From: Malacoraja senta
Lineage: Eukaryota
Reading direction: 5' to 3'
Assembly: GCA_038087875.1 (NCBI GenBank)
Contig: CM075995.1
Span: 8,000,001-8,064,000, forward strand
Length of the DNA stretch: 64,000 nucleotides
Made by a program: the position numbers and the translations under genes. Under the pieces are notes generated by a model. The model did no database searches and had not been told where the DNA came from. It saw nothing but the letters and a program-made list of their open reading frames with translations. Shown in pieces: positions 1 through 64,000 of this stretch (positions are counted from its first letter, which is position 1; each line of letters opens with the position of its first letter).

Positions 1-3000
1 CAATATGGCTTCCGTACTCTTCAGTCACAGTCACTTCCACTAATTGCCCTGCACGAAGATGGCAGCAGCCTCCCCTCAGTCAGTCACTTGATGCAAATGC
101 CCCACACCAAGATGGCTGCCTCAGTCACACTCACTCCCTGCTGATGCCCTGCAGTGTCGTTTGTGACCCCCACCCGGTCATACGGTGATGCCGGGTGGGA
201 CCGTGATGCTGGATGGGACGGTCGAGCCTGTGGGGAACGATGAAGGAAGAGAGGGGGGGGCAGGGCTGGGGGAGGGGAGTCACAGAGTCACACAGATTCA
301 CCACCCTCTGCCTAAAGAAATTCCTCTCCATCTCCTTTCTAAAGGAACGCCCTTTAATTCTGAGTATGCCTTCTGGACCGAGACTCTCCCACTAGTGGAA
401 ACATCCTCTCCACATCCACTCTATCCAAGCCTTTCACTATTCGGGAAAGTTTTAATGAGGACCCCCACCCCCTCCTCATTCTTCTAAACTCCAGCGAGTC
501 CAGGCCCAATGCAGACAAATGCTCATCGTACATTAACCCACTCATTCCTGGGATCGTTCTTGTGAACCTCCTCTGGACCCTCTGCAATGCCAAGCACATC
601 CTTCCCTCAGATATGGGACCCAAAACTGCTCACAATGGCCCATGTCCCTCTAAACCTGTCCTATCCATGTACCTGTCCAAGTATCTTTTAAACATTGCAA
701 TAGTCCCTGCCTCAACTACCTCTCCTCTGGCAGCTTGTTCCATACACCCACCCTCTATGTGGAAAAGTTACACTTCAGATACCTATGTTTCAGAAAGAAC
801 TGCAGATTCTGGAAAAATCGACGGTAGAAAAAACCTGGGAGAAACTCAGCGGGTGAGGCAGCATCTATGGAGCAAAGGAATAGGCGACGTTTCGGGTCGA
901 GACCTTTCTTCAGACTGAAGAAGGGTCAGTCTGAAGAATAGACAATAGGTGCAGTAGGCCATTCGCCTCTTCAAGCCAGCACCGCAATTCAATGTGATCA
1001 TGGCTGATCATCCACAATCAGTACCCCCGTTCCTGCCTTCTCCCCATATCTCCTGACTCCGCTATCTTTAAGAGCCCTATCAAGCTCTCTCTTGAAAGTA
1101 TCCAGAGAACCGGCCTCCACTGCCCCCTGAGGCAGAGAATTCCACAGACTCAAAACTCTCTGTGTGAAAAAGTTTCCTCATCTCTGTTCTAAATGCATTA
1201 CCCCTTATTCTTAAACTGTGGCACCTTGTTCTGGACTCCCCCAACATCCGGAATGGTCTCGACCTGAAACGTCTCCTGTTCCTTCACTCCATAGCTGCAT
1301 CGTCACCTGCTGAATTTCTGCAGCTTTTTTGTCTACCTCAGATTCCTATTAAATCTTTCCCCTTCACCTTAAACCTCTGGTCCTCGATTCCGCTCCTCTG
1401 GCAAAAGACTCTCTGCGTCTACCCGATCTATTCCTGTCATGATTTTGTACACCACTATAAGATCATCCCTCATCCTCATGTGCTCCAAGGAATAAAGTTA
1501 TAATGCACTATAACACATAATGCACCATAATACAATATAATACACTATGACACATGATTTTTAACACACCCAAATACAATATAACACACTATAATACAAA
1601 ATGTGGTTGATGCTCCTCACCAAGATGGTCGCCATCGCTACAAACGCCCCTCACCAATATGGCTTCCGTACTCTTCAGTCACAGTCACTTCCACTAATTG
1701 CCCTGCATGAAGATGGCAGCAGCCCCCCCTCAGTCAGTCACTTGATGCAAATGCCCCACACCAAGATGGCTGCCTCAGTCACACTCACTCCCTGCTGATG
1801 CCCTGCAGTGTCGTTTGTGACCCCCACCCGGTCATACGGTGATGCCGGGTGGGACCGTGATGCTGGGTGGGACGGTCGAGCCCGTGGGGAATGACTAAGG
1901 AAGAGAGGGGGGGCAGGGCTGGGGGAGGGGAGTCACAGAGTCACACAGATTCACCACCCTCTGCCTAAAGAAATTCCTCCCCATCTCCTTTCTAAAGGAA
2001 CACCCTTTAATTCTGAGACTATGCCTTCTGGTCCGAGACTCTCCCACGAGTGGAAACATCCTCTCCACATCCACTCTATCCAAGCCTTTCACTATTCTGG
2101 AAAGTTTTAATGAGGACCAGCCCCCCCTACCCCTCCTCATTCTTCTAAACTCCAGCGAGTCCAGGCCCAGTGCAGACAAACGCTCATCGTACATTAACCC
2201 ACTCATTCCTGGGATCGTTCTTGTAAACCTCCTCTGGACCCTCTGCAGGCACCCAAAACTGCTCACATTGGCCCATGTCCCTCTAAACCTCCTCTGGCAA
2301 AAGAGTATGGAAGCCATATTGGTGAGGGGCTGTCCAATCCATGTACCTATCCAAGTATCTTTTAAACGTTGCAATAGTCCCTGCCTCAACTACCTCCTCT
2401 GGCAGCTCGTTCCATACACCCACATTCTATGTGGAAAAGTTACACCTCAGATTCCTATGTTTCAGAAAGAACTGCAGATTCTGAAAAATCGAAGGTAGAA
2501 AAAACCTGGAGAAACTCAGTGGGTGAGGCAACATTTATGGAGCGAAGGAATAGGCGACGTTTCAGGTCGAGACCTTTCTTCAGACTGAAGAAGGGTCAGT
2601 CTGAAGAATAGACAATAGGTGCAGTAGGCCATTCGCCTCTTCGAGCCAGCACCGCCATTCAATGTGATCATGGCTGATCATCCACACAATCAGTTCCTGC
2701 TTCTCCCCATATCTCCTGACTCCGCTTCTTTACGAGCCCTATCAATCTCTCTCTTGAAAGTATCCAGAGAACTGGCCTCCACCACCCTCTGAGGCAGAGA
2801 ATTCCACAGTCTCACAACTCTCTGTGTGAAAAAGTGTTTCCTCATCTCTGTTCTCAATCCCTTATTCTTAAACTGTGGCCCCTTGTTCTGGACTCCGCCA
2901 ACATCGGTAAGGGTCTCAACCTGAAACGTCTCCTATTCCTTCGCTCCATTGATGCTGCCTCACCCGCTGAATTTCTCCAGATTTTTTGTCTACCTCAGAT

Positions 3001-3513
3001 TCCTTTTAAATTTTTCCCCTTCACCTTAAACGGATGTCCTCTGGTCCTTGATTCCCCTCCCCTGGCAAAAGACTCTGTGCGTCTACCCGATCTATTCCTG
3101 TCATGATTTTGTACAACTCTATAAGATCATCCCTCATCCTCATGTGCTCCAAGGAATAAAGTTATAATGCACTATAATACATAATTCACCATAATACAAT
3201 ATAATATATAATACACTATGACACATGATTTTTAACACACCCAAATACAATATAATACACTATAACACACCTTAACACAATATAACACACTATAATACAA
3301 TATAACACACTATATACAAAATGTGCTTGATGCCCCTCACCAAGATGGTCGCCATTGCTACAAACGCCCCTCACCAATATGGCTTCCATACTCTTCAGTC
3401 ACAGTCACTTCCACTAATTGCCCTGCAACAAGATGGCAGCAGCCTCCCCTCAGTCAGTCACTTGCTGCAAATGCCTCGCACCAAGATGGCTGCCTCAGTC
3501 ACACTCACTTCCC
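1..3513. repeat. Tandem triplication of a ~1.65-1.72 kb unit (third copy partial; first copy runs off the window)
   Basis: CAATATGGCTTCC(G/A)TACTCTTCAGTCACAG starts at 1, 1655 and 3375. Copies 1 and 2 carry the same CR1 3' fragments, Penelope-type fragment and TATAATACAC-type low-complexity tract. Confidence 0.92.
290..625 (-). mobile_element. CR1 LINE ORF2 3' fragment (paralog at ~1945-2250)
   Basis: Translation LQRVQRRFTRTIPGMSGLMYDEHLSALGLDSLEFRRMR...KGLDRVDVERMFPLVGESR matches the C-terminus of the intact CR1 ORF2 at 23915-26875. Confidence 0.9.
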
Positions 3514-3693
3514 ATTGATGCAATAGACAATAGGTGCAGGAGTAAGCCATTCAGCCCTTCGAGCCAGCACCGCCATTCAATGTGATCATGGCTGATCATC
3601 CCCAATCTGTACCCCGTTCCTGCCTTCTCCTCACATCCCCTGACTCCGCTCGTGTGCGGACGTGGCGCCGTTAGACGAGAAGCCGATGCAAAG

Positions 3694-3949
3694 AATTCAA
3701 AGCCAAAGAACCGAATGGAAATGAGGCCGAAATGCCAAATAACCGAAAGAGTACGAAGCCGAAATGCCAACAAACCGAAAGTATGGGACGCCTAAATGCA
3801 AACTAACCGAACGGGTGGGATGCCTAAAAGCCAACTAACCGAAAAGCTGCGTCGCCTAAAAGCAAACTCACTGAATGGCCGCTCTGTCTAAACGCCACCT
3901 ACCCGAAAGGCGGCGTCGCCTACAAGCCAACGAACCGAATGCCGCTCAA
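3694..3949. repeat. Eight-unit array with exact 32-bp period (about 22-nt semi-conserved core plus about 10 variable nt)
   Basis: Units start at 3694, 3726, 3758, 3790, 3822, 3854, 3886 and 3918. Core resembles GCCTAAAWGCCAACTAACCGAA. Confidence 0.9.
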
Positions 3950-4224
3950 CAGAAAAGTCAAATAACGGACATGACGTTGCCGGGGGGCGGGACTTGTCAG
4001 CGATTGGTCCAGACCCCCGCATCCATCACATCACTGTGGAGGGATGAACATTGTCCACACCTCCGCTCCACCTGACCCGCAGCCCGCGGAGGGTGGCCCT
4101 GGGATTGAGGGGGCTGTCCCGAGGAATGCCACCTTCGGCCGCTTACAACTTGGTGCTTGGGTTCAGATTGCCCAGTCACCTATGGCTTGTGTGGAAAAAT
4201 GACCCCCACGCTCCCGTCTCGGAA

Positions 4225-6070
4225 ATGTCAGTGATGCAGTTGAACAAAGGGGACTATGAAGGCATGAGGGAGGAGCTGGCCAAGGTCAACTGGAAAGGGA
4301 TCCTAGCAGGAATGACGGTGGAACAGCAATGGCAGGAATTTATGGGCATAATCCGGAAGACGCAGGATCATTTAATTCCAAAAAGGAAGAAAGATTCTAA
4401 GAGGAGTAGGAGGCAACTGTGGCTGACAATAGAAGTTAGGGATAGAATAAAACTTAAAGAAAAGATGTAAAACACAGCAAAGAATAGCCAGTAGCCAGAG
4501 GTTTGGGAAACTTTCATAGGACAACAGAAGGAAATAAAACGGGCAATACGGGCTGAAAAGATGAAGTACGAGGGGAAGCTGGCCAGGAATATAAAGGACA
4601 GGAAAAGCTTCTTTAGATATGTTAAGGGAAAAAGAATAGCAAAGTCAAATGTAGGTCCCTTGAAGGCAGACACGGGTGAAATTATTATGGGGAACAAGGA
4701 AATGGCAGAGGAGTTGAACAGGTACTTCGGATCTGTCTTCACTAAGGAAGACACAAACAATCTCCCAGAAGTACTGGAGGACAGAGGATCTAAGGGGGTA
4801 GAGGAACTGAAAGAAATTTTCATTAGGCGATAAATAGTATTGGGTAGGTTAATGGGACTGAAGGATGATAAATCTCCTGGGCCTGATGGTCTGCATCCCA
4901 GGGTCCTCAGGGAAGTGGCTCTAGAAATACTGGATGCATTGGTGATCATTTTCCAATGTTCAATAGATTCAGGATCAGTTCCTATGGATTGGAGGATAAC
5001 TAATGTTATCCCACTTTTCAAGAAAGGAGTGAGAGAGAAAACGGGGAATTACAGACCAGTTAGCCTGACTTCGGTGGTGGGAAAGATGCTGGAGTCAATT
5101 ATTAAAGAGGTAATAATGGGGCATTTGGATGCCCCCATTATTAGGACTAAAATGATTAGTCCAAGTCAGCATGGATTTATGAAAGGAAAATCATGCTCGA
5201 CTAATCTTCTGGAATTTTTTGAGGATGTGACAAGTAAAATGAATGAAGGGGAGCCAGTGGATGTAGTGTATCTAGACTTTCAGAAAGCCTTTGATAAGGT
5301 CCCGCATGGGAGACTGGTGACTAAAATTAGAGCACATGGTATTGGAGGTAGGGTGTTGACGTGGATAGAAAATTGGTTGGCAGACTGGAAGCAAAGAGTA
5401 GGAGTGAACGGGTCCTTTTCAGAATGTCAGGCAGTGGCGAGTGGAGTGCTGCAAGGCTCGGTGTTGGGGCCGCAACTGTTTACCATATATATTAATGATT
5501 TGGAAGAGGGAATTAGGAGCAACACTAGCAAGTTTGCGGATGACACAAAGCTGGGTGGCAGTGTGAACTGTGAAGAGGATGTTAGGAGGTTGCAGGGTGA
5601 CCTGGACAGGTTGAGTCAGTGGGCAGATGCGTGGCAGACGCAGTATAATATAGATAAATGTGAGGTTATCCACTTTGGCGGCAAAAACAAGGGGGCAGAT
5701 TATTCTCAATGGGGTTAGGTTAGGTAAGGGGGAGGTACAGAGAGACCTGGGTGTCCTTGTACACCAGTCATTGAAAGTTGGCGTGCAGGTACAGCAGGCA
5801 GTGAAGAAAGCTAATGGAATGTTGGCCTTCATAACAAGAGGATTTCAGTATAGGAGTAAAGAGGTTCTTCTGCAGTTGTATAGGGCTCTGGTAAAACCAC
5901 ATCTGGAGTATTGTGTATAGTTTTGATCTCCTAATTTGACGTAGGACATCCTTGTGATTGAGGCAGTGCAGCGTAGGTTCACGAGATTGATCTCTGCGAT
6001 GGCGGGACTGTCATATGAGGAAAGATTGAAAAGACTAGGCTTGTATTGTTTAGAAGGATGAGGGGGTATC
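4225..6070 (+). mobile_element. 5'-truncated CR1 LINE (ORF2 RT, with stops and frameshifts), left part
   Basis: KSPGPDGLHPRVL, NYRPVSLTSVVGK, YLDFQKAFDKVPH, QGSVLGPQLF and KFADDTKL motifs. Interrupted after GAGGGGGTATC by a Gypsy LTR. Confidence 0.95.
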
Positions 6071-6274
6071 TGTAAAGGATTGATAACGAGGCATCGTTAC
6101 TTTACTATCTTTATTCATACTGGATCATTATACATTGCACTAGCTGTACGTGGTCTGTCACAGGAACTAGAGAGCGATCTGTGGGTGGGGAGGTTGTAGT
6201 TATACTTGCGATATGGGGAGTGGTTAGTAGGTATGAGGTCACTATGTTAAAGGCACATGCATATCTCATCTACA
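6071..6274 (-). repeat. Gypsy 3' LTR (204 bp)
   Basis: TGTA...TACA termini. Preceded on the minus strand by the polypurine tract GGAGAGGAAGGA (6275-6286). Confidence 0.88.
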
Positions 6275-6343
6275 TCCTTCCTCTCCGAAACGACAGGCAA
6301 ATACAATGGTGACATGGCGACCACGGCTCATGCGCTAGGATAG

Positions 6344-8152
6344 CTAGGCAACATCGCCATAGCGGTCAGGCGGTTTGACAAGACGTCCCGCCCGGGTTCG
6401 CGTCTCGCCATCCACCCTTCCTGCAGGAGGAAGAGGCACCAGCGGGGACAGACGAACCTGAAAGGGAGAAACGGGAGGAAACGGAAGAGACCGCGGCACC
6501 GAAACTGGAGGGGATGCGGGGCTGGGACCGGGAAGAGCGCGGGGGGGCGAGCGAGGACTAGTCGGAGTGTGATGGAGCGGAGGGGGCGAAGGAGGAGCAG
6601 AGCGAGGCATGTCAGGAATCACGGGCAGGGCAACGGCCGGACGCGAAACAGGCAGCGGGGGAGCAAAGGGATCGGCGGCAGGAGGACGCGGCTCGTGGAC
6701 AAGCCGAAGGTGCTGGCGGGACCGTCGGTAAATGGTCCCAGCGTAGTCGACGAAATAGGACCTGGGCGACCCCGCAGAGCCGACGACAGTAGCGAGCTTG
6801 GAGTGACCGGGAGTGGTCTGCATACGGACTACTTGACCGGGGAAGAGGGGCGGCAGCGGGTGGCAGGACCTGTCATGGGACCGCTTTTGGACGTCGTGCC
6901 TGAAGGCAATTCGTTTCTGAACCGCCGCAGGTGGGAGGACCGAGGGTATGAGGGAGCGCTGGGCCACCGGGAGTGGGAGCCTGGTAGCGCGAGACAGGAG
7001 CCGCTGAGCAGGTGAACCCATGGCAGAGTCGCGGGAAATGTTCCGAAGGCTGAGGAGGGCCAGGTGGAAGTCGGAGTTAATGCCACCACACTGTTCCAAC
7101 AAGTGCTTAGCACTGCGGACCGCGCGCTCGGCCAAACCGTTGCTTTGCGGGTACTCCGGGCTGCTGGTGAAGTGGCGAAAGTTCCATCTGGAAGCGAACG
7201 CTTTAAACTCGGAGCTCGTGAACTGGCTGCCATTGTCCGACTGCAAGCTTGCCGGGGGGCCAAAAGTGCTAAAGTGAGGGTACAACCTGTCGATGACGGC
7301 CGAAGAGGTCAGGGAAGGCAGCCGGTCAACCACAAACCAGCTGGAGTAGGAGTCAACGAGTACCAGGAAATGTTTGCCCCGCCACTCGAAAATGTCTGTG
7401 GCGAGCACCATCCAGGGCAGTCCGGGCGCGGGCTGCTGTAGAAGCGGCTGACGCTGCTGATGGGGGGCGCGGCTGTTGCAGGTGGAACACGATGAGACCC
7501 TCTCCCGGATGTACTTGGCCATATCCGGCCAATAGAACTGGCTCTTGGCGAGAGACAAAGTGGCTTCGGCCCCAGTGTGACCGCGGTGTGCGACTTGAAA
7601 ATATCGGTCGTGCAGCGCCGCGGGCACGACCACTTTGTGACCCTTCACCACCACGCCGTCGTGCAATACGAGCTCGTCCCGAATCAGGAAGTAGGGCACG
7701 GCTCCAGCCGGCAGTGCCGAGCGACGGTCAGGCCAGCCCTGCCGGATGATGGCAGACAGCTGTTGCAGGGCAGGGTCGTTGGTAGTGTGTTCAACCAGGG
7801 ACTTCATCTGTGGCGAGGGGACGATGTTCAATCGTAGTACTAGTAACTCAGACATTTCGTATTGGTGGCGAGCAGTGGACGTCAGCGGGGCGCGAGACAA
7901 CGTGTCGGCTACGAACATGTCCTTCCCCTTACGATAAACCACCGTGAACGTGAAACGCTGGAGCTGCAGCAGCATGCGCTGCAGACGTGATGAGGCCACA
8001 TGGATCGGTTTGTTGAGGATGGTAACAAGTGGTTGATGGTCAGTTTCAACGGTGAAAGTGTTGCCCACGATGTAGTCCCGGAATTTGGAGCAGGCAAACA
8101 CCACGGCCAGTAGCTCCTCAATCTGCGCGTAGTGCTGTTCGGTGGCGGTCAT
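6344..8152 (-). CDS. Gypsy pol C-terminal part: RNase H end and integrase, open for 602 codons
   Basis: VETDHQPL, ADTLSRAP, HHCC zinc motif, VDSYS, SDNGSQFTS, SPEYPQSNGLAERAV, terminal TRAGRLVKPPDRY. Confidence 0.9.
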   Translation of the reverse strand: MTATEQHYAQIEELLAVVFACSKFRDYIVGNTFTVETDHQPLVTILNKPIHVASSRLQRMLLQLQRFTFTVVYRKGKDMFVADTLSRAPLTSTARHQYEMSELLVLRLNIVPSPQMKSLVEHTTNDPALQQLSAIIRQGWPDRRSALPAGAVPYFLIRDELVLHDGVVVKGHKVVVPAALHDRYFQVAHRGHTGAEATLSLAKSQFYWPDMAKYIRERVSSCSTCNSRAPHQQRQPLLQQPAPGLPWMVLATDIFEWRGKHFLVLVDSYSSWFVVDRLPSLTSSAVIDRLYPHFSTFGPPASLQSDNGSQFTSSEFKAFASRWNFRHFTSSPEYPQSNGLAERAVRSAKHLLEQCGGINSDFHLALLSLRNISRDSAMGSPAQRLLSRATRLPLPVAQRSLIPSVLPPAAVQKRIAFRHDVQKRSHDRSCHPLPPLFPGQVVRMQTTPGHSKLATVVGSAGSPRSYFVDYAGTIYRRSRQHLRLVHEPRPPAADPFAPPLPVSRPAVALPVIPDMPRSAPPSPPPLHHTPTSPRSPPRALPGPSPASPPVSVPRSLPFPPVSPFQVRLSPLVPLPPAGRVDGETRTRAGRLVKPPDRYGDVA

Positions 8153-8511
8153 GGTGCGGGACGCGAATGAGACAGGCAGCTGCAGGCCGTCATGGACCTG
8201 GAGGCAGGCGGCACCGAGTCCGAATTGAGAGGCGTCGCAGGTGAGGACAATGGGATGCTGCAGGTCAAAGAACTTGAGCGTGGGTGTGCTGATCAGTTTA
8301 GACTTAACAATGTCAAATGCCTTCTGATGATTGGGTAACCAAAGCCAGGAAGTGTCCTTTTTGATCAGATCCCTCAGGGGAGCGCTGAGCTCGCTGAGGT
8401 CGGGGATGGAACTTCCCCAGGTAGTTTACCAAGCCGAGGAAGCGTTGCAGGCTGCCACGTTAGTAGGAGGAGGCATCCCTGAGATGGCAGCCGTTTTCTG
8501 CGGGTCTGGCT

Positions 8512-9450
8512 TTAGCCCCTCAGCGGTGAATACATGTCCAACATAGGTACCTCCGAGACGCGGAATCGGCACTTCTTGGGGTTCAGTTTCAAGTTGATTT
8601 GCCTGGCCCGGTCCAGGATCAGGCGGAGGTTGACATCGTGTTCGGCAACATCCTTACCGTAAACGAGGATGTCGTCAACAATTATGGCGCAAGGCAGATC
8701 TGAAAACAACTGTTCCATGGTTCGCTGGAATACCTCACTGGCAGAGTTGATTCCGAAGGGCATTCGGAGGAACCGAAACCTTCCGTAGGGGGTGGCAAAG
8801 GTTGTCAAAATGGACGACCGCTCGTCCAGTGGTATCTGCCAGAATGAGCTTTTGGCATCGAGGACCGAAAAGACCGTTGCTGGACCAACCCGTGCAGCGA
8901 CGTCTTCCACCGTTCTCATAGGGTAGTGAGGGCGCCGAATGGCCAGGTTGAGGTCTCTGGGGTTGATGCAGATGCGTATCTCACTCATGTCCTTTTTAGC
9001 AGCAACAACCATGGAAGAGACCCAGCTGGTGGGCTCGACGACCGCCTTTAGGACGCCCATTTGTACCATACTGTGTAGGTTCGCCTCCACTTTGTCTCTC
9101 ATGGCGAAGGAAATACGGTGAGGAGCATGGACCACAGGAACGATCTTATGGTCCACTTCAATCTTGTAGCTGCAGGGTAGTTTGCCTAGCTTATCATCAA
9201 AGCGGTCGGGATACTCGGCCAGCGGGTCCATAAGAGCCTGCACGTGGTGGATGTCCCGGTGGAAGGACACCAGTCCCATTTCCTGGCATGCCTGGATCCC
9301 CAGCAGGGGAACGCATCTTCGATTGAGGAGAAAGAAGGTGAGGGGCCGAGTGGCCTTCAGTATCTTACAGTGTAGTGTGGCCTTGCCCACAGGAGTAAGG
9401 ATCTCCCCACCGTAGGCATGCAGGTTTGAGCTCAGAAAATATCTGCTCAT
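8512..9450 (-). pseudogene. Gypsy reverse transcriptase domain, frameshifted relative to protease and RNase H
   Basis: IRICINPRDLNLAI, FSVLDAKSSFWQIPL, FLRMPFGINSASEVFQ, IIVDDILVYG. Confidence 0.9.
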
Positions 9451-9564
9451 TAGTTCTTATCTGGTTGAAAAGGGATGTTGACATAACATTGGTAACCGCC
9501 CCAGTGTCGATTTTGGCCGTGAAGGTCGAGTTGTTCACAGTGACTTGCACAGAAGGATCCGTTA

Positions 9565-10148
9565 TCATAGCAGGTGCGTCCACCACGGTAAACAAGCTGG
9601 TTTCCCCTGAGAGGAGTTAGATGTAGGAACAGAATGTTCATCGGAATAGTGCTGGGAGCTGAGCTCATTATCCGACTGTAGAAGGTTGTTTAAATTTTGC
9701 CTTCGAGCAGCGACAGGCTTCCCACGGGAACGACAAGCTGCAGCAAAATGGTTCAACTTATTGCAGGAATTGCAATTCTTCCCTAGAGCAGGGCACACAT
9801 TGAACTGATGAGTTGTGAAGTTGCAATTAGGGCACCTTTGCTGGGTGCCTCCCCTTGTAGCATCACCGAACCCCTGGGCGCGTCCCCCTCGAGCAGCGAG
9901 CGACACCGGGGGTCGCGACTGGGGTGCGTTCATGAGATAGCTAGGAGTGCTGGCAAAGTTGATCGCCTGTTCAGCCGGCGGCGCCGCCGCGGAAACAGCG
10001 TCAGCTAAGCGAGTAGCGTGCATTGCATCGGCCAAGGTCAGATCCGGCTTGCGAAGTAGTTCGGACCTGAGCTTCTCATCACGGAGACCGTAAACCAGTA
10101 GGTCCCTGATGACATTATCGGGGGTCCACGTCTCGAGGCGGCAGCCTT
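9565..10148 (-). pseudogene. Gypsy gag C-terminal part with zinc knuckles
   Basis: IRDLLVYGLRDEKLRSELLRKPDLTL and two Cys/His knuckles. Confidence 0.85.
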
Positions 10149-10149
10149 T

Positions 10150-10548
10150 ATATGTTAGAAACATATAAAACTATAAAAGGACTGGACAAGCTAGATGCAG
10201 GAAAAATGTTCCCAATGTTGGGCGGGTCCAGATCTAGGGGCCACATTCTTAGAATAAAGGGGAGGCCATTGAAGACTGAGGTGAGAAAAAACATTTTCAC
10301 CCAGAGAATTGTTGAATTTGTGGAATTCCCTGCCACAGAGGGCAGTGGAGGCCAAATCACTGGATGGATTTAAGAGAGAGTTAGATAGAGCTCTAGGGGC
10401 TAGTGGAATCAAGGGATATGGGGAGAAGGCAGGCACGGGTTATTGATTGGGGACGATTAACCATTATCACATGAATGGCGGTGTTGGTTCGAAGGGCCGA
10501 ATGACCTCCTCCTGCACTTATTTTCTATGTTAGTTTATGTTCTATGTT
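10150..10548 (+). mobile_element. 3' end of the CR1 interrupted by the Gypsy element
   Basis: ETYKTIKGLDKLDAGKMFPMLG continues the CR1 broken at 6070. Ends in GAAGGGCCGAATGACCTCCTCCTGCAC and TCTATGT-type tail repeats. Confidence 0.9.
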
Positions 10549-10564
10549 AAAAAGCCCAGAGCCA

Positions 10565-11520
10565 TAGAATAGAATGCTATTTATTGTCATTCAAACCTAG
10601 GCTTGAACGAAATATCATTACTACAGTTTTTTACATTACAAAAAAACCCAAGACCCACACTTAACACAGTTTACATAAACATCCATCACAGTGAGTCTCC
10701 AACACCTCCTCACTGTGATGGAAGGCAAAGTCTTATCGCTTCCCTTTATTCTTCACCCGCGGTCCAGCAGTCCAACTGCAGCGTCTAGGCGAACTGGGGC
10801 TCCGGTGTTAAAGCCCCCGGCGGACGATGGTAAGTCCTGTGGCCATTCAGCCACGCCGGGCGATGCCAGGCCCCGGCTCCGTGTCCTTCAAACCCCGCGG
10901 TTCAAGCAGTCCAACCCATAGTCCAACTGCAGTGTCTAGGCGAACTGGGGCTCCAATGTTAGAGCCCCCGGCGGACGATGGTAAGTCCCGTGGCCGCCAA
11001 CCCGCGCCGGGCGATGTTAGGCCTCGCTCCGTGTCCTCCAAACCTCGCTATTCCAGCGGGGGAAGTTGCCATTGCAGGAGCTCCGAAAAGATGTCTCCCA
11101 CCAGGGACCTGGAGCTCCCGATGTTCCTGTCCACCGGGCCCGCAGCCGGAGCTTCCGAAACTCCAAAGTCGGGTCGCAGCCGAGCGCCACCACAGCTCTC
11201 CCCGCTCCAAAGCCGGCCAGCTCCGCGATGTCAGGTCCCAGGCTCCGCGAGTGGAGCCTTCCGGTCAGTCCCGGCCGGAGTCCGCCGCCGGCTCCACAAT
11301 GTTAGGCCCAACGACATCGGAGATCCGACAGGGAAAAAGTCGGGTCCCCGTACAGGGAAGAGATTAACGGTTTCCCCAACATCCCCCCCTCCACCCCCCA
11401 CATATACACAGCTAAAAAATAATAAAAACTAAGCTCAAGACATACATTAAACAAGACAAAAAAAATTTAAAAAGACGGACGACTGTAGTTGAGCCGCTGC
11501 CGTTAGGCGCCGCCACTCCC
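10565..11520 (-). mobile_element. Probable non-autonomous retroposon with GC-rich body and internal ~140-bp duplication
   Basis: Minus-strand 3' end TGACAATAAATAGCATTCTATTCTAT. AGTCCAACTGCAG(C/T)GTCTAGGCGAACTGGGGCTCC is repeated at ~10769 and ~10920. Architecture resembles the element at 46425-47248. Confidence 0.55.
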
Positions 11521-11600
11521 ACAAGGGTTCATACAAGGAGGAAATCTGAAATTAAAATAAAACAGAAAATGCTAGAAATACTGGGCGGGCCAAGCAGCAA

Positions 11601-11900
11601 CTTAGTTTGGAGATACAGCGTGGAAACAGGCCCTTCGGCCCATCGAGTCTGCTCCGAACAGCGATGCCCGCACACTAACACTATCCTACCCATACTAGGG
11701 ACAATTTTACATTGATACCAAGCCAATTAACCTACAAACCTGTACATCTTTGGAGCGTGGGAGGAAACCGGAGATCTCGGAGAAAACGCAGGTCACGGGG
11801 AGAACATACAAACTCCGTACAGACAGCACCCATGGTCGGGATCGAACCCGGGTCTCTGGCGCTGTAAGGCAGCAACTCTACTGCTGCGCCACCGTGCCGT
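11601..11900 (-). mobile_element. tRNA-derived V-SINE (HE1-like). Further copies at ~12145-12440(-), 39125-39433(-), 47515-47812(-), 49370-49678(+), 49800-50025(-), 50598-50890(+), 54748-55047(-), 56620-56938(+), 57060-57285(-), 58776-59082(+), 61110-61308(-), 63126-63297(+)
   Basis: A box (GGTGGCGCAGCAGTAGAG), B box (GGTTCGATCCC), V-domain-like GGAGTTTGTAYGTTCTCCCCGTG...CCGGTTTCCTCCCAC, and LINE-like tail GGGCCGAAGGGCCTGTTTCC...CTAAAC. Confidence 0.9.
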
Positions 11901-13183
11901 CCTGGGGAGATAAAGAGAGTTAAAGTTTTAGGTCAATATAATCATTCATCGGGACTGGAAAAGTTAGAAAACAAATGTGCTTTAAGTGGCAGAGAGAGGG
12001 AGAGGTGGAAGGAACAAAAGGAAATGTCAGTGCGGGATTAGAGAACAAAGTTGTACAGGTGACATATTTGCCGCCTTTTGGAGAGCATGAAAAGAAACAT
12101 ATTCTCCCTTCACACGCGCTGCCTGACCTGCTGAGTATCTATTCGTTTTAGAGATACAGCGCGGAAAGAGGCCCTTCGGCCCACCGAGTCCGTGCCGACC
12201 AGCGATCCCCACGCATTAACACTAACCTACACACACTAACGACAATTTACAATTTTACTAACCCAATTAACCTGTACCTGTATGTCTTTGGAGTGTGAGA
12301 GGAAACCGGAGCACCCGGAGAAAACCCACGCAGGTCATGGGGTGAACGTGTAAACACCATACAGACAGCAAACGTAGTCGGGATCGAACCCGGGTCTCTA
12401 ACAGTGTAAGGCAGCGACTCTACCCATCGCCACTGTGCAGCCTGATTGATTGATTGGTCGGTTGGTCGATTGAAAAACAAGAAACATACCGCATGGAAAC
12501 AGGCCCTTTGGCCCACCAAGTCCATGCAGACCATTGATAACCCATTCACACTCGTTTTATCATATTCCAGGGCTCTCGCTTAACTTTTTTTCCCTGTTGC
12601 CAGCCGGGCAACCTTGGCAGCTTTTTAGGTTGCCAAATGGCAGTTTAGGTGGTCATTTAAGATGGCTTGCATGACGCGTGCGATAATGTGCTCGGACGAA
12701 GTGTGTAGTTACCAGTCGGAATTATGGTCAATGAACCATTCACATATTATTTCTGCTTCAAATAAAGTCACAAACTAAACATATTCACCAATCAAGACAT
12801 GATATATCCCACAATGACATGCAGCAAAATTATAAGACAATATCTCAACTCTTTTTACACATAGCAATTAATGCAATTTCTATTAGTTCTTTCCACTTCC
12901 AAACAAAAATGTGGTTGGATTATTCAGCGTATGATCAACCTGTGTCAATAAATCCTGGACCATGGTAACATATATGCGTACGTATAGTTGTGGATGTTGC
13001 TCATTAAATAACTACAGTACTGATACTCCATATTAAGAGCATTGATTTGCCGTTAAAATGAATTCTGTAATAACGTGTCAACGGCAGCAGTGACAATCGA
13101 ACACTGCGGTTTTAATGTTTCACATGTTCACAATATAATTAATCCATCTTTATGGATTAAAACAAATAATAACATTGGGAATT

Positions 13184-15609
13184 TTTTTTTTTTTTTTTCT
13201 TATTACACAACATATATCTTAATACATTTTTTGTACCGCTTCGTTTTTTTGAGCTTTAAGAAAAAGATAGAAGTAAGGAAAGTAAAGAAAGTGCGCAAGA
13301 GTCGTGAAGTGCAAGAGAGTGTTGGGAAAAGAAAGCCCCTTAGAAAAGAAGTTAGAGAAGGAAGTAAAGTAAGAAAGTAGACCCTAGAAAAGAAAGAAAA
13401 AGAAAGTAGGAATAATCGCTCTATTATGACATTATACTCCGCAGAAAGGGGACTACCAACCAAGTCTGTTTTTGTTGTTTTACCTCCCATTACCAGGTCC
13501 TGATACCATTTATTTATTTATTTATTTTTAAAATTACTATTGCACCTCATGCTTGTAATAGGTCCAGAAACGTAGACCACGTCTTTTGGAATTGGTCTGC
13601 TTTACCTGCTAAGAGGAATCTCATCTCTTCCAGATGTAATGTTTCCAACATATTTGATGTCCACATTTTTATTGTTGGTGTGGGCGCATTTTTCCAGAAT
13701 TTAAGTATGAGCTTTTTTCCCATTATTAGCCCGTAATTGAATAAATTCTTCTGATACACGTTTAATTCAGGGATACCTTCCGATATTCCAAAAATGATCC
13801 ATTCTGGTTTTGGTACCAGTTTTATTTTAATTAATTTTGAAAAAATATCAAATATTTCATACCAGAATTTTTGTACAAATTGGTAGCTTCTTGACACAGA
13901 CATTTATCACAGATTGGTGAAACATTAGGAAAGATTTTATTTAATTTAGTTTTTGAATAATATAGTCCATGTAATGTTTTGAATTATTGTAATGTTTGGG
14001 ATAAATGATTATCCCAGCTCTCTTTTGAAATTTTTATAGCTAATTCTTGTTCCCAGTCTCTTCTAATTCTATCTGTTGTGGGTATTTCTATGTTTAAAAT
14101 GATATTATATAAGTACGATATTAGATTAGCTGATTCCGCCTTTGTCTTCATTGCTTCATCTAGTAAGTCGGAAGGCATATTATGATAGTCTTTTGTGTAT
14201 TTTTTCAGATAATCACGAATTTGTAGATATTTAAAATATTGGTTATTTTTTAAATTATATTTCAGTTGTAGTTGTTGAAATGATAGTAATTTTCCCAATT
14301 CATACAGATCTTCGAGCGTTTTGATTCCCATTCTTTCCCATTGTATAAATGATTTGTCTATGATTGATGGTTTAAACGATGGGTTATTGACTATTGGTAT
14401 TGAGAGAGATAGGTTTCTTAATTTTAGATTCTGTTTTATTTGTTTCCATGTTCTAATTGTGCTATATATAATTGGATTTTTATTATAATTTTTATTATTC
14501 AAATTTATTGGAGAGAGAATAATCGCTCCTATATTACTCGGGGAGCAGTCCCCTTTTTCCATTACAATCCAGTCCGCCTGCTGGGCAGAATTGTCCAGCA
14601 GGTGAATCATATTTTTAATATTTACTGCCCAATTATAATACATAAAGTTAGGTAGCGCTAGACCCCCCAACTCTTTTCGTTTATTAAGGTGTGCCCTTTG
14701 TATTCTATGGGATTTATAATCCCATATAAAATTTGTAATGTCTGAGTCCAATTTTTTGAAAAACTTTTTTGGGAGATATATAGGTATTGATTGAAATAGG
14801 TATAGAATTTGTGGTAAGAAAATCATTTTTATAGCATTTATTCTGCCTATTAAGGACATCGGAAGTGTTTTCCAGAATTTAATCAAATTATTTAATTTCT
14901 TAAGTAAGGGATTATAATTGGCTTTAAACATATCCTGGTAATTTCTAGTAATTTCAATTCCCAAATATTTGAATTTTTCTGTAGCTATTTTAAAGGGGAA
15001 TTTCCTGAGATGTGTTGAGTCTTTTGGTTTTATCGACATAATTTCACTTTTGTTCCAATTTATTCTATATCCTGAGAAGGATCCAAAGTCCTCAATTAAA
15101 TTTAATATATTTGGTATACTAATTTGTGGTTTTGTGATGTACAGTAGTACATCATCGGCATATAGGGATATTTTGTTATTTGAATATTTTGTATTATAAC
15201 CGTAAATATCCAGGTGTGTTCTTATTTTTTCAGCAAGGGGTTCAATTACCAAAGCAAATAACAGCGGTGATAATGAACATCCTTGTCTATTGCCCCTTGA
15301 TAGTTCAAATTTTCGAGGATAATATATTATTAGTTAGTATTCTAGCCGTAGGTTTGTTATATAATAGTTTTATCCATGCAATGAAGTTCTCTCCCAATTG
15401 GAATTTTTGCAATACTTTAATCATATAATCCCATTCTACTTGATCAAACGCTTTTTCTGCGTCCAGTGAGATGATAGATAACTCTTGGTCATGAGATTTA
15501 TGTGAGTGCATTATGTTAAGCAAACGTCTCAAATTATTGAATGAATGTCTCTTAGGTATAAATCCTGTTTGATCCTCATTTATTAGTCTACTAACATACC
15601 TGCTTAGTC
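13184..15609 (-). mobile_element. 5'-truncated L1 LINE (RT to poly-A)
   Basis: SLDAEKAFDQVEW, ISLYADDVLLY, GYRINWNKSE, IGRINAIKM motifs. Poly-T at 13182-13198. 53-bp flanking direct repeat. Confidence 0.95.
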
Positions 15610-15749
15610 CATGCAGACCAATATAATTAATCTATCTTTATGGATTAAAACAAATAATAACATTGGGAATTAAAACACATTTGATTGCATTCCGTTATCA
15701 AACATAGTCAATGTTCGCTCTGAAGACATTTCCAGCACAATAGGGTCAG

Positions 15750-16418
15750 GGAGGGGTGTGTGTGTGAATCAGTGCGGGGTGGATAGATGGCGGGAGTGGG
15801 GGGGTTAGAAGGCAGTCGGTGCAGAATGGATGGATTGAGGCAGGTGAATTAGTACGTGTTGGTTGGAGTAGGTAAAATTGTGAGGGGAGAGCACCGGGGA
15901 TGTCAGTGGTGTTGAATGGGGGGGTTCAGTACGGGATGGATGTGGGTAGTCAAAAGTGCTGGAGAAGGTCAGTGGGTGAGGCAGCATCTATGGAGCGAAG
16001 GAAATAGGCAATGTTTCAGGTCGAGACCCTTCTTCAGACTGTTCCCCCCATTCTTCTTGAATGGGAGGATCAGTACAGGATGGATGGGGGGGGAGATCAG
16101 CGCAGGATGAATGGGGGGGGGGGTCAGTGCAGTGTGGATCGGAGGGTCTGTGCAGGATGAATGGGGGATCACTACAGGATGAATGAGGGGAAGGGGGGAA
16201 GGTGCAGGGTAAATGGAGGGTGGGTCAGTACGGGATGAATGCATGGATTAGTACAGGATGGATGAAGGAGAAGTGCAGGATGGATGGGAAAGGGGTAAGT
16301 ACAGGGTGAATTAGGGAACCAGTGTAGGATGGATGGGGGGGACAGGAGAATCAATGCTAGGTGGACAGGGTGATCAGCGCAGGATGAATAGATGGGGGGG
16401 GGTAGATGGGGAGGGGAG
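15750..16418. repeat. G-rich degenerate minisatellite (GGGGATCAGTGCAGGATGGATG-like), resuming at ~29447-29590 after the ERV
   Basis: Repeated (G)nATCAGYRCAGGATG(G/A)ATG units on both sides of the ERV. Confidence 0.7.
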
Positions 16419-16952
16419 TATGGAAGATAAACAAGTTACTTATTTCTACTTTTGCACCTTTGTATTCTTCATAAATACATTTATATCCTTGTATTAAACA
16501 TACACTAAAATGGTGTTGTCTAACCTTGGCAGACATAGCTGAGAGATTAAAGTTGCTTTAGCTGAAACATAATGGTGGCAGGACATAGCTGGGACATTAG
16601 AAGTTAATTTTAAGGGTGGCGAGTGAAGGACGAGATATGAGAGGAAATGTAAAGTTTAATAAGATTGAACCAAGGTCGGAAGCTAATGGTGGCGAGACAG
16701 AGAATACTAGAATCAAAGACAGATTGATGCAAAGGAGTACAGCATGAAAGATAATGTAGCAGAGTTAAGGCTGAAAGAGTGTAATAAAAAGCTGCTTGTT
16801 TCTGTGGATCAGAGAGCAATTAGAGAGCGGACAGGTGGTGTCATCTCTGAATGTTCCAGCCGAATATTTGCAAATAAAGGCTTTTCGTCTTCTTGAAGAA
16901 TTCTCCGTGTCTGTGTCATCTTATCCAAACTTTGAGTCTTAAAACCACGACA
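16419..16952 (+). repeat. ERV 5' LTR
   Basis: TATGGAAG...CCACGACA, near-identical to 28892-29446, with an internal AATAAA. Confidence 0.93.
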
Positions 16953-16956
16953 AAAT

Positions 16957-16974
16957 TGGCGCAGCGAGCAAGGT
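16957..16974 (+). promoter_or_regulatory. ERV primer binding site, tRNA-Ser(UGA) type
   Basis: TGGCGCAGCGAGCAAGGT, 4 nt after the LTR. It matches 17/18 the complement of the vertebrate tRNA-Ser(UGA) 3' end as I recall it (TGGCGCAGCGAGCAGGGT). Confidence 0.8.
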
Positions 16975-17300
16975 CGGTAAGAGACCGATAATTAAAAGAC
17001 AAACAGCCCAGGGCACTTCCCAGCCCCTCTTGGCTCCTAGGGGCAACAGGGAAAGGGTGGCCACCTAAAAAATTATGCAGTTTTTCGCTTCATTTGGACT
17101 AATAACCTGTTGAACATGGGTGGCCATTGGGGCACAGAAATGCCTAGGTAGTTAGAAGGTCTCTCCGATCCAAGAATCTGACACTAAATTGTTCTAAAAA
17201 GGAGGCCCGAAGGATTGTCCGAGAAGGCTGCGCTATATGGTGAGTAATAAGAAAGTACAGCATTGCATTATGTGATAGTATTAAGAGTTTATTAGACCTC

Positions 17301-17550
17301 GTGGATACCACCCTGAGAGGTCAGGGTTGCACGGACGAGGCAAGTATTCTGTGGATACCACCCTGAGAGGTCAGGGGTTTGTACGGGCAGAATAAGGCAT
17401 TCTGTGGATACCACCCTGAGAGGTCAGGGGTTTGTACGGGCAGAATAAGGCATTCTGTGGATACCACCCTGAGAGGTCAGGGGTTTGCACGGGCAGAATA
17501 AAGTATTTTGTGGATAACACCTTGGGTAACTGAGGGCTGTACGGGCAAAA
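17301..17550 (+). repeat. ~53-bp tandem repeat (about 5 units) in the ERV leader
   Basis: GTGGATA(C/A)CACC starts at 17301, 17351, 17404, 17457 and 17510. Confidence 0.9.
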
Positions 17551-19823
17551 TACGAATTTAAGGTAAGTGGGTAACAGAAAGTAGGTAACAGAAAGTGCTG
17601 CATTCTTTCTGCTGCTTGGTCTCTCAGCATTCTCTCTGCTGAGAGATCAAGATGAAATGTGCTTCCTTTGTTTGGAGAGTAATGGGAGTGGGGTGTGGTC
17701 AGATGTTGAGTGACTAGGATTTTGATTGGTTGTGATCTTAGTGGGGTGTGGTTAGAATTTGAGTGATGGTGAGTATGACTAATCACGATCTGAATCAATG
17801 TCCAATCACAGCGCTCAGGAACCTGACTGATAGGGGATTAGACCATCCTACTTTAACTTAAAAGGGAGATAAGAATTATATAAATGTTAATTTTGAAACT
17901 TTAATCTGTGTAGAAAATTGCATAATTTCTTTGAAGTAAGAATGGAACGAATGTGATTTGTGTGTAAAAACCGGTTTTGAATGAATGAGGAAGTTCATAT
18001 ATGTGATAAGTCTTTTGTTTGTTGTAGACTACATGCTGTAAGGGTAGGTGTGTGTTTAAGAAATTGTAAGCAATGGGGGAGGTTACGAACAGCTGTAAGG
18101 TAACGTTTAACACTTTGTATCCTCGCAACTAATAAGGGGAAAGTTGGAAAATGTAGGTTGCTTGGTTTTTCTGATGTTTCTTTTAGATTTCTTTTCAGTA
18201 AAGTTAATTTGGAAAATTGTTACTAGTACTAGGAATTGGAAATTTAAAATAGTGGTGAGAATGGATTCAAATAATTGGAAATAAGTTAATTGCTGAAACA
18301 TGACCAGCTTTTGTGGTTCGTTTAGATAAACATTCTGGTTGGAGAAGGGTAATGATTGTTTGCTGAGATTTTCAGAAACAGTTGTGAGGAAGTGGCCCAA
18401 GGAAGGCACTTTCAAGATAAATGTGTGACAAGATGGAAGTGTTAATTATGAATTATATGACCACAGATAAGTTGGAAAGGTGGGAAAAGTGGAGAGGAAA
18501 GGAATTAGATGCACTTAGGCAGTTTTATAAAGAAAGGAGAGAGAGGCAGTGAGGAGGTAACAGAAGTAGGAAACGACAGGTGTGAAAGTAATAAATCAGG
18601 AGGAGTCAGTGGAAGATTTTAAAAGAAAGGTGAATGCATTTGCAAAGGAGGCTAGAATATCTAAGAAGCAAGAAATTGAGTTTAGAATAAGAAAGAAGGC
18701 ATACCAGAAAGGATTTAAGTGGGAAGCAGAGGGATGAATTGATGAGATTGCTTTAAACAGAAACGAGCAGGACAGACACAGATTATCCTTTGGGGCACCC
18801 ATAAACTGAGAGGGCTAAAAATACCTTACCCAATATTACTGATGGGGCAGGAAATGGATTAGGGCTTTAGAGGAGGAGAACATGGGACGATTATTGGCTA
18901 TGGGAGATTTGAAGGCACTGTTGGTGAAAGTGATAGGAACCACCAAACTGACAGAACTACCGAAGATGGCTGGTATAAAAATGCTGTGAACAATGCAATA
19001 AACAATGGCATGCTGTTTGACACAGTCAGGCAGAGGGTATGGCAGGCCCTCAGACAATGTTACCCACTTAAGGTGGACCCCAAGGAATAAAGGGGAGATC
19101 CACTGGGAGAGGCAAATAATCCAGCAGCCTATCTGGAGAACCAGCTGAAAAGGTGGAGACTTGAAAATGAACAAGAAATAGAAGGCAACCAGTTAATGAA
19201 CACTATATTCTGAACCACTGTGGTGGATGTCATTCCTCCTAAAGTCAAGTCTAGATTGGAGGAGGTGGTGGGATTGTCATCTATTTCCCACCCCCGATTC
19301 AGCGATCATTTGGTCAATGAGGTCGAGAAATATCGCAAAGATAGGAAAAAGACTTGCAGACCTGCAGGAAGAGGTGCAGAGAAAAATGATGCAAATGTAA
19401 CTTGAAGAGCTCAAAAAGAAAGAGCGTGAAAAAAGGAAAGACAATGTTGTTAATAACAACAGACCTGGTTGAAAAGACTGAAATAAGTGATGCACCGACA
19501 CAGAGTGAGTCCTATGACAGAGCCAAAGAGGGACCAGAGAATCCCATGCCAATAATAAATGTCTTTGAGGGAGTGTTTCCTCAAATGCCCTATCAGGAGT
19601 GAAATAAATCTGGATATAAGCTCAGACAGGACTGGGGTCCCCAAGGGTGGGAGGGATCTCAAGGAGGTCAAGAAAGGCTAGTAAGGAGACAGGTAATGCA
19701 TAAGGTGTGTTGGGGATGTGAACAGGTATGGTAATCAGGATATAATTATAATTATATTAAGATAGTGGTGAACATAGCTATGGTAAGAATGTGAATGGAA
19801 ATCCTGAATCAACGCTGTAAGAT

Positions 19824-20360
19824 TGTTCTGTAAAGGTAAAATGGTTGGCCAGGTAGACTGGATTAAAACATTAAAATGTCTGCTGACCAAAGTTGCTGAG
19901 TATGTAGCTGCAGGGGTCAGGAAGTTGTGGACAGGAGGAATTCACATTGTCCTGCTGTTACTGCATAGTTGCAACTATGGTATTAACTGTACCCGTCTGA
20001 CTGAGATAGCTGGCTCTCAGAAGTCTAAGGAATATACAAACCGTGGCTCCCAGAAGTCTGAGGAATGTACCTTACTGATCTCTAGTATTGTTCCACTAAA
20101 TAACACCTCCCACTATGTACTTGCCTGTGATCTTGACCAGTACTTTCATGTCTGTTGCTTTGTATCAGTAATATGGGAGGCATAACCTGTAGCCTTTAAG
20201 TATATAAGGCATTACAAATTAAGGCATTGAGCTTGACTCTTTGCGAGGTTGTTAACCTGTGTGAAGACTCAGTGCTGATTAAACGTACGTTTAAAGCAAC
20301 CCCGGTGTCCGGTCGATTATTGTCGAAACAACCGATGTGAGAGAAAGACGTGAATCAACA
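19824..20360 (+). mobile_element. Probable solo LTR of a second LTR/ERV family inserted between gag and RT
   Basis: TGTT...AACA termini, TATATAA at ~20201, ATTAAA at ~20278, AGAT/AGAA flanks. No similarity to the host ERV LTRs. Confidence 0.6.
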
Positions 20361-22034
20361 AGAACATTAAGAAGAGGTATTAAATACACCTAGGCTAGGA
20401 TGCGGCAGGGTTTTAAATACTAGCCCCATGTTTTTAATCAGATGTTAAAGGCAGATTTGGAAGGTGTACCCTTAGAAAGTATTTGATACAGTATGTGGAT
20501 GATTTGTTGGTTTGTTCCACAAGTGAGAAGCAATGTGAGAGAGACATTTTAATTTTCTTGGAAAAGATGGCACAGGAAGTCATAAAGTATCCAGGAAAAA
20601 GTTGGTTTTGTCAGCTGCAGGTAGAATATTCAGGACGAATAATATCTAAAGAAGTAAAAGCTATAGCGCAGGATCAAATTGAAGAGATAATTGAAGTTTC
20701 CAAACCTCAGACAGTAGGACAGATGATGATGATCTTGGGAATGGCAGGATATAGTTCAGACTAGATTGGAAAGTATGTTGAAATTGTGATGTCATTAAGG
20801 AAAACAATGAAGGAAGAAGGACACACAAGTCTGAGAAATGTTTTACAGTCAGAGCTTTTGAATGAAGGGGACAAAAAGGTTTTGCTTGTGGATGTTTCTT
20901 GTTAAAGGGATCATAATAGCAAGTATGCAGGGTTTGAAGTGGTGCATCAGGATGAATTAGACTTTAAGGTAATTAAATTGGAAGCCTGCAATCTTGCTTA
21001 GCTCAGTTGGCAGAAATTAAGGCTTTAAGAGCAGGATGTGACATGAGGGAAGGTGAGAAAGCTGAAGTTTATACTGACTAAGCATATGTACATGGGGTCT
21101 GTCACATGGTTGGAGCAGTAGGGAAACAGAAAGGCTTTGAGAAAAGCAATGGAGACCCAATGAAAAGTTAGCAGTAAAGTACAGATCTGTTGAGGGAAAT
21201 AATGAAGCCAGGGGCACTAGCTGTCATTAAATGCCAAGCACATAAGAAGGGGAATCAAAGTGCAGACGAAGCAGTCAGAACAGCATCTGGAGGATGATCA
21301 GCTGTTATTACGTCTAAGGTAAACTTGGATCTATTTAGGTGCAAGGACTGTAGTGAAGTTTCTGATGAATGAGGTAATCGAGAGTTTTGGTAGACCTACA
21401 GAAATCAGCTTTGACAACGGATTGTTTTCATTCAGAGAGTAGTCAAGCTGGTGCTACAGGCCCTTAGAGTAAAACACAGATTTGGATGTGTAACACCTGC
21501 AGTCACAGGGCATGGTGGAAAGAATAAATGGAACATTGAAGGCTAAGATAAATAAGATTTGTGTAACTACAAAGTTGAATTGGATCGATGCCCTGCCATT
21601 GGCACTGAAGAGATGTTGCATGCAAACTAACCGAATAACCCACATAACACCACATGAGATGCTTACTGGCCGACCTATGCAGGTGGCACAATGGAGAGGT
21701 CCCTACAAGGGGCCGAGTTTGGAACAGTTAGAGGTAGAATTTAAGAAGTATATGCAACAGTTAATTATGATATACAAGTCTATTTATGCACAGGCAAAGT
21801 AAAAGCAGTTGGAGGTGGACCAGGAGGAAGGACCCTTTAAACCTGGAGACAAGGTGTATGTATGAGCTTTCCAAACCACCCACCGCTGTTCAGGTAGGTT
21901 GATCTACCTGGTACCATTTCAATCCTTTCATGAGGGCTGTCCCGCAGGTACGACTAGATAATAGCCCTGAGGTAAGTGAACAGGAGGACAAAGAAGTGAG
22001 AGAAGAGCAGAGTTCTAACAAGAACGTTGTTTGA

Positions 22035-23362
22035 CGTCAGTGGTGGGCAAATTAATGGAAAGGATACTTAAAGATTATATATATAAGCATCTGGATAAAC
22101 AGGGTCTGATTAGGAACAGTCAACATGGATTTGTGCCTGGAAGGTCATGTTAGACTAATCTTCTTGAATTTCTGAAGAGGTTACCAGGGAAATTGATGAG
22201 GGTAAAGCGGTGGATGTTGTCTATATGGACTTCTGTAAGGCCTTTGACCAGGTTCCACATGGAAGGTTTGTTAAGAAGGTTCAATTGTTGGGTATTAATG
22301 GTGGAGTGGCAAGATGGATTCAACAGTGGCTGAATGGGAGATACCAGAGAGTAATGGTGGATGGCTGTTTGTCAGGTTGGAGGCCAGTGACTAGTGGGGT
22401 GCCTCAGGGATCTGTGTTGGGTCCACTGTTGTTTGTCATATACATCAATGATCTGGATGATGGTGTGGTAAATTGGATAAGTAAGTATGTAGATGATACT
22501 AAGATAGGTGGTGTTGTGAATAATTAAGTAGATTTTGAAAGTCTACAGAGAGATTTAGGCCATTTGGAAGAGTGGGCTGAAAGATGGCAGATGGGTTTAA
22601 TGCTGATAAGTGTGAGGTGCTACATCTTGGAAGGACAAATCAAAATAGAACGTACATGGTAAATGGTAGTGAATTGAGGAATGCAGTTGAACAGAGGGAT
22701 CTAAGAATAACTGTGCATAGTTCCCTGAAGGTGGAATCTCATGTAGATAGGGTGGTAAAGAAAGCTTTTGGTGTGCTGGCCTTTATAAATCAGAGCATTG
22801 AGAATAGAAGTTGAGATGTAATGTTAAAATTGTACAAGGCATTGGTGAGGCCAATTATGGAGTATGGTGTACAATTTTGGTCACCAAATTATAGGAAAGA
22901 TGTCAACAAAATAGAGGAGTACAGATGAGATTTACTAGAATGTTGCCTGGGTTTCAGCACCTAAGTTACAGAGAAAGGTTGAACAAGTTAGATCTTTATT
23001 GTTTGGAGCGCAGAAGGTTATGATGAGAGGGATAGACAGAGTTGACGTGGATAAGCTTTTTCAATTGAGAATAGGAAAGATTCAAATAAGAGGACATGAA
23101 TTGAGAATTAAGGGACAGAAGTTTAGGGGTAACATGAAGGGGAACTTCTTTTCTCAGAGAGTGGTAGCTGTGTGGAATGAGTGGAGTGGTGGAGGCAGGT
23201 TCGATTTTATCATTTAAAAATAAATTGGATAGGTATATGGACAGGAAAGGAATGGAGGGTTATGGTCTGAGTGCAGGTAGATGGGACTAGGTGAGAGTAA
23301 GTGTTCGGCACGGATTAGAAGGGCCGAGATGGCCTGTTTCATTGCTGTAATTGTTATATGGT
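22035..23362 (+). mobile_element. 5'-truncated CR1 LINE inserted in the ERV after integrase
   Basis: VVYMDFCKAFDQVPH, GVPQGSVLGPLLF, KYVDDTK motifs and a CR1 3' tail GAAGGGCCGAGATGGCCTG. Confidence 0.92.
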
Positions 23363-23914
23363 TAAAGGTAATATGAGGTTTTTGGAGACATTAGTCACTA
23401 TGAGACTGGTGTAAATAAGGTCAGAATAAAGGGGTTTATGTGTCTTGTTTGGGGAACAATGCTTCATCTTCATACATAATAATACTAGCCCGGAGGGGTC
23501 TTTCACTAAAGCCATGGGTAAGGAGTGAGGTTAAAAGAAACGTAGGGTTAAAACATCAATTGTTTGGGTGGCTGGAGAGCATAGAATCATAGAATCATAG
23601 AAAGTAGGTGCGAGAGCAGACCACCAGGTCCATCGAGCCCGCACCGCCATTCGCTCATGGCTGAACACCAAACAAACACCCCTACCCACAAACAGTAGAC
23701 ACAAGACACAGAACACAAGACACTACCCTCCCCTTTATACCGCTATCACCCCTCTCCACCCCAAGAACCGCGTGATCTCCTGGGGGAGGCAAAAAACCGG
23801 ATAAAAACCCAGGTCCAATTCGGGAAAAAAATCCGGGAAATTCCTCTCCGACCCCAATCCAGGCGATCGACACTTGTCCAGGAGATCACTCAGGTCTTAC
23901 TATACTAACCCTAC

Positions 23915-26791
23915 CTAGGTCCATATCCCTGCCCTCTCCCCGTAGCCCCTTATCCCCTTGGCAGCTAAAAAACCATCTATTTTAGACTTAAATATATTTA
24001 ATGTTTCTGCTTCCACTGCTCCCTGGGGCAGTGAATTGCATAAATTAACCACCCTCTGGGTGAAGAAGTTCTTCCTCATCTCAGTTTTAAAAGAGCCCCC
24101 CCTTATTCTGCAACTATGTCCCCTAGTTCTAGTTTCCCCGATCATTGGGAACATCCTCGGTGCATCCACCCGATCAAGGCCCCTCACGATCTTATATGTT
24201 TCAATGAGATCGCCTCTCATTCTTCTAAACTCCAAAGAGTAGAGTTCCAGCCTACTTAACCTTTCCTCATATGTCAATCCCCTCATTGCAGGAATTAATC
24301 TTGTAAACCTTCGCTGCACTGCCTCCAGGGCCAGTACATCATTTCTTAAGTATGGACCCCAGAACTGTACACAGTATTCCAAATGTGGTCTCACTAATAC
24401 TGTGTACAGCTGCAGCAAGACCTCCGTGTTTTTATACTCAATCCCCCTAGCAATAAAGGCCAAAACTCCATTGGCCTTCCTGATAGCTTGCTGCACCTGC
24501 ATACTAACTTTTAGTGATTCATGTACTACTACCCCTAGATCCCTTTGCGTTGCATTACAGCGCAGCTCCTCCTCATTTAGAAAATAACTTGCCCTATCAT
24601 TTTTTTTCCCAAAGTGAATGACTTCACATTTATTAGTATTAAATTTCATCTGCCAAGTTGTTGCCCACTCACCTAGCTTATCTATATCCTTTTGCAGACT
24701 CTTCCTATCCTCCTCATCCCCTACTTTTCTTCCCATTTTTGTATCGTCCGCAAATTTTGATATATTACACTTGGTTCCCTCCTCCAAATCATTTATATAA
24801 ATTGTGAACAACTGGGGTCCCAGCACCGACCCTTGCGGAACCCCGCTAGTTACCGGTTGCCATCCCGAATATGAACCATTTATCCCCACTCTCTGCTTCC
24901 TATTTGTTAGCCAATCCTCTACCCATGCTAATATATTACCCCCAATCCCATAATTTTTTATTTTTAGCAATAGTCTCTTATGTGGCACCTTGTCAAAAGC
25001 CTTTTGGAAGTCCAAGTATACCACATCCACCGGTTCCCCTTTATCCACCCGGGTTGTTACTTCCTCAAAGAATTCGAGCAGATTCGTTAAACAGGACTTC
25101 CCCTTCACAAAACCATGCTGGTTCTGTCCGATGAAGTCATGTCCATCCAAGTGCCCCGTTAGTGTTTCTTTAATAATTGTCTCTAACATTTTACCCACCA
25201 CCGATGTTAGACTAACCGGTCTATAGTTACCCGCCTTCTGTTTACTTCCTTTTTTAAATATAGGTGTTACATTGGCCATTTTCCAATCCACTGGGACCGT
25301 TCCTGCCTCCAGGGAGTTTTGGAAAATTATCACCAATGCATCCACAATCCCCACCGCTATCTCCCTCAAGACCCTTGGATGTAATCCATCAGGCCCAGGG
25401 GATTTATCCTCCTTCAGTCTCATTAATTTCCCTAATACCACCTCCTTGGTGATCTTAATAGTATTTAGCTCCTCCATTCCTACCGCCCCCTGTTTATCCA
25501 GCGTTGGAATATTTTTTGTGTCTTCTATGGTGAAGACTGATACAAAATACTCGTTTAATGCCTTTGCCATTTCCATGTTCCCCACCAACAACTCTCCAGT
25601 CTCACCCTCCAATGGACCAACGTTCACCTTAGCCACCCTTTTTCTTTTTATATAGCTATAAAAACTCTTACTATTAGTTTTTATGTTGTTCGCTAAATTC
25701 CTTTCATAGTCTATTTTCCCCGTCTTAATTAATCTCTTAGTTATTTTTTGCTGACCTTTAAATGCTTCCCAATCCTCTACCCTCCCACTATCTCTGGCTA
25801 CCTTATATGCCCTTGCCTTCAGCCGAATACTATCCTTTATAGTTTTACTGAGCCATGGCTGACTGTTCTTACCCTTACCCCTTTTTTTCTTCATAGGAAT
25901 AAATTTTTCTTGAAGGTTATACAGTAGATCCTTAAACGTACACCACTGCTCATGTACCGTCTTATTCTTGAGTCTACTATCCCAGTCAACTTTGATCAGC
26001 TCAGTCCTCATACCTTCATAATCCCCTTTATTTAGACTAAGTACCCTAGCCTGAGTTTCAACCTGCTCCCCTTCTATTTGAATATGGAATTCGACCATAT
26101 TGTGGTCACTTGTTCCCAACGAGTCCCTAACTATGACATTTTTAATTAATCCTGCTTCATTACACAGGACCAGATCCAAGATTGCCTCCCCCCTTGTCGG
26201 TTCTGTGACATACTGTTCTAGGAACCCGTCTCTAATACATTCTATAAACTCTTCCTCTAGTTTACCCTGCCCAGTTTGGTTTGCCCAATTAATATGAAAA
26301 TTGAAGTCCCCCATGATTACAGCAGTTCCCTTTTTACATGCGTCAACTATTTGCAGATTTATGTTCTGACTAACAGCGTCACAGCTATTTGGAGGTCTAT
26401 AAATTACACCCACTAGTGTTTTTTTCCCCTTGTTATTCTCTATCTGTACCCAAGCTGTTTCACTATCCTGATCCTTCAACGCAATATCCTTCCTCTCTAT
26501 TGCCGTTATTCCCTCCCTTATTAAAAGGGCCACCCCTCCTCCCTTTCTTTCCTGTCTATTTTTTCGAATTGTCGAGTACCCCTCTATATTTAACTCCCAG
26601 TCCTGATCCCCTTGCAGCCATGTCTCCGTAATGGCCACGATATCATAACTATATATACTTAATTGCACCGTTAATTCATTTATCTTATTTCGAATACTCC
26701 GTGCATTTAGATACAGCACTTTCAGATGATTTTTACTACCCTTCCTTTCTGTTTTTGCCTCTTTTACATCTAGAGCTTTATCTTCACACAT
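23915..26791 (-). CDS. CR1 ORF2: APE endonuclease plus reverse transcriptase (first ATG at 26791; frame open from the GTG at 26875)
   Basis: YLNARS, ITETWL, YRPP, MGDFN, LDLVL and SDH endonuclease motifs; DFQKAFD, PQGSVLGP and FADD RT motifs; no internal stops. Confidence 0.96.
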   Translation of the reverse strand: MCEDKALDVKEAKTERKGSKNHLKVLYLNARSIRNKINELTVQLSIYSYDIVAITETWLQGDQDWELNIEGYSTIRKNRQERKGGGVALLIREGITAIERKDIALKDQDSETAWVQIENNKGKKTLVGVIYRPPNSCDAVSQNINLQIVDACKKGTAVIMGDFNFHINWANQTGQGKLEEEFIECIRDGFLEQYVTEPTRGEAILDLVLCNEAGLIKNVIVRDSLGTSDHNMVEFHIQIEGEQVETQARVLSLNKGDYEGMRTELIKVDWDSRLKNKTVHEQWCTFKDLLYNLQEKFIPMKKKRGKGKNSQPWLSKTIKDSIRLKARAYKVARDSGRVEDWEAFKGQQKITKRLIKTGKIDYERNLANNIKTNSKSFYSYIKRKRVAKVNVGPLEGETGELLVGNMEMAKALNEYFVSVFTIEDTKNIPTLDKQGAVGMEELNTIKITKEVVLGKLMRLKEDKSPGPDGLHPRVLREIAVGIVDALVIIFQNSLEAGTVPVDWKMANVTPIFKKGSKQKAGNYRPVSLTSVVGKMLETIIKETLTGHLDGHDFIGQNQHGFVKGKSCLTNLLEFFEEVTTRVDKGEPVDVVYLDFQKAFDKVPHKRLLLKIKNYGIGGNILAWVEDWLTNRKQRVGINGSYSGWQPVTSGVPQGSVLGPQLFTIYINDLEEGTKCNISKFADDTKMGRKVGDEEDRKSLQKDIDKLGEWATTWQMKFNTNKCEVIHFGKKNDRASYFLNEEELRCNATQRDLGVVVHESLKVSMQVQQAIRKANGVLAFIARGIEYKNTEVLLQLYTVLVRPHLEYCVQFWGPYLRNDVLALEAVQRRFTRLIPAMRGLTYEERLSRLELYSLEFRRMRGDLIETYKIVRGLDRVDAPRMFPMIGETRTRGHSCRIRGGSFKTEMRKNFFTQRVVNLCNSLPQGAVEAETLNIFKSKIDGFLAAKGIRGYGERAGIWT

Positions 26792-26898
26792 TCTGGATCC
26801 TCCTGTCACATTTTGATTTTCCGTTTCCCCACTGATACCCTGCTCTATTTCCTCTACCCCTGCTGTTATTACCACCCTTGATACCTCCCCCCCGCTAC

Positions 26899-27861
26899 TT
26901 AGTTTAAAGACCTCTCTACTGCCCTAGTTATATGATTTGCCAGGACCCCAGTCCCAGCACCGTTCAGGTGAAGTCCGTCCTTACAGAACAGATCCCCCCT
27001 GTCCCAGTACTGGTGCCAGTGGCCCAAGAAACCAAACCCATTTTTCCCACACCAGTCTTTGAGCCACGCATTCAGCTTTTTAATTTTACTTACTCTCGCT
27101 GATTTGGCCCGTGGCTCAGGTAGCAATCCGGAGATCAGTACCCTCGAGGTTCTGCTTTTTAATTTATTCCCTAACTGCTCAAACTCCTTCAGCAGATCCT
27201 CCTTCCTCGTCCTTCCTATGTCATTGGTCCCCACATGGACCACGACCACTGGATCCTCCCCCTCCCTCTGCAAATTTCTCTCCAGCATCGCAGAGATATC
27301 CTTAACCCTAGCACCGGGTAGGCAACACAGCCTTCGGGACATGTTCTGCTGGCCGCAGAGAACCTTATCTACCCCCCGAATAATACTATCCCCTATCACA
27401 ACGGCATTTCTTCTAACTCCCCCCTCTTGAATGTCCCCCTGATCCACGGTGCTGCAGCCAGGTTGCTCATCCCTCCCACAGCCCCTGATCCCGTCCTCAC
27501 ATTGAGTAAGAGCCTCGGTCATGCTCGTCAGGAACAAGGGCTGTGGCTCCTGCCGCATCTCCTCCTGGTTCCCCCTACCTGCCTCGCTTATGGCCACACC
27601 TTCCTTTCCTTGCTCACTCACTACTGAATTAGTTAAACTGGTCGGTGTGACCATCCCCTGGCACAAAACATCCAGGTAATACTCCCCCTCCCTGATGTAC
27701 CGCAGCGTATGAAGTTGGGTCTCCATCTCCTCAATGCGGAGCTCGAGTTCCGCTAGCCTCAAACACTTACTGCAGCTGTAGGGATCATCTACACCATCTA
27801 CATCAATGGTGTCGACAAATTCCCACATCTCACAGTATTGGCACATCTCCTGGCCGCCCAT
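26899..27861 (-). CDS. CR1 ORF1: zinc finger, coiled coil and SGNH esterase domain
   Basis: CQYC...CSKC, leucine-rich heptads, VVIGDSIIRG, HVGTND and DGLHL motifs. Confidence 0.94.
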   Translation of the reverse strand: MGGQEMCQYCEMWEFVDTIDVDGVDDPYSCSKCLRLAELELRIEEMETQLHTLRYIREGEYYLDVLCQGMVTPTSLTNSVVSEQGKEGVAISEAGRGNQEEMRQEPQPLFLTSMTEALTQCEDGIRGCGRDEQPGCSTVDQGDIQEGGVRRNAVVIGDSIIRGVDKVLCGQQNMSRRLCCLPGARVKDISAMLERNLQREGEDPVVVVHVGTNDIGRTRKEDLLKEFEQLGNKLKSRTSRVLISGLLPEPRAKSARVSKIKKLNAWLKDWCGKNGFGFLGHWHQYWDRGDLFCKDGLHLNGAGTGVLANHITRAVERSLN

Positions 27862-28891
27862 CTTATATAAGTAAATAACTGGTCCTATTTAAGAATCCCC
27901 TACCCGGATTACTATATTGATACACCCCTTATTTATATAATCCTACCTCCTATTGATACACCCCTTATTTATATAATCCTACCTCCTATAAATGGGAAAG
28001 TACTCACCCCAGCCGTAAATTACCTACTGGTTTGGCTGTCTAGTAGTAATTCCGTCCGCTCTTCCTGTCTGGTCCACTGCTCCCTTGCAGTGCGTGGCAA
28101 ACCTCTTAGCCTCTGTTAGCCTCTCGAGCCGCGGCTCCGTCCTTCCTCCCTCGGCGACAGCCCGGGCCGCACCATATACATGGAAGTAAGCTCTCCTGAA
28201 TTACTCAAACGGTTCAGGGTGGCGTCTTCACTTTGGGCCTTCCGCACTCAGCGCCACCTCTCCACTAAGCGGAAATGACGCAATCAGCGCCACTTCTCCA
28301 CTAAGCGGAAATGACGGAAACCTTCTTAACCAAAAAGTGCTGGAGAAACTCAGCGGGTGAGGCAGAAGGGATGATTTTCTCAGCAGTCAAGCACCAGTTG
28401 TGAAATCAGAATCAGTTAATGTTTTGAGGGTTGGGGGGTTTGGGGAGCATGGCTGATTAAAATTGGTTTGACCATTGGGGTTGTACTACTTGCAGTGGCA
28501 ATCATGTTGTGCTGTGTTTTCCCCTGTATTAAGTCTCTCCTGGTGAAAGCTACTGTGAAGCAACTGCCAATGATAACGGGTGAAGACGAATCTGGCCCTC
28601 AAGGAAAGTGGACCTCGATGATAGAATACTACTACAATGGAGTAGAAGTGTTAGGAAAATGTTAAACGAAGTCTGTAAGGGAAACTGGATCCTTTTTTCC
28701 TGCCTCACGTAATGGGGGTGGGTTTTTGGCCAGTTTCTCAGGGAGCCGGAGAAAGAACGCTACACAGCATTAAGCAAACTTAATTAAAAGAGCCTGCATT
28801 TTAGGGCTCTATGGGTAATTTGACCTGGGGGATGTGTGTGTGGTTTTCTTTGTCTTTTGACAATCGGTGGGAGTCTCAGAGGAGGGAGTTA

Positions 28892-29446
28892 TATGGAAGT
28901 TATAAACAAGTTACTTATTTCTAATTTTGCACCTTTGTATTCTTAATAAATACATTTATATCCTTGAATTAAACATAAGCTAATATGTAACAGTACAAAA
29001 TGGTGTCGTCTAACCTTGGCAGACATAGCTGAGAGATTAAAGTTGCTTTAGCTGAAACATAATGGTGGCAGGACAAGGACATAGATGGGACATTAGAAGT
29101 TAATTTTAAGGGTGGCGAGTGAAGGACGAGATATGAGAGGAAATGTAAAGTTGAATAAGATTGAACCAAGGTCGGAAGCTAATGGTGGCGAGACAGAGAA
29201 TACTAGAATCAAAGACAGATTGATGCAAAGGAGTACAGCATGAAAAATAATGTAGCAGAGATAAGGCTGAAAGAGTGTAATAAAAAGCTGCTTGTTTCTG
29301 TGGATCAGAGCAATTAGAGAGCGGACAGGTGGTGTCATCTCTGAATGTTTCAGCCGAAGATTTGCAAATAAAGGCTTTTCGTCTTCTTGAAGAATTCTCC
29401 GTGTCTGTGTCATCTTATCCAAACTTTGAGTCTTAAAACCACGACA
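28892..29446 (+). repeat. ERV 3' LTR
   Basis: Matches the 5' LTR and is followed by the GGAG TSD. Confidence 0.93.
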
Positions 29447-29742
29447 GGAGCACAGGGGATGTCAGTGAGGACTGAATAGAGGCGGGAATGGGGATCAGAG
29501 TGGGATGGAGTGGAGGGGTCTCAGGATAAGAGGGGTGGAGCGGGCGTACAAGAGAGAGAGGGGGGGGCTAGGTGGGGAGGAAGGAAGGTCAGCGCTCCTC
29601 GGACAACATCACCCCGCTGCCTTGGCCGTTGGGAACTCCTCGCCACCGCCTCCTTCCTCCACCAGCCAACAGCAAGGTGCGGGGCCGGGCGGTGCAGTTC
29701 AGAGATCCTATAGCTATAAGATCTTTGATGCAGCTGCTTCAA

Positions 29743-30087
29743 AAGGGTCGGAGCGAATGACGGGCCCTGCACAGCGGCAACAGCGGCCGCGACAGCAGTT
29801 CCATCTCCTCCTCCTCCAGCCCGCCCTGATAAGGGCCTCTGCTTGTAAACCCACTAACGGGCTTTCAAAACAAACCCTCCCGCACTCCGAGGCCTCCCCC
29901 TCCTTCCCTCCTTCCACCCGGCCTCGGAGTGCTGGAGGGTTTGTTTTGAAAGCGGTTATCGCTGTTAGAGGATTTACAAGCAGAGGCCCTTATCAGGGCG
30001 GGCGGGGGACGGGAGGAGGAGGAGATGGAGCCGCTGTTCGTGGCCACTGCTGCCGCTGTTCGGGGCCTGTCATTCGCTCCAACCCTT
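29743..30087. repeat. Long imperfect inverted repeat (fold-back) inside the TIR element
   Basis: Nested arm pairs GGAGCGAATGAC/GTCATTCGCTCC, CCCGCCCTGATAAGGGCCTCTGCTTGTAAA/TTTACAAGCAGAGGCCCTTATCAGGGCGGG and GCACTCCGAGGCC/GGCCTCGGAGTGC. Confidence 0.9.
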
Positions 30088-30364
30088 CCTCATCCCGCAC
30101 CTAGTATATTTGCCCGCACAACAGCCGCCGTCGACACGAAACGTCGCGTTCCTTTTCTCCAGAGATGCTGCCTGACCCGTGGAGTTACTCCAGTTTTTTG
30201 TGTCTATCTTTGGTACAAACCAGTATCTAGTTGCCAAGCCGAGCAAAATGACTCGGTGTTTAGGTTGCCAGGCGGTGCTTTGAGTGGCCAGTGGCACCCG
30301 GGCAACCGCTAATTTCGAGCCCTGTATTCCCTTTTCGCATTCACTCCCTAGACCCTAGGGACCT

Positions 30365-30755
30365 TTCATTTACAATACAAAACAATACTTACAAAACAAA
30401 ACCGTGCAAACACATCCATCACCATAGTACAAAATCACCAAATTATCGAAGACACTAAATTTTCATATAACTATAATACAATCCTTATTGAGGATATATC
30501 CCCTCCCCCCCCCCCCCCTGCGGTGCCCAGCGGTCCCAGAAATCCCCCAGGGTGCCCGTGGCCAGCGCGTAGTCCCTCTCTAGTACCACCCGGGCGCGGA
30601 CGTAACCCCGGAAAAGGGGCAGGCAGCCGGCTCGGGCAGAGCCCTCTTCCTCCTGGCGCCGTGACTCGCAGCTAGCCAGCTTGGTCAGGCCCAGGGGCAA
30701 CCCAAACCAGAACATCTTCAGCCCTACTCTCTCCCCTACGCACAGGCTGTCCAAA
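30365..30755 (-). mobile_element. Tx1-like LINE ORF2 3' fragment
   Basis: LGLTKLASCESR...CLPLFRGYVRARVVLERDYA...FWDRWAPQG resembles Tx1-clade C-termini. Confidence 0.7.
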
Positions 30756-30759
30756 GATG

Positions 30760-31105
30760 AGGATGCCAGGAAAGATGTTCCCCATGTTGGGGGGAGTCCA
30801 GAACCAGGGGGTCGCAGTTTAAGAATAAGGGGTAGGCCATTTAGGACTGAGATGAGGAAAACCCTTTTCACCCAGAGAGTTGAATCTGTGGAATTCTCTG
30901 TCACAGAAGGCAGAGGATGCCGATTTACTGGATGTTTTCAAGAGAGAGTTAGATTTAGCTCTTAGGGCTAACGGAATCAAGGGATATGGGGAAAAAGCAG
31001 GAACGGGGTACTGATTTTGGATGATCAGCCATGATAATTTTGAATGGCGGCGCTGGCTCGAAGGGCCAAATGGCCTACTCCTGCACCTAGTTTCTATGTT
31101 TCTAT
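30760..31105 (+). mobile_element. CR1 3' fragment
   Basis: SLRIRGRPFRTEMRK and the CR1 3' tail. Confidence 0.88.
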
Positions 31106-32913
31106 GGTGGGTGTGAAGAGGAGCCAGAAGGCGAGGAGCAGCCCCTTTGCTGTCGGTATTGGAACAGGGGCTGCACATGTTTTTCAGATATGGGAGGAGG
31201 GGAGAACCCGGAAGAAACCCACGTAGTCATTGCATCCGCCTCAACTACCTCCTCCGGCAGCTCGTTCCACACACCTACCACCCTCTGAGTTAAAAAGTTG
31301 CCCCTCAGGTTCCTATTAAATCTTTCACCCCTCACCTTCAACCATTCACTGTGAAGGTCCTGCTGTGAACATCTCACACTTATCTACGTTAAACAAACCG
31401 CCTACTTTAATGTCATCTGCAAACTTAGTAATTATGCCATGTGCATCCTCATCTAAATTGTCAATATCAACAACAAACAGCAATGGGCTCACGTTCCCTG
31501 AGGCACACCACTAGTCACAGGCCTCCAGTCTGAAACAAACTTCCACCACTGCCTTGTGCCTTGTTACATGAAGCCAATTATCCTTCCATATCTTCAGTCT
31601 CCCTCCCCCCTGACTCTCAGTCTGAAGAAGTGTCTCGCCCCCATTCCTTCTCTCCGGAGATGCTGCCTGTCCCGCTGAGTTACTCCAGCATTTTATGTCC
31701 AACTTCGGTGTAAACCAGCATCTGCAGTTCCCTCCGACCCATTTCGTCCGCTTCACTGCGAAATCTCCTTGAGGTATGCCGACTTTGAAGAAGTTCTCCT
31801 CCTCTCTCCGACGAGAGTTCTGCGACACCCTCTTGCTGCTCCCCCTCTGTGTTTCCTCCTGCTCCCCGGATCCTCGTTGTCACCTTCCCCTCAGCCAACA
31901 CTTGTCGGAGAAAACTTTAAAACATAACACAAAGATCGGGCAAGACAATCAAGACTCTATTTCAGAGCGCCAACTACTATGATCACTGGAGATTGCCCGA
32001 CGAACAAAGGTTCATCTACTCCTTATATACAGGATTTTCCTTTGATGTGAATGAATGAATAAGTTTATTGGCCAAGTATTCACATACAAGGAATTTGCCT
32101 TGGTGCTCCGCTCGCAAGTGACAGCATGACATACAGTGACAGTGTGTGTTTACTATAGCAGGCACTTTAGCATTTTTCCTTCTCCTCCAAATGGTCTAAT
32201 AACAATTATAAATCATGCCCCTCGGAAAGACACAGAAGAGGAAACGCTGCCCAATTCCACCACATTGCAGATAAACAAATGTCCTGCTCCTCCTTTCCAC
32301 CTGATTTGATTGTTTTACGATTTCCATTTGTCCTTTCACAACAGAGAACAGAATCTGACTAAAGTAGACTGCAGATGGACACAAAATGCCGGAGTAACTC
32401 AGCGGGACAGGCAGCATCTCTGGAGAGAAGGGATGGGTGACATTTCGGGTCGAGACCCTTCTTCAGACTTCAAAGTAGACTGCTGTTAGATAGAGCTCTT
32501 AAAGATAGCAGAGTCAAGGGAACCGGGGAGAAGGCAGGATAGGGGTACTGATTGTGGAAAATTAGCCATGATCACAGTGAATGGCGGTGCTGGCTCGAAG
32601 GGCCGAATGGCATACTCCTGCACCTATTGTATACCATGAAATATATATCTTTTGGGGGTTATTTTACTGCTTATTCTAAAGAAAAATTCTAAGCTTCTGT
32701 TATGTAAACTACTAGCAGAAAACTTGAAAATCACTTTCAATTTATTGAAAATGCAGGAGCTTCAAGTGAGTTTATTGTCATGTGTCCCTGATAGGACAAT
32801 GAAATTCTTGCTTTGCTTCAGCACAACAGAACATAGTAGGCATGACTCCATATACCATTATATAAATATATACACAAATGAATAAATAAACTGATAAAGT
32901 GCAAATAACAGAT

Positions 32914-35900
32914 AATAGTAAGATTAAATGAGAACTTACCAGTTTGAAGTTTGATCTTTATTTTATGAGGAGTTACGATGAGCAATTACGTGAAGAAGGC
33001 CGTCAGGCCGCATGCGCGTCAATCTTCAAAGCAGCGGTGTGAAATCACAGATAACAGTTGTTGAACTGAACATAGTAAGATTTAGAGAAGACTAGAACTA
33101 CCAGATGATCTTTATGATACGAGGGTCAGGAGCGGAGGGCACGTAATCGCTCATCGTAACTCCTCATAAAATAAAGATCAAACTTCAAACTGGTAAGTTC
33201 TCGTTTAATCTTACTATTTTACTTCGGAGTCACGTGAGTGACTACGTGAAGATTATAAAGCTCTGTGATTTCATGCCGTGAACACGAGTCCACACAACAT
33301 AACTGCATCAGTTGACCACAGATGATTGAACATTAAAAAAACATTCAGACATGACATAGATTGAAACATGCTGATGTTTTTAAATGTACAAATAATAATA
33401 ATAGTAACCCCTTTCATCCAGGAGGAAACTATAAAACAGAACCTAAAATAGGGTGGCAAATACCCTCGGTCTGGCAATGGGTTAGTTGTCAAATGATGGG
33501 AAAGGTTTGTTCGTTAGACCATCCTGCAGCCGCTAGGATGTGGTCCAGCGGAACGTCCATAACCCTAGCTGCTGATGTGGTTGCAGCCCTGGTGGAGTGA
33601 GATTGAGACTGCCAGTGATCACTCCTGCACAAGCCAGACCCCGTTTTAATCACCTGGAGGTGGTCTGTACTGATACCTTTTTATGAGGTTTTATGTAACT
33701 AACAAACCAAGCTAGTTCAGAGCCTCTAAGGCTCTTGGTGACATTAACAAACTGTTGTAGATGTGTGACACCACACAACCGAAGGTCCATAGGGTATGCC
33801 AACCTCTAGTTTGAAACCTGATGCCCCTGGTCTGCTCTGCTTGCTAAGTCATAACATAAAATGTTATAGTCTACAGATGTAACCATCTTGTCCAGTCATA
33901 GCTTATGCAACGACTGGATCTGTTGCGCTGTAACCAGCACCATGAGCATAACCTCTTTGTAAGTGAGTTTAACCAAGGACAGGGATGTAGTTGGAGCCCA
34001 TTGGCGAAACAGCGTCAGCACAATGTCAACATCCTATATCTCTGAGTCCCTGTGCCTGAGAGATTCTGAGTTGAAGATACGTTTCATAAATCTGGCTATC
34101 AGTGGGTGAGATCCGAAAAGAGTGATGTCCCGATCCCAGCAACAAGTATGACGACAAGGCACTACTGGCACAAACTCTATCCCTCATAAATTTAGTTTAG
34201 AGAGGAATTACAAAAACATGTTATACGTGTCGTGTCATACGTATGTTGGACTGTAAACAGAACACTTCCCACTAATGATATGGGGGATGCACAATTTCTT
34301 GGTACTATCTCTCCAGGCCTCAGTGATCATGACCAACGTACGACCAGACAGTCCGAACCGTAGGCAAGGTCTTCTCAGACTCTGAATCAAAGATTTGATT
34401 CGACCATGCAGTGGATGGTCCTCCAGAGTCACGGGGTGAAGCTTACCTTTTCGGTTTTAGTTTATGGAGGTAAATAACGAGACCTACTTACCAGTGTCTC
34501 TAACTCCAGGTCCCTTACCTTTGCTGGAGTTTCAGCGAAGTTTCATTCGCAGACTCTGTCCACATGTTCGTCATTTCCTTTAGATCACTGATGCTGCGCC
34601 AACTTCTCTTGTAGTGGCTAGTCCGTCCCCGACGGAGCAGCAATTTTAGAGGCAAAGCACACCGCTTCCCCTCATGCGATCGTCGTACATTATGCATTAA
34701 GCATGGGATCCCGGCACATAGTCATATTCGGGTTCCTGTTTGGAGGTAATCCATACTAACCTTTGACACTCTTTTAGGGTGGGAGTAATTGCACCTGAAC
34801 CAGGTGTACCATCCGTATCCTCAAATTGTCTGTGCATGCTTCTGTACCAAGCATGTTTTGCGACACCATCTCCCATAGTCTTTTGGATGGGAGGTAATGC
34901 AAACCTTGAACCAAGGCAGCTGCAGGCATGTGACTTGAACTGCCTGTGTATGCATCCGTGACAGGAGGCATAATATATATGGCTCCATCTTCATCCGTCC
35001 GAATGGGAGGACTTATGCAACCTTAACCAGGAGCTGCGTCGACCATCTTCATCCTTCATACATCCGAATGGGAGGACTTATGCAACCTGACCCAGGAACT
35101 GCCTCAGGCATGTGTGCATGTATTTTAGCACCATCTCCATCACTACGTTCAACCGAGTGGGAAGAATTGCAACCCTGAAACAGGTGTCACTTCAGGCACA
35201 AGTGCACTCTTCTGTAGCACCCTCTACCACTCCTCATTTGAGTGGGAGGAAATTTGCAACCCTGAACCAGGAGCTGCTGCCTGACATGCCTTAGGATGGA
35301 GCGTTCTTTGACTGCGACGAGTCGCAATCTTGACTGACATAGATGCCCAAGACTTGGCACTCATTCTGAGTTGGGGTTGTCAGATTGCTTCCTTCAGCAG
35401 CTGCCAGGACTAGCTGTGCAAATCGATGCTCTGTTGGTATATTCATAACCAAACAGGCTGCACGTGGTAGTGACTCCGAGTCCTGCACCTTTCCGATGCC
35501 AATGCAGTCTACAGGGAAGGATTGGAGCGCCTCTTGCCCCCGTACGCCAGACATAGAGAGAGAAATGCTGGAAAAAAACCTGCCAGTTATTTGTCATGGG
35601 CGAAGATGTTTACATGAATGAAGACGCCCATCCCAGTTAAATCAGAGATTTGATCACTTTATTCATGTGAAAAAAGTCGGCGTCTGGGGGAAGAATCTTC
35701 CATAGTCCCTTTAATGAGCGGAATTACCATGACGCCACCATGTGTGCTCGCACAGGTGACTGATAGGTATTGCTGAACAAGGCTTTCCAAGCCAGGGATC
35801 TATAACGCCATGGCAGGTCCGATTCCATTACACAATTTATTGGTGTAAGTGATAAATAATATAGCTTGTAATTTCTCTCTATTAACATAACTAAATTAGC

Positions 35901-36859
35901 ATGATGATACATATTATGATACCAAGAACAAACTCCTGATCTGATAAATTAGTCAGAGGATACCAGCATAATGGTGCCCACCCTGTATAGCCATACTTTT
36001 AAAAAGAATACACTATTCCTGCTACTGCCATTGGAGGCATACGGGTGTTTATCTTGTAACGTGAGGGGAACTCTGATGAATTGCAGTATGTGCCATGGAC
36101 ATACTTCCGGGGTAGGAGACAGTCACACATTGACCTTTCGTACTCCTCTCCACAGAGAGGGAGATTAGTGAGCAGCCCTGTGCACAGGCGCTGCCATAGG
36201 CCCCCGTGGACCTGCGCTGATATGGTCCACCATATCAGGATGGGTTAAACATCCGTGGACGTACCCTTGTAGTCGGAGGGGAACCCTCCTGGCTGGGCTC
36301 CAGCCCAGGCCTCTCCGACTCCGTATGGTTGCCTACCTTTTGGGCTGCCGAAGTCGGAGTCGCTGACCGCACTGTCAGCGACTCGGGTAGCGAACCCGAC
36401 GGCCACCGGCTACCCGCTCTCCCGTGGTCTGTGCCCGGCATTCCCGTGGACTGTAATATCCCCGCGGCCCGTCCGGATATCGCCCGAATTTAAAAAGCCC
36501 TTGGGAGTCGCTGACCGCACTGTCAGCGACTCAGGCAGCAAACCCGATGGCCACCCGCTACCCGCACTTCCACGGTCCGTAGCCGGCATCCCCGCAGTCC
36601 ATAATAGGTTTCCACGCGGTCCGTCCGGGATTTGCTGCGTATTACTATATCCAACAGGAAAACTCTGCGAAGAGAGATTCCTGCAACAAAAGGACAAACT
36701 GAAAAGTAAGTTTGAAAACTTACCTGTAGGAATTGAAACTTACCGCTGGTGGAGCGACGCGCCGCCAGCCAGTCGTAGCGCAATTCGGTAGACGTAATGA
36801 CGCGCATGCGGGCTGACGGCCTTCTTCACGTAGTCACTCACGTGACTCCGAAGTAAAAT
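32914..36859 (-). mobile_element. DIRS-type tyrosine-recombinase retrotransposon, decayed or non-autonomous
   Basis: Inverted terminal segments (32988-33021 vs 36798-36831). Internal complementary region at 33140-33252 complementary to both termini. YR remnant HSTRAATTSAARVMDVPLDHILAAAGWSNEQTF at ~33500-33599. Confidence 0.92.
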
Positions 36860-37712
36860 GGGCTATTAATGTTCAGAGTTATGACCGTGCCAAGTTTAAT
36901 AGCCTGATGGATGTGGGGAAGCAGCTATTCCTGAACCTGGTCGTTGCAGTCTTCAGGCTCCTGTCATTCTACCTGAAGGTAGCAGGGAGATGAGTGGGTG
37001 GCCAGGATGGTGTGCGTCCTTGATGATACTGACAGCCTTTTTGAGGCAGCGACTGCGATAGATCCCCTCGATGGAAGGGAGGTCAGAGCCGATGATGGAC
37101 TGGGCAGTGTTTACCACTTTTTGTAGTCTTTTCCTCTCCAGGGTGTTCAAGTTGCCGAACCAAGCCACGATGCAAGCAGTCAGCATGTTCTCTACTGTGC
37201 ACCTGTAGAAGTTAGAGAGAGTCCTCCTTGACAAACCGACTCTCCGTAATCTTCTCAGGAAGTAGAGGTGCTGATGTGCTTTCTTAATAATTGCATCAGT
37301 GTTCTCGGACCAGGAAAGATCTTCAGAGATGTGCACGCCCAGGAATTTGAAGCTCTTGACTCTTTCAACCATCGATCGTTGATATAAATGGGACTGTGGG
37401 TCCCCATCCTACTCTTTCCAAAGTCCACAATCAGTTCCTTGGTTTTACTGGTGTTGAGGGCTAGGTTATTGTGCTGGCACCATATGGACAGTTGCTCGAT
37501 CTCTCTTCTATACTCTGACTCATCCCCATCAGTGATACATCCCACAACAGTGGTGTCGTCAGCGAACTTGATGATGGAGTTCGCACTATGACCGGCTACA
37601 CAGTCATGAGTATAGAGTGAGTACAGCAGGGGGCTGAGCACGCAGCCTTGAGGTACTCCCATACTGATTGTTATCGAGTCTGACACATTTCCACCAATAC
37701 GAACAGACTGTG
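36860..37712 (-). mobile_element. Rex1/Babar-type LINE RT fragment; its 3' tail continues at ~32760-32913 beyond the DIRS
   Basis: GVPQGCVLSPLLYSLYTHDC, IIKFADDTTVVG, LNTSKTKELIVDF, FKFLGVHISEDLSW, SLLPSGR. Confidence 0.9.
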
Positions 37713-38199
37713 GCAGGCGTTTCCCCCTGAACCCCCACCGGGGGCGCTGCCCCTGGACCCTGCTGGGGGCCTAGTCAGCATCCTGGACCCCCGGCCAATA
37801 CTTCCTACTTTTTTTCAATGCTTAGTCCACATTGCTTAAAAATGTTGGGACTACTGTATGATAGTCAATACAAAATAATAGTTCAGATAAAAATTAAAAG
37901 GTTATTAAAGTAGCCGTAAACGAAAAAATATTCAAATTAAGGATGTTTCATTCTAAATATATTTAATATAAAATAATTATAAATAATTTAAAACACTATT
38001 AACATTTATGACAGAAATTAAAATTTGTGGTGATCTGTCGTGGAACAACCCCATTGCAGAAGATAACAGTGGTTACCCAGACCTCGGTGCTGGTTGCGAA
38101 GGGGCCCCCATAACAGTTCAAGCTTCAGGGCCCCAAAAATGTAGGTCCACCACTGTACCTGCCTCAAGATAAAAATAATTTTAGCAGCCACAAATTTAT

Positions 38200-38990
38200 C
38201 TTTCCACTTTGGTAGCAAAAACAGGAAGGCAGATTACTATCTAAATGGCGTCAAGTTGGGCAAAGGGGAAGTACAACGGGATCTGGGGGTCCTTGTACAT
38301 CAGTCTATGAAAGTAAGCATGCAGGTACAGCAGGCAGTGAGGAAAGCAAATGGCATGTTGGCCTGTACAACAAGAGGAATCAAATATAGGAGCAAAGAGG
38401 TCCTTCTGCAATTGTACAGAGCCCGAGTGAGACCACACCTGGAGTATTGTGTGCAGTTTTGGTCCCCTAATTTGAGGAAGGACATTCTTGCTATTGAGGG
38501 AGTGCACCATAGGTTTACAAGGTTAATTCCCGGGATGGCGGGACTGTCATATGCTGAGAGAATGGAGCAGCTGGGCTTGTACACTCTGGAGTTTAGAAGG
38601 ATGAGAGGGTATCTCATTGAAACATGTAAGATTGTTAAGGGTTTGGACACGCTAGAGGCAGGAAACATGTTCCTGATGTTGGGGGAGTCCAGAACCAGGG
38701 GCCACAGTTTAAGAATAAGGGGTAAGCCATTTTGGAAGGGAGACGAGGAAACACTTTTTCTCACAGAGAATGGTGAGTCTGTGGAATTCTCTGCCTCAGA
38801 GGGTGGTGGAGGCAGGTTCTCTGGATGCTTTCAAGAGAGAGCTAGATAGGGCTCTTTAAAATAGCGTAGTCAGGGGATATGGGGAGAAGGCAGGAACGGG
38901 GTAGATTGGGGATGATCAGCCATGATCACGTTGAATGGCGGTGCTGGCTCGAAGGGCCAAATGGCCTACTCCTGCACCTATTGTCTATTA
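38200..38990 (+). mobile_element. CR1 3' fragment present only in the inverted paralog block
   Basis: QRDLGVLVHQS...RPHLEYCVQFWSP. Flanked by TTATCTT on both sides. Confidence 0.9.
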
Positions 38991-40656
38991 TCTTGTTGAG
39001 TTAATTGTTGACTGTTGGATTACAGTGAGGCAGACAGAAACCGCTGCTGAGTCCACAGTATCCCAGAGAAATAAAGGGATAGAGAATTCAAATTCCACAG
39101 ACATGTCACTGGAGTTTATATTACTTTAGTTTAGTTTCGAGATACAGTACGGAAACAGGCCCTTAGGCCCACCCAGTCCGCGCCGACCAGCGATCCCCGC
39201 ACACTAACACTATCCCACACACACTAGGGACAATTTACAATTTTTTACCGAAGCCAATTAACCTACTAACCTGTACGTCTTTGGAGTGCGGGAGGAAACC
39301 AGAGCACCCGAAGAAAACTCTCGCAGCTCACAGGGAGAACGTACAAACTCCGTACAGACAGCACGCATGGTCAGGATGGAAGCAGGGTCTCTGGCGCTGT
39401 GAGGCAACAACTCTACTGCTGCGCCACCGTGCAAAGTAAAACCGTGCCATATTGAAGAAAGTTATGTGAGAAACTAAACAACTGTGCCTACAGGGAAATC
39501 AATCAGGGTTTGAGAATTTCAGGCTGGCAATAACAAAGTTATGTGTAGGAAGCAACTGCAGATGCTGGTTTACACCGAAGATAGACACAAAATGCTGCAG
39601 TAACTCAGTGGGACAGGCAGCATCTCTGGAGAGAAGGGTCTTGACCATAAAAGTTACTCATTGCTTCTCTCCAGGGATGCTGCCTGTCCTGCTGAGTTAC
39701 ACCAGCATTTTGTGTCTATCTTTTATTGTGTTCAGTACTGCGTTTACAGACCTGTTATTCTGCTGCAAGAAAGGATTTTATTGTTCTGTGTCCACACATA
39801 TTAAACACTGAAGTTTGACAAAAAAATGCTGGAGTAACTCAGCGGGACAGGCAGCATTTCTGGAGAGAAGAAATGGGTGACTTTTCCAGTCGAGACCCTT
39901 CTTCAGACTGAGTCAGGGAGACAGAGATATGGAAGTGTTTCAGAAAGAACTGCAGATGCTGGAAACATATGATATGGAAGGTGAGGTGTGAAACGAGAGA
40001 TCAAAGGGGACGATATTTAAGGAAAATCATTCACACGCTCTCTATTTTACACAGAGAGTTGTGAGTATGTGGAATTCTCTGCCTCAGAGGGCGGTGCTGG
40101 CCCAAAGGGCCGAATGGCATGGGCCTGCACCTATTGTCTATTATCTATTGTCTATCATTGTTATCTGGGGGAAGGTGACAACGAAGCATACAAAGTCAAA
40201 TTTAGTCAGGAGGACTGTCAGACTGGTCAGAGAACAAGGATGGGGGAGGGATGAATTTGCAATGCAAGGGTTACTTGAAGTCATTCATACTGCTAGGGTG
40301 TAAGCTGCTCAAAGAGAAATATGAGGTGCAGATCCTCCAATTTGCGTTGGGCCTCACTGACATTCTTTGGTGTAAACCAGCATCTGCAGTTCCTTCCTAC
40401 ATAATTCAGCCATATTGGTGTTTTCAACTAATTGCCTCGATATTTATAAAAAATACAGATTTAATTGAATGTATCACGTTGTGTAATCAAATATATTGAA
40501 ATTTAAAATGCAAAGGAAGGTGTCTCTGACTAAAAGGAATGCAAACAGGACCCACTGATTGCAAATAAAAATCTACAAGGGAGAAAACATTGAGACATTG
40601 TGTCTGGAATTTTGAGTAATAATCAATATCAATGTTAACCTCTAAAATTAGAAAGT

Positions 40657-40684
40657 CTGAAGAAGGGTCTCGACCCGAAACATC
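40657..40684 (+). ncRNA. Minimal hammerhead-ribozyme-like motif in a Penelope-derived repeat (one of many)
   Basis: CTGAAGA-A-GGGTC-TC-GACCC-GAAAC-ATC. Cleaner GTC versions on the minus strand at 47995-48022, 55229-55256 and 2556-2583. Confidence 0.6.
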
Positions 40685-40848
40685 ACTCATTCCTTCTCTC
40701 CAGAGATGCTGCCTGTCCCGCTGAGTTACTCCAGCATTTTGTGTCTACCTTCATTTTAATCCAGCGTCTGCAGTTCCTTCCTACACATTTTGTCAACTCC
40801 TGTAACTTCTTTGTACTTTGGCAAAAGTTCAGTTTAAATTCTTTATGA

Positions 40849-43800
40849 TCACACTAATACTTAAAAAAGACAAAGATATAGAAGAACCGGGTTCATATAG
40901 AGCTATAGCATTGTTAAATACAGATCAAAAAATATTAGCGAAAACATTAGCTAGAAGATTAAGTAAATATATTAGTAAACTAATACACCCAGATCAGACG
41001 GGGTTTATCCCCAAGAGATATTCATCTAATAATATGAGACGTCTACTCAATATAATGCACTCACATAAATTTGAAGAACAAGAATTATCAATTATTTCGC
41101 TGGACGCTGAAAAAGCATTTGACCAAGTAGAATGGAATTATATGGATAAAGTATTACAAAAATTCCAACTGGGAGAGAATTTTATTTTATGGATTAAACT
41201 ATTATATAATAAACCTACAGCTAGAATATTAACTAATAACATATTATCCTCGAAATTTCAACTATCAAGGGGAAATAGACAAGGATGCTCATTATCACCA
41301 CAGTTGTTTGCTCTCATAATTGAACCGTTAGCAGAAAAAAATAGAACACATCCACATATCCATGGGTATAATACTAAATATTCAAATAATAAAATATCTT
41401 TATACGCGGATGATATATTATTATACATTACAAAACCTCAAATTACTATACCAAATATATTAAATTTAATTGAGGACTTTGGATCTTTTTCTGGATACAG
41501 AATAAATTGGAATAAAAGTGAAATTATGTCAATAAAACCGAAAGACTCAACACATCTTTTAAAATTCCCTTTTAAAATAGCTACAGAAAAATTTAAATAC
41601 TTGGTCTTGAAATCACTAGAACATATCAAGGCATGTTTATTATTATTTTTTTTAAATTATTTTTATTAGAAGTATGGTAAATTACAGTAATACACACTTA
41701 TATCTTAATACATTTTTTATACCGCTTCATTTTTTGAGCTTTAAGAGAAAGATAGAAGTAAGAAAAGTAAAGAAAGTGCGCAAGAGTCGTGAGGTGCAAG
41801 AGAGTTTTGTGAAAAGAAAGCCCCTTAGAAAAGAAGTTAGAGAAGGAAGTAAAGTAAGAAAGTAGATCCTAGAAAAGAAAGAAAAAGAAAGTAGGAACAA
41901 TCGCAGAAAGGGAACCACCAACCAAGTCTGTTTTTATTGTTTTACCTCCCATTACCAGGTCCTGATACCATTTCTTTATTTCTTTATTTTTTAAATTACT
42001 ATTGCACCTCATGCTTGTAATAGGTCCAAAAAGGTAGACCACGTCTTTTGGAATTGGTCTGCTTTCCCTGCTAAGAGGAATCTCATCTCTTCCAGATGTA
42101 ATGTTTCCAACATATTTGATGTCCACATTTTTATTGTTGGTGTGGGCGCATTTTTCCAGAATTTAAGGATGAGCCTTTTTCCCATTATTAGCCCGTAATT
42201 GAATAAGTTCTTCTGATACACGTTTAATTCAGGGATACCTTCCGAAATTCCAAAAATGATCCATTCTGGTTTTGGTACCAGTTTTATTTTAATTAATTTT
42301 GAGAAAATATCAAATATTTCATACCAGAATTTTTGGATTTTTGTACAAAAAACAAAATAATGCGCTATGGTAGCTTCTTGACATAGACATTTATCATAGA
42401 TTGGTGAAACATTAGAAAGATTTTATTTAATTTAGTTTTTGAATAATATAGTCTATGTAATGTTTTGAATTGGATGAGCGTATGTCGTACGTTGATCGAA
42501 CATTTATGCACGTGTAGTAAGTGGTTATCCCAGCTCTCTTTTGAAATTTTTATAGCTAATTCTTGTTCCCAGTCTCTTCTAATTCCTTCTGTTGTGGGTA
42601 TTTCTATGTTTAAAATGATATTATATAAGTACGATATTAGATTAGCTGATTCCGCCTTTGTCTTCATTGCTTCATCTAGTAAGTCGGGAGGCATATTATG
42701 ATAGTCTTTTGTGTATTTTTTCAGGTAATCATGAATTTGTAGATATTTAAAATATTGATTATTTTTCAGATTATATTTCAGTTGTAGTTGTTGAAATGAT
42801 AGTAATTTTCCCAATTCATACAGATCTTCGAGCGTTTTGATTCCCATTCTTTCCCATTGTATAAATGATTTGTCTATGGTTGAAGGTTTAAACGATGGGT
42901 TATTAACTATTGGTATTGAGAGAGATAGGTTTCTTAATTTTAGATTCTGTTTTATTTGTTTCCATGTTCTAATTGTGCTATTTATAATTGGGTTTTTATT
43001 ATAATTTTTATTATTCAAATTTATTGGAGAGAGAATAATCGCTCCTATATTACTCGGGGAACAGTCCCCTTTTTCCATTATAATCCAGTCCACCTGCTGG
43101 GCAGAATTGTCCAGCAGGTGAATCATATTTTTAATATTTACTGCCCATTTATAATACATAAAGTTAGGGAGCGCGAGACCCCCCAACTCTTTTCGTTTAT
43201 TAAGGTGTGCTCTTTGTATTCTATGGGATTTATAATCCCATATAAAATTTGTAATGTCTGAGTCCAATTTTTTGAAAAACTTTTTTGGGAGATATATAGG
43301 TATTGATTGAAATAGGTATAGGATTTGTGGTAAGAAAATCATTTTTATAGCATTTATTCTGCCTATTAAGGACATCGGAAGTGTTTTCCAGAATTTAATC
43401 ATATTATTTAATTTCTTAAGTAAGGGATTATAATTGGCTTTGAACATATCCTGGTAATTTCTAGTAATTTCAATTCCCAAATATTTGAATTTTTCTGTAG
43501 CTATTTTAAAGGGGAATTTCCTGAGGTGTGTTGAGTCTTTTGGTTTTATCGACATAATTTCACTTTTGTTCCAGTTTATTCTATATCCTGAAAAGGATCC
43601 AAAGTCCTCAATTAAATTTAATATATTTGGTATACTAATTTGTGGTTTTGTGATGTACAATAGTACGTCATCGGCATATAAGGATATTTTGTTATTTGAA
43701 TATTTTGTATTATAACCGTAAATATCCATGTGTGTTCTTATTTTTTCAGCAAGGGGTTCAATTACTAAAGCAAATAACAGCGGTGATAATGAACATCCTT

Positions 43801-45440
43801 GTCTATTGCCCCTTGATAGTTCAAATTTCGAGGATAATATATTATTAGTTAGTATTCTAGCCGTAGGTTTGTTATATAATAGTTTTATCCATGCAATGAA
43901 GTTCTCTCCCAATTGGAATTTTTGCAATACTTTAATCATATAGTCCCATTCTACTTGATCAAACGCTTTTTCTGCCTCCAATGAGATGATAGATAACTCT
44001 TATCAAGACTCAACACATGTTTTAAAATTCCCTTTTAAAATAGCTACAGAAAAATTTAAATACTTGGGAATCGAAATTACTAGAACATATCAAGGCATGT
44101 TTAAAGCAAATTTTCATCCTTTACTTAATAAATTAAATACACTAATTAAATTTTGGAAAACCCTCCCGATGTCTTTAATAGGCCGAATAAATGCAATAAA
44201 AATGATCTTCTTACCACAAATTTTATACCTATTTCAATCGATTCCTATATACCTACCAAAGAAGTTTTTTTTTAAACTGGATTCAGACATTACTAATTTG
44301 ATATGGGACTATAAATCACATAGAATACAAAGAACACACTTGAACAAAGCTAAAGTATTAGGGGGCTTAGCACTCCCTAACTTCATGGATTATTATTGGT
44401 CAGTAAATATTAAAAATATGATTCAACTGATGGACAACTCTGCCCAGCAAGTGGACTAGATTGTAATGGAGAGAGAGGACTGCTCCTCTGGAAACATTGG
44501 AGTGATCCTCCTCTCACCAATGAAACTGAATAACATAAATTATAACAAAAACCCAATTATACATAGTACAATCAGAATTTGGAAACAAATAAAACAAAAT
44601 TTAAAATTAAGAAATCTATCGCTTTTATCTCCAATAGTTAATAACCCTTCGTTTAATCCCTCTATTACAGACAAATCTTTTATACAATGGGATAGACTAG
44701 GAATTAAAATGTTCGGTGACTTGTATGAAACTGGAAAATTACTATCATTCCAACAATTACAAATAAAATATAAACTGGGAAATAATCAATATTTTAAATA
44801 TTTTCAAATATGTGACTATTTGAAAAAATATACAAAAGATCATTATAATAGCCCAGCAGATGTATTGGATGAAGCAATGCAGATAAAAGCTGAATCAGCA
44901 AACTTAATATCATATTTGTATAATATTATCTTAAATGTAGAAATACCATCTACGGAAGGTATTAGAAGAGACTGGGAACAAGAATTAGCTATTAAAATCT
45001 CAAAGGAAAGGTGGAATGAACATTTATTAAACGTGCATAAATGTTCGATTAATGTAAGACACACTTTAATACAATTTAAAATTTTACATAGATTATATTA
45101 TTCCAAAACAAAAATTAATAAAATGTTCCCAAATGTATCATCCATTTGTGATAAATGTCAATCTCAAGAAGCTACTATAGCGCACTCATTTGTTTTCTGT
45201 ACAAAAATTCAAAAATTTTGGATTGAAATTTTTGAAATCTTTACAAAATTATTTAAAATAAAACTGATACCCAAAGCAGAATGGATTATCTTCGGAACAA
45301 CGGAAGATAGTCCAGAACTAAATGTGTTCCAAAAGAAACTAATAGACTATCGGTTAATAACTGGAAAAAAGGTTAATCCTAAAATTCTGGAAAAACGCTC
45401 CAATACCAACTATAAACATGTAGATTTCAAATATGGATTT
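40849..45440 (+). mobile_element. L1 ORF2 fragment (plus strand) split by an antisense L1
   Basis: SYRAIALLNTDQKILAK...YADD (40849-41638), resuming at 44005 to the CCHC region (CDKC...HSFVFC). Ends abruptly at ~45440 without poly-A. Confidence 0.93.
41640..44001 (-). mobile_element. 5'-truncated L1 of the same subfamily as 13184-15609
   Basis: 538-codon ORF2 stretch nearly identical to the 13984-15252 translation, with the same 3' UTR. Confidence 0.95.
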
Positions 45441-45489
45441 CGACTAATCCCCTCACCTCTACGATACCTCACGACGACACCTGACACCT

Positions 45490-45745
45490 AATCCGTGCCT
45501 CGACTAATCGCCGCCTCTCTCCCGCTCGCGCTCAGCGGAACCAACGGCTCCAACCAGGGGGGCGGGGCCGAGCGCGGCGCAGGCGCACTGCCCGAGAGAG
45601 CCGGTTGGGGGGGGCGCATGCGCGCAGTGACGTTGACGTCGAGCCCGAGCCCCGCCCACCCCGCTTGTGGCGGCTGCAGCCCCTCCCCGCGGGAGCGCGA
45701 GCGGGAGGGAGGCGGCCATTAATCGAGGCGGGGATTAGGTGTGAG
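45490..45745. promoter_or_regulatory. CpG-rich promoter-like element, copy A
   Basis: GGGGCGGGGC GC-box, GCGCAGGCGCA and GCGCATGCGC NRF1-like motifs, tandem TGACGT CRE-like motifs, and high CpG density. Confidence 0.6.
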
Positions 45746-46424
45746 GTGGGAGGTTTAGTCGAGACAAGGTTTAGTGAGTTGAGGTTTAAGTGTGAGGTGA
45801 AGTTTAGTCGAGACAAGAGGCGAGGGGTTGAGTCCAGGTGCAAAATCAGATTCATTTCTAGGAAAACAAACAAAATCGGAATTCCGATTTAAATCCGAAG
45901 AATATCTGGACTAAAGTCGCTTCTGGGATTTGGTTCCCTGAAGCTTAAGCTTCATTAGTTTCATAGTAGATCTGCCCCAGGGCAGGTACTATCACAACAT
46001 TCAAGAAACTGTGAGACACGTACATATGGATAGACAAAAATGCTGGAGAAACTCAGCGGGTGAGGCAGCATCTATGGAGCGAAGGAAATAGACAATGTTT
46101 CGAGGGGGAGGTCTCTGACAAAGAGCAATCCAACCAAGACCTCAACGGTGGAACAGGCGGAGGACGATGGCTGACCTTAGTGGAGCGTCACAACGGCTGG
46201 TAAGGCGGATGAAGGCTGCAGCAGAAACGGTTCTCCGGTCGTCTTGGACTCCATACCACTGGATCCTGACCCAGATCCGTCAAGGACCGTGGGGTGGCTG
46301 TCTGTGCACCAGTCTCCCCACGTTAAACAAAGTCACGGACTGGCGTCCTCCAACCCTGGAGACACCCATGGCCATGACCGAGGGGGGCCTAAGAAGAAGA
46401 TGGTCTTACCCTTGTCAACCTTCT

Positions 46425-47248
46425 AGATTTGATTTGATTCAATTTATTGTCATTGTCTTCAAGTAAGAGACAACAAATTGCTATTTCCCATACAGTCATA
46501 CGAATAAAAAAAAATTTAAAACGAAAACACAGAACAATAGTCCACAACACAAACATCCCCACAGCGGCACCAAAGTTCCCCACTGTGAGGGAAGGAACGA
46601 ATGTCCAGTCAACTTCCTCGCTGATGTTCCCCGATGTTCACCCGTGGTCGTGGCCTCCCGAGCCCCCCGCAGTCGCCGCTATGGGCGGCCCGATGTTCAG
46701 GCCCTCTCGCCGGGAACAATGGAACCCCGACGTCGAACGGAAGAACATCCTCAGTGGCCTGGACCTCTGAATCGGCCACCTCCCTCCGGAGTCTGCGGCT
46801 CCCGAAGTCCACAGGCCGAGCTGGCGGGGAGATTCAACGCTGGCAGCCCCCGGCAGAGTCCCAGGACTCCGCAATGTTGGTCAGCACCGCCCGTGCTGGG
46901 AGCTCTGCAAAACACAGCTCCGCGATGTTGTTGCAGCAGGCTCAACACTCCGGAGCTTCAAACGGCGATCCCAAGTGAGACATTGCTCGCTCCGGGATGT
47001 ATCCAGCGCTGCGCTGCCGCTGCTGATGCTCTGGTCCGATCCCGGCAGGAAAGGCCACGCCAATCCAGTAGGTAGGCCGCAAGGAGGGGGGCGAGGGCGC
47101 GACTCGAATAATAGTTGCATCCTCGCCAGGAAGTGACTAAAGGATGGTTTCCCCCTTACCCTACCCCCCTCCCCCACATAAAATAGAAAGGAAAAAAAAC
47201 ATACTTTAAACAGACTAAAATAAAAAAGACAAACAGACTATAGGCAGA
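46425..47248 (-). mobile_element. Non-autonomous retroposon (paralog 53644-54477), absent from the inverted paralog
   Basis: Minus-strand tail GACAATAAATTGAATCAAATCAAATC. The empty site (GTCAACCTTCTTGGTTAC on the minus strand) is seen at ~51149-51166. Confidence 0.7.
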
Positions 47249-50200
47249 CTTGGTTACTTCTTCAAAAACTCAATCAAATTCGTGAGACATGATCTCCCAT
47301 CACACAAATCCATGGACCAGCCCGTATCGGGGGGAAACCTTCCTGTAGTAACCAGGCACCATTGTTCCAGAGTCAAGAATCAAGAATCAAGAGTGTTTCA
47401 TTGACCTTTCACACTTTACCCTTCAATACACTGTGTCTCCCTCTGTACATAACACAGAACAACATGGTGCATGTGTCTGTTTCTGGAGCCCGGCCTCTTG
47501 CTCTGATTTCTGCATTAGTTTAGTTTAGAGAAACAGCACAGAATCAGGGACTTTGGCCGACTGAGCCCGTGTCGGCCAGCGATCTCTGCACACTAGCACT
47601 ATCCTGCACATACTAGGGACTATTTTACAATTTTACCAAAGCCAATTAACCTACGTCTTTGGAGTGTGGGAGGAAACTGGGGCACCCGGAGAAACCCCAC
47701 GCAGGTCACAGGGAGAACGTACAAACTCCGTACAGACAGCACCCGTGGTCACGATCGAACCCGGGTCTCCGGCGCTACAAGGCAGCAACTCTGCCGCTGC
47801 ACCACCGTGCCGCTCTAATTAGACATGTTTCATAAAGAATTTAAACTGAACTTTCGCCCACATGCAAAAGAAGTTACATGAGTTGACGAAATGTGTAGGA
47901 AGGAACTGCAGACGCTGGTTTAAAACAAAGGTAGACACAAAATGCCGGAGTAACTCAGCGAGACAGGCAGCATCTCTGGAGAGAAGGAATGGGTGACGTT
48001 TCGGGTCGAGACCCTTCTTCAGACGTTCTAATTTTAGGTGTTAACATTGGTATTGATTATTACTCTAAATTCCAGACACAATGTCTCAATGTTTTCTCCC
48101 TTGTAGAGTTATATTTGCAATCAGTGGGTCATATTTGCATTCCTTTTAGTCAGAGACACCTTCCTTTGCATTTTAAATTTCAATATATTTGATTACACAA
48201 CGTGATACATTCAATTAAATCTGTATTTTTTGTAAATATCGAGGTAATTAGCTGAAAACACCAATATGGCTGAATTATGTAGGAAGGAACTGCAGATGCT
48301 GGTTTACGCCAAAGAATGTCAGCGTGAGGCCAGACGCAAATTGGAGGAACCAATTTCACTTGGGCAGCTTACACCCCAGTGGTATGAATGACTTCAAGTA
48401 ACCCTTGCATTGCAACTCCATCCCACCATGCATCCTCGTTCTCCGACCAGTCTGACAGTCCTCCTGACTAAATTTGACTTTGTATGCTTCGTTGTCACCT
48501 TCCCCCAAATAACAATGATAGACAATAGACAATAGGTGCAGGCCTAGGCCATTCGGCCCTTCGAGCCAGCGCCGCCATTCAATGTGATCATGGCTAATCA
48601 TCCACAATCAGTACCCCGTTCCTGCCTTCTCCCTATATCTCTTCACTCCGCTATCTTTAAGAGCCCTATCTAGCTCTCTCTTGAAAGTAACCAGCGAACC
48701 GGCCTCCACTGCCCTCTGGGGCAGAGAATTCCACAAACTCACAACTCTCTGTGTGAAAAAGAGTGTGTGAATGATTTTCCTTAAACATCATCCCCTTTGA
48801 TCTCTCGTTTTCACACCTCACCTTCCATATCATATTTTTCCAGCATCTGCAGTTCTTTCTGAATCACTTCCATATCTCTGTGTCTCCCTCTCCCCTGACT
48901 CTCAGTCTGGTCTTGACTGGAAAAGTCACCCATTCCTTCTCTCCAGAGATGCTACCTGTCCCGCTGAGTTACTCCAGCATTTTTTTGTCAATCTTCAGTG
49001 TTTAATATGTGTGGACACAGAACAATGAAATCCTTTCTTGCAGCAGTGTAACAGGTCTGTAAACGCAGTACTGAACACAATAAAAGATAGAAACAAAATG
49101 CTGGAGTAACTCAGCGGGACAGGCAGCATCCCTGGAGTGAAGGAATGAGTGACTTTTTTTGGTCGAGACCCTTCTCTCCAGAGATGCTGCCTGTCCCACT
49201 GAGTTACTCCAGCATTTTGTGCCTATCTTCGGTGTAAACCAGCATCTGCAGTTGCTTCCGACCCATAACTTTGTTATTGCCAGCATGAAATTCTCAAGCC
49301 CTACTTTCCCTGTAGGCACAGTTGTTTAGTTTCTCACATAACTTTCTTCACCTAGGCAAGGTTTTACTTTGCACGGTGGCGCAGCGGTAGAGTTGCTGCC
49401 TCACAGAGCCAGAGACCCGGGTTCAATCCTGACCATGCGTGCTGTCTGTACAGTTTGTACATTCTCCCTGTGACCGCGTGGGTTTTCTCCGGGTGCACCA
49501 GTTTCCTCCCACACTTGGAAGACGTACAGGTTAGTAGGCTAATTGGCTTTGGTCAAAAAAAATGTAATTGTCCCTCGTGTGTGTAGGATAGTGTTAGTGT
49601 GCGGGGATCGCTGGTCGGCGCGGACTAGGTGGGCCAAAGGTCCTGTTTCCGTACTGTATCACGAAACTAAACTAAACTCTAGTGACATGTCTGTGGAATT
49701 TGAAATCTCTATCCCTTTATTTCACTGGGACACTGTGGACTTGTCTTGTCTTGTGGTCATCACTCCCGAAGAGTCCACCAGGGACTATACTGGAATTATC
49801 CTACACCCACTAGGGCCAATGTTTACATTTACCAAGCCAATTAACCTACAAACCTGTACGTCTTTGGCGTGTGGGAGGAAACCGAAGATCTCGGAGAAAA
49901 CACACGCCGGTCACGGGGAGAACGTACGAACTCCGTACAGACAGCACCTGTAGTCGGGATCGAACCCGTCTCCGACGCTGCCAGCGCTGTAAGGCAGCAA
50001 CTCTACCGCTGCGCCACTGTGACCGCTCTCACCGTGACTCAGCAGCGGTTCCTGTCTGCCTCACAGTAACGCTATAGTTAACTCAACTAGATCAATTTGT
50101 GGCTGCTAAGATTATCTTTATTTTGAGGCAGGTACTATCACAACATTCAAGAAACAGTGAGACACGTACATATGGATAGGACAGGTTTGGAGGGATATGG

Positions 50201-50509
50201 AGCAAACGCAGGCAAGTGGGACTAGTGTAGCTGGGACATGTTGGCCCGTGTGGGCAAGTTGGGCCGAAGGGCCTGTTTCCACACTGTATCACACAAGAGT
50301 CAAGAGTGAACATGTAAACATAGTACTCTGTAAAGTTTAGTAAACGAGAAAAAAAGTTGTTTGTGTAAAAATACTCACAAATACACATATATATCATTAT
50401 ATGTATATATATCTGGTATATATGTATATATATATATATATATGATACATATGTGTGTATGATACATATATATGTGTGTATTTGTGAATATCTCTCTATG
50501 TTTCTATGT

Positions 50510-51480
50510 TTCCTACACATTTTGTCAACTCCTGTAACTTCTTTTGCACTTTGGCGAAAGTTCAGTTTAAATTCCTTATGAAACATGTCTAATAATTAGG
50601 GCGGCATGGTGGTGCAGCGGCAGAGTTGCTGCCTTGCAGCGCCGGAGACCCGGGTTCGATCTGTACGGAGCTTGTACGTTCTCCCCGTGACCTGCGTGGG
50701 GTTTCTCCGGTTGCTCCAGTTTCCTCCCACACTCCAAAGACGTAGGTTAATTGGCTTTGGTAAAATTGTAAAATAGTCCCTAGTGTGTGCAGGATAGCGT
50801 TCGTGTGCAGTGATCGCTCGCCGGCGCGGGCTGAGTGGGCGGAAGTGCCTGTTTCCGCGCTGTTTCTCTAAACTAAACTAAACTGAACTAATGCAGAAAT
50901 CGTAGCAAGAGGCTGGGCTCCGGAAACAGGCATATGCACAGTTATCTGCTCATGCTCTGTGTTATGTACAGAGCGAGACGCAGGGATATGGAAGGGTAAA
51001 GTGTGAAGGGTCAATGAACCACTCTTGACTCTGGGACAATGGTGTCTGATTACTACAGGAAGGTTTCTCCCCCCTTAGATAGAGGCTGATCCATGGGTTT
51101 GTGTGATGGGAGATCATGTCTCACGAATTTGATTGAGTTTTTGAGGAAGTAACCAAGAAGGTTGACAAGGGTAAGACCATCTTCTTTTTAGGCCCCCCTC
51201 GGTCAGGGCTGACCATGGGTGTCTCCAGGGTTTGAGGACACCAGTACGTGACTTTGTTTAACGTGGGGAGACTGGTACACAAACATCCACCACACGGTCC
51301 TTGACAGATCCGGGTCAGGATCCAGTGGCATGGAGTCCAAGACGACCGGGGACCCTTTTCTGCTGCAGCCTTCATCCGCCTTCCCAGCCGTTGTGACTCT
51401 CCACTAAGGTCAGCCATCGTCCTCTGCCTGTTCCACCGTTGAGGTCTTGGTTGGATTGCTCTTTTTCAGAGTCCTCCCCC
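50510..51480 (-). repeat. Inverted paralog of ~46105-46424 plus 47249-47900
   Basis: Reverse complement of block A/B sequence; continues where 38155-40848 stops. Confidence 0.88.
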
Positions 51481-51592
51481 TCGACCTTACTGCCATGGGT
51501 GGCCCTACCAGGAGCATAGCTCCAAGCGGCATCGCTCTCAGGATCTCAGGAGACACGCTTCTCCACCACGACAAGGTGACAATCCACGGTGA
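51180..51592 (-). mobile_element. Short RTE-derived element (BovB/Expander-like 5' UTR, AAG-type tail); partial copies at 46105-46400 and 53320-53615
   Basis: CACCTTGTCGTGGTGGAG...GTAGGGCCACCCATGG...CTCTGA(A/C)AAAGAG resembles RTE 5' UTRs. The 3' end is GGCCTAAAAAGAAG here and GGCCTAAGAAGAAG in the other copies. Confidence 0.6.
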
Positions 51593-52484
51593 CCATATGC
51601 ATTGTCCATATGGACTTCAGGACGGCCTTCCATAAGATTCAACATAGTAAGCTGCTCTGGAAGGTCAGATTGCATGGCGTCCAAGAAGAGCGAGCTAGTT
51701 CGATACAGTATGTAGGAAACAACTGCAGATGCTGGTTTATGCCGAAGACAGACACAAAATGCCGGAGTAACCCAACGGGACAGGCAGCGTCTCTTGAGAG
51801 AAGGAATGCGTGACCTTTCCAGTAGAGACCTTTCTTCAGACTGAGAGTCAGGAGAAAGGGAGACAGAGATATGGAGGGATAAGGTGTGAAAACGAGAGAT
51901 CAAAACAGATTTAGAATGGACCATTGTGTCAGAAATACATCGCAAAGCTGCAAGAAGACAGCAGGGGATAGGGACAGGTGGAGTGCTTAAACATGTGTAA
52001 TGTCCTCTTCTTGCGTCATACATAATTCTGTGCTTTAAAGAAAGTTGAAACTGAACCTGTGTAGAATTAGCTTCCACTGCCCTCTGAGGCAGAGAATTCC
52101 ACAGGTTCACAACTCTCTGTCTGAAAAAGTATTTCCTCATCTCCGTTAAATGGCCTCCCCCTTATTCTTAAACTGTGGCCCCTGGTTCTGGACTCCCCCA
52201 ACATTGGAAACATGTTTCCCGCCTCTAGCGTGTCCAAACCCTTAATAATCTTATATGTTTCAATATAAAATGGCCTCATACAGCTAAAAAAATCTTTACA
52301 AAAAATGTTACCCGAAATGTCTCTTTACCTAGCACTGAGATGAGAAAAAACGTTTTCACCCAGAGTTGTGAATGTGTGGAATTCTCTGCCACGGAAGGCA
52401 GTGGTCTCATCTCCTTCAGCAGCACCTTGGTCTCCCTTCCTGAGCTCAGACACCCACTTCTCCTCACCTCACCTACACTCACTT

Positions 52485-52655
52485 CCCCTCACCTACACAC
52501 TTACACCTCGACTAATCCCCTCACCTACACACTTACACCTCGACTAATCCCCTCACCTACACACTTACACCTCGCCTAATCCCCTCACCTACACACTTAC
52601 ACCTCGACTAATCCCCTCACCTACACACTTACACCTCGACTAATCCCCTCACCTC
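52485..52655. repeat. 32-bp minisatellite, about 5 units
   Basis: CCTCGACTAATCCCCTCACCTACACACTTACA at 52506, 52538, 52570, 52602 and 52634. Confidence 0.92.
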
Positions 52656-52689
52656 TACGACACCTCACGACGACACCTGACACCTGACA

Positions 52690-52962
52690 CCTAATCCGCG
52701 CCTCGACTAATCGCCGCCTCTCTCCCGCTCGCGCTCAGCGGAACCAACGGCTCCAACAAGGGGGGCGGGGCCGAGCGCGGAGAGCGGCGCAGGCGCACTG
52801 CCCGAGAGAGCCGGTGGGGGGGGAGGGGCGCACGCGCGTAGACGTTGACGTTGAGACCGAGTCCCGCCCGTGGCGGCTGCAGCCCCTCCCCGTGGGAGCG
52901 AGCGGGAGGGAGGGAGGGAGGGAGGGAGGCGGCCATTAGTCGAGGCGGGGATTAGGTGTGAG
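52690..52962. promoter_or_regulatory. CpG-rich promoter-like element, copy B
   Basis: GC-box, NRF1-like and CRE-like motifs as in copy A, slightly diverged. Confidence 0.6.
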
Positions 52963-55554
52963 GTGGGAGGTTTAGTCGAGACAAGGTTTAGTGAGTTGAG
53001 GTTTAAGTGTGAGGTGAAGTTTATTCGAGACAAGAGGCGAGGGGTTTAGTCCAGGTGAAAAATCAGATTCATTTCTAGGAAAACAAACAAAATCGGAATT
53101 CCGATTTAAATCCGAAGAATATCTGGACTAAAGTCGCTTCTGGGATTAGGTTTCTTGAAGCTTAAGCTTCATTAGTTTCATACTAGATCTGCCCCAGGGC
53201 AGGTACTATCACAACATTCAAGAAACTGTGAGACACGTACATATGGATAGACAAAAATGCTGGAGAAACTCAGCGGGTGAAGCAGCATCTATGGAGCGAA
53301 GGAAATAGACAATGTTTCGAGGGGGAGGTCTCTGACAAAGAGCAATCCAACCAAGACCTCAACGGTGGAACAGGCGGAGGACGATGGCTGACCTTAGTGG
53401 AGCGTCACAACGGCTGGGAAGGCGGATGAAGGCTGCAGCAGAAACGGTTCACCGGTCGTCTTGGACTCCATACCACTGGATCCTGACCCAGATCTGTCAA
53501 GGACCGTGGGGTGGCTGTCTGTGCACCAGTCTCCCCACGTTAAACAAAGTCACGGACTGGCGTCCTCCAACCCTGGAGACACCCATGGCTATGACCGAGG
53601 GGGGCCTAAGAAGAAGTTGGTCTTACCCTTGTCAACCTTCTTGATTTGATTTGATTCAATTTATTGTCATTGTCTTCAAGTAAGAGACAACAAATTGCTA
53701 TTTCCCATACAGTCATACGAATAAAAAAATTTTAAAAACTAAAACACAGAACAATAGTCCACAACACAAACATCCCCACAGCGGCACCAAAGTTCCCCAC
53801 GGTGATGGAAGGAACGAATGTCCAGTCAACTTCCTCGCTGCTGATCCCCGATGTTCACCCGTGGTCGTGGCCTCCCGAGCCCCCCGCAGTCGCCGCTACG
53901 GGCGGCCTGATGTTCAGGCCTTCTCACCGGGAACGATGGAACCCCGACGCCGAACGGAAGAACGTCCTCAGCGGCCTGGACCTCTGAATCGGCCACCTCC
54001 CTCCGGAGTCTGCAGCTCCCGAAGTCCACAGGCCGAGCTGGCGGAGATTCAACGCTGGCGGCCCCCGGCAAAGAGTCCCAGGACTCCGCGATGTTGGTCA
54101 GCACCGCCCGCCCTGGGAGCTCTGCAAAACACAGCTCGGCGATGTTGATGCAGCAGGCTCAACACTCCGGAGCTTCAAACGGCGATACCAAGTGAGACAT
54201 TGCTCGCTCCGGGATGTATCCAGCGCTGCGCCGCCGTTGCTGATGCTCTGGTCCGATCCCGGCAGGAAAGGCCGCGCCAATCCAGTAGGTAGGCCGCAAG
54301 GAGGGGGGCGAGGGCGCGACTCGAATAATAGTTGCATCCTCGCCAGGAAGTGACCTAAGGATGGTTTCCCCCTTACCCTACCTCCCTCCCTCCCCCACAT
54401 GAAATAGAAAGAAAAAAAAACATACTTTAAACAGACTAAAATAAAAAAGATAAAAAGACAAACAGACTGTAGGCAGACTTGGTTACTTCTTCAAAAACTC
54501 AATCAAATTCGTGAGACATGATCTCCCATCACACAAATCCAAGGACCGGCCCGTATCTAGGGGGGGGGAAACCCTCCTGTAGTAATCAGGCACCATTGTT
54601 CCAGAGTAAAGAATCAAGAATCAAGAGTGTTTCATTGACCTTTCACACTTTACCCTTGAATACACTGTGTCTCCCTCTGTACATAACACAGAACAACATG
54701 GTGCATGTGTCTGTTTCTGGAGCCCGGCCTCCTGCTCTGATTTCTGCATTAGTTTAGTTTAGAGAAGCAGCGCAGAATCAGGGACTTTGGCCCACTGAGC
54801 CCGTGTCGGCCAGCGATCTCTGCACACTAGCACTATCCTGCACACACTAGGGACTATTTTACAATTTTACCAAAGCCAATTAACCTACGTCTTTGGAGTG
54901 TGGGAGGAAACTGGGGCACCCGGAAAACCCCCACACAGGTCACAGGGAGAACGTACAAACTCCGTACAGACAGCACTCATGGTCACGATCGAACCCGGGT
55001 CTCCGGCGCTACAAGGCAGCAACTCTGCCGCTGCACCACCGTGCCGCTCTAATTAGACATGTTTCATAAAGAATTTAAACTGAACTTTCGCCAACATGCA
55101 AAAGAAGTTACATGAGTTGACGAAATGTGTAGGAAGGAACTGCAGACGCTGGTTTAAAACAAAGGTAGACACAAAATGCCGGAGTAACTCAGCGAGACAG
55201 GCAGCATCTCTGGAGAGAAGGAATGGGTGACGTTTCGGGTCGAGACCCTTCTTCAGACTTTCTAATTTTAGGTGTTAACATTGGTATTGATTATTACTCT
55301 AAATTCCAGACACAATGTCTCAATGTTTTCTCCCTTGTAGAGTTATATTTGCAATCAGTGGGTCATATTTGCATTCCTTTTAGTCAGAGACACCTTCCTT
55401 TGCATTTTAAATTTCAATGTATTTGATTACACAACGTGATACATTCAATTAAATCTGTATTTTTTGTAAATATCGAGGTAATTAGCTGAAAACACCAATA
55501 TGGCTGAATTATGTAGGAAGGAACTGCAGATGCTGGTTTACGCCAAAGAATGTC

Positions 55555-55760
55555 AGAGTGAGGCCCAACGGAAATTGGAGGAACAGCACCTCGTATTTCA
55601 CTTGGGCAGCTTACACCCCAGTGGTATGAATGACTTCAAGTAACCCTTGCATTGCAAATCCATCCCTCCCACATCCTCGTTCTCTGACCAGTCTGACAGT
55701 ACTCCTGACTAAATTTGACTTTGTATGCTTCGTTGTCACCTTCCCCCAGATAACAATAAT
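55555..55760 (+). mobile_element. Penelope-like element fragment (endonuclease C-terminus and 3' region); paralogs at ~48325-48515 and 40155-40360(-)
   Basis: Translates EAQRKLEEQHLVFHLGSLHPSGMN, typical of the GIY-YIG C-terminus of vertebrate Penelope-like elements. Confidence 0.75.
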
Positions 55761-58700
55761 AGACAATAGACAATAGGTGCAGACCTAGGCCATTCGGCCC
55801 TTCGAGCCAGCACCGCCATTCAATGTGATCATGGCTGATCATCCACAATCAGTACCGGGTTCCTGCCTTCTCCCCATATCCCTTCACTCCGCTATCTTTA
55901 AGAGCCCTATCTAGCTCTCTCTTGAAAGTATCCAGAGAACCGGCCTCCACTGCCCTCTGAGGCAGAGAATTCCATAGACTCACAACTCTCTGTGTGAAAA
56001 AGAGAGTGTGTGAATGATCTACTTGATTCTATGTTTCCCTTAAACATCGTCACCTTTCATCTCTTGTTTTCACACCTCACCTTCCAGCATCTGCAGTTCT
56101 TTCTGAAACACTTCCATATCTCTATGTCTCTCTCTCCCCTGACTCTCAGTCTGAAGAAGGGTCTCGACTGGAAAAGTCACCCATTCCTTCTCTCCAGAAA
56201 TGCTGCCTGTCCCGCTGAGTTACTCCAGCATTTTTCTGTCAATCTTCAGTGTTTAATATGTGTGGACACAGAACAATTAAATCCTTTCTTGCAGCAGTAT
56301 AACAGGTCTGTAAACGTAGTATTGACCACAATAAAAGGTAGACACAAAAGGCTGGTGTAACTCAGCGGGACAGGCAGCATCTCTGGAGAGAAGGAATGAG
56401 TGACTTTTTTTGGTCGAGACCCTTCTCTCCAGAGATGCTGCCTGTCCCACTGAGTTACTCCAGCATTTTGTGTCTATCTTCGGTGTAAACCAGCATCTGC
56501 AGTTGCTTCCTACCCATAACTTTGTTATTGCCAGCCTGAAATTCTCAAGCCCTGCTTTCCCTGTAGGCACAGTTCTTTAGTTTCTCACATAACTTTCTTC
56601 AACTAGGCAAGGTTTTACTTTGCACGGTGGCGCAGTGGTAGAGTTGCTGCCTCACAGCGCCAGAGACCTGGATTCCATCCTGACCACGCGTGCTGTCTGT
56701 ACAGAGTTTGTACATTCTCCCTTTGACCGCGTGGGTTTTCTCCAGTTGCTCCAGTTTCCTCCCACACTCCAAAGACATACAGGTTAGCAGGCTGCTTGGC
56801 TTCGGTCAAAATATTGTAAATTGTCCCGAGTGTGTGTGGGATAGTGTTAGTGTGCACCTGTGCGCGGATCGCTGGTCGGCGCGGACTGGGTGGGCCAAAG
56901 GTCCTGTTTCCGTACTGTATCTCGAAACTAAACTAAACTCCAGTGACATGTCTGGGGAATTTGAAATCTCTATCCCTTCATTTCTCTGGGATACTGTGGA
57001 CTTGTCTTGTCCTGTGCTCATCACTCCCGAAGAGTCCACCAGGGACTATACTGGAATTATCCTACACCCACTAGGGCCAATTTTTACATTTACTAAGCCA
57101 ATTAACCTACAAACCTGTACGTCTTTGGAGTGTGGGAGGAAACCGAAGATCTCGGAGAAAACCCACGCGGGTCACGGGGAGAACGTACAAATTCAGTACA
57201 GACAGCACCCGTAGTCGGGATCGAACCCGGGTCTCCGACGCTGCCAGCACTGTAAGGCAGCAACTCTACCGCTGCGCCACCGTGACCGCTCAGCAGCGGT
57301 TTCTGTCTGCCTCACAGTAACGTTACAGTTAACTCAACTAGATCAATTTGTGGCTCCTAAAATTATCTTTATTTTGAGGCATGTACTATCACAACATTCA
57401 AGAAACAGTGAGACACGTACATATGGATAGGACAGGTTTGGAGGGATATGGACCAAACGCAGGCAGGTGGGACTAGTGTAGCTGGGACATGTTGGCCCGT
57501 GTGGGCAAGTTGGGCCGAAGGGCCTGTTTCCACACTATATCACTCTATGACTCAAGAGTCAAGAGTGTTTTATTGTCATGTGTCCCGGATAGAACAATGA
57601 CATTACTTGCAGCAGCACACCAGAACATGTAAACATAGTACTCTGCAAACAGTTCAGTAAACGAGAAAAAAGGTTCAGTGTGTGTAAAAAAAACTCACAA
57701 ATACACATATATATATCATATACATATATATCATATATGATATATACGTGTGTATATATGTATCAATATATGATACATATGTGTGTATGATATATATACG
57801 TGTATTTGTGAGTATGTCACAAAAAATAAACAATAATAGTTTGTTTAAATATCTCTGAATATAACTTTGTTTTTCCCAGCATGAAACTCTCTAGCTCTAC
57901 TCCCCTCGTTGCCACAATTGTTTCGTTTCTAACGCGGGCAGGTTATGTTTTAGGAGCGTGGCCGTCCCGTTACTTTCGGGATGAGGTCAGTAAATGGGTG
58001 CGTTTACACCAGAAGTTATTGGGCTGGGATTGGTGTTAACGGAGAAAGGAAAGGAAGGGGAGGGGACCGAGATCTATTGCACTGAGCGTCGACAGCAACG
58101 TCCAAGGCAGAGAGGCTCGTCCCCCCAAACTGCACAAGTTTTCTTTCTGCACAGTTGGGCCAGAGTCTGCGACAAACTACCCTGTGCAGAGACCGAGAGG
58201 GCTGAGGTCAGTGTGTGTTTGCGACGGGGGTGGGCAGCGCTCCCAACCTAACGGTGCAGACTTGTGCAAGCGACGGCATTTCAGCAGCGCACATTGAGTG
58301 TGTGCTTATAAATAGTCACAGAGTCTTACAGTGTGGAAATAGGCCCTTCGGCCCAACTAGCCCACACCGACCAACGTATCCCATCTACACTAGTCCCACC
58401 TGCCTGCATTTCGCCCGTATCCCTCTAAACCTGACCTATCCATGTACCAGTCTAAATGTTTCTTAAACGTTGTGATAGCACCTGCCTCAACTCCCTCCTC
58501 TGGCAGCTTGTTCCATACACCCACCACCTATTGTGTGGAAAAAGTCACCCCTCAGGTTCCCATTAAATCTTTCCCTATTTCACCTTAAACTTTTATTCAG
58601 AACAAAACAGAAAATTGTGCAAAAACTGCAAGTTTTCCTTCTGCATAGTTGATTGGGGATGATCAGCCATGATCACATTGAATGGCTGTTGCTGGCTCGA

Positions 58701-59704
58701 AGGGCCAAATGGCCTACTCCTGCACCTATAGTCTATTGTCTAACTCTTTTGTACATGCTCAGTGTCTATGCATCTTAGGGTGGTGCAGCGGTGGAGTTGC
58801 TGCCTCACAGCACTGGAGACCCGGGTTCGATCCCGACCACGGGTGCTGTCTGTATGGAGTTTGTACGTTCTCCCCGTGACCTGCTTGGGATTTCCCCAGG
58901 TGCTTCGGTTTCCTCCCACACTCCAAAGACGTATACGCTTGTACGTTAATTGGCTTGGTGTCATTGTAAATTGTCCCTAGTGCGTGTGTAGGATAGTGCT
59001 AATGTGCGGGGATTTCTGGTTGGCGTCGACTTGGTGGGCTGAAGGGCCTGTTTCCGCACTGTATCTCTTCTCTAAACTAAACTATGCATTCAATAGTAGC
59101 TATTGGTGTCCATCTTAGGTGTAAACCAGCATCTGCAGTTGCTTCCTACGCATAACTTTGTTATTGGACTTCAGCCTATTTTATTGTGTGTTTCTAAATA
59201 CTCATAAACCTCATCCTTTATACTGGTCTCTAAAATCCTACCAACCACTGAAGTCAGGCTAACCGGCCTATAGTTTCCACTTAATGTAGACACAAAAAGC
59301 TGGAGTAACTCAGCGGGACGGGCAGCATCTCTGGAGAGAAGAAATGGGTGACGTTTTGGGTCGAGATTAGGGATAATAACCAGTGGAGAGATAAAGAACA
59401 AATGAATGAAAGATATGTAAAAAAGTAACGATGATAAAGGAACAGGCCATTGTTAGCTGTTTGTTGGGTGAAAACGAGAAGCTGCTGCGACTTGGGTGGG
59501 GGAGGGATAGAGAGAGAGGGAATGCCGGGGCTATCTGAAGTTGGAGAGATCAATATTTATCCCACTGGGCTGTAAGCTGCCCAAAACACCCTGGTCACTC
59601 CTACTTCAGTGTCTGAACAGCAGCTAGAGATTTGGAAAGGCAGCAGTTAGTTTGGTTGTCACTTTATTAGAGTCTTTCAGCGTGGAAACAGACCCTTCGG
59701 CCGA

Positions 59705-60125
59705 ACGAACCAGGGAATGAGTGGGTTAATATATGATGAGCGTTAGAAGGCGCTGGGCCTGTACTCGCTGGAGTTTAGGTTGAGGGGGGACCTCATTGAA
59801 ACATACAGAATAGTGAAAGGCCTGGATAGAGTGGATGTGGAGAGGATGATTCTACTGGTGGGAGAGTCTAGGACCAGAAGGCTTAGGCTCAGAATTACAG
59901 GCCATTCCTTTAGGAAGATGAGCAGAATTTTTTTTAGTCAGAGGGTGGTGAATCTGTGGAATTCATTGCCACAGAAGACTGGCGGCTGCCAATGGATATT
60001 TTTAAGGTAGATTAGCACGGTGTCGGGGGTTATGGGGAGAAGGCAGGAGAATGGGGTTAGGAGGGAAAGATAGATAAGCCATGATCGAATGGCGGAGTGG
60101 ACTTGATGGGCTGAATGGCCTAATT
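59705..60125 (+). mobile_element. CR1 3' fragment
   Basis: RGDLIETYRIVKGLDRVDVERM and the CR1 tail. Confidence 0.85.
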
Positions 60126-61541
60126 ATGAACATGAACTTGCCCACACCTGCCAACATGTCCCATCTACACTAGTCCCACCTGCCTGCGTTTTGGCCCATA
60201 TACCTCTAAACCTATCCTATCCATGTACCTACCTAAATGTTTCTTAAAAATTGCTCCTCGGGTTCCTATTAAATTCTGGGAACAAAGTTAATAACTATCA
60301 AGGAAGGTCACATGCCCGTGAGTTCAGTTCATCAGAAACGTAGCAGGTAAATATTTGAAAGGTTTTATGGAAAATTATCAGGTATAATATTGACATCAGA
60401 AACCATTACTGTTACAATGTGATGTCTCGCATCAGCGATGGAATATTGTGATGTATAGTGAAGATGGTTGTGAAAAATTGCAGGAGGAATAGTTAAGATG
60501 GATGTGAAGAATTGCAGCAGGATCTTGATCGGTTGGGCAGGTGGGCTGGGGAATGGTTGATGGAATGTAATACAGAGAAATGTGAGGTATTGCATTTTGG
60601 GAAGTCTAACATGGGCAGGGCCTACATGCACCCACCCACCCTGTGTGTGAGAAATAGTTACCCCTCTGATTCCAGGAACCAAGTTAATATCTATCAAGGA
60701 AGGCTTGTTCTTGATGGCCACATGCCTGTGAGCTGCAGAGCTTTTAGTTCGTCATTAACTGAGTAGGGAAATAGATGAGGATTGAAAAGTTTTATGGAAA
60801 ATTATCACGGATAATTTTCACAACAGAAACCAATACTGTTACAATGTGGTCTCTCTCATCAGCGATGAAATATTGTGATCTCATGCATTGGGGAAATTGC
60901 TAATCATGTCAATATATTTCAACCCAATCAGGCTCATGTTCTCAACCTCACTGCACTCATTCGTTTCGATAGATTCTTGATTATTACGGGTGTCGGGGGT
61001 TATGGGGAGAAGGCAGGAGAATAGGGTTGAGAGGGAAAGATAGAACAGTCATGGTTGAATGGCGGAGTAGACTTGATGGGCCTAATTCTGCTCCTATCAC
61101 TTATGAACTAACACCATCCTACATTTATATCAAGCCAATTAACCAAAAAACCTGTACGTCTTTGGAGTGTGGGAGGAAACCGGTGATCCTGGAGAAAACC
61201 CACACGGGTCACGGGGAGAACGTACAAACTCCATACAGACAGCGCCCGTAGTCAGGATCGAACCTGGGTCTCTGGTACTGTAAGGCAGTAACTCTATCGC
61301 TGTGCCGCCCATCAGAGATCTCCACATTTTCTCCAGGGATGCTGCCCGACCCGTTGAGTTACGCCAGCACTTTGTGTCTTTTCTTTGCAAACTAGCATCT
61401 GCAGTTCCTTGTGATGATTTAATCGCTGGTGTCCCTCGGACAATCCTTGATCGGACATTGCTGGCTTTACCTGGCATTAAACGTTATTCCCTTATCATGT
61501 ATTATTCTATTCACTGTAAATGGCTCGATTGTATTCATGAA

Positions 61542-62331
61542 CAGTGCCCTCAATAATGTTTGGGGCGAAGACACATCATTTATTTATTTGCCTCTGTACT
61601 CCACAATTTGGGATTTGTAATAGGAAAAATCACATGTGGTTTAAGTGCACAGTCAGATTTTAATAAAGTCTTCTGCGGACAATGGTCATTGACAAATCCA
61701 CACCTGTCCTCTGAAGAATGTTTCTGATCTGTCAGACAGGTGTTTGGGGATTTTTCTTTATTGTAGAGAGAATTCTTCTGTCATCAGCTGTGGAGGGCTT
61801 CCTTGGCCTGCCAGTCCCTTTGCAATTAGTAAACTCAGCAGTGTTCTCTTTCTTCTTAATGATGTTCCAAACAGTTGAATTTGCTAAGCCTAAGGTTTGG
61901 CTGATGTCTCTAACAGTTCTATTCTTGTTTCTCAGTCTCATAATGGCTTCTTTGACTTTCATTGGCATAACTTTGGTTCTCATGTTGATAAACAGCAATA
62001 AAAGTTTCCAAAAGTGATGGAAAGACTAGGTGCTGAGAGCTCTCTTATACCTGCATTAAGGAGGCATTTAATCACACCTGAGCAATTACAAACACATGTG
62101 AAGCTATGTGTCCCAAACATTATGGTGCCATGAAATGAGGGGACTATGTATAAACACAGCTGTAATTTCTACATGGTGAAACCAAAATGTATAAAAATGG
62201 CCTTTAATAAAATCTGACAACGTGGACTTTAACGACATGTGATTTTTTTCTGTTACAAATCTCAAATTGTGGAGTACAGAGGCAAATAAATAAATGATGG
62301 GTCTTTGTCCCAAACATTATGGAGGGCACTG
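61542..62331 (-). mobile_element. Internally deleted Tc1 transposon with long TIRs
   Basis: CAGTGCCCTC(A/C)ATAATGTTTGGG TIRs match for ~125 bp, with TA at the right end. Transposase N-terminus with HTH and GRPRK (61732-61998). Confidence 0.92.
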
Positions 62332-62334
62332 TAA

Positions 62335-62578
62335 GGGCCTGTCCACTTGGCGATTTTTTCGGCGTCTGCTGGCATCATTGACTGATGTATCAGGTCAACG
62401 AAAAAGTCGCAGCGTGACATGACAGTGACGCGGAGTGATGACGTATTGACGCGCGGTGTTTTTTCAAGTGTCGCAGCATTTTTTCTGTCGCTGCTGGATT
62501 TTGAAATGTTCGCAATCTTTTTGCGACCCTGATATGACTCCAGCAGCCGCCGAAAAATTCGCCAAGTGGGAAAGGCCC
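62335..62578. mobile_element. PIF/Harbinger-type MITE
   Basis: TIRs GGGCCTGTCCACTTGGCGATTTTTTCGGC / GCCGAAAAATTCGCCAAGTGGGAAAGGCCC with TAA/TTA-like flanks. Confidence 0.75.
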
Positions 62579-62700
62579 GTTATTGTTTTTCTGCTGACTG
62601 GATAGCATGCGACAAAAAGCTTTTCACTGTACCTCGGTACACGTGACAATAAACTAAACTGTAAACTGCTACCCTTTCTTTTCCTCTGCGCCGACAGACG

Positions 62701-63076
62701 ATGAGTGATCGTGCCTGTGTTCTGGTCTCCGCACTTAGCGAGACGCAGGGCGTTCCACGAAGATGTGCAGACGTTATCAGGGAGCATTTCGACGTCGCCA
62801 CCATGGAAGAATTCCTGAAGAACAAGGGGCAGCTTGAAAATAAAATCCAGGTTATTTTCATGTGGGAGTTTTATCCCATCGTAAATGAGAAGCTTCTCCG
62901 CTCGCTCCCTGCCCTGAAGGTGACCGTGAACAATGGCGTTGGTGTGGACCACTATGACCTGCCTTTGATCTTCAGTTTTGGGGTGAAGGTGGCCAACACT
63001 CCTTCTGTGGTGGACGCTGCCACTGCAGACATGGGCATGGCTCTGTTGTTGGCATCCGCCAGGAATGTATTGGAAG
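62701..63076 (+). CDS. First coding exon of a D-2-hydroxyacid dehydrogenase (glyoxylate/hydroxypyruvate reductase-like; probable 2-ketogluconate reductase family). The rest lies beyond the window
   Basis: LLRSLPALKVTVNNGVGVDHYDL...GVKVANTPSVVDAATADMGMALLLASARN substrate-binding motifs. Acceptor CTTTCTTTTCCTCTGCGCCGACAG ends at 62697. Donor AAG/GTAGGT after 63076 (phase 1). Confidence 0.9.
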
Positions 63077-63297
63077 GTAGGTGGGCGATTCACCGTGTTT
63101 CTGCCGAATGTGCGATAACCTGGAGGGCAGCACGGTGGTGCAGCGGTAGAGTTGCTGCCTCACTGCGCCAGAGACCCGGGTTCCATCCCGACTACGGGAG
63201 ATGTCCGTACGGAGTTTGTACGTTCCCGTACGTTCCCCCCGGTGACCTGCCTGGGTTTTCTCTGGGTGCTCCGGTTTCCCCCCATGTTTGTAGGTTA

Positions 63298-64000
63298 CTA
63301 GACCAAGTGGGACCCTTTGGGTCCCTGTCACACGGGAGGCCTGGTCCCCCAATGCAAACCGTTCCCCAACGCAATATTCCACCACTCACCCATAGCCCCC
63401 ACGGGAGGCCTGGTCCCCCAACACAACCTGTTCCCCTTTCTCCAACACAACCCGTTCCCCCAACGCAATATTCCAGCACTCACCCATAGCCGACAACTGC
63501 GCAGGGGCTGCTTATTTCGCCTTATTCAGACTCCCTCGTTTTTAAACTTTAAAAAAAAATGCATTTGCACTTGCTAGCTAGCAGAACAGTGTACTGTGAC
63601 TTTAAAAAAAATGCATTTGCACTTGCTAGCTGGCAGAACTCAGTGTACTTGGATAGCAACAATGTTGCGAGCAGGGCTAAGCACAGGGAATAAGCGAAAG
63701 ACAGTTATTTTTTTCCCATGTTTTTGGAGATTTTTGAACATTTTCATAAATAACTCGAGCAATAATGCTTGAAATTTTCAGAAAATGCGATTTTTGACTT
63801 CACGGCGTAAATCTCTATCGGAATATGTAAAATTTGCACTGTTAGTGCGTCGTGTTTTCGAGGAGATGTGAAACGCAAACGAACATCACACACACAAATA
63901 AATACACATCCAAGATCAGAGTTTTATAAGTATACTAGACCAAGGGTGACCTGTTGGGTCCCGTCCCCTCAATGCACGATTGCGAGGGGGGGGGGCGGCC
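63298..64000 (-). mobile_element. Helitron-like non-autonomous element(s), second 3' end at 63935
   Basis: Minus strand reads GGGACCC-AAA-GGGTCCC hairpin, 7 nt, then CTAG-T (63298-63325). A similar end occurs at 63935-63962. A canonical 5' TC was not seen. Confidence 0.6.

What the first reader, a model, noticed from the sequence alone, without database searches (positions are those of the whole stretch)
3694..4020. Strictly 32-bp-phased array of conserved cores with unrelated 10-nt spacers next to a GC-box/CCAAT module
Seen: eight units with no indel. A ~22-nt core GCC(G/T)AAA(T/A)GCCAACTAACCGAA is followed by largely dissimilar 10-mers (TGGAAATGAG, AGAGTACGAA, AGTATGGGAC, CGGGTGGGAT, AAGCTGCGTC, TGGCCGCTCT, AGGCGGCGTC, TGCCGCTCAA). 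Each unit holds two CC(G/T)AA half-sites 16 bp apart. Length is kept while sequence diverges, unlike the ordinary minisatellites here, and 32 bp is about three helical turns. GGGCGGG and ATTGG follow at ~3985-4007. Inference: a phased protein-binding array, most plausibly the subterminal transposase-binding region of an unclassified DNA transposon. No partner end or transposase is visible in the window.
Basis: partly seen in the sequence, partly recalled or inferred. Interest (0 to 1): 0.7.

Follow-up and report, generated by a model that had tools for sequence, protein, structure and literature searches.

The report
Foldback transposon arm in skates
The evenly spaced 32-base array is real, but it is one arm of a common, gene-less jumping DNA element in a skate genome, not a CRISPR-like system; it would matter mainly if the enzyme that moved it proves to be of the Mutator kind, which one survey could not confirm in vertebrates.

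Summary
The array is real: eight 32-bp units (3694-3949), cores 77% alike, spacers 37.5% alike, with variation clustered beyond chance. The spacers are related to each other, not unrelated (chance is 27%; the u5 and u7 spacers match 8/10). The host is a skate.

The stretch 3651-4220 is a dispersed, many-copy repeat. Runs of 8 coded organisms hold about half its words, and 7,932-9,690 contigs per DNA run lie along it, in register across the spacers. It starts sharply at 3651, inside a CR1 3' end. In 3 of 3 DNA runs the arm end (4036) also joins the reverse complement of 4220. The family is therefore arm, ~190-bp loop, inverted arm: a Foldback-type non-autonomous DNA transposon. A CR1 replaces this copy's right arm.

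The repeats are most likely transposase-binding sites, by analogy with Muta1 and Galileo (inferred). No target-site duplication or transposase could be obtained, so the superfamily is open; Mutator (Phantom/Muta) is about 50%. Dfam and Repbase could not be checked. Verdict: new member of a known kind, modest interest.

The parts
3521..3650 (-). 3' end of a CR1 LINE, cut off exactly where the element begins (insertion site, left flank)
   Evidence: Aligns with five other CR1 3' ends of the window up to 3650; all five continue with CR1 sequence where this one switches
3651..4036 (+). Left arm (long terminal inverted repeat, 386 bp) of a Foldback-type non-autonomous DNA transposon
   Evidence: Long contigs of three runs start at 3651 with unlike flanks; joint 4036/4220 on opposite strands in 3 of 3 DNA runs; arm depth 1.3-1.9 times loop depth. 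The full length of the partner arm is inferred, not seen.
3651..3693 (+). Terminal segment, beginning with 7 nt (CGTGTGC) followed by GGAC
   Evidence: Sequence; terminus
3694..3949 (+). Eight 32-bp subterminal units: 22-nt core with two CC(G/T)AA half-sites 16 bp apart plus a 10-nt diverged spacer; inferred transposase-binding array
   Evidence: spacers fixed by position among copies
3949..3970 (+). Ninth, degenerate unit, offset by 31 bp
   Evidence: Core matrix score 8.4 bits against 28.9-36.6 for units 2-8, the training set
3971..4036 (+). Inner end of the arm with TGACGT, GC-box (3985) and inverted CCAAT (4003); possible inward-facing promoter of an autonomous parent (inferred)
   Evidence: Sequence; motif names recalled; among the highest-depth bins of the arm
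4037..4220 (+). Internal non-coding loop (~190 bp with 7 more letters seen in other copies)
   Evidence: Loose ends behind 4036 equal 7 letters plus the reverse complement of 4220-4198 (22 of 23 letters in run X6); contigs also cross 4036-4037 in the window's orientation (table 8); no Pfam hit
4219..6071 (+). 5'-truncated CR1 ORF2 standing where the right arm should be (2-nt overlap at the junction); interrupted by a Gypsy element near 6075-10143 and ending near 10528
   Evidence: CR1 protein similarity starts at 4219; loose ends before 4219/4222 are upstream CR1 sequence; Pfam RVT_1, RNase H, rve; self-comparison

Best explanation
The array is the subterminal repeat region of one arm of a Foldback-type (type 2) non-autonomous DNA transposon, a MITE of roughly 0.96 kb (386-bp arm, ~190-bp loop, inverted arm), abundant in skates. 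Shown: many dispersed copies, a sharp end at 3651, an inverted partner at the inner boundary, position-fixed spacers, and loss of the right arm in this copy. Inferred: a cut-and-paste transposase encoded elsewhere bound the repeated cores at both ends. Selection on the master element kept the core letters and the 32-bp register (about three helical turns; half-sites 1.5 turns apart), while the unbound 10-mers drifted after the units arose by tandem duplication (last a 64-bp step). Each inserted copy then decayed neutrally. The GC-box/CCAAT end is probably the inward-facing promoter that the arms gave an autonomous parent. The likeliest mobiliser is a FLYWCH-MULE (Phantom/Muta) transposase, about 50%; that part is not shown.
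For: 15 of 22 listed runs, from 8 coded organisms, hold 44-53% of the sampled words. 7,932, 9,690 and 9,606 contigs of three DNA runs lie on 3620-4260 with depth in all 30 bins; median depth on the element is 0.27-0.41 of the CR1 3'-end bin. Eight long gap-free pieces cross 5-6 spacers each at 81-87% identity (picked from the 32 pieces shown). Variant shares correlate r=0.97-0.985 among three organisms, so the expansion looks shared. The left boundary is sharp against 5 of 5 CR1 copies. One contig in each of three runs starts at 3651, and the two loose ends listed there agree only 0.58. The joint 4036/4220 on opposite strands is in 4, 10 and 13 contigs, its loose ends match the reverse complement of the loop's far end, and arm:loop depth is 1.66, 1.93, 1.31. 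Joints skipping 63-65, 96 and 107-109 nt suggest unit number varies in some copies, as in Tm1 and Muta1 derivatives. 7 of 15 differences from the family majority are CpG transitions, and they are not rarer in cores (9/176 against 6/80, P=0.57): neutral decay after insertion. Analogues with tested binding: Muta1 (PMC5499845) and Galileo (PMC3688188). A 7-nt end plus GGA plus tandem repeats is the Tm1 layout (PMC3169594).
Against: No target-site duplication and no complete two-armed copy was seen; contigs at the joint show only 32-58 letters on the shorter side. No transposase is linked to these ends: none in the window, and no cartilaginous fish or other vertebrate is named among 45 relatives of a FLYWCH-MULE query (most are unnamed, so this is weak). 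The likeness to the Muta1 12-mer (8/12) is chance-level (P=0.60) and reads in the opposite direction from the end. Dupeyron et al. 2019 found no confirmed vertebrate MULE transposase (PMC6446971). Summed contig depth is not a copy number. Only 40 of 206 variant rows and 15 of 208 joints were displayed.
Confidence: 0.82

Rival explanations
1. Same Foldback anatomy, but moved by a non-Mutator transposase (P/Galileo-type THAP, Zisupton, Tc1/mariner with expanded arms, or an undescribed group). This rival concerns the superfamily only.
For: Foldback structure arose separately in MULE, P and Tc1/mariner elements (PMC3169594 Discussion). Galileo has 0.5-1.2 kb arms with internal binding repeats. TcMar elements are expanded in skates (PMC12361510). 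No vertebrate MULE transposase was confirmed or found here.
Against: The end reads CG-, not the CA- recalled for P elements or CAG- recalled for Tc1 (from memory). The window's own Tc1-like element (61541-62332) has unrelated ends. Ten of 12 long-arm mosquito MULE families carry short subterminal tandem repeats (PMC5225508).
Confidence: 0.4
2. A one-armed dispersed element (5' promoter region of a LINE, LTR piece, or Helitron/DINE-like element with internal tandem repeats) whose internal segment is inverted in a subfamily.
For: The inverted partner is directly seen for only 32-58 nt. The GC-box/CCAAT module is promoter-like. Other continuations behind 4220 exist in run X6 (80 loose ends, agreement 0.57).
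Against: Both junction orientations share the same boundary (4036) in 3 of 3 DNA runs. Arm depth is 1.3-1.9 times loop depth. The CR1 to the right is 5'-truncated in mid-ORF2 and has its own upstream sequence in the loose ends.
Confidence: 0.1
3. A single-locus decayed minisatellite.
For: One copy in the window; spacers are related, with a 64-bp duplication signal; lack of indels is only marginally significant.
Against: Thousands of distinct contigs per run cover array, promoter-like end and loop in register, in several organisms, with a fixed start. Core/spacer contrast P=0.0006.
Confidence: 0.02
4. A CRISPR-like or otherwise spacer-acquiring array with locus-variable spacers.
For: Constant-length spacers between conserved cores.
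Against: Spacers are 10 nt, related to one another (P=1e-4), and the same at the same position in other copies and organisms. No Rfam hit, no special folding (z=+1.0), no nuclease-type gene nearby other than LINE domains.
Confidence: 0.01

Closest known systems
Muta1 of Aedes aegypti (FLYWCH-MULE, Phantom group; type 2 Foldback) and its non-autonomous derivatives (PMC5225508, PMC5499845)
   Same: Long inverted arms made of a terminal motif plus 8-9 tandem subterminal units with conserved cores and variable linkers; short non-coding interior in derivatives; unit number varies. In Muta1 all arm-to-arm differences fall in the linkers, and the repeats raise transposase binding and excision.
   Different: Here the unit is 32 bp with two half-sites and a 10-nt linker (Muta1: 12 bp plus 3-4 bp); the arm is 386 bp (Muta1: 145); no significant sequence likeness (P=0.60); vertebrate host; duplication length and transposase unknown.
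Tm1 of root-knot nematodes (Phantom-like Mutator/Foldback; PMC3169594)
   Same: 7-nt terminal motif, then GGA, then tandem repeats, then a conserved inner motif; mostly MITE-like copies.
   Different: Tm1 units are ~14 bp and follow GGA directly; here ~33 bp lie between GGA and the array. Tm1's two ends differ and carry 9-bp duplications, neither of which could be tested. The GGA match is 3 letters and may be chance.
Galileo of Drosophila (P superfamily, Foldback-like; PMC3688188)
   Same: Long arms with internal tandem repeats that carry secondary transposase-binding sites.
   Different: Arms 0.5-1.2 kb; THAP transposase; no evidence here for a P-type end.
Decayed FLYWCH-MULE element in locus L062
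   Same: Inverted ends with GGAC after a short terminal motif and a 7-8-mer repeated at 15-33 bp, with a 34-bp direct-repeat family, flanking a MULE transposase remnant (tblastn E=2e-51 to P0046).
   Different: Different repeat word and host; an architectural analogue only, one case, found by a motif search aimed at MULEs.

Membership tests
Foldback type 2 / MITE (structural class) | Long terminal inverted repeats | tested here: met
   Inverted partner of the arm's inner end in 3 of 3 DNA runs; arm:loop depth 1.3-1.9. Seen directly for 32-58 nt only; full length inferred.
Foldback type 2 / MITE (structural class) | Tandem subterminal repeats inside the arm | tested here: met
   Eight 32-bp units plus a degenerate ninth, 43 bp from the end
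Foldback type 2 / MITE (structural class) | Many dispersed copies with a fixed end and unlike flanks | tested here: met
   the flank evidence rests on three long contigs and two loose ends
Foldback type 2 / MITE (structural class) | Short, non-coding interior | tested here: met
   ~190-bp loop, no Pfam hit
Foldback type 2 / MITE (structural class) | Target-site duplication | not testable with these tools
   Right end missing in the window; no genome held; contigs too short
Mutator/MULE (Phantom, Muta, Tm1) | 8-10 bp target-site duplication | not testable with these tools
   No two-ended copy available
Mutator/MULE (Phantom, Muta, Tm1) | MULE DDE transposase (with FLYWCH or SWIM) between the same ends | tested here: inconclusive
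   None in the window; no vertebrate name among 45 relatives of P0046, most unnamed; an autonomous copy elsewhere could not be searched
Mutator/MULE (Phantom, Muta, Tm1) | Sequence likeness to a known MULE subterminal repeat | tested here: not met
   Only Muta1 was tested: 8/12, P=0.60. Not a strict family requirement, since MULE families differ widely.
Mutator/MULE (Phantom, Muta, Tm1) | Short terminal motif followed by GGA and repeats (Tm1 layout) | tested here: inconclusive
   Present at 3651-3660 but three letters only; the other end was not seen
P superfamily / Galileo | THAP transposase and P-type ends | tested here: inconclusive
   No THAP hit in the window; end reads CG-; the P-type end is recalled, and one copy may be mutated
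Zisupton | 8-bp duplication and Zisupton transposase | not testable with these tools
   8-bp duplication per PMC12730594; no two-ended copy or ORF available
CRISPR-like array | Unrelated, locus-variable spacers | tested here: not met
   Spacers related and position-fixed

The most novel reading that the evidence does not exclude
This is the MITE of a true Phantom/Muta-type Mutator lineage that invaded skates and expanded to thousands of copies before several skate species split. It would be a clear case of MULE transposition in a jawed vertebrate, which a 2019 survey lists as an open question, and each copy would carry a GC-box/CCAAT module on both arms.
Probability: 0.4. Interest if true: 0.55.

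Novelty: new member of a known kind. Interest (0 to 1): 0.33.

Why it matters
As it stands it is a well-defined repeat family in a group whose genomes are dominated by LINEs and poor in annotated DNA transposons (0.93% in Amblyraja radiata per bioRxiv 10.64898/2026.10.27.761883); useful for repeat libraries, not surprising in kind. It would matter more if the target-site duplication and parent transposase are Mutator-type: Dupeyron et al. 2019 ask whether MULEs are really absent from vertebrates and reject the vertebrate entries they examined, and one look at a skate assembly would test that. The two-half-site, three-turn register is also a clean natural substrate for asking how Foldback arms array transposase subunits.

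Tried and rejected
No whole genome is held, so copies, the duplication and the parent could not be searched directly.

Exact-pattern scans for the core or the inner arm found nothing in viral contigs, metagenome contigs (23, 28) or prokaryote genomes (39). A loose 16-bp-phase pattern gave 60 viral loci. None matches the arm by BLAST, and their best core score is 13.8 bits against 28.9-36.6 for array units: unrelated. The 13.6-bit hit at window 21614 is a lone word without array.

Rfam: 0 hits. Single-strand folding is no better than shuffles. The bacterial promoter scan is irrelevant and empty. Likeness to the Muta1 repeat was rejected as chance.

Hunt for a skate MULE: a motif scan gave 12 loci, 1 of them a MULE remnant. 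Its fragment found nothing by word index and 10 proteins by HMMER, 5 with MULE or FLYWCH domains. The best full-length one gave 45 relatives, none named as a vertebrate.

Transcription: run X16 is only guessed to be RNA and is contigs; its element depth is 0.004 of the CR1 end, and it gives no verdict.

Literature: the core motif is in no full text on either strand. Searches on skate/shark plus MULE or Foldback terms listed no paper describing this family. Subscription journals, Repbase Reports, Dfam and most supplements were out of reach, and the Phantom paper (PMC2927773) is not held. Earlier scan notes: nothing by sequence or place; 8 notes on other organisms by words, none bearing.

An adenovirus/Polinton-type terminal repeat was considered because of GCCAA, GC-box and TGACGT words, and dropped: the end is not the AG-type recalled for Polintons and the words are short.

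Full report
Context. The window is eukaryotic and dense in retroelements: CR1-type, L1-type and Gypsy reverse transcriptases (Pfam; clade names are my reading). The one host gene exon found (62701-63078) is 90% identical to an Amblyraja radiata protein and at most 68% to other rays and sharks, so the host is a skate. No whole genome is held.

The observation. Eight units stand in strict 32-bp register from 3694. Cores are 77% alike pairwise and spacers 37.5%. The variable columns cluster in one 10-column block more than column permutation allows (P=0.0006), and more than uniform-rate decay from one consensus gives (0 of 3000 simulations at matched overall identity; 0.008 at a higher rate). CC(G/T)AA occupies 12 of 16 in-phase positions. 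Three corrections are needed. The spacers are related: 37.5% against 27% by composition (P=1e-4), u5/u7 share 8/10, and the 64-bp lag is as strong as the 32-bp lag. Unit 1 lacks its first half-site, and a degenerate ninth unit follows at 31 bp. The absence of indels is only weakly beyond chance given the window's own indel-to-substitution ratio of 0.089. GC-box and ATTGG are where stated, but such pairs occur 4 times in the window.

It is a many-copy dispersed family. Of 22 runs listed, 15 from 8 coded organisms hold 44-53% of the sampled words. I laid 4 of them, three DNA-type runs from three organisms and one guessed RNA run. 7,932, 9,690, 9,606 and 291 contigs mapped, covering all 30 bins. 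Median summed depth on the element is 0.27-0.41 of that on the adjacent CR1 3' end in the DNA runs. The tool warns that this is no copy number; set against depths of 20-50 for most single long contigs it hints at thousands of copies, as an order of magnitude only. Eight long gap-free pieces, chosen from the 32 displayed, cross 5-6 spacers each at 81-87% identity. Variant shares at the 26 displayed array positions correlate at r=0.97-0.985 among the three organisms.

Anatomy. The left end is 3651. The preceding 130 bp are a CR1 3' end, and 5 of 5 other CR1 copies compared continue differently at that base. A long contig in each of three runs starts at 3651 with 32-135 non-matching letters beyond, and the two loose ends listed there agree only 0.58. 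The inner boundary is 4036. In all three DNA runs contigs join 4036 to 4220 on opposite strands (4, 10, 13 contigs), and 56-93 loose ends per run behind 4036 read as 7 letters followed by the reverse complement of the loop's far end (22 of 23 letters in X6). Other contigs cross 4036-4037 as in the window. Both ends of the loop thus abut the same arm sequence, which is what an arm-loop-inverted arm element gives; arm-to-loop depth ratios of 1.66, 1.93 and 1.31 fit two arms per loop. The partner arm is seen directly for only 32-58 letters, so its full length and the total of about 0.96 kb are inferred. In this copy a 5'-truncated CR1 starts at 4219 and no second arm exists in the window. Low-depth joints that skip 63-65, 96 or 107-109 nt, and one deletion form joining 3814 to 4144, show derivatives with fewer units (15 of 208 joints displayed).

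How it most likely works. Muta1 of Aedes has a terminal motif plus nine 12-bp repeats with variable linkers; more repeats give more transposase complexes and more excision (PMC5499845, passages; primer table; its Figure S2 is an image I could not read). [quoted passage not shown] By analogy, the 22-nt cores are binding sites and the 10-mers unbound linkers of constrained length; 32 bp is 3.05 turns and 16 bp is 1.52 turns. The contrast was set in the master element, not at this locus: 7 of 15 differences from the family majority are CpG transitions, and they fall in cores and spacers alike (P=0.57; displayed rows only). MULE arms contain promoters (PMC6446971, section 6 part 1), so the TGACGT/GC-box/CCAAT end is plausibly the parent's inward promoter; this is inference, and the one RNA-like run gives no verdict. 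Binding, phasing dependence and promoter activity are all untested.

Which superfamily. Non-autonomous elements are classed by ends and duplication length (PMC4455052, passages), and I could see one end and no duplication. For Mutator: 10 of 12 long-arm Aedes MULE families have subterminal tandem repeats (PMC5225508, passages). The 7-nt-plus-GGA start recalls Tm1 (PMC3169594, passages and Discussion part 1), and a MULE remnant found here (L062) has a similar layout. Against: the GGA match is three letters; the likeness to the Muta1 repeat is chance-level; Foldback arms also occur in P and Tc1/mariner elements; no transposase of this kind is in the window (482 of 482 frames; tblastn best E=0.03); and none of 45 relatives of a FLYWCH-MULE query is named as a vertebrate, though most carry no name. 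I put Mutator at about 50%.

Novelty. The kind of element is known. I found no description of this family: the core motif is absent from the searchable full texts, and five term searches listed no such paper. Passages of three skate or ray genome papers mention repeat classes only (PMC12361510, PMC9605692, bioRxiv 10.64898/2026.10.27.761883); their repeat libraries and supplements were not seen and may well contain it as an unclassified family. Passages of PMC5753468, PMC9659126 and PMC12730594 added background only. The Phantom paper was not available and is cited second-hand. Dfam and Repbase could not be queried. The one route to higher interest is the open question in PMC6446971 of whether MULEs are absent from vertebrates.

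Verdict.

Noticed in passing
window 1-3520: Tandem duplication of a 1.65-1.72 kb unit (87% identical, two units and a part) carrying four CAAGATGGC words (YY1-like, recalled) spaced 34, 54 and 53 nt; it ends where the CR1 3' end at 3521 begins.
   Followed up: no
window 6075-10143: Gypsy-type LTR element on the minus strand (RT, RNase H, integrase, protease fragments) nested in the CR1 that replaces the right arm.
   Followed up: partly
window 23918-27888: Near-complete CR1 on the minus strand with an open 1002-aa ORF2 and a GDSL-esterase ORF1.
   Followed up: no
window 61541-62332: Small element with 128-bp inverted ends and a helix-turn-helix fragment, Tc1-like by my reading, unrelated to the array's ends.
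   Followed up: partly
window 62701-63078: First exon of a 2-hydroxyacid dehydrogenase (2-ketogluconate reductase-like) gene; used to place the host.
   Followed up: yes
window 45440-50310 and 52636-57562; 13201-15486 and 41688-44001: A 4.9-kb duplication (93%) and a 2.3-kb L1-like duplication (94%).
   Followed up: no
window 3812-3821: With the family's majority letters the unit-4 spacer itself reads as a GC-box like the one at 3985 (table 3).
   Followed up: no
window 4148-4191: Part of the loop has depth as high as the arm's peak in all three DNA runs; may be a mapping effect or a segment shared with other derivatives.
   Followed up: no
L003, L009, L011 and about 20 similar loci, at the match: A family of phage contigs shares a four-fold 16-bp-phased CCGAA array with partly palindromic units, operator- or iteron-like; unrelated to this finding.
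   Followed up: no
L062 1640-3341: Decayed FLYWCH-MULE with Foldback-like ends sitting beside a virus-like reading frame in a viral-collection contig, which suggests host DNA with an endogenous viral piece.
   Followed up: partly
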